Of a stretch of DNA of 51,395 bases, positions 1-51,395 are shown one piece after another. Location: NCBI GenBank assembly GCA_046153645.1, contig JBJXGI010000104.1, positions 1 through 51,395 of the forward strand, written 5' to 3'. Positions within the stretch are counted from its first letter, which is position 1. Each line of letters starts with the position of its first letter. The DNA comes from Elusimicrobiota bacterium. Lineage in GTDB: Bacteria > Elusimicrobiota > Elusimicrobia > F11. The notes under the pieces were generated by a model. The model made no database searches. It worked only from the letters and a program-made list of their open reading frames with translations, and was not told the DNA's origin. A program made the translations under genes and the position numbers.

Positions 1-1
1 T

Positions 2-3000
2 ATGAAGCCCAAAAAAGCGATCGTAGCCAGCAGCCTAGCGTTGCTCATTTTAATGAATGATGTGATATTGAGTCATTCGATGGAGATGAGCCTATGGAGA
101 GAAAGAGGAATAGCGCGAGGGGTTGGGGCCGTAAAGATTCCTCCTGCGAGGCTAACAAACACCGCTTTGAAAGGTGAAGAAGAGATCACTGAAATCCTCA
201 ACAAACTTCCCAGTGATATGGGAACCGTCCAAAAAACCAATATTTCACTTAACCCAGATAAACCCACTGTTATTCATATTCAAGATATTCACATGAACCT
301 AGAAGCGCAAAAGAATGTGAAGAATATCATTGATGTATTGGTGCACAAAGGGAATGTGAAATTGATTGGCTTGGAAGGAGCGTTTGGGAAGATAGATCTA
401 GAAGATTATAAAGAGTTGAAAGAAGAGACAAGAAAGCAGGTGGCCGACAGTTTTCTTGAGAAGTTGGATATCGGAGGACCGCTGTACTTTGGGCTAACGC
501 AACCTGGCGACGCGAAATTGATAGGAGTAGATGATCCGAAACTATTTAAGAAGAACTGGGCCGCGGTGAAGAATGTGTCTGGGAGCGCGGAAGCATTGAG
601 AGGAGTATTGGAAGAGCGAAGCCGAAAGATAGAGGGAAAAAAGAAAGAAGAGTTGAACAAAGATTTGAAGAAGTTCGATGCGATGGTAGAGAGTTACCGA
701 AAGAATCTGATTCCACTTAAAAAATATATAACAACCCTCCATGAGGAATACCAGATCAATAAGCCAAACATTGTTTATTTTAAAGAAGCTGTGAAGTTAG
801 AAGAGCGGTTAAAGATGGAAACGATCAACCGAAAGAGAGATGAGTTTATTGGAGAAGTGCTGAGGAAGTTAACGGAGGAAGAGAGATACGGATTGGTTGA
901 ATTGGCGCAGAGACAGAAACAATCGAATGTGAGTGGGAGTGTATTTTTCGAGGAATTATTTAAATTAGCGAAGAAAGAAGGGATCAAGACCATCCCGAAA
1001 GAATTAACGGACTATGTGAATTACACAAAAGTAAACGAGAAGATGGATATAGAAGGGCTCATGAAAGAGTTGTATGAGAGTGAGCAAGAGATATATAAGA
1101 AGTTGAGCAAAACAGAAGAAGAGAAAGAGTTAATAGAGAGAGGGGAGCGAATTTATTTCACTGAGAAGCTGGCGAATTTTTCGTTAACTCCGGAAGATTG
1201 GAGAAACTACAGAGAGTTAAGTAAGAAAGGAAATGAGATTGGTCAATTTAAAGAATCGTTTGAGTCCTTTTATGAATTGGCAAAGAAAAGAGATGAAGCG
1301 ATAGCGAAGAATGTGAGAGAAGCGGTTAGAAAAGAAGAGAAAAAGATCATTATTTTGGTAACAGGAGGATTCCATTCGGAAGGGATCCAAGAGGAGTTGA
1401 AGAAAGCGGGGATGAACGTGATCAAGGTGTCACCGTACGTGAACTTAGTGGAGGCGGTATCTGGGACGAAGAGTTTGATGGAAGTAGCGGGAAAGAAGTG
1501 GATGATGGACGATTTATTTGTAGAAGGGAACACGTATTTAACGCAGCCTGTGTTAACGGCAGGTTTAGAGAGAGATATAACGCACGCGGCGTTATTGAGA
1601 GAAGCGGGTACAGGGGTCGGGGGGCGATTTCAAGAAACAGCAGTGAAGTTATTGAAGAGAGTCAGGCAAGTCCTTGTAGCGAGTTTCACACTAAAAGGAA
1701 GACGCTATCTATTGTTAGGTAGCGCCAATGGAGCTGTTGATTTGGTCAGTAGTCAACAGGGAGATGTCAATACACGATCAATAATGAATTGGCCAATTTC
1801 TGAGGTTTTGTTTTATTTCTTGCGACCTGTTGTTTTTTCCTGGTCTATGATGGCTGAAATGATTCGGTTAAATTTTATTGCAAAACAAGGTGTTTCATCT
1901 GTTAGTGCAGCAGAGGAAGAAGAAACGGCCATTCATTTAGGGCAACTCTCTCGCTGGGAGTGGTTAAAGCGTCATGAGGTTCAAGGGTTGCCATGGTTAA
2001 CATTGGTCATGTTAGTCATTGTTATCAACATTGTTAAACTTGCAATTCGAATTATATATTTGAATTCTTCTCACTATAAAAACCCATCTTTAAAAAGTGC
2101 CATTTTTATTCATTCCTCTTATAATAAATTCTGGGAATATATTCTTGTTCCGTTGGAAATTCATTCAAAAACTTTTGTTTCCTTTTTTCTTTATCCTTTT
2201 TTTAAAAAATTAATTCATTTCAAGTGGTTTGTGCCAGCAAATTTAATAACGGACCCTAAAATCATTGATCTTGCCATGCGAGATATGAGGCATGAAGATA
2301 AACTGCCAGCTGAAGAAGGTGGAGAGACACATCTAAGCGCGTTGCGATTTATGGAAAATCATAGGTTTGTTTTGGATAAACATTTAAAGCCAGAAAAATT
2401 TCCTGATTTTCTTGAGTTTTACCCTTACGGTCAAATAAATTCAAATATATATTTTGGCGTGAGAAATGATTTTCGCCCTTCAAATTTTCCCGATTTATGG
2501 GAAGCTGCCATTAGAGAATATGCAACAAATAACAGTTTGAGGGTTAACTGGCGTGTTCGGCAGAGAGCTTTACATCCCTACCATCGAGAAGTGAACCCTG
2601 ATGATCCAAATGATTTTCTTGTTTTTGAAGCAAAGGTGTTAGTGGGGACGTCTCGTTATAAGCCGGCTTTTTTTGTTAAAAGAAATAAAGGTTGGAAAGT
2701 GTTAAATGGCATATTTGAACCAGATGATGTTCTCGTTGATCCAACAAATCAAGAGCATGTTCACACCTATGGACAGTTTATTAAGGCTCAGGACGAATTT
2801 CAATTTGTTCCTGTGATGATGGATGAATATGAAAGACTCGCATGGAAAGGGCCCGATGGATTAAGATTCAGTGTTGATAGTAATGTGCGCGGGAGACTGG
2901 TTACTCGGGATGAATATGAATATTTAACATCAGTGGATAATAATTTTATTTTAGATCCCCATGGCCAATATTTAATTTATGCAAATACTGTTTTTAGACA

Positions 3001-4336
3001 TATTCAACATGTTGTTGTTATGGAAGCTAAATATAGCAGAGGTATCGTTCCTAAAAGTCTTATAGAAATGCGCCAATTTTGTCGATTTTTTTTGGGAGCC
3101 ACTTCCAAATATAATGACCTTTTGAGTTTACTTGTCCCTGTTTTTGCCCCTCATATTCAATTCGATAAAACCGATTTGTTTAAGTTTGACCCCAATAACG
3201 CCTATGATCTCGTTGTTAAAAAAGAACCATGGCGACTCCCAAAAGTAAGAGTCGGGGATCGTAGACCGCCCCCGTACAAAATTGGTAATTGGGAAGATGT
3301 AATGGGTGATCCTGATGATGAAATAAAGCCAGATACTAGCGAAGTTAAAAAAATAAAATTTGAACTCAATCGAATACTTTTTCCTGGCATGCACAAATAT
3401 TGGTTGAAATGGCTTGAAAGATATCCAGAAAAAAAACCTTTCATCGCTGCTATGGCTGGCCTTATAGAAGGGCTTATTCCTTTTGGGATTTTGGTTGCGG
3501 CGTTATTGGGGGGGGCTTCTTCCGCTATTATTATCGGTTTAATGCTTGTATGGGTAGGAGTTAATGGATGGTTTAAATATTTTAAGGGGTTCGTTACCTT
3601 TACAGATAAAGGCCCTGAAGGAAGAACAGGGAAACAAGATTTTCAGGGTTGGGTTTTATCTAACATCACTTCATGGACAAGTCTCATTTTTCTTGGATTA
3701 CTTTTTACCGATAATCTATATATAAAAATATTATGGGTTGTTGTTGGGTTAAGTTTGCACGCGGTTATTAATTTTATTATCGCTACCGTATTAAATTCTT
3801 TACCAAAATCATTGTCTCAAGTGAATACTTCAGCTGCTGTTATTGTGACGGTGGCAGATGAGACATTTAAAACCGATCTCAAGCGATTGGAGAAAATAAG
3901 TCACAAAATGAACGGAGATAATTCTCCTGAAAATAACTTCAAAGGAGTTATTGTTTCTTATGTTGGAAATAAACCGCATCATTTGGCACAATTAAAATTA
4001 GCTGCTCCGGATGCCTTGTTCGTGAAAGGGTTAAGACCAAAGACTCACGGAATTTATGATGTAGCAGATATTTTAAAAATGGCTCAAGTGCAATTAAGTG
4101 AGCTGCCTTCAAAGAAAAATTTAGAAACAGTCATTGATCAATTAGTTAATCCCTTGAGCAAAGAGGGGAATTTTGTTTTTGTCTCATCCAATCTAGAATT
4201 ATTTGATATTCCAATATATTTACAAGGCAGGGTTTGGATACTTTCGAGGATCATGGGAATGATATGGACTATTAATCCTTATCAAACCATAGTAGATAGA
4301 GTCACAAGAGCCAGAGTTTCACTTATTGCTGCTTAA
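2..4336 (+). CDS. Large multidomain membrane protein: signal-like N-terminus, ~550-aa helical N-terminal module, TM segments, central VTC/CYTH-like polyphosphate polymerase-like domain, C-terminal TM bundle and alpha/beta tail
   Basis: 1444-aa ORF. Hydrophobic N-terminus (AIVASSLALLILM). N-module motifs HIQDIHxNxEAQ, LIGLEGA, DDP, TGGFH. VTC-like motifs in order: RHEDK, INSNIYF, RVNWRVR, FEAK, PVMMDEYERLAW, LRFSVDSNV, VVMEAKY, TSKY. Hydrophobic helices flank the central domain. Confidence 0.7.
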   Translation: MKPKKAIVASSLALLILMNDVILSHSMEMSLWRERGIARGVGAVKIPPARLTNTALKGEEEITEILNKLPSDMGTVQKTNISLNPDKPTVIHIQDIHMNLEAQKNVKNIIDVLVHKGNVKLIGLEGAFGKIDLEDYKELKEETRKQVADSFLEKLDIGGPLYFGLTQPGDAKLIGVDDPKLFKKNWAAVKNVSGSAEALRGVLEERSRKIEGKKKEELNKDLKKFDAMVESYRKNLIPLKKYITTLHEEYQINKPNIVYFKEAVKLEERLKMETINRKRDEFIGEVLRKLTEEERYGLVELAQRQKQSNVSGSVFFEELFKLAKKEGIKTIPKELTDYVNYTKVNEKMDIEGLMKELYESEQEIYKKLSKTEEEKELIERGERIYFTEKLANFSLTPEDWRNYRELSKKGNEIGQFKESFESFYELAKKRDEAIAKNVREAVRKEEKKIIILVTGGFHSEGIQEELKKAGMNVIKVSPYVNLVEAVSGTKSLMEVAGKKWMMDDLFVEGNTYLTQPVLTAGLERDITHAALLREAGTGVGGRFQETAVKLLKRVRQVLVASFTLKGRRYLLLGSANGAVDLVSSQQGDVNTRSIMNWPISEVLFYFLRPVVFSWSMMAEMIRLNFIAKQGVSSVSAAEEEETAIHLGQLSRWEWLKRHEVQGLPWLTLVMLVIVINIVKLAIRIIYLNSSHYKNPSLKSAIFIHSSYNKFWEYILVPLEIHSKTFVSFFLYPFFKKLIHFKWFVPANLITDPKIIDLAMRDMRHEDKLPAEEGGETHLSALRFMENHRFVLDKHLKPEKFPDFLEFYPYGQINSNIYFGVRNDFRPSNFPDLWEAAIREYATNNSLRVNWRVRQRALHPYHREVNPDDPNDFLVFEAKVLVGTSRYKPAFFVKRNKGWKVLNGIFEPDDVLVDPTNQEHVHTYGQFIKAQDEFQFVPVMMDEYERLAWKGPDGLRFSVDSNVRGRLVTRDEYEYLTSVDNNFILDPHGQYLIYANTVFRHIQHVVVMEAKYSRGIVPKSLIEMRQFCRFFLGATSKYNDLLSLLVPVFAPHIQFDKTDLFKFDPNNAYDLVVKKEPWRLPKVRVGDRRPPPYKIGNWEDVMGDPDDEIKPDTSEVKKIKFELNRILFPGMHKYWLKWLERYPEKKPFIAAMAGLIEGLIPFGILVAALLGGASSAIIIGLMLVWVGVNGWFKYFKGFVTFTDKGPEGRTGKQDFQGWVLSNITSWTSLIFLGLLFTDNLYIKILWVVVGLSLHAVINFIIATVLNSLPKSLSQVNTSAAVIVTVADETFKTDLKRLEKISHKMNGDNSPENNFKGVIVSYVGNKPHHLAQLKLAAPDALFVKGLRPKTHGIYDVADILKMAQVQLSELPSKKNLETVIDQLVNPLSKEGNFVFVSSNLELFDIPIYLQGRVWILSRIMGMIWTINPYQTIVDRVTRARVSLIAA

Positions 4337-4356
4337 TACTTTCATCTTTTCTCCGC

Positions 4357-4385
4357 CTGTCACCGCGTTGTCAAAAGGGTTTTAC
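4357..4385 (+). promoter_or_regulatory. Pho box-like site upstream of the beta-propeller operon
   Basis: CTGTCAC-cgcg-TTGTCAA-aagg-GTTTTAC: 7-mers at 11-bp period resembling the PhoB consensus CTGTCAT-N4. Same layout as the site at 15938. Confidence 0.75.
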
Positions 4386-4478
4386 CTCTTTGAGATCTCT
4401 ATTTCGCTACCACTAAGTTAAACTTCCCACACCTAACCAAACAAGAGCAATGTTCTTTAAGCTTTTGGACGTTGTGCG

Positions 4479-5420
4479 TTGAAATCAAACATAAAAATGA
4501 AAATCAATCTCTTTTTAAAAACTCATTATTCTATTCGCTTCATTTTTGGTGGGTTTTTATTTTTTTTGTTCGCATTTTTAAACTTGAGTGCCGAAAGTCT
4601 TGCTGGTCGAACATTTAATAGAACCATAGCCCAGGATTTTTCATTTGACCCACCTTATGGTGATTTTGCCGGAATTACTTATAATCCGCTCACCCAAACC
4701 TATTTTGTGACAGATAACGTTTTAGATGCCATGTTTGAAATTCAATCCAATGGGACATTGATAAGAACAATCGATATTAATGGTTTAAAACGCCCTGGTA
4801 TTGCAACCGCAGATGCCGAGGGGATTGCATGGATGAGAGGTCAGACATTTGCCTTGGCACTTCATGATGGTAAAGAGCTTGCGGTGGTCAATATTGTGCC
4901 AACAACAACTATTCTCAATCGAGGCGATGCAATCATCTATAACATGTCATCGGGTCCAGGAAAACCTAAAGGATTAACCTATGTAGGTCCAGAAGATGCT
5001 TTTTATTGGGTGACAAAAGATATTCCAAAAGCTGTTGTTAAATCTCGCATTAATATAATCACAGGAAACTTAGATACACTTTCAACCAAAAATGTAGATG
5101 TCCTCCCCGCTTCTAATCTTGCTGATATAGCTTTTTTCCCAAGACTCTCTGCGCATACATTTCTCATCAGCGAATCGTCAAAGACTGTGATGGAGGTTGA
5201 TTTATCAGGTCTTTCTGTCGTTTTAAAAAGCAGTTTTTCTCTTACAGGTGCAGTTATTCCAAAAGCAGGCGGGGTGACATTTGGCGCTGATGGAAAAATG
5301 TACATTGTTGGCAAACATATGAGTGCCACTCCGGAAGATGATTTCACTGTTTTTTCGCCAACAGCGCCCATTACAAATAGAGTGCCCAATCCAAGAATTA
5401 AATTCGAATCGACGCCCTAA
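4479..5420 (+). CDS. Secreted YjiK/SdiA-regulated family beta-propeller protein (paralogue A); alternative start ATG 4497
   Basis: Signal peptide (FIFGGFLFFLFAFLNLSA). Blade motifs AGITYNP, DAEGIAW, PKGLTY, LADIAF, AGGVTFGADG. Ends in NRVPNPRI stub. Confidence 0.7.
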   Translation: MKSNIKMKINLFLKTHYSIRFIFGGFLFFLFAFLNLSAESLAGRTFNRTIAQDFSFDPPYGDFAGITYNPLTQTYFVTDNVLDAMFEIQSNGTLIRTIDINGLKRPGIATADAEGIAWMRGQTFALALHDGKELAVVNIVPTTTILNRGDAIIYNMSSGPGKPKGLTYVGPEDAFYWVTKDIPKAVVKSRINIITGNLDTLSTKNVDVLPASNLADIAFFPRLSAHTFLISESSKTVMEVDLSGLSVVLKSSFSLTGAVIPKAGGVTFGADGKMYIVGKHMSATPEDDFTVFSPTAPITNRVPNPRIKFESTP

Positions 5421-5458
5421 ATTTAAGACTTAATAAAGTAGATCGTAAGGAGAATAAA

Positions 5459-6946
5459 ATGAATACCAAACAAAAATTAATAAGGATGATGCAATCATCG
5501 TTTCCAGCCCTGCTGTTTGGGTTGTTAATAATGATGACAACGCGCGTCTTTGCGGGTGATCCTATTTATGTTTATGACAGTAATAATAATGGATCAGAAG
5601 TTGTCACATTAAGTGGCGCTCAAAGCGGTGACCCCGATGGGGCGATTATTGATTATCAATGGAAAGTCAATAACGTCACTGTTTCAAGCGGATATGGACC
5701 TAAAATTCCAAATTTACAGTTTACATTCAATCTCGGCACAACAGGAGTGAGTCTTGTGGTGCGTGACGATGTTCAGGTTTCAAGTACAGATGTTGCTAAT
5801 GTGATTGTATTGCCGCCATCATCTAACAGTCCTCCTGTTGCCAATGCAATAGTTCCGTCTGTGGTTATGGCCAATGCTGTTAATGTGGCATCGGTAACAG
5901 TAAATGCCTCAGCCAGTACTGATGCAGATGGTGACCTTATTACGCGATATAGATGGACAGAAGGAGCGACTACCTATTACGATGGTGCCTCTCCAACAGC
6001 AACTCTGGTTGTCAGTGGTCTTGGGCTTCATAATATTCGGTTGACTGTTTATTCAACAGATAATCTCAATATTACTCAAGCAGGCTTTCGAGATTTCTCT
6101 GTAACATTAGATCCTCTCAGCGTTATGCTAGCCGGGCGCACTTTTAATCGCACCGTCGGCAAAGACTTTAATTTCGGTAACCCAGCCTTTGGGAATTATG
6201 CGGGAATTACATTTAATCCGTTATCACAGACTTATTATGTGACGGAAAATAATCAAGATAAAGTATTTGAAATTCAGCAAGACGCAACATTGATTCGGAT
6301 AATTGATATTGGAGGCCTTAAAGCGGCAGGAATTCCAACGGCTGATGCAGAAGGAATTGCCTGGATGTCAGGAACGAAATACGCGATTGCGCTTCATGAT
6401 GGAAAAGAAATGGCCATTGTTAATATTGTTTCAACAACAACGGCTCTCTCTCGACCTGAGGCGACAATTTACGATATCTCTTCTGGACCGGGGAAACCCA
6501 AAGGTTTGGCTTACGCTGGATGGGAAAATGCGTTTTATTGGGTCGCTAAAGATACACCCAAAGCGGTCATAAAAAGTCAAATCAATCCCATTACAGGTGC
6601 ATTGGAGACATTGTGGTCAAAACTTGTTGATAACTTGCCTGTGTCAGACCTTTCTGATGTTGCAACCTTCCCAAGAATATCTTCTAGTTTGATACTCGTT
6701 AGTGAATCATCTCGAACGGTGATGGAAGCCGACTTAACTGGGCCAACAGCTGTTCTGAAAAGTTCTTTCTCATTGTCTGGATGGAATATTCCTCAAGCGA
6801 GTGGTTTGACATTCAATCAAGATGGGAATTTGATCATTGTGGGTAAATCTGTGGCGAACACACCTGAGGATGATTTCAATGTGTTTGTCGGAACAGCTCC
6901 TATTGCTAATAAGAAGCCAAATCCTCTTATTACTTCGGGACTGTAG
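5459..6946 (+). CDS. Secreted PKD-PKD-YjiK/SdiA-regulated beta-propeller protein (paralogue B)
   Basis: AAGGAG RBS, signal peptide ending VFA. PKD motifs SGDPDGAIIDYQW and STDADGDLITRYRW. Propeller clearly paralogous to A. Confidence 0.75.
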   Translation: MNTKQKLIRMMQSSFPALLFGLLIMMTTRVFAGDPIYVYDSNNNGSEVVTLSGAQSGDPDGAIIDYQWKVNNVTVSSGYGPKIPNLQFTFNLGTTGVSLVVRDDVQVSSTDVANVIVLPPSSNSPPVANAIVPSVVMANAVNVASVTVNASASTDADGDLITRYRWTEGATTYYDGASPTATLVVSGLGLHNIRLTVYSTDNLNITQAGFRDFSVTLDPLSVMLAGRTFNRTVGKDFNFGNPAFGNYAGITFNPLSQTYYVTENNQDKVFEIQQDATLIRIIDIGGLKAAGIPTADAEGIAWMSGTKYAIALHDGKEMAIVNIVSTTTALSRPEATIYDISSGPGKPKGLAYAGWENAFYWVAKDTPKAVIKSQINPITGALETLWSKLVDNLPVSDLSDVATFPRISSSLILVSESSRTVMEADLTGPTAVLKSSFSLSGWNIPQASGLTFNQDGNLIIVGKSVANTPEDDFNVFVGTAPIANKKPNPLITSGL

Positions 6947-6985
6947 GTTAAAACAAGTATGAAATTTTCGTTCCATGGATAAGAT

Positions 6986-9049
6986 ATGAGTATCGAAATG
7001 CTTCGATCAAATATCAAACGAGCAATGTGGCACTTATTAATAAGTGTTATGTTGCTCGTTTCTGTGGGTCGATTATGTGCGGGTGACCCGATATATGTTG
7101 TTGATAATGATGGCAATGGATCGGAGGTTGTTAATTTAAGCGGAGCGCAAAGTGTAGATCCTGATGGGGCCATTATTGATTTTCAGTGGCTGGTTAATAA
7201 TGTGGTTGTCGCCAGTTATTTCGGTCCTCGGATTAGCGACTTTCAATATACGTTCTCACTAGGGACAACAACAGTCAGCTTGGTTGTTCGAGATGATGTG
7301 CAAGTTTCAAACTCAGATGTTGTTAATGTCATTGTTCGGCCTCAAGGTTCTAATCTTCCCCCTGTTGCGGGTGCAAGTGTTCCTCTCATTGGAAATATAG
7401 ATGTAACAGGAGTGGCCACCATTTTTGTGGACGCTTCTTCAAGTAGTGATCCTGAAAATGATGTTATTCACCGGTACCGGTGGATGGAAGGTGCAGCAGT
7501 AATGTACGATGGGTCTTCTTCTACTGCAACCCTTGCTTTGGAAGGTCTTGGGCTTCATACCATTCGTTTAACTGTTTATTCCACTGACAATCAAGGTATC
7601 ACACAATTTGACGTTAAAGATTTTGCCATCAATATTTTCCCTCCAAATGGTGAACGACTGGCCGGGAAAATATTTAATAAGGAATTAGGGTCAGATTTCG
7701 CCTTTAGCAATATTTACGAAGATTATGCGGGTATTACTTTTAATCCATTCACACGAACCTATTATATGGTGGAAAACCAGGAAGATGTGATTATTGAAAT
7801 GCAAGAGGATGGCACTCTTATTCGCACCATTAACATTCATGAATTGAGAAAAACAGGCGCGTTGGAAGCCGATGCAGAAGGAATCACTTGGATGTATGGT
7901 CAAACTTATGCGTTGGTGATGGAAGGAGGCGAAGAAATGGCGATCTTGGACATCACCCCTGCTTCTTCAGCTTTCTCAAGGAATCAAGTTGAAATTCATG
8001 ATCTTTCTGGAGACCCTAAGGGAGTCTCTTATAATCCATTGGACGATGCGATATATTGGGTCAGTCAATCGGGGCCTAAGCGAGTTATCAAAACTCAAAT
8101 AGATCCAGCAACCAGGGAGCTGAAAACAATTTCTAATACCATTGTTGAAAATTTACCGATTGTGGATTTGGCTGATATTGCCTTTTTCCCGCGTTTAACG
8201 CCTTATGCATTATTAATAGGTCAAAATACACCCATCATTTTGGAAGTGGATTTATCGGGCACGCAACCTGTTTTAAAAAGCTCTTTTTCGTTGTCGGGTT
8301 GGAATATTCCAAAGCCCGGAGGATTGGTGTTTGGCGCCAATGCCAAAATACTCATCGTGGGAAAACATGTGGCTGGCACTGCTGAAGATGATTTGAGTAT
8401 ATTTACAGCCACCAGTACCATTCCAAATAAAGCGCCCATTGCTAATTTAGTGGGTCCTGATATTGTTCCAGATTTAAATGGTAGTAAAGATGAGCTGGTG
8501 ATTTTTAAAGGAGAAGGAAGCGTTGATGTTGACGGCTCTATTATTGATTACACATGGAAAGTAAATGACGTTATCGTCGCTTCGGGTTATGGCCCTAAAG
8601 TTTTACCTTTAAATTATACTTTTGCTCTTGGAACATCGACTGTTTCTCTCCTGATTAGAGATGATTCGCAGATTGTTAGCCAAACAAGTTCTGTCGTTAC
8701 AGTGATTGATACTTTTCCTTCAGGGCAGCACCCTTCAGAACCTTTCCGTCAACCAGATGATTTTCCTCGCCAATCGATTAATTATGTCCATCGCAACGCG
8801 TTGGTTCAACAAGCAGAAATTTTTGTTGATTTGAAAACAGAAGGGGCAATTAGAATTCATATTTATGATTCTTTAGGTCAAGAAGTTCGCGAGATTGTAA
8901 CAACTGCTTTTGTCGCTGGTGCTTATCGAATTCCTTGGGATTTACGCAATGCCAGTGGATCTAAAGTTTCTTCTGGAGTTTATTATGTGTTAATAAAAAC
9001 GCCGAGTGAAACCAAACGCGAAAAATTTGTTGTGATGAGGAACGGCTAA
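6986..9049 (+). CDS. Secreted PKD-PKD-propeller-PKD protein with C-terminal FlgD-Ig/T9SS type-A-like sorting domain (paralogue C)
   Basis: Same PKD and propeller motifs as B, plus a third, complete PKD. C-terminus IRIHIYDSLGQEVR...WDLRNASGSKVSSGVYYV...KFVVMR is typical of FlgD_ig/Por-CTD-like domains. Confidence 0.75.
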   Translation: MSIEMLRSNIKRAMWHLLISVMLLVSVGRLCAGDPIYVVDNDGNGSEVVNLSGAQSVDPDGAIIDFQWLVNNVVVASYFGPRISDFQYTFSLGTTTVSLVVRDDVQVSNSDVVNVIVRPQGSNLPPVAGASVPLIGNIDVTGVATIFVDASSSSDPENDVIHRYRWMEGAAVMYDGSSSTATLALEGLGLHTIRLTVYSTDNQGITQFDVKDFAINIFPPNGERLAGKIFNKELGSDFAFSNIYEDYAGITFNPFTRTYYMVENQEDVIIEMQEDGTLIRTINIHELRKTGALEADAEGITWMYGQTYALVMEGGEEMAILDITPASSAFSRNQVEIHDLSGDPKGVSYNPLDDAIYWVSQSGPKRVIKTQIDPATRELKTISNTIVENLPIVDLADIAFFPRLTPYALLIGQNTPIILEVDLSGTQPVLKSSFSLSGWNIPKPGGLVFGANAKILIVGKHVAGTAEDDLSIFTATSTIPNKAPIANLVGPDIVPDLNGSKDELVIFKGEGSVDVDGSIIDYTWKVNDVIVASGYGPKVLPLNYTFALGTSTVSLLIRDDSQIVSQTSSVVTVIDTFPSGQHPSEPFRQPDDFPRQSINYVHRNALVQQAEIFVDLKTEGAIRIHIYDSLGQEVREIVTTAFVAGAYRIPWDLRNASGSKVSSGVYYVLIKTPSETKREKFVVMRNG

Positions 9050-10176
9050 TGAAAAAAATTGGTTTTTTTGTTTTAAGTATTTTTTTATTTTCTTCTTTTT
9101 TATTGGCGAAGGGTTCGGGGACTTCGGCTGGTTTAACCTTTCTGAGAAACAGTGGCGCTCGGTCTGGCGCTTTGGGAGAGGCTTTTGTTGCCATGACCGA
9201 TGATATTACGGCAATAGATTTTAACCCTGCTTCTTTGGCTACTTTAGGATTTAACCAAGCCTCATTACATCATGAGCAAGGTCTTTTTGATGATTCATTT
9301 AATAAAGCTATGTTAGGAATACGCCATCGACCAAAACGTGCTTTTGGGATCTCGGCAGGGTTTTATGATAGTGGCAAAGCTAATTTATTTGATGGAGTAA
9401 ACCCCATTCGATCAGTCACAGCGCAACAAGATTTCGTTTCAAATTTAGGGTATGGGTTCCGTTATAAAACAATGGATTGGGGAGTTAGCATAAAATATTT
9501 GAAATCCCAACTTGCTGATACAAATAGTGCGTCAGCTTTTTCTGGAAATATTGGTATCCAATATCAACTTTCAGAAAAGTTTCGAATGGGAGCAAGTGGT
9601 CCGATTTATCAATCTCATCTCCGTTACACCGATGTTACTGAAGAAGTACCGCGAATATATCGGATTGGAATGAGTTTTTTAGGAAAACTTCCTTTGGGAA
9701 CCGGAAATCTTCCTGTTCAATTTCTTTGTGATGTTCCCTATGATTCAACGGAGGGTTTGGCTTCTTTTAATTTTGGTGCTGAGGCACAATTAGGGCAATT
9801 AATGGCTTTACGAATGGGTTTTAATACAAGATCTGACATTCAGCAATTTTCAATTGGCTCAGGGTTCCATTTTCGCCGAATGAATTTAGATTATTCATTT
9901 GGTTTGGCTAATAATAGAGCTTTTGAATCTATCCAAAAAATTAATTTTTCATTTCAATTTGCTGGGGAATTAAAAATAGAAAAAGTTGAAAGAAGTAGTT
10001 ACCAACTATATGAAGTAAAAGACGGTGAAACCTTGGAATCGATTGCTCTCAGTCGGCTTGGTTCTGCTGCGAGCTGGGCAGACATTTTTGCTCTTAATAA
10101 ATATATGTATTCAAGTCCTGATCAAATTGTCCCTGGAAAACGCATCCTAATTCCGACTCCAAAGAAGATAGATTGA
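9049..10176 (+). CDS. PorV/PorQ-like outer-membrane beta-barrel with C-terminal LysM domain
   Basis: FLRNSGARSGALGEAFVAMTDD...FNPASLA N-terminal signature of FadL/PorV-like barrels. C-terminal YEVKDGETLESIA...WADIFALN...IVPGKRILIP LysM. Overlaps the upstream stop (TAATG). Confidence 0.75.
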   Translation: MKKIGFFVLSIFLFSSFLLAKGSGTSAGLTFLRNSGARSGALGEAFVAMTDDITAIDFNPASLATLGFNQASLHHEQGLFDDSFNKAMLGIRHRPKRAFGISAGFYDSGKANLFDGVNPIRSVTAQQDFVSNLGYGFRYKTMDWGVSIKYLKSQLADTNSASAFSGNIGIQYQLSEKFRMGASGPIYQSHLRYTDVTEEVPRIYRIGMSFLGKLPLGTGNLPVQFLCDVPYDSTEGLASFNFGAEAQLGQLMALRMGFNTRSDIQQFSIGSGFHFRRMNLDYSFGLANNRAFESIQKINFSFQFAGELKIEKVERSSYQLYEVKDGETLESIALSRLGSAASWADIFALNKYMYSSPDQIVPGKRILIPTPKKID

Positions 10177-10243
10177 AATTCATGCACATGTCACATAGGA
10201 TCTACATGTTTTATATAGCCGTTTTCGATAAATACTTTAAAAT
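10177..10243 (+). promoter_or_regulatory. Pho box-like repeats with candidate -10
   Basis: AATTCAT-gcac-ATGTCAC-atag-GATCTAC-atgt-TTTATAT at 11-bp period, then TAAAAT at 10238-10243. Closely resembles the 13504 site. Confidence 0.6.
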
Positions 10244-10248
10244 GACTT

Positions 10249-11436
10249 ATGTTTAAAAAATATTTTTATTTAAAAAATAATAAAGCACTGATTTTGTTTG
10301 TGAGCATTTTTGTCGGAGTTGTTTCTCTTATAAATGCCGCTCAAATTAACACCAATGGTAAACTTGAAATCGCGGCCGACGATTACTCTTTTTCAGCTCG
10401 GATTACAGGAAGATTACATGTGGATGGAAACTTTTACCGAAGTGGTTCCGATAGACGGAAACTGCCGAGTGGTACTTTTGTGAGAAGAGCGCGTATTGGA
10501 GTGAGGGGAAACTTTAGGGCCTGGGAATATCGTGTTGATTTGGACAATGCCACCGATACGCCTGATTTAAGAGGGGCTTATATTCGGCGTTTAATTGGCC
10601 CAGGAAAATTTTCAATTGGACAATTTAAAGTATTTGAGAGTATTTCTGAAATGACAAGTTCAAACCACACCACTTTCATCGAAAGAGCTTTTGTTGGACA
10701 TATTGTGCCGGGCATGAAGATTGGTGTTGCGTATAATGGCTCGACTGGTCATTTTGGATATTCTGGAAGTATTTACAATGCGCGTAAAGCTTCTGATGGT
10801 GAAGCGCGACCTACAAATGCAGGAGTTGGCGGGGTCTTGCGGGGTTTTTATGCACCGGTTCATGAAAAAACAACCGCTGTTCATTTTGGTGCCAGCTATG
10901 CCTATGAAGCCACTGATAGCTCAGGAACGCGCGTTCGGATTAGTCCTTTGGGTCGAGCCGAAGAATTTAAAGACGGTCGGGAATTCAGGTTTAATATTTA
11001 TGACCGTCGAGATCGCCATGTCAAGGTTGATCGAATAATATTTGAGACGGCAGCTGTCAACGGTCCTCTTTCTATTCAAGCTGAATATCTTTTTGGGCAA
11101 GCCAAAGCCAATAAAATGACTGACGATTCATTTCGTGTCTGGTATGTTGAACTGAGTTATGTGTTAACAGGTGAAGCCAAAGAGTATGATTTAAAAAGAG
11201 GCCGAATAGAGTCTTTAGAGCCAGAGCGAGAAATGGGTGCTTTTGAAATAAGCGCTCGTCATCAACGTGCCGAAAGAGAAAAAATAAATCAAGCGGAGTT
11301 AAGTGCCACTGAGTTTGGTTTAACTTATTATGCTAATGCCAATGTTCGGTTTTTGGTTAATTATGGTTGGTCTCATAATAAATTAATAGATGATAAACCT
11401 CGTTTGTTATCAACTCGGGCGCAATTTAATTTTTAA
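10249..11436 (+). CDS. Phosphate/pyrophosphate-selective porin, OprO/OprP family
   Basis: Signal peptide, GRLHVD, FVRRARIG, IGQFK, SSN..TFIER, YVELSYVLTGE, C-terminal F. Located in a Pho context. Confidence 0.8.
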   Translation: MFKKYFYLKNNKALILFVSIFVGVVSLINAAQINTNGKLEIAADDYSFSARITGRLHVDGNFYRSGSDRRKLPSGTFVRRARIGVRGNFRAWEYRVDLDNATDTPDLRGAYIRRLIGPGKFSIGQFKVFESISEMTSSNHTTFIERAFVGHIVPGMKIGVAYNGSTGHFGYSGSIYNARKASDGEARPTNAGVGGVLRGFYAPVHEKTTAVHFGASYAYEATDSSGTRVRISPLGRAEEFKDGREFRFNIYDRRDRHVKVDRIIFETAAVNGPLSIQAEYLFGQAKANKMTDDSFRVWYVELSYVLTGEAKEYDLKRGRIESLEPEREMGAFEISARHQRAEREKINQAELSATEFGLTYYANANVRFLVNYGWSHNKLIDDKPRLLSTRAQFNF

Positions 11437-11437
11437 G

Positions 11438-12454
11438 ATGTTAGAAACTCAAAAGGTAAAAAAGTTTTTTGGATTTATGGTTATCATAACCTTCCTTTAT
11501 CCTTTCAATGTATTTTCTTCTGAACTGATGTCCATTGATGGAAGACCGGCTGTTGTGAAAGATATTATTCAAGTTAGGTTAAGAGATTTGCATCCAACCC
11601 AACCCTCTATTGGTTTTGATCGCGTCTACTATAAATTAGGGCGCTTTCAAGCTGACCGACGAAAATTATTTGATGATTACTGTGTGAAAAATGGTGGACG
11701 TGGTATTCTCAATTTTTCAAATGAATCAAAAATACATGATCAAAAATCATTTACTTGTGTTGAAGAAATCGGATCTCAACGAGAAGAAATGAAAACAGTT
11801 GTCATTGCCCCCAATGGAGAATTGTATTTAACTGATGGGCACCATACGTTTAATGGTTTTTGGGAAATGAACGAAGGGGGGCCTGACTTAAAAATAAACC
11901 TTATTATTTCTCGAGATTATAGAGAACTTGAAACAATGAACGCTTTTTGGGAACAAATGAAGGCCGAACAAAATGTTTGGCTTTTTGATGTAAATAATAA
12001 GACCATTGAGCCGAAAGATCTTCCTCAATCATTGGGTTTGAAAAATTTCCAAAATGATCAATATCGAGCTTTAATGTATTTCACTCGACGCATTGCTTGG
12101 CGTCCTCCAAGGGAAATTACTGTTCCCGATCCCGATAATTACGATGACCGTTACCCAGGGGTTCCTTTTTTAGAGTTTTATTGGGTCCGAGAAATAATGA
12201 GCAAAATTGATCTCAAGGATTATAATTTATCAACCCGTGAAGGTTACCTCGCAGTTATTCAGGATTTCGGGAAAATTATTATGGAAACGAAAACCAATAA
12301 CGTGGGAGGCTCTAATAAATCCGTTATTGAAATGGGGCAGTTTCGTATATTTAATAAACGTGAATTAGCTCGCATTGACCGCCCTGGAACAGGAAAATTG
12401 GCCTATATGCTTGGCTATAAAAGAAATTTTTCTCAACGGCAAAGTTTTAATTAG
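11438..12454 (+). CDS. Secreted ParB/Srx-fold (ParB-like nuclease, ParBc_2 type) protein
   Basis: Signal peptide from ATG 11438. Motifs LHPTQPSIG, LYLTDGHH, NDQYRAL, PFLEFYW. No HTH domain. Confidence 0.7.
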   Translation: MLETQKVKKFFGFMVIITFLYPFNVFSSELMSIDGRPAVVKDIIQVRLRDLHPTQPSIGFDRVYYKLGRFQADRRKLFDDYCVKNGGRGILNFSNESKIHDQKSFTCVEEIGSQREEMKTVVIAPNGELYLTDGHHTFNGFWEMNEGGPDLKINLIISRDYRELETMNAFWEQMKAEQNVWLFDVNNKTIEPKDLPQSLGLKNFQNDQYRALMYFTRRIAWRPPREITVPDPDNYDDRYPGVPFLEFYWVREIMSKIDLKDYNLSTREGYLAVIQDFGKIIMETKTNNVGGSNKSVIEMGQFRIFNKRELARIDRPGTGKLAYMLGYKRNFSQRQSFN

Positions 12455-12482
12455 CTCTATATATTTCTTGGAGGAATAAAAA

Positions 12483-13493
12483 ATGTTTAAAAAATGTCTA
12501 GTGATTTTTTTGTTGAGTGTTGTTGGTTTTTTTCACGCAACACACACAAAAGCAAGTGCACTTATTAATGGGGCTGGCGCTACATTCCCTTATCCTATTT
12601 ATAGTAAGTGGTTTGACATGTATCATAAATTAAACCCAGAAGTACGAATTAATTATCAATCTATTGGTTCGGGTGGTGGAATTCGGCAGTTTCTGGCCAA
12701 AACGATTGATTTTGGCGCAACCGATGCTCCCATGAATGAAAAAGAAATGGCTCAAGCAGAAGGAACTGTTTTTCATGTTCCCACTGTTTTGGGTGGTGTT
12801 GTTCCCTCTTTTAATGTTCAAGGGGTTGAAACGCTTAATTTTACAGGAGAAGTTTTGGCCAAAATTTATCTTGGAAAAATTACCAAGTGGAGTGATCAAG
12901 CCATTCGAGATTTGAATCCAGATGCGAAGTTGCCAAAAGAAGAAATCGTTGTTATTCGCCGCGCTGACGGATCGGGAACTACTTTTTGTTTTACGGATTA
13001 CCTCTCCACCGTCAGTCCAGACTGGAGCCGAAAAGTGGGTAAAGGCGAATCTGTTAATTGGCCTGTCGGTCTTGGCGGAAAAGGAAACGAAGGCGTGGCA
13101 GGTCTTATCCGCAAAACAAAAAACTCTCTTGGTTATGTTGAACTTGTTTATGCTAAACAAATGAGAATGAGTTATGGAGCTGTAAAAAATTCCGCGGGTA
13201 TTTTTGTAAAAGCCGATTTGGAATCTGTCAGTTCCGCGGGGAATGCGATTTCGATGCCAGAAGATTTCCGAGTATCCATTGTTAACGCTCCTGGAGAAAA
13301 AAGTTATCCCATTTCTACCTTTACGTGGCTTTTAGTAAAAGAACAAAATACCGGCGATGTGGGCACTAGTATTCGATCTTTTTTAGAGTGGATGTTATCA
13401 GACGGTCAAAAGGTTGCCCCTCAATTGGATTATGCTCCTCTTCCCGATCACGTTAAAGAAATGGTCAGAAAAATGCTCCCTAAAATCAAATAG
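12483..13493 (+). CDS. pstS: Phosphate ABC transporter substrate-binding protein (copy 1)
   Basis: GAGATFPYP, YQSIGSGGG, DFGATD, RRADGSGTT, GKGNEGV, YPI motifs. GGAGG RBS. Confidence 0.95.
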   Translation: MFKKCLVIFLLSVVGFFHATHTKASALINGAGATFPYPIYSKWFDMYHKLNPEVRINYQSIGSGGGIRQFLAKTIDFGATDAPMNEKEMAQAEGTVFHVPTVLGGVVPSFNVQGVETLNFTGEVLAKIYLGKITKWSDQAIRDLNPDAKLPKEEIVVIRRADGSGTTFCFTDYLSTVSPDWSRKVGKGESVNWPVGLGGKGNEGVAGLIRKTKNSLGYVELVYAKQMRMSYGAVKNSAGIFVKADLESVSSAGNAISMPEDFRVSIVNAPGEKSYPISTFTWLLVKEQNTGDVGTSIRSFLEWMLSDGQKVAPQLDYAPLPDHVKEMVRKMLPKIK

Positions 13494-13503
13494 TTTTTTA
13501 GTC

Positions 13504-13570
13504 GTTTTATTCTCTTGTCATATAGAATTCACATGGTTCTTATTTAGCTATTAAATTCAATGTTTATAAT
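13504..13570 (+). promoter_or_regulatory. Pho box-like repeats with TATAAT -10
   Basis: GTTTTAT-tctc-TTGTCAT-atag-AATTCAC-atgg-TTCTTAT at 11-bp period, then TATAAT at 13565-13570. Confidence 0.65.
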
Positions 13571-13614
13571 GCCCTTATCAATTAAATAGGTGTTGTTAAT
13601 TTTTATGAGGTGTT

Positions 13615-13797
13615 ATGGAGCAAATGTTTTTTTATCAATTAGAGGCTGATGTTTTGGCTAGCAGTATACGGAGTCAAAAAAATCTTTGCGAAGAACTAAT
13701 TCGTGAATTAGAAGGTAAGGATTTTGATTCAGAAAGTGTGAATAAAAAGATTTATGAAATAGAATCGGCGCTTAAGAAAATTTGTAAAGCAGCTTAA
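13615..13797 (+). CDS. Small helical-hairpin hypothetical protein
   Basis: GAGGTG RBS, 60 aa, amphipathic heptad pattern, similar to the next ORF. Confidence 0.65.
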   Translation: MEQMFFYQLEADVLASSIRSQKNLCEELIRELEGKDFDSESVNKKIYEIESALKKICKAA

Positions 13798-13798
13798 G

Positions 13799-14005
13799 TT
13801 GAGTATGGTTTATACTAAAAATGATTCAAGGGGACGCTTGATTCATGCGCTTAAACAACAACAAGAGCATTTGGCAGAAGTGTTAGAAGCCATTGGGCGT
13901 AAAGACATGTCATTTGATGAGGTTAAAGAGTATTTGAAGTGGATTCATCAAAATATGAAAGAAATGCGAAAATCGCCGAAGTTTAGATTTAATAAAAATC
14001 ATTAA
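13799..14005 (+). CDS. Small helical-hairpin hypothetical protein (start TTG 13799 or ATG 13805)
   Basis: Directly follows the previous ORF, amphipathic helices, followed by a terminator. Confidence 0.6.
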   Translation: MSMVYTKNDSRGRLIHALKQQQEHLAEVLEAIGRKDMSFDEVKEYLKWIHQNMKEMRKSPKFRFNKNH

Positions 14006-14015
14006 GATTAATTTT

Positions 14016-14054
14016 GCTGGGGTTTCTATTCCCCTGGAACCCTGGCTTTTTTTT
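14016..14054 (+). terminator. Intrinsic terminator
   Basis: GCTGGGGTTTC...GGAACCCTGGC stem (with G-U pairs) followed by T8. Confidence 0.8.
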
Positions 14055-14111
14055 GTCCGAAGCATCCAAAAGAACGAAGGTAAGTGTCATAATGTTTGTA
14101 GAAAGGAACAC

Positions 14112-14795
14112 ATGTATAAAGAAAAAATCCTCATTATCGAAGATGAAAAAGATCTTGTTAAACTTCTTAAATATAATCTTGAAAAAGAAGGATACCGAAT
14201 TGTAGCGGTTCACGATGGTGAAGCTGGTTTGACTGCGTTTCGAAAGGAAAAGCCCGATCTTATTATTCTTGATGTCATGTTGCCCAAGCTTGATGGGTTT
14301 GATTTTTGTCGGATGGTTCGGCAAGATTCGAAAACGCCTATTTTGATGGTAACAGCAAAAACCGAAGAAGTGGATCGTGTCTTGGGGCTTGAATTGGGGG
14401 CTGATGACTATGTCACCAAACCTTTTAGTGTGAGAGAAGTGTTGGCTCGCATTAAAGCCATATTGCGGCGCGTCGGAACAAGTGATGAAGAAAAAACGCT
14501 ACTTCGCATGGGAGAGTTAGAAGTTGATTTGGAAAGATATGTTACAAAAGTAAAAAATCAACCCATTGCGCTTAGCTCCAAAGAATTTGAATTTCTTAAA
14601 TGTTTAATTGCGGCCAAAGGACGTGTTTTATCTCGCGATCAACTGCTCGAAAAAGTTTGGGGATATGATCAAGCTTTGAATATTGATACGCGCACGGTTG
14701 ACCAGCATATTGCCCGGTTGAGGGAAAAACTCCTTTCCGAGTCGTTTCGTATTGTCACTGTGAAAAATGTAGGCTATCGCTTGAAACTTGATTAA
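14112..14795 (+). CDS. phoB: OmpR/PhoB-family response regulator
   Basis: REC (IIEDE, DLIILDVMLP, GADDYVTKPF) plus winged helix (SRDQLLEKVWG, RTVDQHIARLR). Adjacent to the kinase and pst operon. Confidence 0.9.
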   Translation: MYKEKILIIEDEKDLVKLLKYNLEKEGYRIVAVHDGEAGLTAFRKEKPDLIILDVMLPKLDGFDFCRMVRQDSKTPILMVTAKTEEVDRVLGLELGADDYVTKPFSVREVLARIKAILRRVGTSDEEKTLLRMGELEVDLERYVTKVKNQPIALSSKEFEFLKCLIAAKGRVLSRDQLLEKVWGYDQALNIDTRTVDQHIARLREKLLSESFRIVTVKNVGYRLKLD

Positions 14796-14804
14796 AATGT
14801 TGGC

Positions 14805-15926
14805 ATGCCGCCCCATATCTTTGATTTTTTTAAAAACCCTCCAGAAGAAGCAACACCTTTACAAGAAATGAATTCTATTGAATCTCCAAGTTTAAATGAA
14901 AGAGCCCAGTTTATGGCAGTCTTGGATAACATGGTTGATGGTGTTGTTGCAGTAGACCGACAAGGTAAAATTTTAATTGTGAACAAGATTTTGTGCGCCA
15001 CGTTTTTGCTTTCGGCTGATGAATCTAAAGGAAAAAGAATATTAGAAGTATTGCGGTACAGTGAATTAAATCAGCTCATTCAAGAAATATTATCCGATCA
15101 GAAAAATAGAATTGTTGAGATTCGCGCTTTTTCTCCAGAAGAGCGATATTTTGAGGCACACGGAGCCCCGCTGATGGTTGATGAGGTTTGTCAGGGTGTG
15201 TTGGTCGTTTTGCATGATATGACGCGCATACGCCAGTTAGAGCAAATTAGGAGAGATTTTGTGGCTAACGTTTCGCATGAATTGCGAACGCCGCTTTCTT
15301 CTATTAAAGGATATGCCGAAACATTGATTAATGGTGGTTTAGAAGATGAGAAAAACAGAACAGAATTTGTAGAAGCCATTGAACGACAGGCCGATCAAAT
15401 GACTTCGTTGATTGAGGATTTACTTGATTTGGCTGCCATCGAATCAGGAAAAAGAATTCCGACGCACGATCATGTGTCTATGGAAGGTTTGTTTAAAGAG
15501 TTATTTAAATCTTTGGCGTCATTGGCGCAAAAGAAAAAAGTGCAACTTTGTTTGGAATTGGATCAAAAAACAACACCCGTCCGGGGCGATAAAAATCAAT
15601 TGGCGCAAGTATTTCGGAACTTATTGGAAAACGCTATTAAATTCAACCAGGAAAATGGTTCTGTTAGAGTATTTGGAATCGAAAAAGAAGGGGTTCTTCA
15701 TGTGTCTGTTCAAGATACTGGTATCGGAGTCCCCGCTCAGGATTTAAATCGAATTTTTGAGCGATTTTACCGAGTTGATAAAGCGCGTTCACGCGAAATG
15801 GGGGGAACGGGGCTGGGTCTTTCTATCGTTAAGCATATCGTTGAATCTCATGGCGGCGCTATCAATTTAGAAAGTTCTATTGGTAAGGGTAGTATCTTTA
15901 CTATTTCTCTTCCTATATATAAGTAA
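14805..15926 (+). CDS. phoR: PhoR-like histidine kinase (PAS-HisKA-HATPase) without TM segments
   Basis: RRDFVANVSHELRTPL, NLLENAIKF, DTGIG, IFERFYRVDKARSR, GGTGLGL. PAS region from MVDGVVAVD. Confidence 0.9.
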   Translation: MPPHIFDFFKNPPEEATPLQEMNSIESPSLNERAQFMAVLDNMVDGVVAVDRQGKILIVNKILCATFLLSADESKGKRILEVLRYSELNQLIQEILSDQKNRIVEIRAFSPEERYFEAHGAPLMVDEVCQGVLVVLHDMTRIRQLEQIRRDFVANVSHELRTPLSSIKGYAETLINGGLEDEKNRTEFVEAIERQADQMTSLIEDLLDLAAIESGKRIPTHDHVSMEGLFKELFKSLASLAQKKKVQLCLELDQKTTPVRGDKNQLAQVFRNLLENAIKFNQENGSVRVFGIEKEGVLHVSVQDTGIGVPAQDLNRIFERFYRVDKARSREMGGTGLGLSIVKHIVESHGGAINLESSIGKGSIFTISLPIYK

Positions 15927-15937
15927 TCATTTTTAAG

Positions 15938-15966
15938 TTGTCACGCCACTGTCACATACCTTTTAC
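15938..15966 (+). promoter_or_regulatory. Pho box upstream of porin-pstSCAB-phoU
   Basis: TTGTCAC-gcca-CTGTCAC-atac-CTTTTAC: near-consensus PhoB direct repeats at 11-bp period. Confidence 0.85.
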
Positions 15967-16051
15967 CATGCCATAATGGCTGCCCTCTCTAAGATCGCTT
16001 AGTATGCAGGTGCTTTAAATCTAATACAAATAAGTAAGTAGGAGGACTGAC

Positions 16052-17218
16052 ATGCAGTCTAAAATGAATAGGGGAAAAGCAATATTTGTGGCTTTGGGAT
16101 TCATGTTTACCGGATCTCATGCGTTTGCAGATCCAATAGTGTCGTATAGCAAATGGGTGGAAGAAATTAAGTTTAGCGGAGACTTAAGACTCAGGCATGA
16201 GAATTTTGATAAGAGAACAGCGGGTCAAACCGATCGTCAGAGACAGCGGTTTCGACTTCGGCTTAATACAGATATTAGGCTTCCAGCCAATTTCCAGATT
16301 AAAATGACCTTGGCTTCGGGCACAGGTGAACAAGTCTCAACCAATCAAAGTTTTGATAATTTATCTTCCCAAAAAGATATCTACATCGATAAGATTTTTG
16401 CCATTTATCAACCTTTAACTTGGTTAAAATTACAAGGTGGAAAAATGGAAAATCCCATTTGGCGCCAATATTCAAGCGATGTTGTATGGGATAGCGATTT
16501 TGGCCCAGAAGGTTTTAGTCAGGGAATTGAACAGTTGGTAGGTCCCTTTAACATCTTTGTTAATGCCCTGCAAATGGTTGTGGATGAAGATTCTGGTTTC
16601 AATGTTGGTGTATCTACGCAAGGTAAACAAGCCGATCAATGGATGTTTGCCCATCAAATTGGCATTGAGACCAAATTGCCCTTTGAAAAAAGATTAAGGT
16701 TCGCCTATGCCAATTATTACTGGCATAATGAAAACCAAGGAACCTTTAGCCAAGTGGCAACAAATGAAGGAAACCGCAGAAGCAGCTCGGTGTTATCGAA
16801 TAATTTCAACGTTGATGAATTTACAGGAGAACTTTTTGGTTGGATGTTCAATAAACCTCTATCTCTTCAGTTTACCGCAGTTGAAAACCGCGGCGCCAGA
16901 GGAAATTTAAATTCCAAACACAACAATGGTTATCAAATCGGGGGTATTTTCGGAAAGGCTCGTGAAAAAAACACATTCGAACTTGCTTATTTCAATAAAC
17001 AAGTAAGAACTGATGCGACTGTTGCAGATGTCGCTGATTCCGATTTTGGAGATGGTGGAACGAACAGAAAAGGGCATATTGCCTGGATTTCGTATGCGCC
17101 ACTGGATTGGATGGTTGTAACGATAAAGCATTTTGATACAGAAGTTATCGAACCAGCTTTGTCTCCAAATAGAGACGACATCAATCGCACACAAGTTGAT
17201 TGGTCGGTCAAATTTTAA
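16052..17218 (+). CDS. Putative outer-membrane porin (Porin_5-like) heading the pst operon
   Basis: GGAGG RBS, signal peptide, FSGDLRLRHE, RQRFRLRL, VWDSD, DSDFGDGGTN, C-terminal VKF. Confidence 0.8.
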   Translation: MQSKMNRGKAIFVALGFMFTGSHAFADPIVSYSKWVEEIKFSGDLRLRHENFDKRTAGQTDRQRQRFRLRLNTDIRLPANFQIKMTLASGTGEQVSTNQSFDNLSSQKDIYIDKIFAIYQPLTWLKLQGGKMENPIWRQYSSDVVWDSDFGPEGFSQGIEQLVGPFNIFVNALQMVVDEDSGFNVGVSTQGKQADQWMFAHQIGIETKLPFEKRLRFAYANYYWHNENQGTFSQVATNEGNRRSSSVLSNNFNVDEFTGELFGWMFNKPLSLQFTAVENRGARGNLNSKHNNGYQIGGIFGKAREKNTFELAYFNKQVRTDATVADVADSDFGDGGTNRKGHIAWISYAPLDWMVVTIKHFDTEVIEPALSPNRDDINRTQVDWSVKF

Positions 17219-17235
17219 GAACGGGAGGATCAAAA

Positions 17236-18258
17236 ATGAAAATGACAAAAATAGTAACAGCAGGTTTTATGGCCATCGGAATGGCGTTTGGTTCCGTTAT
17301 GCCGGTAAGAGCAGAAACATCATTGAGCGGAGCGGGAGCTACATTCCCTTATCCAATCTACAGTAAATGGTTCGATGAATATCATCGTGAACATTCAGAT
17401 ATCAAAATAAATTATCAATCAATTGGTTCTGGGGGTGGAATTCGTCAATTTACTGCGCGTACTGTTGATTTTGGCGCGACCGATGGACCGATGACGGATA
17501 AACAACTATTTTCTGTTGATGGAAAAGTTCTTCATATCCCCACGGTGTTAGGCGCGGTTGTTCCCGCTTACAATGTTTCCGGCGTAGATGACTTAAAGTT
17601 CAGCCCTGAAGTCCTTGCTGGTATTTTCCTTGGAAATATTAAAACTTGGAGTGATCCTGCTATTAAAGCCATTAATCCAACAGCGACTCTTCCGGATATG
17701 CCTATTACTGTTGTCCGTCGCTCTGATGGATCTGGAACCACTTACATTTGGACTGATTTTCTTTCTAAAGTAAGCCCTGAATGGCAGAAAAAGGTTGGTA
17801 AGGGAACTTCTGTTAACTGGCCAGTTGGACTTGGTGGGAAAGGGAACGAAGGTGTTGCGGGAACCATTAAACAGATTAAAAACTCTATTGGTTATGTCGA
17901 ATTAATTTACGCTAAACAAAATAATATTGACTACGCTGCTGTTCGTAATGCCTCAGGTAAGTTTGTGAAAGCTGACATTGCTTCTGTTACTGCAGCGGCT
18001 GCTAGTGCTGCCAAAAACATGCCCAAAGATTATAGGGTTTCAATTACAAATGCTGCAGGAGATGACGTATATCCTATTGCGTCTTTTACTTGGCTTTTGG
18101 TATATGAGAAAAATCCTGGTGCCAATGGGCAAGTTCTTAAGAACTTTTTAGGGTGGATGCTTGAAAAAGGGCAATCATTAGCTCCTGATTTGGGCTATGC
18201 ACCGCTTCCCGAAAGTGTTAAAAAAATGGTTGAACAAACGGTGAACACCATCAAATAA
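17236..18258 (+). CDS. pstS: Phosphate ABC transporter substrate-binding protein (copy 2)
   Basis: GGAGG RBS before ATG 17236. Same PstS motifs as copy 1. Confidence 0.95.
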   Translation: MKMTKIVTAGFMAIGMAFGSVMPVRAETSLSGAGATFPYPIYSKWFDEYHREHSDIKINYQSIGSGGGIRQFTARTVDFGATDGPMTDKQLFSVDGKVLHIPTVLGAVVPAYNVSGVDDLKFSPEVLAGIFLGNIKTWSDPAIKAINPTATLPDMPITVVRRSDGSGTTYIWTDFLSKVSPEWQKKVGKGTSVNWPVGLGGKGNEGVAGTIKQIKNSIGYVELIYAKQNNIDYAAVRNASGKFVKADIASVTAAAASAAKNMPKDYRVSITNAAGDDVYPIASFTWLLVYEKNPGANGQVLKNFLGWMLEKGQSLAPDLGYAPLPESVKKMVEQTVNTIK

Positions 18259-18261
18259 TTA

Positions 18262-19251
18262 ATGTCTATTAGTACAGTAGAAAAAACAACTTCTTCCATA
18301 CCATCCCCGGCCGCTCCTCTTAATCCTGTTAAGAGAAACCGACTTCAAGAGCGTGCTGGGGATCGGTTATTTCGGTATACCATGATGATGTTTGCTGGCA
18401 TTATTGTGGCGTTGGCCTTGGCGATGGCCATTGTTTTATCTTATGAATCTCGATTTGCTTGGAAAGAATTTGGTTTAAAATTTCTTTGGACTTCGACTTG
18501 GGATCCTGTCGAAGAGATTTATGGTGCACTTCCTTATATATATGGAACAATCGTTTCTTCTTTATTAGCGCTTCTTATCTCTGTTCCCTTGGGGTTGGGA
18601 GCCGCTATCTTTTTGGCTGAAATGGCCCCTAAAAAAATATCAAATGCGCTCATATTTTTAATTGAACTATTAGCGGCAGTTCCGAGTGTTATTATTGGTC
18701 TTATGGGGATTTTTGTGTTGGTTCCCGCGGTTGCTTATGTGCAGCCTTTTTTTATTAAGTATTTGGGTTTTATGCCGTTTTTTTCAGGACAGCCCTATGG
18801 AATTGGAATGTTTTCAGCGGGACTGGTATTGGCCATTATGATATTGCCTTATATCACCAGTATTTCTCGAGATGTGTTGTTGTCTGTTCCCACTCATTTG
18901 AAAGAGGCTTCTTATGGTTTAGGCGCCACTCGTTGGGAAACCATTAAGATGGTTTGTCTTCCTTTTGCTAAAAGTGGAATTTTTGGAGCTATTTTTTTAG
19001 CGCTAGGACGATCGTTAGGAGAAACCATGGCCGTAACCATGGTGATTGGTAATGTTCATAAAATTTCTCTTTCTTTATTTGATCCGGGTTACAGTATGGC
19101 GGCCGTTATTGCCAATGAATTTGCAGAAGCTACTTCTGATATGTATGTACATGCACTTATTGCTATTGGTTTGTCACTTTTTGGAATTACGATTGTCATC
19201 AATGGTTTAGCACGCTATATGATTTATAAAATGGGGAAAACGGCAAAATAA
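18262..19251 (+). CDS. pstC: Phosphate ABC transporter permease
   Basis: IELLAAVPSV, EASYGLGATRWE, LGRSLGETMA, IANEF. Confidence 0.95.
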   Translation: MSISTVEKTTSSIPSPAAPLNPVKRNRLQERAGDRLFRYTMMMFAGIIVALALAMAIVLSYESRFAWKEFGLKFLWTSTWDPVEEIYGALPYIYGTIVSSLLALLISVPLGLGAAIFLAEMAPKKISNALIFLIELLAAVPSVIIGLMGIFVLVPAVAYVQPFFIKYLGFMPFFSGQPYGIGMFSAGLVLAIMILPYITSISRDVLLSVPTHLKEASYGLGATRWETIKMVCLPFAKSGIFGAIFLALGRSLGETMAVTMVIGNVHKISLSLFDPGYSMAAVIANEFAEATSDMYVHALIAIGLSLFGITIVINGLARYMIYKMGKTAK

Positions 19252-19253
19252 AA

Positions 19254-20096
19254 ATGGAAAATTATCAGTCAAGAAAATTTAAAAACAATTTAGTCACAGT
19301 AATAACTGGCGGATTGACAGTTATTTGTTTGTCCTTTCTTTTTATTATTTTGGGTTATATTGTTTTCAACGGTGTGACTTCTGTAAATTGGAATTTTTTG
19401 GTGAAGCTTCCCGTGCCTTTAGGAGAAACGGGCGGTGGAATTGCTAATTCGATTGTGGGATCTTTAAAGGTTGTTGCACTTGCGGCAGCAATTGGTTTGC
19501 CAATCGGAATTTTTGGAGCGGTATATTTGGCATTTTATGGGAAAGGAAGGTTGGGGTTTCTCATTAGATATTGCGCAGATGTATTAAATGGCGTGCCCTC
19601 TATTGTAATGGGAATTTTTGCTTATGCGATTGTTGTTCTTCCGATGGGTCATTTTAGTTCATTGTCTGGAAGTATTGCTCTTGCTGTTATCATGGTGCCA
19701 CTTGTACTGAGAACAACGGAAGAATTTTTGAAGTTGGTGCCGATGAGTATTCACGAAGCGGCACTTGCACTTGGAATCCCCTATTGGAAGGTTATTTTGA
19801 GAGTTGTTCTTCCTACCGCTTCTAGAGGAATTGCCACCGGCGCTATTTTGTCTATTTCTCGAATCGCGGGTGAAACAGCTCCTCTTGTTTTTACCGCTTT
19901 TGGAAATCGTTTTTGGGGAGATGGAATTTTACATCCCATTGCCACTCTTCCCCACACCATTTTTACTTATGCCATTTCTCCTTATGAAGATTGGCACAAT
20001 CAGGCTTGGGCCGCTGCTTTTATTTTAATGATGGTTGTATTAACTGGAAATCTCATCGCGCGAACCTTAATGAAACCTCGAGGGATGTCAAAATAA
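19254..20096 (+). CDS. pstA: Phosphate ABC transporter permease
   Basis: [35 protein letters not shown]. Confidence 0.95.
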
Positions 20097-20097
20097 A

Positions 20098-20964
20098 ATG
20101 GGAATTACTATGGAAAAACAAATCGTGGAAAAAGCACCATTAAAAAACAGTGGAAGTGAATTACTATCAGGTATTGTAGAATCTCAAACTCCAATGAAAA
20201 CTGAAGAGAAAAAAAATATTGCGGTTGAAATAAGAAACTTACGAGCAGGATATGGTTCCGGTGACACTCTAAAAGGAATCAATTTGCCTATTTATGACAA
20301 GAAAATCACCGCTATTATTGGGCCATCAGGGTGCGGTAAGTCGACCCTCATTCGGTGTATTAATCGCATGCATGAAATTCATCCCACGGCCAGCACCTCG
20401 GGAGAGATTATTATTGAGAATAAAAATATTTTTGATTTAGACCCTGTTCTTTTACGTCAGCAAGTAGGAATGGTGTTTCAGCGTCCTAATCCTTTTCCCA
20501 CAATGACTATTTTCCAAAATGTTGCCGCTGGCCTTGTATTAAAAGGGGTTAAAGATAAAAATAAATTATCTGAAGTTGTTGAGTTAAGTTTAAAAAGGGC
20601 CGCCATTTGGGATGAAGTGAAAGATAAACTTCAGCAAAATGCGCTTAATCTTTCCGGTGGTCAGCAGCAAAGGTTATGCATTGCGCGCGCTTTGGCGGTA
20701 AGCCCCAAGGTTTTGCTTTTAGATGAGCCTTGCTCCGCGCTTGATCCCATCGCGACGGCTCGAATAGAAGAGTTATTGCTTGAACTAAAACAGAATTTAA
20801 CCATTGCTATTGTGACTCATAACATGCAACAGGCGGCACGCTCTTCAGATTATACCGCGTTCATGTTGTTGGGTGATTTGATAGAGTTTGGTGTCACAGA
20901 TACAATTTTTACAAATCCTGTTGATCAAAGGACACAAGATTATGTCACCGGTCGATTTGGATAA
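20098..20964 (+). CDS. pstB: Phosphate ABC transporter ATPase
   Basis: [53 protein letters not shown]. Confidence 0.97.
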
Positions 20965-20995
20965 TTCAAAACCACAATCACAAGAAGGGGGCCGT

Positions 20996-21673
20996 GTGAA
21001 GCGCCACTTTGAAGAAGTTGAAGAAGAATTAAAATATCGTCTCCTTCATATGGGAAGTTTAGTTGAAGAAATGATTCATTTGGCTATTTTTTCCCTCATT
21101 GAAAGAGATTCTTCTCATTTTGAGAAAATTTTTCATATTGAAAAAGAAGTTAATCAACTTCATATTGAAATTGATGACCGTTGTTTTAAACTATTGGCAC
21201 TCTTTCAGCCGACGGCCGCAGATTTACGGTTTACTGTTGGGGCCATCAAAATTAATTCAGATTTAGAGCGAATTGGTGATCAGGCAGTTAATGTGTCTCA
21301 AACCACAGCGATTTTGTTAAAGCATCCTCAACTCGAAAAGAAGCTATTGGATATTCCAAGAATGGCTGAATTGGCTAAACGAATGTTGAAAGACAGTTTA
21401 GATGCTTATGTGAAACGAGATGTGGAGTTGGCTCGGTCTGTTGTTCAAAGAGATTCCGAAGAAGATAAGTTAAAAAGTGAAGCTTTTCATGAATTGCTTC
21501 ACCTTATGCAATCGGATTCCTCCACCATTCAGCGTGCAATGAGTTTGATTTTAATTTCTAGAAACTTAGAGAGAATTGCCGATCACGCGACCAACATCGC
21601 TGAAGACGTTATTTTCATGGTTTTAGGAAAAGACATTCGCCATCACACCGAAGATCAAGAAGTAAAAAATTAA
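20996..21673 (+). CDS. phoU: Phosphate signalling protein PhoU
   Basis: QPTAADLR, DLERIGD, LERIADHATNIAE. Likely GTG start at 20996. Confidence 0.95.
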   Translation: MKRHFEEVEEELKYRLLHMGSLVEEMIHLAIFSLIERDSSHFEKIFHIEKEVNQLHIEIDDRCFKLLALFQPTAADLRFTVGAIKINSDLERIGDQAVNVSQTTAILLKHPQLEKKLLDIPRMAELAKRMLKDSLDAYVKRDVELARSVVQRDSEEDKLKSEAFHELLHLMQSDSSTIQRAMSLILISRNLERIADHATNIAEDVIFMVLGKDIRHHTEDQEVKN

Positions 21674-21739
21674 AGTTGTACTCTCATCCCTCGCAAAATA
21701 AAGGTTACCAACCTTTATATTTTTATTTGCGAGGTAAAC

Positions 21740-22762
21740 ATGAAAAAAATATTTAACCCACCCAGTCCTTTTCATTCTGATCAGCGTGAATTGTTAGAGC
21801 CTGCCAGTGAAGCCAACCTGGAAGTTTATGAAGACCACGCGCGCAGCATCCTTAGTTACAATGAAAGTCCTGATTTAAGCTTTCGCTGGAGCGTTAATCC
21901 TTACCGCGGCTGTTTTCATTCTTGCGCTTATTGTTATGCCCGTCGTTATCATGAATATTTGGATTTAGGCGCGGGAACGGATTTTGAAACTAAAATTGCG
22001 ATTAAAAAAAATGCTGGCGAATTATTAAGAGCGGAGTTTCTAAAAAAATCGTGGAAAGGGGAGTCGATATTGTTTTCTGGTGCTACGGATTGTTATCAAC
22101 CATTGGAGGCGGTGTATAAATTAACCCAAGATTGTTTAAAGGTGTGTGTCGAATATAAAAACCCTGCTGTCATTATTTCTAAATCCTTTTTAGTAACAAG
22201 AGATATAGAGTTGATTCGAGAACTTCATCAGGTTTCGTTTTGTCCCGTTGTTATAAGTATTCCTTTTCTTGATGAGTCAACGGCCCGAAAAATAGAACCC
22301 CAGGCTTCAGCAATAGAGAGGCGTTTTCAGGCTGTTGAAATGTTGGCAAAAGCGGGGATCTCTGTTGGCATTTCTTTGGCACCGACTATTCCCGGTCTCA
22401 ATGAAAATGATATTCCTAAAATTTTAGAAAAGGCTTCATCTGTAGGAGCGAGTTTCGCGTTTCACACTCTTTTACGATTATCTGGAAGTGTTAAAGATGT
22501 CTTTTTTGAAAAGATTAATAAAGTTTTATCAGCGGAAAAGGTTGAGAGAATAACAAAACGCATACAAGAAACCCGAGGTGGAAAAATAAATAATTCAGAA
22601 TTTGCAATAAGAATGATGGGCCAAGGAGTTTATTGGAAGTCTATTCATGATATTTTCCGTATTTATCAGGAAAAATTTAACTTAGCGAAATTTCCTCAAG
22701 AGCCAATTCCTTCTAAATTTACAATTCCTCAGCCACAAATGGAATTTACTTTTCTTGGATAA
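21740..22762 (+). CDS. Radical SAM protein, PA0069/Rv2578c (spore photoproduct lyase-like) family
   Basis: SVNPYRGCFHSCAYCYAR (CxxxCxxC), DFETKI, TDCYQPLE. Confidence 0.85.
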   Translation: MKKIFNPPSPFHSDQRELLEPASEANLEVYEDHARSILSYNESPDLSFRWSVNPYRGCFHSCAYCYARRYHEYLDLGAGTDFETKIAIKKNAGELLRAEFLKKSWKGESILFSGATDCYQPLEAVYKLTQDCLKVCVEYKNPAVIISKSFLVTRDIELIRELHQVSFCPVVISIPFLDESTARKIEPQASAIERRFQAVEMLAKAGISVGISLAPTIPGLNENDIPKILEKASSVGASFAFHTLLRLSGSVKDVFFEKINKVLSAEKVERITKRIQETRGGKINNSEFAIRMMGQGVYWKSIHDIFRIYQEKFNLAKFPQEPIPSKFTIPQPQMEFTFLG

Positions 22763-22791
22763 TGTTTGAGGTTCATATATAATACCTGCCC

Positions 22792-24279
22792 ATGAGTGAT
22801 ACAATAGAAATTCCACGGTGCATGAGCACCCAGCATCCAGATAATGCGCATATTCCTTTTTTTTCTCAAGGCCCCCAAATTGGTGGAGAAGAAGAAGTTC
22901 AAGAGGCGCATTATGTATTCAGCACACTTGGTTGTGACGAACAAATGTGGGACCACGAAGGTAAAGAAGTGGACGCTCATGTGGTTCCAAAATTATTAAC
23001 TCAATATCCCACATTTTTCAAGAAAAAGAAATTAGGTAAAAAAGTTTTTCTAACTCTTCGTGTCCCCAATCCTGCAAGAGAAAAATCTTCTGCTAAAGGG
23101 CTGCTTGAGATTTTAGATAGCATTCCGCGGTCATTTGATGTGGCGAAACAATTTTATGCGCAAGATCTTGCGCCTATTTTTGAAATTATTTTACCGATGA
23201 CCACCAATTCACAAGAACTCAATCGTATCTGGCATTACTATAAAGAATATGTGGCTGGAAAATCAGAAACCCCTGTATTGCCTGGAGATATTACTTTTAA
23301 GGAATGGATTGGCGAGTTTGCGCCAAAGAGCATTAATATTATTCCACTGATTGAAGATAAAGCTTCTATGATTCAGTCGGATCGAATTGTTGATGAGTAC
23401 ATGAAAGGAAAAGATTTACCATACCAAAGAGTCTTTTTAGCCCGATCTGACCCCGCGATGGCGTATGGTTCAACCACCGCTGTTTTATTGATTAAACTAG
23501 CACTCCATAAATTACATAAGCTGGAAAACGCATTGGGTGTTCCAATTTATCCTATTGTGGGGCTTGGTTCTGCGCCTTTTAGGGGGAACTTTAAACCCAC
23601 GAATGTAAGAAGTGAATTAAAAGGTTATCCATCGGTTCAAACGTTTACCATTCAATCCGCTTTCAAATTTGATTACCCTGAAGATTTGATCAAAAAAGCA
23701 ATTCAGTCCATTAAAAAAGTCTCGAGAAGGGCGCCGATTCCCATTGAAAATGAAGAAGCATTTTTAGCACTCATTGAAAAAATGTCAGGTACATTTTCAC
23801 GACAAGTCGAGAAAATGAATGAATTGGTTAATCATGTGGCTAAATTTGTTCCACCTCGGCGTAAACGAAAATTACACACAGGCCTTTTTGGTTATCAGCG
23901 AGCGGTAGCGGGTAAACGTCTTCCTCGGGCGATCAGTTTCTGTTCGGCTTTTTATTCAATTGGGCTTCCCCCTGAGCTTTTAGGATTATCAGAATTAAAA
24001 TCAGCCGATTTTAAATTTATCCAAGAAAATTATCCTAATTTTTATAATGATTTGCGTGAAGCGTTGACTTATTATGATCCGCAATCTTTATCGTTGGTAT
24101 CTCCCAAAGTGGCAGATGACATCCGCCATACCATTCGGGTTTTAAAAATTGATTTTCAACCCAATTTAATTCATCAGTCTTTGGTTCGAGCAATTCGAAC
24201 TTTACTTTACAAAGATGGTGTTGCTAACTTGCCCGAACTGGTTACTCAAGCCGCTCGCGAACGAAGATTTTTAGGTTAG
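22792..24279 (+). CDS. ppcA: Archaeal-type phosphoenolpyruvate carboxylase
   Basis: IPRCMSTQHPDN, EQMWDxEGK, FLARSDPA, GSAPFRG, TIQSAF, RKRKLHTGLFGY, LPRAISF. 495 aa. Confidence 0.92.
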   Translation: MSDTIEIPRCMSTQHPDNAHIPFFSQGPQIGGEEEVQEAHYVFSTLGCDEQMWDHEGKEVDAHVVPKLLTQYPTFFKKKKLGKKVFLTLRVPNPAREKSSAKGLLEILDSIPRSFDVAKQFYAQDLAPIFEIILPMTTNSQELNRIWHYYKEYVAGKSETPVLPGDITFKEWIGEFAPKSINIIPLIEDKASMIQSDRIVDEYMKGKDLPYQRVFLARSDPAMAYGSTTAVLLIKLALHKLHKLENALGVPIYPIVGLGSAPFRGNFKPTNVRSELKGYPSVQTFTIQSAFKFDYPEDLIKKAIQSIKKVSRRAPIPIENEEAFLALIEKMSGTFSRQVEKMNELVNHVAKFVPPRRKRKLHTGLFGYQRAVAGKRLPRAISFCSAFYSIGLPPELLGLSELKSADFKFIQENYPNFYNDLREALTYYDPQSLSLVSPKVADDIRHTIRVLKIDFQPNLIHQSLVRAIRTLLYKDGVANLPELVTQAARERRFLG

Positions 24280-24286
24280 GATTTTT

Positions 24287-24553
24287 ATGCCTGAAGTGGA
24301 CTTGTCGAAAAAAATTCCTGGTAATGCAACCTGGCTTAAACTTCATTATGAAATGAAACCATTAAAAGAGGGCGCCAATCTCATCGCCAGAGTTTGGTCA
24401 GGGAATTTAGATGAGGCGGTGGTTATTAAAGGTAACTCTGGTGAAGCATTTATTAAATTAAATAAACCCCAAATGATTTCGTATCAGAGGCCAGTTAATA
24501 TTGAACTCTCAATGAAGGTCATGGCTTTTAAGACCGGTGAAGAGAAAGAGTAA
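24287..24553 (+). CDS. Hypothetical protein
   Basis: 88-aa ORF with AGGA RBS filling the gap in a co-directional run. Confidence 0.6.
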   Translation: MPEVDLSKKIPGNATWLKLHYEMKPLKEGANLIARVWSGNLDEAVVIKGNSGEAFIKLNKPQMISYQRPVNIELSMKVMAFKTGEEKE

Positions 24554-24570
24554 GGTTATAGGAGAAAATT

Positions 24571-24759
24571 ATGTTTTCAAATATTGGAATGGGTGAATTG
24601 TTGGTTGTTTTGATTATTATTCTTTTGCTTTTTGGATCGAAACGGTTGCCCGATTTGGCCCGAGGCCTGGGACAATCTATCAAGGCTTTTAAAGAAGGAA
24701 TGAATCAATCATCTGAAAAAGGACTAGAGAAACCCAAGGATGATGCCGATAAGAAATAA
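24571..24759 (+). CDS. tatA: Twin-arginine translocase TatA/E
   Basis: GMGELLVVLIIILLLFGSKRLPDLARGLGQSIKAFK. Confidence 0.95.
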   Translation: MFSNIGMGELLVVLIIILLLFGSKRLPDLARGLGQSIKAFKEGMNQSSEKGLEKPKDDADKK

Positions 24760-24772
24760 GGGAGAAACATTT

Positions 24773-25756
24773 ATGCAAATTGGTTTGGTTGGTCTTGGAC
24801 GAATGGGAATGAATATGGGGCGCCGCTGGTTAGGTGCTAAGCATGACGTTGTTGTTTTTAATCGAACACCAGATAAGGTTCAAGAAATTGCCAGAGAAGG
24901 TGCGATTGCTGCCAACTCTCTTCAAGATCTTGTTTCAAAATTAAAAAGCCCAAAATTGGTTTGGCTTATGTTGCCAACCGGAGCGGTGGTTGATGAGCAT
25001 ATTCAACAACTGAAAGGATTGCTTTCAAAGGGTGATATTGTTGTTGATGGCGGAAATAGTTATTACAAAGACGACTTAAGACATTTTGATGAACTGAAAG
25101 AAAAAGGAATTCATTTTCTTGATGCGGGTGTCTCCGGTGGAATTTGGGGACTCAAAATTGGTTATTGCACAATGGTAGGCGGTGAAGAAAATATTTTTAA
25201 ACATATCGAACCCTTAATTAAAGATTTGGCTCCGAAAGAAGGATATCTGTATTGCGGGTCTTCTGGTGCCGGACATTTTGTGAAAATGGTTCATAATGGA
25301 ATTGAATATGGGATGATGCAAGCTTATGGAGAAGGTTTTGAAATCCTCCAAGCTTCTCAATACAAGCCAGATCTTAAGAAAGTATCTCACCTCTGGAATC
25401 AAGGAAGCGTTATTCGCTCTTGGTTGCTTGAATTGGCGGCGGATGCATTAAAAGAAGATCCGCAATTGGGCGAAGTAACTGGTTATGTACAGGATTCTGG
25501 TGAAGGGCGTTGGACGGTTCAGCAAGCAGTAGAAACAGGCGTATCAGCTCCTGTCATAACGCTTTCTTTGTTTGCCCGTTTTGCCTCTCGTCAAAAAGAT
25601 GCTTTTGGACTAAAGGTGTTGTCGGCACTTCGGAATAAATTTGGTGGACATGCACTTATCAAAGATGCTGAAAAACGTAGAACCAGCGCTGGGGCCGGTT
25701 CTTTTGAGGCCGCCGAAGGCCAAAAAGGAGTGAAGCCTGCTGGTTTCGAATCATGA
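24773..25756 (+). CDS. gnd: 6-phosphogluconate dehydrogenase (decarboxylating, short type)
   Basis: GLGRMG, DGGNS, GVSGG, HFVKMVHNGIEYG, DSGEGRW, LRNKFGGH. RBS GGGAG before ATG 24773. Confidence 0.93.
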   Translation: MQIGLVGLGRMGMNMGRRWLGAKHDVVVFNRTPDKVQEIAREGAIAANSLQDLVSKLKSPKLVWLMLPTGAVVDEHIQQLKGLLSKGDIVVDGGNSYYKDDLRHFDELKEKGIHFLDAGVSGGIWGLKIGYCTMVGGEENIFKHIEPLIKDLAPKEGYLYCGSSGAGHFVKMVHNGIEYGMMQAYGEGFEILQASQYKPDLKKVSHLWNQGSVIRSWLLELAADALKEDPQLGEVTGYVQDSGEGRWTVQQAVETGVSAPVITLSLFARFASRQKDAFGLKVLSALRNKFGGHALIKDAEKRRTSAGAGSFEAAEGQKGVKPAGFES

Positions 25757-27315
25757 TTGATCGCCCAGAGACAGCCTTACAGTCAGCCATTCTAGCTTCA
25801 AAGATTTACACCAAACAGGAATTGTGTTTGTTAGAACAAATTCCAGAACCTTGTGGGATTATTATTTTTGGTGCTTCAGGAGATTTAGCTCACCGCAAAC
25901 TTCTTCCGTCTTTATTCCGTCTGTCTTTAGCTGGTCTTATGCCCAAACAATTTTATGTTTTAGGTGTGGCTCGAACGGGAATGACCAATGAATCTTTTCG
26001 CCAAAAAATAAAAGAAAGTTTGCCTGAAGAGGCTATTTCCCCAGCAATGCAAAAATTTTTAGATCGGTGTTATTATGCCGCAGGTGACTATTCATCGCCA
26101 AGCCTTTATCAAAGTCTTAAAAACGCTATTTCCGATTTAGATAAAAAATATTCTATTGAAGGCCGCCGGGTTTTTTATTTATCTACGCCCCCTTCGCTTT
26201 ATTCCGACATTGTATCTCAGTTGGGTGCTTCCAAATTGGCCTATGCCTCTTCAGATCATGAAAAATGCTGGACGCGTGTTATCATTGAAAAACCTTTTGG
26301 AACTTCACTGACCTCTGCTATTAAACTCAATAGCGAGATTAAAAATTTCTTAACCGAGAAACAAATTTATCGCATTGATCATTATCTTGCCAAAGAAACC
26401 GTTCAGAATATTTTGATGTTTCGTTTTGCGAATATTATTTTCGAGCCTATTTGGAATCGAAATTATATTGATCACATTCAAATTACCGCTTCAGAACAAT
26501 TGGGAGTGGAACACCGAGCGGGTTATTATGAGCAAGCGGGTGTTATTCGCGATATGTTTCAAAATCATTTACTTCAACTCATGGCGCTTATTGCAATGGA
26601 ACCGCCTACCAGTTTGGAAGCTGACGCTGTTCGAAGTAAACGGAGCGATGTTTTAGATTCAATCAAACAACTGCGTTCATTAGAATTGCTAGATGATGTC
26701 ATTTGCGGTCAATATGGTCATGGTACAATGAATGGTAAAAAAGTAATTGGTTATCGTGAAGAAGAAGGGGTTCATTCTCTTTCACGTGTTCCCACTTTTG
26801 CCGCCATCAAATTTGAAATTGATAATTGGCGTTGGCAGGGCATTCCATTTTTTATCCGTTGTGGAAAACGAATGTCAGAACGTTTGGTTGAAATTGCTGT
26901 CCATTTTAAACACGTTCCCACTTCAATTTTCAAACCGCTTTTGGCCGATCAACTTTCCCCCAATGTTTTAAAGTTTCGAATTCAACCTGATGAAGGAATT
27001 ACGATGAATTTCGAGGCCAAGCACCCCGGGCCCAAATTATGTATGAGTACCGTCACCATGAATTTTGGTTATAAAGATACCTTCAAAACTCCGATGCCAG
27101 AATCTTACGCGAGGTTGTTTCAAGATTCTATGTTGGGGGATCAAACTCTTTTTGCTCGTACTGACGGTGTAGAGCAATCATGGAGAATTGTTGATCCCAT
27201 TATTGAGTCTTGGGAAAACGATGATCGTTCCATTCCAATTTATCCTGCCGGTTCCTGGGGTCCCATTGAAAGTCAAAAATTAATGGAACGCTATGGTCGA
27301 TCTTGGGATCAATAA
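25753..27315 (+). CDS. zwf: Glucose-6-phosphate 1-dehydrogenase
   Basis: GASGDLA, EKPFG, RIDHYLAKE, DMFQNH. Confidence 0.96.
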   Translation: MIDRPETALQSAILASKIYTKQELCLLEQIPEPCGIIIFGASGDLAHRKLLPSLFRLSLAGLMPKQFYVLGVARTGMTNESFRQKIKESLPEEAISPAMQKFLDRCYYAAGDYSSPSLYQSLKNAISDLDKKYSIEGRRVFYLSTPPSLYSDIVSQLGASKLAYASSDHEKCWTRVIIEKPFGTSLTSAIKLNSEIKNFLTEKQIYRIDHYLAKETVQNILMFRFANIIFEPIWNRNYIDHIQITASEQLGVEHRAGYYEQAGVIRDMFQNHLLQLMALIAMEPPTSLEADAVRSKRSDVLDSIKQLRSLELLDDVICGQYGHGTMNGKKVIGYREEEGVHSLSRVPTFAAIKFEIDNWRWQGIPFFIRCGKRMSERLVEIAVHFKHVPTSIFKPLLADQLSPNVLKFRIQPDEGITMNFEAKHPGPKLCMSTVTMNFGYKDTFKTPMPESYARLFQDSMLGDQTLFARTDGVEQSWRIVDPIIESWENDDRSIPIYPAGSWGPIESQKLMERYGRSWDQ

Positions 27316-27346
27316 TCATTTCTAAACTTCCTCATCAGATGAGTAA

Positions 27347-28135
27347 ATGAATCTTGAATCTCTTAGTTTAACCTCTGTTTCTCTGCTCATGGGAGTGGGT
27401 CTTATTGGAGGAATTGTTGAATCGAGCGCGGGGGGAAGTGGTCTTGTCACATTACCTACCTTATTAATGTTGGGTGTCGATCCTATTCGCGCTTTAGCCA
27501 CCAATAAATTCCAGTATTCCTTTGGCGCGATTGTTTCTGTTGCGCGATTTTCAAAAGCAGGGCTTATTCAGCAGAAAGGTTTGATCCCGCTCATTTTAGC
27601 CGCACTTTTGGGAGGGGCGTTTGGTGCTTATGTTTTAACTCTATCCAGTGCTCAGGTCATTGCCACACTGGCACCTCTTTTTTTAATTGCTTCAGCACTT
27701 TATTTTGCTTTAAGCCCTAGTTTTAGCGATAAAGAAAGAGCGCCTCGTATGAAACTATCGATGGTGGCTTTATTTGTCATTCCCTTCATTGCTTTTTACG
27801 ATGGGTTTTTCGGTACGGGTTCTGCGAGTTTATATATGGTGGCCTTTATTTTATTGCAAGGGTATCACGTTCGTCAGGCGACGGCTGTAACCAAACTGGT
27901 CGATTTTGCCAGTGGCGGGGCGGCGCTTGTTGTATTGACGCTCAAAGGGCATGTTCTTTTAGTTCCGGGACTTATTTTGGCAATAGGCCAAACCGCAGGA
28001 GCTTATATTGGGTCAGGAATGGTGCTTAAGTGGGGATCTAAATGGGTTAAACCGGTGATTGTGATTGTCACCATTGCCATGAGCTTTCAATTGCTTTATA
28101 AACATCGTGACATGCTTGTTCAATTATTTAAATAG
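27347..28135 (+). CDS. TSUP/TauE-SafE family membrane transporter (YfcA-like)
   Basis: AGGSGLVTLP, ALATNK, FYDGFFG. Multiple TM helices. Confidence 0.85.
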   Translation: MNLESLSLTSVSLLMGVGLIGGIVESSAGGSGLVTLPTLLMLGVDPIRALATNKFQYSFGAIVSVARFSKAGLIQQKGLIPLILAALLGGAFGAYVLTLSSAQVIATLAPLFLIASALYFALSPSFSDKERAPRMKLSMVALFVIPFIAFYDGFFGTGSASLYMVAFILLQGYHVRQATAVTKLVDFASGGAALVVLTLKGHVLLVPGLILAIGQTAGAYIGSGMVLKWGSKWVKPVIVIVTIAMSFQLLYKHRDMLVQLFK

Positions 28136-28174
28136 GTAATCTTCGGAAATATTCAAAAAAAGAAAAAATGAAAT

Positions 28175-28256
28175 AAAAAAGGGCTTTTCACGTGTCCCCT
28201 CCGATCACGATCCAAGCCCCTTTTAGTTGTTTTTTAACGCCCGTTAAAATAACAAC
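28175..28256. other. Two adjacent hairpins: bidirectional terminator and/or small structured RNA
   Basis: AAAAAAGGGCTT..CGTG..CACG..AAGCCCCTTTT and GTTGTTTTTTAACG/CGTTAAAATAACAAC. Confidence 0.5.
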
Positions 28257-28437
28257 ACACTTAAAATAGGATTTTTCCGTCGGAAAGCGCGTCAATGAAA
28301 AGTCAAGTTTTTGTAAAAAAGAGCTTAAGACCCATTTTCTTTGATCATTGCGCCGATCTAAAAATCTATGATATTATGGCGATAAATATAAAGGACAAGG
28401 GAATTTGTGCCACCCCACCAATCCCCGAAGAGAATAC

Positions 28438-31400
28438 ATGCCAGGAATACCACCAAAACAAGGTTTATATGATCCTCAGCTGGAGAAAGACAGCTGCGGT
28501 GTCGGTTTTGTTGCCCATATAAAGGGTAAAAAATCTCATCAAATTGTTGAAGATGGCATCACTATCTTAGAGCGTTTGGCTCACCGAGGCGCTTGTGGTT
28601 GTGACCCTAAAACCGGAGATGGTGCAGGTATTTTGATCCAGCTCCCTCACGAATTTTTAAAACAACAAACCAAAAAATTAAATATTAATTTGCCCGCTGA
28701 AGGAGATTATGGCGCAGGTTTGGTGTTTTTACCGCAACAAGCCGATGAACAAAAATTTTGCATGTCCACTTTTGAACATGTGATTAAAAAAGAAGGCCAG
28801 GTTTTCTTAGGTTGGAGAGATGTGCCTGTTGTGAGCAATTCCATTGGTGAAGTGGCCCGCAGTATGGAACCGGCCATGAAACAAATTTTCATTGGTAAAG
28901 GCTCTCAAGTAAAAGATCAAATTTCATTTGAACTTAAACTACTCATCATTAGAAAAGTGATGGAGCGGAAAGTAAAAGAGTCCGATTTGGCTCATAAAAA
29001 TATGTTTTATGTGGTGAGCCTTTCTTCTCGCACTTTGGTTTATAAAGGGCAATTGATGTCGGAGCAAATTCACCCTTATTTCCCGGATTTAGCTGATTCA
29101 TCTATGGTAAGTGCCTTGGCGATGGTGCATTCTCGTTACAGCACCAATACATTTCCTTCTTGGGATAGAGCCCATCCTTATAGATACATTGCCCACAATG
29201 GAGAAATTAATACTCTTCGTGGAAATATTAACTGGATGCATGCGAGAGAAACCCTGTTGGCGAGTTCGCAGTTTGGAGATGACATTAAAAAGCTTCTACC
29301 GATTGTTAATTTAGATGGAAGTGACTCTGCTATTTTCGACAACGTGCTTGAGCTTTTGGTGGCCAGTGGCCGTTCCCTTCCACATGCGATGCTTATGATG
29401 GTACCGGAAGCTTGGCAATCCAATGATTTAATGGATGAAAATAAAAGAGCGTTTTACGAATATCATTCTTCATTAATGGAACCTTGGGATGGCCCTGCCT
29501 CCATGGCCTTTACTGATGGAACAGTCATTGGGGCGCTCTTGGATAGAAATGGTTTGCGACCCTCTCGTTTTTTAGTGACTAAAGATGACATTGTGATTAT
29601 GGCTTCTGAAGCAGGTGTTCTTCCCGTTGATCCTAAAAATGTTCTCCAGAAGGGTCGACTTGAACCAGGAAAAATGTTTTTAGTCGACACCGCTCAGGGT
29701 CGAATTATTTCTGATGACGAAATTAAAGATGGTTTGAAAAATCGTCAACCTTATAAAAAATGGCTCGATAGTAATTTGGTACGGTTTGAAAATTTACCTG
29801 AACCAGCTAAATATCACGAGCCCGATCACAAAACAGTTCAGCAGCGCCAAAAAGCTTTTGGGTATACAATTGAAGATTTGAAATATATTTTAACGCCGAT
29901 GGCTGGTCAAGGTGAAGAAGGCGTTGGATCCATGGGCGAAGATAGTCCCTGGCTGTGTTATCAAACCGTCCAAAACTTGTTTTCAATTATTTCAAACAAC
30001 TTTTTGCTCAAGTAACCAACCCTCCGATTGATTCCATTCGTGAAGAAGCGGTTATGGCCACGGAAGGCACTTTGGGTTCTGAGGGAAACTTATTAGAAGA
30101 AACACCTGAACAGTGCCATCAGTTGAAACTGCCACATGCGGTTATTTCCAATAAAGATCTAGAAAAAATTCGACATATTAATGAAGGAAAACTGAAAACA
30201 ACAACTATTCCAATGTTGTTTAAAGCAGCAAAAGGTGTTGATGGTTTGGCGCCAGCCCTTCAGCAATTATGCCTGGAAGCATCGAAAGCGGTTCGCCAAG
30301 GATTTACTATTTTGATTCTTTCTGATCGAGGGGTAGATAAAGATCATGTGGCCATTCCTTCGCTGCTTGCTATGGCTGCGGTTCATCATCATTTGATTCG
30401 TGAAGGAACAAGAACTCAAGTGGGAGTCGTGGTTGAGACGGCCGAAGCCAGAGAGCTTCACCATTTTGCTTTATTGATCGGGTATGGTGCAGTAGCCATT
30501 AACCCTTATCTTGCTTTTGAAACAATTTCAGATATGTTGCATCAAAGTTTGCTGCCTGCCAATTTGGCTTTTGATCAGGCCATTAAAAACTATATTAAAG
30601 CGACCCGCAAAGGCTTATTAAAAATTATTGCCAAGATGGGAATTTCAACCATTCAAAGTTATCGAGGAGCGCAAATTTTTGAAGCGGTTGGTTTAAATGC
30701 TTCTGTGATTGATAAGTATTTCACGGGTACTCCGTCTCGTGTGGCTGGGATCGGACTTGAAACGATAGCTGAAGAATCGTTTATCAGGCATCGGTCCGCT
30801 TATCCTGAAACCGAAGGTGGTGTGGAAGATTTAGATGTTGGTGGTTTTTATCAGTGGAGAAAAGACAGCGAAGTTCACATGATTAATCCTTCCACGGTTC
30901 ATAAACTCCAATATGCCGTACGTGCGAACAATCGCCAAGCTTTCAAAGAATTTTGCCGAATTGTTGACGATAAATCACAGTCATTGGCGACTCTTCGTGG
31001 TCTCATGAAATTGAAAGAAGCTGAGAAACCCATCAACTTGTCAGAAGTTGAACCTGCTGAAAATATTGTGAAAAGATTTTGTACAGGGGCCATGTCTTAT
31101 GGTTCGATCAGTCTTGAGGCTCATGAAAATTTAGCCATTGCCATGAATCGCCTTGGTGGACGAAGTAATACCGGTGAAGGCGGAGAAAACCCTGAGCGTT
31201 TTAAAAAAATGGCAAACGGGGACTCCAAAAGAAGTTCTATTAAACAAGTTGCCTCGGGCCGATTTGGTGTGACCAGTCATTATTTGGTTAATGCCGATGA
31301 AATTCAAATTAAAATGGCGCAGGGCGCCAAACCAGGAGAGGGAGGGCAACTTCATGGAACTAAAGTTACCGAAGAAATTGCTGAAGTAAGAAATTCTATC

Positions 31401-32993
31401 CCAGGCGTGACGCTTATCTCTCCACCGCCTCATCACGATATTTATTCAATTGAAGATTTGGCTCAACTTATTTTTGATTTAAAAAATGCCAATCCCAAAG
31501 CTAATGTGAGTGTGAAACTTGTTTCTGAAATTGGTGTAGGAACAATTGCCGCTGGTGTTGCCAAAGGGAAAGCAGATCTTGTACTTGTCAGTGGGCATGA
31601 AGGTGGAACGGGTGCCTCGCCGCTCACTTCTTTGAAACATGCAGGGCTTCCTTGGGAATTGGGATTGTCGGAAACTCAACAAGTTCTCGTGATGAATGAT
31701 TTGCGAGGACGCATTCGCGTTCAAACCGATGGTCAAGTAAAAACTGGTAAAGATTGTATGGTGGCATTTTTATTGGGCGCAGATGAGATTGGTTTATCTA
31801 CAGCGCCCTTAATTGCCTCCGGTTGCATTATGATGCGCGTGTGTCATTTAAATACGTGTCCTGTTGGTGTCGCAACTCAAGATCCTGAGCTTCGTAAAAA
31901 ATTTGTTGGTAAACCTGAACATGTTGTGAATTTCTTTATGATGTTGGCTGAAGAAATTCGTGAGCTTATGGCGAAGATGGGCTTTAGAACTGTTGAAGAA
32001 ATGGTGGGGCGAGTGGATCGTTTAGAAATGGATCCTGCTGTTGATCATTGGAAGGCGAAGGGTGTTGATTTGTCAGCCATTCTTTATCGTCCCCAAGCAG
32101 CGTCTCATGTCGCCATTCGTCATACGAGCAAACAAGATCATGGTCTTGAAACTGCTTTGGACTATAAAATGATCGAAAAAGCAAAACCGGCTATTGAAGC
32201 CAAAAAACCGGTGAAATTTGAATTTGATGTTCAAAATATTAACCGAACCGTAGGGGCCATTTTATCTGCAGAAGTTTCTCGAAAATATGACGCAGAAGGT
32301 TTGCCGCAAGGAACAATTCATGGGAAATTAAAAGGTTCTGCTGGCCAGAGTTTTGGTGCTTTTTTAGCTCCAGGTATTACTTTGGAACTTGAAGGTGATG
32401 CCAATGACTATGTAGGAAAAGGTTTATCTGGTGGTCGTGTGATTGTTTATCCTCCAAAGGAAAGTACATTTATTCCTGAAGAAAATATTATTGTGGGAAA
32501 TGTGTGTCTTTATGGGGCGGTTTCAGGGGACGCTTTTTTTAGAGGGCTTGCCGGAGAAAGGTTTGCTGTGAGAAATAGTGGCGCTCGCGTTGTGGTTGAA
32601 GGCGTGGGAGATCATGGTTGTGAATATATGACCGGGGGAACTGTAGTTGTCCTTGGTTCAACTGGAAGAAATTTTGCGGCTGGAATGAGCGGTGGAATTG
32701 CTTACATTCTTGATCTTGATGGAACATTTCCTAAAAAATGTAATTTGAGTATGGTTGATTTGGAGAAAGTTAAAGAACAAGACGACATTTTTACTTTAAA
32801 AGATTTAATTCAAAAACATTTCGATTTAACTCAGAGTTCTGTGGCTAAAAAGATTTTAGATTCATGGCAAGATTATGTAGGAAAATTTGTGAAAGTATTC
32901 CCAAAAGAATACCGACGCGCTCTGACTGAGATAGCAGCTAAAAAACAGGGTGTTAAACTCGAAAAGAAGGAAGGAGCTCAGAGCTGGGCCTAA
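28438..32993 (+). pseudogene. gltB: Glutamate synthase large subunit, split by a 1-nt frameshift near 29947-29950 (sequencing error or true pseudogene)
   Basis: N part: DSCGVGF, HRGA, HNGEINT, EPWDGPA. C part: [34 protein letters not shown]. The conserved GSMG-D-PLAVLS segment is restored by adding one base. Confidence 0.9.
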
Positions 32994-32996
32994 ACC

Positions 32997-34433
32997 ATGG
33001 GTGATATTCGCGGATTTATAAAAATTGCTAAAGAAGATTTCCCCTACCGTCCGGTTGAGGAACGTTTAAAAGATTATCGGGAAGTTACTATTCCTTTAAA
33101 AGAGGAAAAAGTAAAAGAACAAGGCGCTCGTTGCATGGATTGTGGTGTTCCTACATGCCATTGGGGTTGTCCTGTTGATAATCTCATTCCCGATTGGAAC
33201 GACTTGGCTTTTCGTGGGCGTTGGCAAGATGCCTTAGAGCGTCTTCTTCGTACGAATAATTTACCTGAAATGACAGGACGCGTTTGTCCTGCTCCTTGTG
33301 AAGCGGCTTGTGTGCTTGGCCTCATTGCACCTCCCGTCAGTATCAAGATGAATGAATATTCCATTATTGAAAAAGGATTTGCCGAAGGTTGGATCAAACC
33401 TGAAATTCCAAAAACAAGAACGGGGAAAAAGGTGGCTGTTATTGGTTCAGGCCCCGCCGGACTTTCTGCTGCGCAACAATTGAATCGCGCTGGTCATCTG
33501 GTGACTGTTTTTGAAAAAAATGATCGTATTGGTGGTCTTCTCCGTTATGGAATTCCAGATTTTAAGTTAGAGAAAAAAATTGTTGATCGTCGGGTGAATC
33601 TTTTAAAAGCAGAAGGGATAGAATTTAAAACCAATGCAAATGTAGGTGTAAATCTTAAAGTGGAAGATTTACTCAAGGAATTTGATGCCCTCTTATTATG
33701 CGGTGGTTCTGAAAAGCCCCGAGATCTTCCCGTGCCCGGGAGAGATTTAAAAGGAATTTATTTTGCGATGCAGTTTCTACCACAGCAAAATAAGCGCGTG
33801 GCCGGTGATAAGTTAAACGCACAAGAAGAAATTTTAGCCACAGGAAAACATGTGGTTATTCTTGGTGGTGGTGATACCGGTTCGGACTGTATTGGAACCA
33901 GTCATCGCCAAGGGGCCAAGAGTGTCACTTCGTTTGAACTTCTCCCAAAACCACCTGTTGATAGACCCGCTGATAATCCATGGCCAGAATGGCCGCGCAC
34001 CATTCGTTATTCTTCTTCTCATAAGGAAGGGGGAATGGTGGATTATAATGTTTTAACTAAAAGTTTTTCTGGTGAAAATGGCATTGTAAAAAAATTGAAT
34101 GCAGTTCGTTTAGATTGGAAAAAAGATGAAAAAGGCCAATTTAAAATGATTGAAATTCCAGGTTCAGAATTTTCTGTCGATGCTGATTTGGTTTTGCTTG
34201 CTATGGGTTTTGTCCATCCGATGAGAGAAGGAATGATTCAACATCTTGGGGTTAATTTAGATCCCAGAGGAAATGTAGCAGTTGATAGCAATCACATGAC
34301 CAGTAAAGAAGGTGTATTTGCAGCTGGTGATATGGCTATGGGGCAGTCGTTGGTTGTTCGCGCCATTAAACAAGGCAGGAATGCCGCTCGCGGGGTTGAC
34401 AAATATTTAATGGGAGAGACCCAACTCCCCTAG
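32997..34433 (+). CDS. gltD: Glutamate synthase small subunit
   Basis: [34 protein letters not shown]. Confidence 0.96.
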
Positions 34434-34456
34434 GGGCCTTAAGTGCCCACTTCATC

Positions 34457-35383
34457 ATGCCTGAAATCGTTTTATCTTCGAAGTTTTTGCCATCTTTTAT
34501 AACAAATCCTTATTCCTATCAAAGAAGAAAAACTCGTGTTGTTATGGTGGGTTCTGTTGGTATTGGTGGAAACAATCCCATCAGAATTCAATCAATGGTG
34601 ACAACAGATACAATGAATACGGAGGCAACCGTTGAGCAAAGTTTAAGATTGGCTGATGTGGGATGTGAGATTATTCGAATTACGGCTCCTACCGTTCTAG
34701 ATGCGCAGAACTTAGAAAAAATTAAATCTGCCTTAATAAGTAAAGGTTGTCATACTCCTTTGGTCGCTGATATTCATTTTAGACCTGATGCCGCTATGGT
34801 TGCGGCAGACTTTGTTGAAAAGGTGCGTATCAACCCGGGCAATTTTGTCGATGGGAAAGCATTCAAAGTGCGAGAATATTCCGATGTGCAATATCAGGAT
34901 GAACTAAAGAGAATTGAAGATAAATTTACTCCGCTTGTTTTGAAATTAAAAAAATTAAAACGATCTCTTCGCATTGGCACAAATCACGGATCTTTGTCAG
35001 ATCGAATTATGAATCGATATGGTGACACGCCGCTTGGCATGGTAGAGTCTGCGCTCGAGTTTGTCCGTATTTGTGAGAAAAACGATTACCGCGATATTAT
35101 TTTTTCAATGAAAGCCTCTAACCCTCGAGTGATGATTGCTGCTTATCGATTGCTTGCTTTTCGATTGGCAGAACTGGAGATGGAATATCCGTTTCATGTT
35201 GGGGTTACAGAAGCAGGTGATGGTGAAGATGGCAGAATTAAATCGGCTGTTGGAATTGGTAGTTTACTAGAAGATGGAATTGGAGACACGATTCGAGTTT
35301 CTCTCACAGAAGATCCTGAATATGAAATTCCTGTCGCACAAGAATTGGTCAAAATTTATGGGAAACGTTATGCCAATATCTGA
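34457..35383 (+). CDS. ispG: IspG (HMBPP synthase) N-terminal catalytic TIM barrel
   Basis: [47 protein letters not shown]. Lacks the Fe-S cysteines. Confidence 0.9.
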
Positions 35384-36449
35384 AAAATTAATTCCTCCCA
35401 TTACATTTACTCCAGATTTTTATTCTTATCAAAGGCGGGCAACGGATGTTGTCCGTTCTGGTCCGTTAGAATTAGGTGGTGAACAACCTCTTCGAGTGAT
35501 TTCCATTTTAAAACTAGAAGATTCCTCAGCCTCTCAAATTATGGAGCTCATGGAGAGTCATGTTAAAAAAGACACTCCCCCAGAAATTTTGGCCATTGAA
35601 TACGATAAAAATAATTTTGATAAGAAGTTTCAGTCTTTTCGTGAAGAATTATTTTTACAAACTTCAAGGTTAAGCCTTTGTGTGAAGTTTCATGATGCGC
35701 AATGGCCATTAAACCTTGATTTATCGGTTGATGGTTTTTTTATCAGTTTGTCGCATGTGAACCAGTCGGCTTGGGCACAGTTAACGGATCTTTGTTTGAA
35801 AAAAGAAATTCCTCTTTTTTTACAATCAGAAAATGTTGATGTGCTAGTTGAGGCTTGTCGGTTTTTTAAGGCTGAGCAAGTTGCCGTGGTATTGGGTGTA
35901 GAAGGTGAATTGGCCCGATCTGTTTATGCGCAACGTCATTTGGTTGCAAGATTAAACGAAATAAAATCAAAAGCACCCATTATGAATTTGTGGCCAGGTG
36001 TGGCTTTGGAATTAAACACAGCGGCTGTTCAAGGGGGTCTTATTTGTGATGGATTAGGAGATGCTATTTGTGTTTCTTCTTCTGTTATTTCAAGTGAGTC
36101 TCTTACGTTTTCTTATAATCTGTTGCAAGCCAGTGGCAGTCGAATTACCAAAACAGAATTTGTTTCTTGTCCTTCTTGCGGACGCACTTTGTTTGATCTT
36201 CAAACCACCACAGAAAGAATTAAATCCAAAACAGGTCATTTAAAAGGAGTGAAGATTGCCATTATGGGTTGTATTGTTAATGGTCCTGGCGAAATGGCTG
36301 ATGCTGATTTTGGTTACGTGGGCGGCGGAGTGGGAAAGATTAATTTATATGTAGGAAAAAACTGTGTTGAGAAATCAATCCCTTTTGACGTTGCCGATGA
36401 AAGGTTGATTGCCTTAATTAAGTCTCATGGTAAATGGGTTAACCCCTAA
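35370..36449 (+). CDS. ispG: IspG C-terminal part: degenerate second barrel plus 4Fe-4S domain
   Basis: [26 protein letters not shown]. In the +1 frame relative to the upstream ORF; ATG 35370 overlaps its end. Confidence 0.85.
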
Positions 36450-36463
36450 TTTCGACGAAAGGC

Positions 36464-36491
36464 TTGCATTTTTAATAAACTATAGTAGAAT
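36464..36491 (+). promoter_or_regulatory. Sigma70-like promoter giving a long 5' UTR to the cold-shock gene
   Basis: TTGCAT-N16-TAGAAT about 210 nt upstream of the csp ATG. Confidence 0.45.
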
Positions 36492-36702
36492 AGTTCAAGT
36501 TTCATGCTTTTATTTTCAAACAATTCACATTTTTATTCGTTGCAGGAAAATTTTATTTCCCTCCTCAGAATTAATTCCCCCAAAAAGATTTGGCATGATT
36601 TTTTTTATAATCGATTTTTATCAATTTCAGCCCGAAATTCAAACTTTGCGGTTTGCTATTTACGGGGTGTAATCAAAGAATAAAGTACAGAGGTATAATA
36701 GT

Positions 36703-36909
36703 ATGAGTCAACGTGGTACAGTAAAGTGGTTCAATAATGCAAAAGGCTTCGGCTTCATTGCCAAGGCTGATGGTTCAGGAGATGTGTTTGTTCACTACTC
36801 CGCCATCCAAGGTGACGGCTTCAAGAGCTTAAACGAAGGTCAAGAAGTAACTTTCGATGAAGTTCCAGGAGAAAGAGGTCCCAAAGCCACCAATGTGGTT
36901 CGCGCCTAA
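36703..36909 (+). CDS. cspA: Cold-shock protein (CspA family)
   Basis: [24 protein letters not shown]. Confidence 0.95.
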
Positions 36910-36951
36910 AAGACCGCTTTACTGCGGGCTGAGTTTCATTTAAAGGCGTTA

Positions 36952-37008
36952 AAAACCCCACCCTCCCTGGTCAACGCGTAGTTTAGCGACCAAGTTGAGT
37001 GGGGTTTT
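36952..37008. terminator. Long hairpin/terminator after csp
   Basis: AAAACCCCAC..TGGTC..GACCA..GTGGGGTTTT. Confidence 0.55.
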
Positions 37009-37023
37009 GCTTTTCAAATTAAC

Positions 37024-37455
37024 ATGAAAAATAAATTAAATTATAAACGTGGCACTTCTTTTATGGAAGCTCTTTTCATTATTGTGATTGTGGGAGTCGT
37101 GTTTGCGATTACCTACCCGCAGTTCCGTGAAATGCTATATAAGTCTCGTGAAGCAAGAACCAAGTCTGCTCTCGGCCAGCTTCGAGGGGCCATAGAGATT
37201 TATTATTCAGACAACTTTGGTTTATATCCTTTAGATTCCGGAACACCAGAAACAAGGCTTGTTTCTGATCTTACTCCAAAGTATCTTCCTCAGATTCCTT
37301 TTGTCGATTTGGTTCACTACCATTCGACTCAATTAAATACAGTTGAAAATAAAATAACTGGAGTTGGCAATTGGTATTACACAACACTCAATGGTGAAGT
37401 TACCGTCAATAGTATTTATTTAGATACAAAACAAACCCCCATTTCAAGTTGGTAA
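37024..37455 (+). CDS. Type IV pilin/GspG-like pseudopilin
   Basis: Class III signal KRG|TSFMEALFIIVIVGVV with E5, then ARTKSALGQLRGAIEIYYSD..YP. Confidence 0.8.
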   Translation: MKNKLNYKRGTSFMEALFIIVIVGVVFAITYPQFREMLYKSREARTKSALGQLRGAIEIYYSDNFGLYPLDSGTPETRLVSDLTPKYLPQIPFVDLVHYHSTQLNTVENKITGVGNWYYTTLNGEVTVNSIYLDTKQTPISSW

Positions 37456-37457
37456 CC

Positions 37458-38111
37458 ATGCGTCGTATTATTGGACGATTTCTTAAAAATTCCTCTCAAA
37501 AGTTCGTTATTTTAGATACAAGTCTTTTTGTTAATCCTGCTTCAGCTCATTTTTTTGGTAGAAATCCTACCGAATCTTTTTCGAAGTTTTTGGAATTATG
37601 CGATAGTGCATCTGGCGTTCATTGGTTGATGCCTCCGAGTATTTATCGTGAACTCATGTACTTTGTTGAAGAAAAAAAAATTCCCCGAAACTTATTAATT
37701 CATATTGAACAACGGGCTCCCAAAAAACATGAAATTCTTGTCCCGGGAATTTTTATTCATGATTTAGTTGAAAACATGAGGGATCGAGTGGACCGCGGTC
37801 TAAGATTAGCTGAAAGGCATGTTCGAGAAGCGCTGCTTGTTTCACCCCCTGTCAAATCTGATAAACCTGTAAAAGGGGTCGTTTATCCTGATGCGGAAGC
37901 GGTGGGTCGATTAAGAGAAACCTATCGCCGCATCATGCGTGAGGGTTTTTTAGATTCAAAAGCAGATGTCGATTTGTTGTTGTTGTCGTATGAACTTTCC
38001 GGTTTGTTGGTATCAGCTGATCAAGGTGTTATTGATTGGGCTGAAAAAATGGGGATTCAGATTCTTCCCTATGATCAGTTACTTCCCTTCCTAAAAAAAC
38101 AATTGTCTTAA
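37458..38111 (+). CDS. RNA-free RNase P (HARP, Aq_880/PIN_5 family)
   Basis: ILDTSLFVNP, MPPSIYREL, RVDRGLRLAE, YRRIMREGFLDSKADVD, VSADQG..WAEKMGI. Confidence 0.88.
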   Translation: MRRIIGRFLKNSSQKFVILDTSLFVNPASAHFFGRNPTESFSKFLELCDSASGVHWLMPPSIYRELMYFVEEKKIPRNLLIHIEQRAPKKHEILVPGIFIHDLVENMRDRVDRGLRLAERHVREALLVSPPVKSDKPVKGVVYPDAEAVGRLRETYRRIMREGFLDSKADVDLLLLSYELSGLLVSADQGVIDWAEKMGIQILPYDQLLPFLKKQLS

Positions 38112-38149
38112 TACATTTTTCCCCCTCCAAATCGTTGCGAGGAGGATTT

Positions 38150-38839
38150 ATGTATAAAAAGTATTTCATGATGTTAATGTTTTTGTTTTTCCCACTGCGT
38201 TGTTTTTCTGGTTATTATGAGGATTATTTAAAGGCCCTTCACCATCGGACATTTCTAGAAGCGTTTCAAATAGCGAAAAATATTTCCACAGATATTCCTT
38301 ATGATTTTTTTTGGAAATTCCAACCGATAGAAATAAATAATAGGGTGCAGTTGCTGACCCAGGAAGATTATCTCTCTTATATTGAGAAACTCTATATGGA
38401 AGGCGTAAAAAGCTATTTAGCTCAGAGTTGGGACCAGGCGCGCCAGAAATGGGGACAAGTGAAACTCCTAAAAGAACAACAGGGCGGTGAATTAAATCAA
38501 CTTCAATGGAATGAGTTGTATAAATATGATTTTTTGGCCGCGCAATTCATTCCAAAAGAAATTTTATTTACAAACCCTGAGGAAGTTAAAGATGTTGAAC
38601 AGAAAGTTTCACATTTAGGTGATAAAACCAAAGAGAAAAAAGTGTTGATGCTCATTTCTCCCGATTCAAAAAATTTTAAAAAAAGGCGGCTTAATGAATT
38701 ATTGTTAAAGGCTCAGATAGCCTATGAAGATGGAGATTGGGCTATGTCGCGCTTATGGTTTGAGCGATTATTAAAATTAGAACCAGAAAATAAAAGTGTC
38801 CAAAATAAGTTATTAGAGTTACAACAAAAAACAAATTAA
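38150..38839 (+). CDS. Secreted TPR-like helical protein
   Basis: GGAGG RBS, signal peptide, TPR-like AYEDGDW...LLKLEPEN. Confidence 0.65.
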   Translation: MYKKYFMMLMFLFFPLRCFSGYYEDYLKALHHRTFLEAFQIAKNISTDIPYDFFWKFQPIEINNRVQLLTQEDYLSYIEKLYMEGVKSYLAQSWDQARQKWGQVKLLKEQQGGELNQLQWNELYKYDFLAAQFIPKEILFTNPEEVKDVEQKVSHLGDKTKEKKVLMLISPDSKNFKKRRLNELLLKAQIAYEDGDWAMSRLWFERLLKLEPENKSVQNKLLELQQKTN

Positions 38840-38874
38840 TTTAAATTAGTCGGGTTAGAATGGCGGCAGTAGGT

Positions 38875-40506
38875 CTAACTTGATTTGTATTTGTTGGTCA
38901 TGGGCATGCGGTGATCACGACCAAAAGACCTGGAGGTTATTTTAATTCCTGGTGGCGCTTGTCTTCTTTTATATTCATTCCTATCAATCAATGAGACGAT
39001 TTTTCGAACATAATCTGGGTTCTTGGGGTTTTCTTTTATCAATTCTTGAATTGATTTATTTTCTTCAACATAACCTGTAATAATGGGATCTAAGTCGGCA
39101 TATTTACCTAGAGAGTCCTCATCTTTTTGATTGTCTCGAAGTTCAGCTGTGGGAGGTCGAGTTATAACTGATTCGGGAATAATTTCTTTTCCCTGTTTTT
39201 TATTGATTTGGCGACATAAATCAAAGACTGTGGTTTTTAGGATGTCTTTTAAAACGGCCAGTCCGCCAGCGGTATCTCCATAGAGAGTGCAATATCCGGT
39301 AGATGTTTCCGATTTATTCCCGGTGGTCAATATGAGCCAGCCAAATTTATTGGAGAGCGCCATAAGTAGCGTGCCACGCACCCTGGCTTGAATGTTTTCT
39401 TCTGCTAGACCAGATTGCGTTCCCTCAAAAGATTTTTTGAGGGAGCTGAGAAAGTTTTCGTAAATATTTTGAATCGGAATTTCCATAAATTCAATGCCAA
39501 GATTTTCCGCGCATTTTCTTGCATAACTTTTTGTTTCAGAAGAGTTGTATCGACTTGGCATCGTAATACCAACCACACGGTCTGAACCTAAGGCTTCAAC
39601 TGCTAAGGCTACAACCAAGGATGAATCGATTCCTCCCGAAAGTCCGAGAGCCACTTTTTTAAAACCATTTTTGTTGACATAGTCTTTTAGTCCGAGTACA
39701 AGTCCGGCATGAATTTCTTCAAGTTCAGTGAGAGGTGGCGTTAATTCCCATTCTGGTTGAATGAGAAGTTTTTTATTATTCTTGGAGATATCAACAACAA
39801 ATAGTCCTTCTTTAAATAAAGGTGCTTGGGCTAGAATCTTGCCGTTGGGAGCGACAATGAAACTGCCACCATCAAAAACCAATTCATCTTGACCGCCAAT
39901 TAAGTTGCAATAAATAACCGGGCATCCTAATATTTTTGCGGTTTTGGCGATTACTTTGTGGCGATGAGATAACTTCGATTTATGAAAAGGACTTGCAGAG
40001 ATATTAATAACAAAATCAGGTTTTTCTTTTTTTAGTTTTTTAATGTGTTCATCTATAACCCAGATATCTTCACAAATAGTGAGGCCAATTTTTATGTTTT
40101 GGTAGGTAAAAACTTTGATTTTTGATCCTTTTGAGAAATACCGTTCTTCATCAAAAACCCCATAATTTGGTAAGCAACATTTTTGATATCGCGAAATTAT
40201 TTTTCCATTTTTAAAAACAGCCGCCGAATTAAAAGGTTTATTTTTTTTATTTATTTCAATAAATCCAACAACACCTGAAAAATCATTTACGGTTTGAGAG
40301 ATATTTTTAAGTGTTTTTTCATTGTCATGAAGAAATGCGGGTTTCAAGATGAGATCTTCCGGCGGATACCCAGAGAGGAAGAGTTCAGGGAATAAAACAA
40401 AGTCGCAATTTTTTGCTTGGGCTTGGCCCCAAGTTTTTTTCAGAATATCGAGATTACCAATGAGATCCCCGACGGTGGCATTAACTTGTGCCAATCCTAT
40501 TCGCAT
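38875..40506 (-). CDS. nadE: Glutamine-dependent NAD+ synthetase
   Basis: Nitrilase domain (FPEL, LPNYGVFDE, ICED) plus synthetase (LSGGIDS, TGNKSE, EYKRRQ). Confidence 0.96.
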   Translation of the reverse strand: MRIGLAQVNATVGDLIGNLDILKKTWGQAQAKNCDFVLFPELFLSGYPPEDLILKPAFLHDNEKTLKNISQTVNDFSGVVGFIEINKKNKPFNSAAVFKNGKIISRYQKCCLPNYGVFDEERYFSKGSKIKVFTYQNIKIGLTICEDIWVIDEHIKKLKKEKPDFVINISASPFHKSKLSHRHKVIAKTAKILGCPVIYCNLIGGQDELVFDGGSFIVAPNGKILAQAPLFKEGLFVVDISKNNKKLLIQPEWELTPPLTELEEIHAGLVLGLKDYVNKNGFKKVALGLSGGIDSSLVVALAVEALGSDRVVGITMPSRYNSSETKSYARKCAENLGIEFMEIPIQNIYENFLSSLKKSFEGTQSGLAEENIQARVRGTLLMALSNKFGWLILTTGNKSETSTGYCTLYGDTAGGLAVLKDILKTTVFDLCRQINKKQGKEIIPESVITRPPTAELRDNQKDEDSLGKYADLDPIITGYVEENKSIQELIKENPKNPDYVRKIVSLIDRNEYKRRQAPPGIKITSRSFGRDHRMPMTNKYKSS

Positions 40507-41718
40507 TTATTTAACCATGTCGTGGGCAAGGATAATGGCTTCACTAATTTCTTTCATGGATTTCCTGCGGTCCATGCTTTGGCGTTGAATTTCGCGAAAC
40601 GCTTGAGGTTCACCAATCTTTTTTGTTTCCATTAAAATACCTTTGGCCCGTTCAATTACTTTCCTGGCTTCAAGAGCTTCTTGTGCGGCTAATTTTTCTG
40701 ATAAGAGTCGAGTGTTTTCAATGGCCGAAGCACATTGATTAGCGACGGATTGAGCAAAAGAAATTTCATCTTTGGTGTAGTGGTGTTCAACTGGTAAATA
40801 TGAATTTAAAACTCCCAATACTTTTCCTTTATACATCATGGGCACTGATAAAAGGGCAACCAGTCCTTGTCTAATGGCAAGATCTCTAAATTGATAGGAA
40901 GATTCGTTACGTACGTCTTTGGCCGTTACATATTGTTTGGTTAATACGGCTTTTCCAGAGAGACTTCCATGAACTTTGACAGGAGGTTTATTTTGATACT
41001 CAGGATCTAATGATTGAGACGCGACGATCCGTAGTTCCTGTCCTTTATCATCAAGTAGCATAATAGAGCAGATATTCGTACCCATCATTTGCGCTGTCAT
41101 GTTGACAATAAGTTGCATGATTTCTTCTGGATAGCGGTCTAGAGTCAGTGTGTGAGATACGGCTGTGAGAGCTTCAAGCGCTTTGGCTCGTTTTCTTGTT
41201 TCATCGTAGAGTCGGGCTGTTTCGATGGCACCGCCAATTTGTTTCCCTATCATGGTCAGTATATTTATGAGTCGAGGAGAATAAGTGTGAGGTTTTTTAT
41301 GTTGAACATTGATAACTCCCACCAAAGTATTTTTAATTAAAATGGGAATTGAAAGAAATGCTTGGTAAATATCTTCGGGGAGTGCCCCTTTAAACCGAGG
41401 ATCTTTGTGTGCGTCTTTAGATAGTGCGAGGGTTTTGTGGTGTTTAGCGACCCATCCGGTAATTCCTTCTCCTATTTTTAATCTTAAATGGCCAATTTCC
41501 TGTGGATGAGGTGTTTTAGATGCGGAAAGCACTAAGTCATTGGTGGTTAAGTCGAGTAGATATAAAAAGCAAGCATCCGCTTTGGAGAGTTTATTCACCA
41601 GACTAATGGTTTCATCAAGTGTATGTTGTAATTCAAGTGTGGATGAAAAAAGAGTGGATAAGTCTGAAAATATTTTCAGTTCATCTAATGGGTCACTTTG
41701 AGATATTTTCTTTTTCAT
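40507..41718 (-). CDS. GAF-GAF-ANTAR RNA-binding regulator
   Basis: Two GAF domains (GEGITGWVA; LLSVPM) and ANTAR (ARKVIERAKGILM...SMDRRKSMKEIS). Confidence 0.9.
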   Translation of the reverse strand: MKKKISQSDPLDELKIFSDLSTLFSSTLELQHTLDETISLVNKLSKADACFLYLLDLTTNDLVLSASKTPHPQEIGHLRLKIGEGITGWVAKHHKTLALSKDAHKDPRFKGALPEDIYQAFLSIPILIKNTLVGVINVQHKKPHTYSPRLINILTMIGKQIGGAIETARLYDETRKRAKALEALTAVSHTLTLDRYPEEIMQLIVNMTAQMMGTNICSIMLLDDKGQELRIVASQSLDPEYQNKPPVKVHGSLSGKAVLTKQYVTAKDVRNESSYQFRDLAIRQGLVALLSVPMMYKGKVLGVLNSYLPVEHHYTKDEISFAQSVANQCASAIENTRLLSEKLAAQEALEARKVIERAKGILMETKKIGEPQAFREIQRQSMDRRKSMKEISEAIILAHDMVK

Positions 41719-41760
41719 AGTTATCCTTTATATCATTTCAGGGTCTTTTGTTTAATCAGA

Positions 41761-41789
41761 TTGACGCTTCTTTAGCCCTCTGTTAGACT
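41761..41789 (+). promoter_or_regulatory. Sigma70-like promoter of the HD-GYP gene
   Basis: TTGACG-N17-TAGACT with TG before the -10. Confidence 0.55.
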
Positions 41790-41803
41790 TGGCCTTCAAT
41801 TTT

Positions 41804-42775
41804 ATGGTGAAACAATTTAATATCGTTATCGGGAATGCGGGGGAATTCTTCCCTGACATTCATCTTCATTTCTCTCATCATAGCGATTTTAAGCTGAAAG
41901 TTGTTACGACAGGTCATGATGTTTTGCATTCTGTTCAAAATGGTGGTTTAGTTGATTTGGTTGTTGTTTCGGCTTCTATTAAATCACCTGATTTTTCCGA
42001 AGTCTGTCGTCAAATAAAAAATGACCCACGTCATGGACTTACGCCGATTTTACTATTGGCTCACCCCACAGATGGCATGAACTCTCAGAAAATCCTTGAG
42101 ATGGGGTTTGATGATATTCTTTTCCATCCTGTTTCATCAGAGGCCATTTTGTCCAGAGCCCATTCTTTGGTGAGATTAAAATACATTGCTGATGAATTGG
42201 ATGATGCTGAAAGCGTGCTTTATACATTGGCTCGCACGATTGAAGCAAAAGACCCTCATACCATGGGTCATGCGGATCGTGTGGCTCAGTTTGCAGTTGA
42301 GTTAGGAAAAGCCATGGGAGGAAGTTCAGGTGACATTGCCGCTCTTAGGAAAGGTGGAATGTTGCATGATGTAGGAAAAATCGCTATTCCTGATTCCATT
42401 TTGTTGAAGCCTGGAAAGTTAACTTTAGATGAGTTTGACACGATGAAAAAACATCCTACTTTAGGGTGCGAGATTTGCCAAAAATTGCGCTCTATTAAAG
42501 ATGCTCTGCCTCTGATTAAGCATCATCATGAAAAATTAGATGGAACTGGATATCCCGCCGGTCTTAAAGGCGACGAGATTCCTTTATTGGTTAGAATGGT
42601 GAGCGTGGTTGATATTTATGACGCGCTTCGCTCAAGACGTTCATATAAAGAGCCTTTTTCATTAGAAACAACGTTTAAAATTATGTGGGAAGAAGCCGAT
42701 AAAGGTTGGTGGGATAAAAAAATTCTTGCTGCCTGGGAAAAATTAGTTTTTGAAAATCAGCAACAACTCGCCTGA
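41804..42775 (+). CDS. REC-like plus HD-GYP cyclic-di-GMP phosphodiesterase (RpfG-like)
   Basis: EAKDPHTMGH, LHDVGK, HHEKLDGTGYP, DIYDAL. Degenerate receiver domain. Confidence 0.88.
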   Translation: MVKQFNIVIGNAGEFFPDIHLHFSHHSDFKLKVVTTGHDVLHSVQNGGLVDLVVVSASIKSPDFSEVCRQIKNDPRHGLTPILLLAHPTDGMNSQKILEMGFDDILFHPVSSEAILSRAHSLVRLKYIADELDDAESVLYTLARTIEAKDPHTMGHADRVAQFAVELGKAMGGSSGDIAALRKGGMLHDVGKIAIPDSILLKPGKLTLDEFDTMKKHPTLGCEICQKLRSIKDALPLIKHHHEKLDGTGYPAGLKGDEIPLLVRMVSVVDIYDALRSRRSYKEPFSLETTFKIMWEEADKGWWDKKILAAWEKLVFENQQQLA

Positions 42776-42832
42776 GTTAGTCCTCGTTTTGTTTCTCATT
42801 GTTCTTCAGTAGAGTTTTTTGGAGTTTAATAT

Positions 42833-43687
42833 ATGGAGATTCAAATTTTTGGTTTTGCCTTCACAGTTTATTTCGCCACTCTCTGTCTTTTTTTCGCCTA
42901 TGCCATAACGAAACGAGAGCAACTGGGACGTTTATCTAGATGGTTGTTAATTTTAGCTGTTACGATTCATATCGTTAGTTTGGTCTTGCGTGCTATTCAC
43001 GGTAGGCAAATGCCCGATCATTCCTGGTATGTTCCATGGAGTAATCGGTTTGAAAGTTTATCGTTGTTTGGTTTAGTCATTGCTACGGAATATTTAATTA
43101 TCCAATGGAAAAAGGATATTCCTATTGTTGGTGTTTTCATTATGCCAGTTGTTTTTTTGATGTTGTTTTTGGCGGTGAATTCACCTTCGGGAACTCAAAT
43201 CCCTCAAGTATCTTCAACCCTTCAATCTTATTGGATGGCCATTCATATCCCTGTGATGTTTATTTCGTATGCCCTTTTTGCTAATGCGTTTGCTCTTGGC
43301 CTTGCTTATTTAATTGGTGAACGGCAATTAAAATCTAAAAAAATAAGCGTTATTTCTTATCGATTGCCATCTTTAGATGAGCTGGATCATTTGATTTATA
43401 AAGTAATTTGGGTTGCCTTTCCCTTGTTAACTTTGGGGCTTCTTTTAGGGGCTCGTTGGGCCTATGACGCGTGGGGAAGATATTGGGGATGGGATGCCAA
43501 AGAAACATGGGCCCTTATTACATGGCTTATTTATTTAGGTTACTTACATATGCGTTTGATTGTTGGATGGCGAGGGCGAAAATCGGCCTATTTGTCTTTG
43601 ATTGGTTTTGCTGTTGTTTTATTCACTTATTTTGGTGTGAGCACTTTTTCTAAATTACATGGCTTTTTATCTCATGGCGCACACTGA
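42833..43687 (+). CDS. ccsA: Cytochrome c biogenesis protein CcsA/CcsB
   Basis: LQSYWMAIH, WAYDAWGRYWGWDAKETW (WWD motif). Confidence 0.92.
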   Translation: MEIQIFGFAFTVYFATLCLFFAYAITKREQLGRLSRWLLILAVTIHIVSLVLRAIHGRQMPDHSWYVPWSNRFESLSLFGLVIATEYLIIQWKKDIPIVGVFIMPVVFLMLFLAVNSPSGTQIPQVSSTLQSYWMAIHIPVMFISYALFANAFALGLAYLIGERQLKSKKISVISYRLPSLDELDHLIYKVIWVAFPLLTLGLLLGARWAYDAWGRYWGWDAKETWALITWLIYLGYLHMRLIVGWRGRKSAYLSLIGFAVVLFTYFGVSTFSKLHGFLSHGAH

Positions 43688-43705
43688 GGGTTAGAGAGAA
43701 ATTTT

Positions 43706-44776
43706 ATGGGAATTGTGATGATGGGGTTATCTCATAAAACAGCCCCTGTTGAAATAAGAGAAAAACTGAATATCCCATTGCCTCAATTGGGAGAGGCTTT
43801 GGATCGTTTAAAAGCATCTCCTGAGCTTTCGGAAGCTGTTATTCTGTCTACCTGTAATAGACTGGAAGTTTATGCTCGCCCCGTTTCTGAAAAAACAAAA
43901 ACACTTGAATCGATTGCTGGCTTTTTAATTGAACGATATCAACAGCCTCATTTAGAGAATGCTTTATATCATTGCCAATCCCAGTTAGCAGTTAACCACT
44001 TATTCCGAGTTGCTTCTGGTTTGGATTCACTTGTGGTTGGAGAATCGGAAATTTTAGGGCAAGTAAAAGCGTCTTATCAGTTTGCTCAGAGACATGGAAC
44101 GACTGGGAAAATTACCAATGTTCTTTTTCAGCGAGCTCTTTTTGTTGGGAAAAATGTGAGAACAAAAACAGCCATTTCTGAAGGTTCTAGTTCTGTGGGC
44201 AGTGTGGGAGTGCAATTGGCAGAGCGGATTTTTGGCTCACTTCATCAGAAAAAAGTTTTATTGATAGGTGCGGGAAAAATAGCAGAAGTAACTGCACGTC
44301 ATTTGTTAAGTCAAAAAGCCACGGATATTCTTGTGTTAAATAGAACTCTTGAAAAAGCTGAAGAGCTAGCAAAACTATTAAATGGGAAAGCGGCGCCTTT
44401 ATCGTATCTATCGGAGGCTTTGACCGAAGCTGATATTGTGATTTGTTCCACATCCTCAGATAAACCCATTATAAAAAAACATGAAATCGAAACTTTGATG
44501 AAAGTACGCAAGGGGCATTCTTTATATTTTATTGATATTGCTCTTCCTCGTAATGTTGAAAGTGAAGTTCATGATATAGATAATGCTTATGTCTATAATT
44601 TGGATGATTTAAAAAATATTGTTGATGAAAATATGGGGAAACGAAAAGAAGTGGTTCAAGAAGCGGAAAGCATAGTTGAAAAATCGGCCAGCGATTTTTA
44701 CGATTGGATTAGAGCTACTTTGGAAGGGCGATCTCACGCGTTACGTCACACACCTTCAGAGAAACAGTTAGGTTAG
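43706..44776 (+). CDS. hemA: Glutamyl-tRNA reductase
   Basis: HKTAPVEIRE, STCNRLE, GLDSLVVGESEILGQ, IDIALPRN. Confidence 0.96.
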   Translation: MGIVMMGLSHKTAPVEIREKLNIPLPQLGEALDRLKASPELSEAVILSTCNRLEVYARPVSEKTKTLESIAGFLIERYQQPHLENALYHCQSQLAVNHLFRVASGLDSLVVGESEILGQVKASYQFAQRHGTTGKITNVLFQRALFVGKNVRTKTAISEGSSSVGSVGVQLAERIFGSLHQKKVLLIGAGKIAEVTARHLLSQKATDILVLNRTLEKAEELAKLLNGKAAPLSYLSEALTEADIVICSTSSDKPIIKKHEIETLMKVRKGHSLYFIDIALPRNVESEVHDIDNAYVYNLDDLKNIVDENMGKRKEVVQEAESIVEKSASDFYDWIRATLEGRSHALRHTPSEKQLG

Positions 44777-44779
44777 AAA

Positions 44780-45715
44780 ATGAAGCAGAATAAAATAATT
44801 ATTGGTTCTCGGTCTTCTCTTTTAGCTTCTACTCAAACGAAGTGGGTTGTAAAAGAACTCAATAAATATTTCCCCGACCTTCAGATAGAAATAAAATGGA
44901 TTTCAACGCAAGGAGATCGGTTGTCTGAGGCAGGAACCCAAGGGTCTTTAGGCAAAGGAATTTTTGTTAAAGATATTGAACAAGCCCTTTTAAATAAAGA
45001 AATTGATTTAGCTGTTCACTCGTTAAAAGATGTTCCTCAAGAATTACCGGATGGTCTGATATTAGGGCCGTTTCCTAAAAGAGAAAACCCGAATGATGTT
45101 TTTATTAGTCGATTTGGAGAACTTTTAGAAGAATTGCCGAAAGGTTCTACGATTGGAACCAGCTCTCCCCGGCGTCGGGCGCAAATTTTATTTCATTATA
45201 AAAAACGACAGTATCGGGTAGAAAACATTCGTGGAAATGTCGATACACGACTTAAAAAATTACAGGATGGAAAATTTGATGGAATTATTTTAGCGCAAGC
45301 AGGATTAAATCGCCTTGGGCTTCAAAGTGAAATAACTCAAGTTATAGAACCCTCTGTTTTATTGCCAGCCCCCTGTCAGGGATGTTTGGGTTTAGAATTG
45401 AGAATGAATGATCAAACTATATTTGATTTCATTTCAGTTCTTAAAGATCCCATATCAGATATAACAGCGAGGGCTGAAAGAGCTTTTCTTCAAGGAGTTG
45501 GTGGCGATTGTTATGTCCCCTTGGGTTGTCTGGCCAAAATTGATCAAGAGTCTCTTCATATGGATGCTGTTGTTTTAGATGTTGATGGTACAAAAAGAAT
45601 TTTAACAGATCATTCTGGTTCGGTTCATACACCTGAATTGGTTGGGGCGGAGTGCGCGGAGAAATTATTGTTTGTTGGTGGATCTGAAATTTTAATGGGG
45701 AATAGAGTTAAGTGA
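44780..45715 (+). CDS. hemC: Hydroxymethylbilane synthase
   Basis: GKGIFVK, AVHSLKD, GTSSPRR, IRGNVDTRL. Confidence 0.96.
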   Translation: MKQNKIIIGSRSSLLASTQTKWVVKELNKYFPDLQIEIKWISTQGDRLSEAGTQGSLGKGIFVKDIEQALLNKEIDLAVHSLKDVPQELPDGLILGPFPKRENPNDVFISRFGELLEELPKGSTIGTSSPRRRAQILFHYKKRQYRVENIRGNVDTRLKKLQDGKFDGIILAQAGLNRLGLQSEITQVIEPSVLLPAPCQGCLGLELRMNDQTIFDFISVLKDPISDITARAERAFLQGVGGDCYVPLGCLAKIDQESLHMDAVVLDVDGTKRILTDHSGSVHTPELVGAECAEKLLFVGGSEILMGNRVK

Positions 45716-47238
45716 AAAAAGGAAAGGTTTTTATTGTCGGAGCTGGACCTGGAGACCCAGGGCTTTTAACGGTTCGAGGTCTTCGTTTATTAGAGCGAGC
45801 GGACGCAGTGGTTGTTGATGATTTGGTTAATCCGAAAATTATTTTCCAGTATGTCTCATGTCCTGTCTACTATGTCGGCAAACGTGGCCCTGGTTCACTT
45901 CAGGGAGCCTATATTACATTCGAACAAAAAAAAATAAATCATCTGCTGGTTAAATTGGCCAATCAAGGAAAACGAGTTGTGCGGTTAAAGGGAGGGGATC
46001 CCTTTATTTTTGGTCGGGTTAGTGAAGAAATTGAATTTCTAAAAAAAAATAAAATTTCATTTCAATTGGTTCCCGGTGTTTCTTCTGCTATTGCAGCCCC
46101 TGCTTATGCCGGTATTCCAGTCACCGATCGACGATTTTCGTCTCATGTCACATTTTTAACCGGGCAAGGAGCAAGACAAAAAGGAAGCGCGTCCCTGCCT
46201 TTTCAAGTGGAGGATCTTCCTAAAAATGGAACTCTGGTTGTTTTAATGGGGGTTCATCAGTGGGTTAAAATAAAAAACCAACTTCTCGAGAAGGGCTGGG
46301 CGCCCAACACACCTGTTGCAGCCATTGAATCGGCTACTTTACCCGAACAAAAAGTCATTGTGACCTCTTTGGTTGATTCCTCAAAAATATTTTCTTCGAA
46401 TAACATTCATTCCCCCTGTGTTTTTGTCATCGGACAGGTTGCTGGTTTGGCCAAAAAATATGATTGGTTGAAAGCAGAATTCCCTTTGTTGGGTTGTTCG
46501 GTTGTGGTAACCAGACCGCTTAAACAAAGTCAAGAAGTGATAGGAAAATTAGAGGAGAAAGGAGCGCATGTTCTGTGCTGCCCAACCATTAAGATTGACC
46601 CTATCTTAGAATCTCCAGAGATTGATCGCGCACTCACACAACTTAAGAACAATAAAATCGATAGAATTATTTTTCTTAGTTCAAATGCGGTTCAAATTTT
46701 TTCAGATATTTTAATGAAAGAAAAAATTGTTTTTTCAAATGTTTTTACTGTTTGCGTGGGGCCAGCAACTGCGAAGATAGCCCAAAATTTAGGGTGGAAT
46801 GTTAAAAAGGTCCCATCTGAGTTTAATGCTGAAAAAATTATTGCGGAAATAGGAAACATTAAAAATGAAAATATATTAATTCCTCGTGTATTGTCTGCCC
46901 CGCAAGAGATATGGAACCCTTTGAAAAAAAAGGGAGCTCGCATGATTCATGTTCCTATTTATGAAAATGCTCCGGTTGGTTTAAGTAAAGAAGATAAGAA
47001 AAAAGTCTTAGCCCGTGTTGATGCGATATTTTTTACCTCTGCTTCAACAGCGGATTCATTTTTTAAGTCATTTAATGACTCAGAGATCATGAAAATAGCC
47101 GACCATTCAAAATTTATTTCTATTGGAGAGAAAACCTCTCATGCGATTCGAAAGTATGTAAGGAAAAACATTATCCAATCAGAAGTCTCAACATTGGATG
47201 CGATGGTAGAATCTATTACCGAGAGTTTTAATAAATAA
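45712..47238 (+). CDS. cobA: Uroporphyrinogen-III C-methyltransferase / uroporphyrinogen-III synthase fusion (CobA-HemD)
   Basis: VGAGPGDPGLLT, RLKGGDPFIFGR. C-terminal VVVTRP, FLSSNAV, FTSAST. Confidence 0.92.
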   Translation: MKKGKVFIVGAGPGDPGLLTVRGLRLLERADAVVVDDLVNPKIIFQYVSCPVYYVGKRGPGSLQGAYITFEQKKINHLLVKLANQGKRVVRLKGGDPFIFGRVSEEIEFLKKNKISFQLVPGVSSAIAAPAYAGIPVTDRRFSSHVTFLTGQGARQKGSASLPFQVEDLPKNGTLVVLMGVHQWVKIKNQLLEKGWAPNTPVAAIESATLPEQKVIVTSLVDSSKIFSSNNIHSPCVFVIGQVAGLAKKYDWLKAEFPLLGCSVVVTRPLKQSQEVIGKLEEKGAHVLCCPTIKIDPILESPEIDRALTQLKNNKIDRIIFLSSNAVQIFSDILMKEKIVFSNVFTVCVGPATAKIAQNLGWNVKKVPSEFNAEKIIAEIGNIKNENILIPRVLSAPQEIWNPLKKKGARMIHVPIYENAPVGLSKEDKKKVLARVDAIFFTSASTADSFFKSFNDSEIMKIADHSKFISIGEKTSHAIRKYVRKNIIQSEVSTLDAMVESITESFNK

Positions 47239-47252
47239 CATGAAAGGAAATT

Positions 47253-48056
47253 ATGGAAAATATTAGTGAATTGTATTTCATAACAAAAAAGGCTCTTCTT
47301 CTGGCGGGAAATGAAGTTCGAAAATCTTTTTATAAAAACAAAAAAGTGACATTTAAAGATTCCACAAGCCCTGTCACAGAAGTGGACGTAAGATGCGAAA
47401 GAATTATTATCGCTACCATTAAGAAAAAATTCCCCCAACACACTTTTTTGGCAGAAGAATCTGCTTTTATTAAAAAAGGGGATTTAGGGCCTGCCAAAGG
47501 CGACCGTTATAGGTGGGTGATTGATCCCATTGATGGAACGGTCAATTTTATTCATCAAATCCCACAAGTGTGTGTTTCTATTGCTGTTGAATCAAATGGA
47601 GTGACACTGGTGGGAGGTGTTTTTGACCCCATTAAAAATGAATTATTCATGGCCGTCAAAGGGAAAGGGGCGACATTAAACGGGAAGAAAATTGTTGTTT
47701 CAAAAAAAAGCGATTTTAAAAAATCATTACTTATCACTGGTTTTCCTTATGACCGCGATAAACATGCTAAAAAATTATGTCAATACCAGTTCAATGTTTT
47801 AAAGAAGGGGATTGATATCAGACGTTTTGGATCCGCAGCACTTGACTTGTGTTGGTTGGCGGCCGGTCGCGCTGAGGGGTTCTGGGAAATAAATTTGCAA
47901 CCGTGGGATGTGGCTGCAGGGGTCCTTATTTTAAGTGAAGCAGGAGGACGTACGACTGATTTTAAGGGAAACCCTTTTCATTTAGATCGTACCACCGAAA
48001 CTTTGGCGACCAACGGGAAAATTCATCGCCAAATGATTGAAACATTGAATACTTGA
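47253..48056 (+). CDS. suhB: Inositol monophosphatase family protein
   Basis: AEE, WVIDPIDGTVNF, RRFGSAALD, WDVAAG. Confidence 0.9.
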   Translation: MENISELYFITKKALLLAGNEVRKSFYKNKKVTFKDSTSPVTEVDVRCERIIIATIKKKFPQHTFLAEESAFIKKGDLGPAKGDRYRWVIDPIDGTVNFIHQIPQVCVSIAVESNGVTLVGGVFDPIKNELFMAVKGKGATLNGKKIVVSKKSDFKKSLLITGFPYDRDKHAKKLCQYQFNVLKKGIDIRRFGSAALDLCWLAAGRAEGFWEINLQPWDVAAGVLILSEAGGRTTDFKGNPFHLDRTTETLATNGKIHRQMIETLNT

Positions 48057-48061
48057 GTAGC

Positions 48062-49219
48062 TTAAATCGAAAATTCCTCTAAGAAAGTTAGTGGGTTGTG
48101 TGAAAATCTCAAGTAATTTTCCATATTTATAATGCAGGTTCGAATATTTTTAAAACGTTGACTGAAAAGTTGTAAACCTTTTATTTGGCGTTTTCTTGCT
48201 GATTTCACTTCAATCCCAAATATCTTTTCTCGAATTTTAAATACATAATCTACTTCGTTATTTCCCTCACGCCAGTAGAAAACATTGCCTCCAGGAATTC
48301 TTAATAAATCTGCGCCAACAATCGCTTCAAATACATGTCCTTTCTTTTCTGGATCGTTTAATGCTTCGGGGCCTGTTGCCAAAGTATAAAATGCGGGGCA
48401 TAAGGGAATAATTTTTGGACTTGAACCTTTTGTTATTAAGGTTTTGCTTGAATATTTTTCAAGTTTCTTAAAAAGATAGGCTCCTTCATAAAGTTCTAAA
48501 TAATGTTTGACGAGATCGGTGTTTCCTTTGTCGTGTAATTGACCTAGTAAGCGTGTGTAACTGACTTCTTGACCTGGATAGCCACAAAGAATTTCAAAAG
48601 CTTGTTTAAACAGCGCTGGTTTGGATACTGTTTGCTGCGTTAAAATATCCTGTCCAATAACAGTATCAATGATGGATGATTTCATGAGCGAAAACCAGCG
48701 AGGGAAGTCGTGAATATAGGGATAGGTACCAGGATATCCTCCAAAACGCATGTAAGTTTCTAAGTCTAATTGAAAAGCTTGGTTCGACTCTTCATAATTC
48801 CAATGCGAAACGGGAATCAGTTCAAATCGCCCTGTTAAACTTTCTGTTAATCCACTTTGAAGTGAAATTGAACTTGATCCGAGTAAGACACACTTAAGTC
48901 GATGGCTCTTTTGTTGGGCATCCCAAAGTTTTTTTATAATTCCAGACCAGTTTTCAATCTTCTGGATTTCATCGACAATGAAAACCGTTCCGGGGCCCTT
49001 TTCTTGGGCTTTTTGCCATTGTTCTTGAATCCAAAGATAGGAAGCCGAAAGAGTGTCGTCTGCCGACACATAAAGTGAAGAGGCAGATGTTTTTGTAAGG
49101 TATTGGTGAATTCCAGTCGTTTTGCCAACTTGGCGAGGCCCAAGAATAACTTGGATAAGGGGACTGGGCTCTTTCAGGCGAGATTCTAAAATTGAAACAA
49201 ACTCACGTTGTATTTGCAT
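48062..49219 (-). CDS. AAA+ ATPase with DUF4143 / PD-(D/E)xK-like C-terminus
   Basis: GPRQVGKTT, VDEIQ, LGSS, ESLTGR, GGYP, FYWRE..EVD..IEVKS. Confidence 0.88.
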   Translation of the reverse strand: MQIQREFVSILESRLKEPSPLIQVILGPRQVGKTTGIHQYLTKTSASSLYVSADDTLSASYLWIQEQWQKAQEKGPGTVFIVDEIQKIENWSGIIKKLWDAQQKSHRLKCVLLGSSSISLQSGLTESLTGRFELIPVSHWNYEESNQAFQLDLETYMRFGGYPGTYPYIHDFPRWFSLMKSSIIDTVIGQDILTQQTVSKPALFKQAFEILCGYPGQEVSYTRLLGQLHDKGNTDLVKHYLELYEGAYLFKKLEKYSSKTLITKGSSPKIIPLCPAFYTLATGPEALNDPEKKGHVFEAIVGADLLRIPGGNVFYWREGNNEVDYVFKIREKIFGIEVKSARKRQIKGLQLFSQRFKNIRTCIINMENYLRFSHNPLTFLEEFSI

Positions 49220-49234
49220 GCTATTAGTTTATCT

Positions 49235-49282
49235 ATTTTACTAGGTTTGTCTACAATAAATACTAGATAAATCTAGTAAAAT
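49235..49282. promoter_or_regulatory. Imperfect inverted repeat (candidate operator) upstream of the AAA ATPase
   Basis: ATTTTACTAGGTTTGTCTA ... TAGATAAATCTAGTAAAAT (17 of 19 complementary), with nested TACTAGAT-AA-ATCTAGTA. Confidence 0.5.
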
Positions 49283-49311
49283 TTAAAACACATGATTATC
49301 AATAATTTATA

Positions 49312-49704
49312 CTAATTTTTAATGAGTTTATTAACCTTCATCATAAGGCGTTCATTTGTATAGGGTTTATTTAGAAAATCATTTGCGCCGACTTCGAAAG
49401 CTTTTTCGACATCATTTACATAGGGGAGCGCTGTTAGAATAAGAATCGGAATTGATTTTGTTTCTTCGTCTCTTTTTAAAATTTTACAGGCTTCATATCC
49501 ATCAATGATCGGCATCATCACATCCAGAATAACCAGGGACGGTTTTTCTTTTCGAATAAGGTCCACACCGTCTTTTCCATTTCCAGCCAATAAAACGATA
49601 TAACCATCAAGCTCTAGTCGAGCTTTAATATTGTCGGCAATATCTTGTTCATCTTCTACAACGATTATTTTTTTCTTTTTTTTAAACCAATCCATCAGCT
49701 TCAA
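49312..49704 (-). CDS. Single-domain response regulator
   Basis: VVEDE, ILDVMMP, LTA, FLNKPY. Confidence 0.9.
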   Translation of the reverse strand: MKLMDWFKKKKKIIVVEDEQDIADNIKARLELDGYIVLLAGNGKDGVDLIRKEKPSLVILDVMMPIIDGYEACKILKRDEETKSIPILILTALPYVNDVEKAFEVGANDFLNKPYTNERLMMKVNKLIKN

Positions 49705-50417
49705 GCCGCCTTTGTTTTTTGCTTTAACATTTCTACTTCATCACTCAGTTTTTTAAGTTTAAGCATGGAATGCACTCGAGCGAAGAGCTCTACCATTTGA
49801 AAAGGTTTGGTTAATAAATCATCAGCATCGTATTGTGATTGAGACATTTTACTTCTTAAATCATCTTGACCTGTTACCATAATAATAGGAATGAAAGTTT
49901 GAGTCCTTGCTTTTATTTCTCTGGCCACTTCTAAACCATTTTGATCTTTCAATAAAACATCCATGATAATAAGATCCGGTTTTTCTTCTAGCGCTTTTTT
50001 GATTCCTTCTTGGGCAGACGTACAAGCGATGGTTTCAAACCCTTGCATGCTTAAACCCTCTTGAACAACATCTAAAATATCATTTTCGTCATCAACCACA
50101 AGAACCATGGGTTTTTTTGATTCTAATGTGGGGGTGGAAGATATTGTTTTCAATGGAGTTGGTTCTAACACAATAGGAGATTTCTTTTGATGGTTATCTG
50201 GGATCATGGTTTCTTTTGATTGTTTTAATTGATCGATGAGGTCATTTAATAGTTTTTCTAAGGTTAAAGTTTGTGAATTGAGTTTTTCAACCCAGGTTTT
50301 TTGAAGTGGGGAAATTCTTCCATAGGCCCCATCAAGAAAATTATTTACTGTAGAAAGTATAACTGTCATCGGAGTGCGAATTTGATGCGCAATTTGAGAG
50401 AGTATTTTGGGGTCCAT
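49701..50417 (-). CDS. HisKA-REC protein lacking an HATPase domain
   Basis: H-box IAHQIRTPM, linker, REC (VVDDE, DLIIMDVLL, LTKPF). Confidence 0.8.
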   Translation of the reverse strand: MDPKILSQIAHQIRTPMTVILSTVNNFLDGAYGRISPLQKTWVEKLNSQTLTLEKLLNDLIDQLKQSKETMIPDNHQKKSPIVLEPTPLKTISSTPTLESKKPMVLVVDDENDILDVVQEGLSMQGFETIACTSAQEGIKKALEEKPDLIIMDVLLKDQNGLEVAREIKARTQTFIPIIMVTGQDDLRSKMSQSQYDADDLLTKPFQMVELFARVHSMLKLKKLSDEVEMLKQKTKAA

Positions 50418-50464
50418 TTCTTAAAAACTTACCATGAAAACCCTTTTCAGTCGATAAGAAATGT

Positions 50465-51268
50465 AGGGACTGTTGCGAAAGCAAGGCAATAAGCTGTCAT
50501 CCCGGCCCTTTTGTTGAGGGATGAGAATGCTGAGAAAGCAGTAAGCCGGGATCTATTCGTTCCGGTGATTGGTGTGAGGACCCACCTCTTTTTTCCGTCG
50601 ATACTGAATTTGTTTTCTGATAATAAAACAATTAATTTATGTGTATGCGACTCAGCGGAAAACTCATTCACGCAGGAATCAAACGGCGTCAACTCAGGAG
50701 GGCTCACATGTCTTTCTTCCATTACGATTTAGAAACAATGGTTCCACCCGATCACGTTTTGCGAAAACACAAAGAGCGTTTGCTGGTCAAGGAAGCGGCC
50801 GAGGAACGAGAACGCTGGAAAAAGAGTTTGGGTCGTGAAGGGTACGGATCGGAAACGGCTTTGCGGGCGTTGTTCCTGCAATTCTGGGGCAATCATTCAG
50901 ACCGAGAAATGGAAGAACAACTACGCTACAACTTTGCTTACCGATGGTTCTGCGATTTCACGATGGAATCACAAACACCGGACCACACGTTTTTCTGTCG
51001 GACCAGGAAGAATATGGGGGACGAGAATATTCTCGTGATGTTCACGAAGCTCGTGGATGACGCAAAACTGCGTAAGATCATCAAGCCCTTTGAGGCCTTT
51101 GTAGACGCAAGCGCTATAAGGCGAAAAGAAGCGGAGTGGGCCAAACGCGACCGAGAAAAAGAAGAGGAAGAACATCAACACAAAGTAGAATCAGAACAAT
51201 TTCGAAACGAGCAAACCCAAGAGAAAACAGAAACGGAAGCTCCCACTCATCATGCCAATAGTGCTGAC
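50465..51268 (+). mobile_element. IS5/IS1182-like insertion sequence, truncated
   Basis: Begins AGGGACTGTTGCGAAA, has a structured leader and a transposase ORF. More G+C-rich than the flank. Confidence 0.7.
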
Positions 51269-51337
51269 AGGGCCTGTTGCGAAATGAAGTGCCGAATCTG
51301 TCATCCCGGCCCTTTTTCTAAGGGGTGTGATTGCTGA
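50708..51337 (+). pseudogene. IS5-family transposase, N-terminal fragment
   Basis: AGGAG RBS. VPPDHVLR, SDREMEEQL, YRWFC, PDHTFFCRTR, FVDASAI (first catalytic D). Remaining DDE residues absent; the ORF runs into the second repeat. Confidence 0.8.
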
Positions 51338-51395
51338 GGAGAGAATAAGCCGGGATCCATTTGTTCCGGCGAATGTCGTGACGACCCACCTTTTT
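51269..51395 (+). repeat. Second, diverged copy of the IS left end (continues past the window edge)
   Basis: Ungapped match to 50465-50591, 99/127 identical by manual count. Confidence 0.85.

Follow-up and report, generated by a model that had tools for sequence, protein, structure and literature searches.

Analysis of a 51,395-nucleotide contig from an Elusimicrobiota bacterium (GenBank assembly GCA_046153645.1, contig JBJXGI010000104.1; here called the window) revealed three consecutive genes, A, B, and C, whose products combine β-propellers with PKD domains and whose PKD domains are interrupted between one product and the next. The features relevant to this arrangement, with the predicted donor and acceptor roles in brackets, are as follows.

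2..4336, + strand: P0005, a membrane protein of 1444 aa whose N-terminal region weakly resembles ChaN/Tiki (translation, Pfam)
4479..5420, + strand: gene A, encoding a signal peptide, a YjiK-type six-bladed propeller, and a C-terminal stub (donor only; translation, Pfam)
5376..5420, + strand: stub of A, NRVPNPRIKFESTP plus stop, from residue N300, equivalent to PKD strand A
5459..6946, + strand: gene B, encoding a signal peptide, PKD1' without strand A, PKD2, a propeller, and a stub (acceptor and donor)
5555..5818, + strand: PKD1' of B, residues 33-120, beginning at the A/A' bulge
6908..6946, + strand: stub of B, NKKPNPLITSGL plus stop, from N484
6986..9049, + strand: gene C, encoding a signal peptide, PKD1' without strand A, PKD2, a propeller, PKD3, and a sorting domain (acceptor and anchor)
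7082..7345, + strand: PKD1' of C, residues 33-120 (acceptor)
8426..8725, + strand: PKD3 of C, complete, opening with NKAPIANLVG-PDIV at N481
8819..9034, + strand: C-terminal sorting domain of C (TIGR04183 Por_Secre_tail, FlgD_ig-like)
9049..10176, + strand: P0004, a PorV/PorQ-family outer membrane barrel with a C-terminal LysM domain, its start overlapping the stop of C (NF033709, Pfam)
10249..21673, + strand: phosphate-uptake context, comprising an OprO/P porin, a ParB-like nuclease, PstS, PhoB, PhoR, a further porin, a second PstS, PstC, PstA, PstB, and PhoU

The stub and acceptor strings quoted in the initial annotation matched the translations of A, B, and C exactly, in letters and position. 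The likely start of A is the ATG at 4497, with signal peptide cleavage between LSA and ES; mature B and C start at G33 with GDPIYV, right behind signal peptides that end in A-x-A (VFA and LCA, respectively). Both stubs, of 14 residues in A and 12 in B, correspond to strand A of a PKD domain, the segment that occupies 8426-8455 (N481-G490) in PKD3 of C, and that of A has the Asn that serves as Ca2+ ligand, followed by Pro at +3 and Ile at +7. The Pfam PKD_4 match on C residues 481-571 begins at profile position 1 of 85, whereas that on B residues 40-116 begins only at position 11. When PF18911, PF22352, and PF00801 were compared at a cutoff of 27 bits, C scored 40.5 bits (PF18911) and B 30.0 (PF22352) and 29.3 (PF18911), and a search within the genome aligned PKD3 of C with B residues 35-125 at 52% identity (E 9.4e-20), a homology far beyond chance. 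The propellers of A, B, and C matched PF06977 with 71.4, 70.8, and 57.0 bits against a cutoff of 21 (E 1e-15 to 1e-20), and the fold was confirmed by superposition of the B model on 3QQZ (target TM-score, 0.80; rmsd, 3.0 Å). Profile scans thereby bore out the proposed layout of SdiA-regulated/YjiK propellers, a T9SS type A sorting domain confined to C, and an adjoining PorV-family barrel with LysM. The Escherichia coli YjiK/SdiA-regulated domain (PF06977; PDB 3QQZ) resembles A, B, and C in its propeller but comes without PKD spacers, stub, or sorting domain. To our knowledge, YjiK has no known function.

When the boundaries were counted in a common frame, the Asn lay 7 residues past the propeller ..VF motif wherever it was measured, in fused and stub-ended proteins alike. 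It precedes DxDG by 32 to 38 residues in complete PKD domains (13 cases), and the PKD domains located behind signal peptides have 24 to 25 residues before DxDG (9/9). The stubs hold 11 to 14 residues in 10 of 12 instances and 35 to 36 in the other 2. Because of these residue counts, a stub always covers the part absent from the acceptor, with an overlap of 2 to 6 residues; the earliest stub end is position 10 and the latest acceptor start position 9, which speaks against premature truncation. The description of the N-terminal PKDs as an Ig-like fold minus one strand was thus confirmed, the absent element being edge strand A and not a core strand. Together, coordinates and relatives establish that the complementary split inside the PKD domain is real, conserved, and specific to this protein family.

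In close relatives from the same Elusimicrobia family, the chain is present as a single polypeptide, colinear with stub plus mature N terminus. In G003, which shares a genus group with the split genome G010 and has the same gene neighborhood, a signal peptide is followed by three propeller-PKD-PKD units and then by propeller-PKD3-CTD; partly fused chains were found in P0047, P0007, P0008, and P0063. The fused relatives have 2 to 4 propellers each, and their junctions, for example, IPNLPPQAEIRSGQGARIIDSDRNG, equal the stub plus the mature N terminus with nothing added. Both the split anatomy and these fused counterparts are direct observations. No stub was found in a locus without a strand-A-less PKD, and this co-occurrence, expected in the initial annotation, extends to number: donors and acceptors are equal in four loci, with 2:2 in G000, 2:2 in G010, 0:0 in the fully fused G003, and 1:1 in the set P0193/P0007/P0195, whose members are presumed adjacent because all three list a longest contig of 29.8 kb. 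All of this evidence stems from a single narrow clade, in which about seven operons, not independent of one another, were compared.

The propellers of A and B cluster by genome, a sign of duplication or gene conversion and of a single origin of both break points; gene conversion could also help to keep the two stubs alike. The identical break point at both junctions, to which attention had been drawn at the outset, was therefore seen, but its weight as independent evidence is lost. The clustering favors the main rival to re-joining, a conserved but nonassembling relic, in which tandem duplication of a C-like gene ended by chance just past strand A, A arose from B, A and B are free periplasmic propellers, only C is located at the outer membrane, and the stub is a harmless tail of a protein whose PKD1' is stable. 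We regard such a relic as a credible alternative, although well short of an even chance. It is in keeping with the absence of a sorting domain from A and B in Pfam and NCBIfam scans. Fused relatives also have a stop at a T9 run past the last PKD pair, ahead of the terminal module, which implies that by frameshift they, too, would make a form without sorting domain and without stub; such forms fit a relic, and by the same reading of the sequence unanchored chains may be functional.

The conservation pattern, itself directly observed, is harder to reconcile with a relic. A neutral tail should drift or shorten, yet the predicted conservation of the stub was seen in all stub-ended proteins found, with N-x-x-P-x-x-x-[I/V] kept in 13/13: N at 0, P at +3, and I/V at +7 are fixed while positions 1, 2, 4, 6, and 8 to 10 vary freely, and the codons of the conserved positions show synonymous differences between G000 and G010. 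Position +7 varies less among the stubs than among covalent junctions, where 15 cases comprise 5 I, 5 A, 2 P, 2 V, and 1 L and P+3 is lost in one. The matched donor and acceptor numbers also count against a relic, as does the fact that no stub is shorter than the part absent from the acceptor. The motif is missing from both propellers that precede a non-PKD linker (P0016 and P0018), so the propeller itself, as judged from these sequences, does not need it; this, too, counts against a relic.

The conserved residues are, moreover, ones whose structural role in strand A of PKD domains is known, as far as the available text of the structural study describes it: the Ca2+ site of bacterial PKD domains is formed by the Asn that opens strand A, the carbonyl of the next residue, a DxD motif, and a later Asp (PMC4356367). 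The corresponding Asp residues, D58, D60, D103, and D104, are invariant in all 9/9 acceptors. The predicted Ca2+ site would thus be split between the stub Asn and its partner Asp residues in the acceptor. The closest solved PKD domains by sequence, the PKD-like domains of the clostridial collagenases ColG and ColH (4AQO, 4U6T, 4U7K, and 4JGU), share the N-x-x-P start of strand A, the Pro/Gly A-A' bulge, and the Asn + DxD + Asp site; they are complete and covalently linked, and the available text of that study describes no strand A supplied in trans (PMC4356367). Among 17 nonfamily proteins, the strand-A motif P-x-A-x-A is kept after the signal peptide in 7, which are all those showing a signal peptide (by eye), and P0181 and a distant relative in G002 likewise keep it there. 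This comparison indicates that the acceptor form, an N-terminal PKD without strand A, is specific to the family.

It is also conceivable, but improbable, that the stub does not complete PKD1' and is instead a short signal at the C terminus or a peptide that docks onto a different protein; candidates would be P0005, the PorV-LysM barrel, or a chaperone or protease of the periplasm. A-type stubs end in Pro in 7/9 cases and B-type stubs in G-[L/M] in 3/4, hinting at a constraint on the terminus itself, and P0005-like proteins are conserved upstream neighbors of the chain genes; one P0005 paralogue (P0006, contig C56) holds four YjiK-type propellers and a complete PKD pair within the same scaffold, and the upstream open reading frames in G010 and G003 match SdiA-regulated and phytase-like families (Pfam). 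However, the conserved positions are those of the PKD strand-A motif, colinear with the fused forms, the stubs are confined to loci with a strand-A-less PKD, and a matching feature is present in no other partner.

Structure models bear on both the free stub and its acceptor. In the AlphaFold2 monomer of B, the stub is unstructured, with pLDDT falling from 60 to 38 and no secondary structure, and neither packs on the propeller nor docks in cis, whereas the same segment within PKD3 of C has a pLDDT of 91 and β-bridges at residues 485 and 489. B carries both halves in one chain, and the N and C termini of a propeller lie close together, so the stub of B might fold back on its own PKD1' and give stable monomers and no chains. 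We consider this cis closure very improbable: it is at odds with the undocked stub of the model, it cannot explain A, with a conserved stub and no acceptor, or C, with an acceptor and no stub, and in fused relatives strand A is always part of the next module. PKD1' itself was confidently modeled without strand A (pLDDT blocks, 65 to 87 in B and 73 to 90 in C), a point in favor of a relic; since PKD1' lacks an edge strand, it may be stable on its own.

Chaperone-usher and type V (FimA/Mfa) pili are built from an Ig-like fold minus one strand, completed by a strand of the neighboring subunit, and type V pili are found in bacteria that also have T9SS-type machinery. Judged by its domain order, the locus would yield the same kind of head-to-tail chain, in which one end only donates, the middle both accepts and donates, and the base is anchored. 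In the pili, a core strand is absent and a hydrophobic groove is left; here the PKD domain lacks strand A, an edge strand at its N terminus, as far as the A/A' bulge, so that the parallel with these pili, as first drawn, does not extend to a core groove, and pilus-like SDS-stable fibers are not implied. Further differences are that the strand would be donated by a C-terminal tail that follows a large propeller, that the two sides of the joint would share a Ca2+ site, and that single-chain covalent versions exist in sister genomes. Donor-strand pili have dedicated assembly machinery, either a periplasmic chaperone with an usher or a lipoprotein precursor primed by proteolysis, whereas no chaperone, usher, lipoprotein precursor, or processing protease was found in the locus; Pfam and NCBIfam scans detected no chaperone, usher, or pilin-type families among the open reading frames from 2 to 28135, and a lipobox is absent from 8/9 acceptors of the B and C types (by eye). 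The tip-stalk-base scheme of the initial annotation fits fused relatives with 2 to 4 propellers, but its open-ended B polymer is speculative, and an open-ended surface filament is less likely than a re-joined split-domain chain.

C and P0004 are similar to T9SS type A cargo and its PorV shuttle. C passes TIGR04183 (27.5 bits versus a cutoff of 23; 29.3 bits in the genome search), and P0004 passes the PorV/PorQ family model NF033709 (97.8 versus 90 bits) but falls below the equivalog cutoffs for PorV (38.4 versus 250 bits) and PorQ (50.4 versus 220 bits) and differs in having a LysM domain. Directly downstream of 9 of the 14 sorting-domain matches in the genome lies a PorV-family gene of their own, which points to one-to-one pairs and not to one shared shuttle. 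In the genome, the catalytic part of PorU was not found (PorU matches cover only its own C-terminal domain), SprA was matched weakly (49.6 bits versus a cutoff of 200), and GldM was not matched, as in the control genomes; given this, the surface location of the whole assembly is something that we infer. In a diderm, A and B would be periplasmic unless C carries them out. The short intergenic gaps A-B-C (38 and 39 nt; a TAATG overlap in G010) support coexpression of A, B, C, and the barrel, between which no terminator-like sites were found. The phosphate context claimed earlier proved solid (OprO/P porin, ParB-like nuclease, two PstS, PhoBR, PstCAB, and PhoU). From this gene context, the propellers may have a role in phosphoester scavenging or binding.

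Our combined results are best explained by a split-domain chain that is re-joined by Ca2+-assisted strand complementation, a reading to which we give an even chance of being correct. The locus would then encode beads on a string, with YjiK-type propellers, PKD-pair spacers, and a terminal T9SS-type sorting domain paired with its own PorV-LysM outer membrane barrel. Here the chain would be exported by Sec as three pieces, with the two cuts at the same A/A' bulge of the PKD domain. Outside the cytoplasm, the free stub of A would give strand A to PKD1' of B, and the stub of B would do the same for PKD1' of C. We infer both this binding and its Ca2+ bridging: the joint would be an edge-strand addition with Ile +7 facing the core, and the stub Asn and following carbonyl may complete the DxD/DD Ca2+ site of the acceptor. 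The outcome would be a noncovalent A-B(n)-C chain, held by C and expressed with the Pho regulon.

We further speculate, as a rather doubtful extension, that the naturally split PKD acts as a Ca2+-clamped snap fastener that re-forms the chain of the sister genomes in the periplasm or at the surface, a chaperone-free donor-strand assembly by edge strands in which fused and split states are interchanged within one family. Self-addition of B could set the chain length, A could cap the chain, and the lone sorting domain of C could carry or hold all of it on the PorV-LysM barrel that serves C alone.

Without re-joining of the halves, the locus is still a clear case of tandem duplication and PKD-repeat recombination shuffling the length of modular surface proteins. 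If they do, one of the commonest extracellular domains would have given rise to a natural split-domain connector, with fused and split versions in sister genomes as a ready-made evolutionary control, and could yield a small Ca2+-switchable tag-and-catcher pair. Donor-strand assembly would thereby extend beyond pilins to PKD domains and an enzyme-like propeller array, and a way would be suggested for the sorting signal of one protein to serve partners that have none.

Our analyses suggest that three neighboring secreted propeller genes of this Elusimicrobiota bacterium (A, B, and C) encode a modular propeller chain in pieces, and that these are putatively re-joined through a split PKD domain whose completion is assisted by Ca2+, a reading to which we give about an even chance of being right. 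The genes lie with a fourth in the window, contig C33 of a 2.6-Mb genome that is 99.7% complete:

4479-5420: gene A, signal peptide, SdiA-regulated/YjiK propeller, and short tail (domain profiles)
5459-6946: gene B, signal peptide, two PKD domains, propeller, and short tail (domain profiles)
6986-9049: gene C, signal peptide, two PKD domains, propeller, third PKD domain, and T9SS type A sorting domain
9049-10176: fourth gene, PorV/PorQ family barrel with a LysM domain at its end

A, B, and C are arranged head to tail with intergenic gaps of 38 and 39 nt, and the stop of C is overlapped by the fourth gene. In a scan of 4200-14200, no terminator-like site was found upstream of 10039, which lies within the last part of the barrel gene, and promoter-like sites were at expectation (28 versus 25.7 by shuffling). 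The sorting domain of C (TIGR04183) scored above its cut-off (27.5 bits versus 23), and the fourth gene passed the PorV/PorQ family cut-off (97.8 versus 90).

The tails of A and B (stubs) correspond to strand A of a PKD domain, the strand missing from the first PKD domain of B and C (PKD1'); the strings and coordinates in the initial annotation were all correct in translation. The Pfam PKD_4 match starts at profile position 1 in the third PKD domain of C (PKD3) and at position 11 in the first of B, and these two domains share 52% identity (E 9.4e-20). Wherever this was measured, in fused and stub-ended proteins alike, a conserved Asn stands 7 residues after the ..VF motif of the propeller. Complete domains have 32 to 38 residues between this Asn and the DxDG motif (13 junctions), and PKD domains that directly follow a signal peptide have 24 to 25 residues before DxDG (9/9). 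Counted from the Asn, tails are 11 to 14 residues long in 10 of the 12 stubs and 35 to 36 in the other 2; set against the acceptor deficit, every tail therefore spans the missing part, with a few residues' overlap. According to work on the ColG/ColH PKD domains (PMC4356367), strand A begins at the Asn and is interrupted by a Pro bulge, beyond which strand A' moves to the other sheet. The cut in the A/B/C family is at this bulge: the acceptor lacks only A and retains A'.

In an AlphaFold2 model of B (9 sequences, mean pLDDT 83.9), the second PKD domain and the propeller were confident, PKD1' was somewhat lower (65 to 87 by 10-residue blocks), and the stub had no secondary structure, its pLDDT falling from 60 to 38. 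In the model of C (15 sequences, mean pLDDT 85.8), PKD1' blocks reached 73 to 90, and the ten stub-equivalent residues within PKD3 had a pLDDT of 91 and formed bridges at residues 485 and 489. PKD1' is thus modeled as a PKD fold that lacks one edge strand; the models have no bearing on its stability. B carries both halves of the split domain and might be closed in cis by its own stub; AlphaFold2 did not predict such docking on PKD1', and we regard cis closure as very improbable. By Foldseek, the propeller resembles Escherichia coli YjiK (3QQZ; target TM-score, 0.80).

Database searches with B and A as queries gathered 13 stub-ended proteins, namely A, B, and 11 relatives; proteins with a signal peptide plus truncated PKD domain numbered 9 (B, C, and 7 relatives). 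That the stub would be conserved in homologs was borne out: N-x-x-P-x-x-x-[I/V] occurs in 13/13 stubs (12 Ile and 1 Val), with stub positions 1, 2, 4, 6, and 8 to 10 highly variable, and the conserved Asn, Pro, and Ile codons show synonymous differences between the window's genome and a relative, G010. Among 15 covalent junctions, Asn is present in 15 and Pro in 14, and position +7 is mixed (5 I, 5 A, 2 P, 2 V, and 1 L), so this core-facing position is stricter in free stubs than in tethered strands. In the model of B the stub was free and did not dock on the propeller either. The motif is absent in both propellers that precede a non-PKD linker (P0016 and P0018), so it is not needed by the propeller. 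A further possibility, which we consider quite unlikely, is that the stub serves another partner; the motif is the one found at covalent PKD junctions.

Ca2+ ligands of bacterial PKD domains, according to the same work (PMC4356367), are the Asn side chain, the next carbonyl, the DxD loop, and a later Asp. D58, D60, D103, and D104 are invariant across the nine acceptors, and a split at this point would share out the Ca2+ site between two proteins, its equivalence being inferred by motif alignment. Among 17 proteins from outside the family with a PKD domain near the N terminus, 7 had a signal peptide (by eye), followed in 7/7 by a P-x-A-x-A strand, and the other 10 resemble fragments. P0181 likewise retains strand A, and the strand-A-less form looks specific to the A/B/C family. 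A lipoprotein reading of the LCA|G site of C was rejected, with no Cys there in 8/9 acceptors.

Wider searches found these proteins in only one taxonomic family, f1: they were present in 3 of the 401 genomes sampled across the phylum and in 4 of the 12 genomes from the family. In a scan of the genome collection, L010 (in G010) was the one true operon, beside two weak matches, and a metagenome scan for further loci gave only a single 1.3-kb fragment. P0020, P0011, and P0016 share the L010 contig; P0019 and P0009 share another, as do P0014 and P0010, and we infer that P0193, P0007, and P0195 are neighbors (longest contig, 29.8 kb in each record). G003 and G010, which has the split form, are of one genus group. 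G003 carries a single 1424-aa frame with three propeller-PKD-PKD modules, which is continued by a terminal propeller-PKD3-sorting-domain module. Its gene order (large membrane protein, chain, PorV-LysM barrel, OprO/P porin, and ParB-like nuclease) is as in the window; in G003, AbiEi-like antitoxin and nucleotidyltransferase genes (L030:4778-6245), which Pfam identifies as a type IV toxin-antitoxin pair, are inserted between membrane protein and chain. Partly fused chains are P0047, P0007, P0008, and P0063. A distant branch (L031:764-3499 on contig C283 of G002, and P0053) is fully fused with PKD2-type spacers only and retains strand A after the signal peptide.

The main rival, which we consider possible, is that the pieces do not assemble and that duplication gave rise to the stub and the truncated domain, which are tolerated. 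In a propeller tree of 29 modules (three weak P0006 modules were left out), A- and B-type propellers group by genome, with pairs P0019 and P0009, P0014 and P0010, two P0047 modules, and G003 modules 2 and 3. Orthology of the A, B, and C types was rejected, as neither the A type nor the B type forms a clade; lineages, in two clades, are formed by sorting-domain-linked modules only. The identical break point at both junctions is real, and because of this grouping it counts as one inherited feature, not as two independent events. Stub plus mature N terminus is colinear with fused junctions, and donor and acceptor counts are equal in the four countable loci (2:2 in the window's genome, 2:2 in G010, 1:1 in P0193/P0007/P0195, and 0:0 in G003).

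The G003 frame terminates 20 codons past a T9 run (L030 10714-10722) at the following junction:

L030:10700-10780: T9 junction, contig C15 of G003, near base 58713

The -1 frame after the run, FFFTILPFNAGKLAGHWF, is colinear with the in-frame module junctions and leads into the terminal module, which lacks its own signal peptide. The same ..FF point (..DFF, right after the last PKD pair) is where P0047, P0008, and P0007 end. Four protein records from different assemblies share the break point, the T9 DNA coming from G003 only; P0017, P0194, and P0195 start at a LAGR motif without a signal peptide. The break may come from slippage during transcription, from a phase-variable tract or join, or from an assembly error that recurs at the homopolymer.

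The window's genome carries sorting domains and many PorV-family barrels. Searches of this genome gave no match for the PorU catalytic part, none for GldM, for which the controls were likewise silent, and only a below-cut-off match for SprA. In 9 of 14 cases, a T9SS-type sorting-domain match is followed directly 3' by a PorV-family gene in the same orientation:

C40:40251-41634, cargo-barrel pair 1
C30:11310-12454, pair 2
C69:37234-38384, pair 3
C71:54551-55680, pair 4
C74:25477-26642, pair 5
C20:30532-31667, pair 6
C43:10216-11350, pair 7
C99:2172-3379, pair 8
window 8819-9960, pair 9

This suggests a pairing of one cargo with one barrel instead of a common shuttle.

The initial annotation had proposed a full tip-stalk-base surface fiber with self-extending B, the boldest version of the split-chain reading, which we consider less likely than not. 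It is weakened by the grouping of A and B propellers by genome, the absence of a sorting domain from A and B, the outcome of the PorU/GldM/SprA searches, the stop ahead of the terminal module in fused relatives, and the edge position of the missing strand, for which pilus-like stability is not to be assumed. In the parts of the literature covered by our searches, strand complementation was not described for any PKD domain; texts on strand complementation and filaments dealt with pili (type V, CFA/I, and FimH) and not with PKD complementation, and nothing relevant was found on Elusimicrobia and PorV or on SdiA-regulated beta-propellers and phosphate.

Upstream of A lies a large membrane protein, P0005, with a paralog in the same genome:

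window 2-4336: P0005, 1444 aa
L009:251-10654, contig C56, minus strand: P0006, 3467 aa

Both have a weakly ChaN/Tiki-like N-terminal region, and neither matched an NCBIfam family. P0006 contains, as insertions, four YjiK-type propellers and a complete PKD pair. In G010 and G003 too, the chain genes are preceded by P0005-like genes with propeller or phytase-like matches. The barrel gene is followed 3' by genes for an OprO/P porin, a ParB-like nuclease, PstS, PhoB, PhoR, another porin, a second PstS, PstC, PstA, PstB, and PhoU, and a phosphate-regulon setting of the locus rests on this gene content. The nuclease gene (PF08857; 11390-12454), between the OprO/P porin and PstS and in the same place in G003, may have a role in DNA-phosphate scavenging.

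A split chain that is re-joined is the best reading of these genes, with non-assembling pieces as the main rival and another partner or cis closure as minor ones. The chains of the fused relatives stop just behind the last PKD pair, and products that lack a sorting domain may therefore function in their own right.
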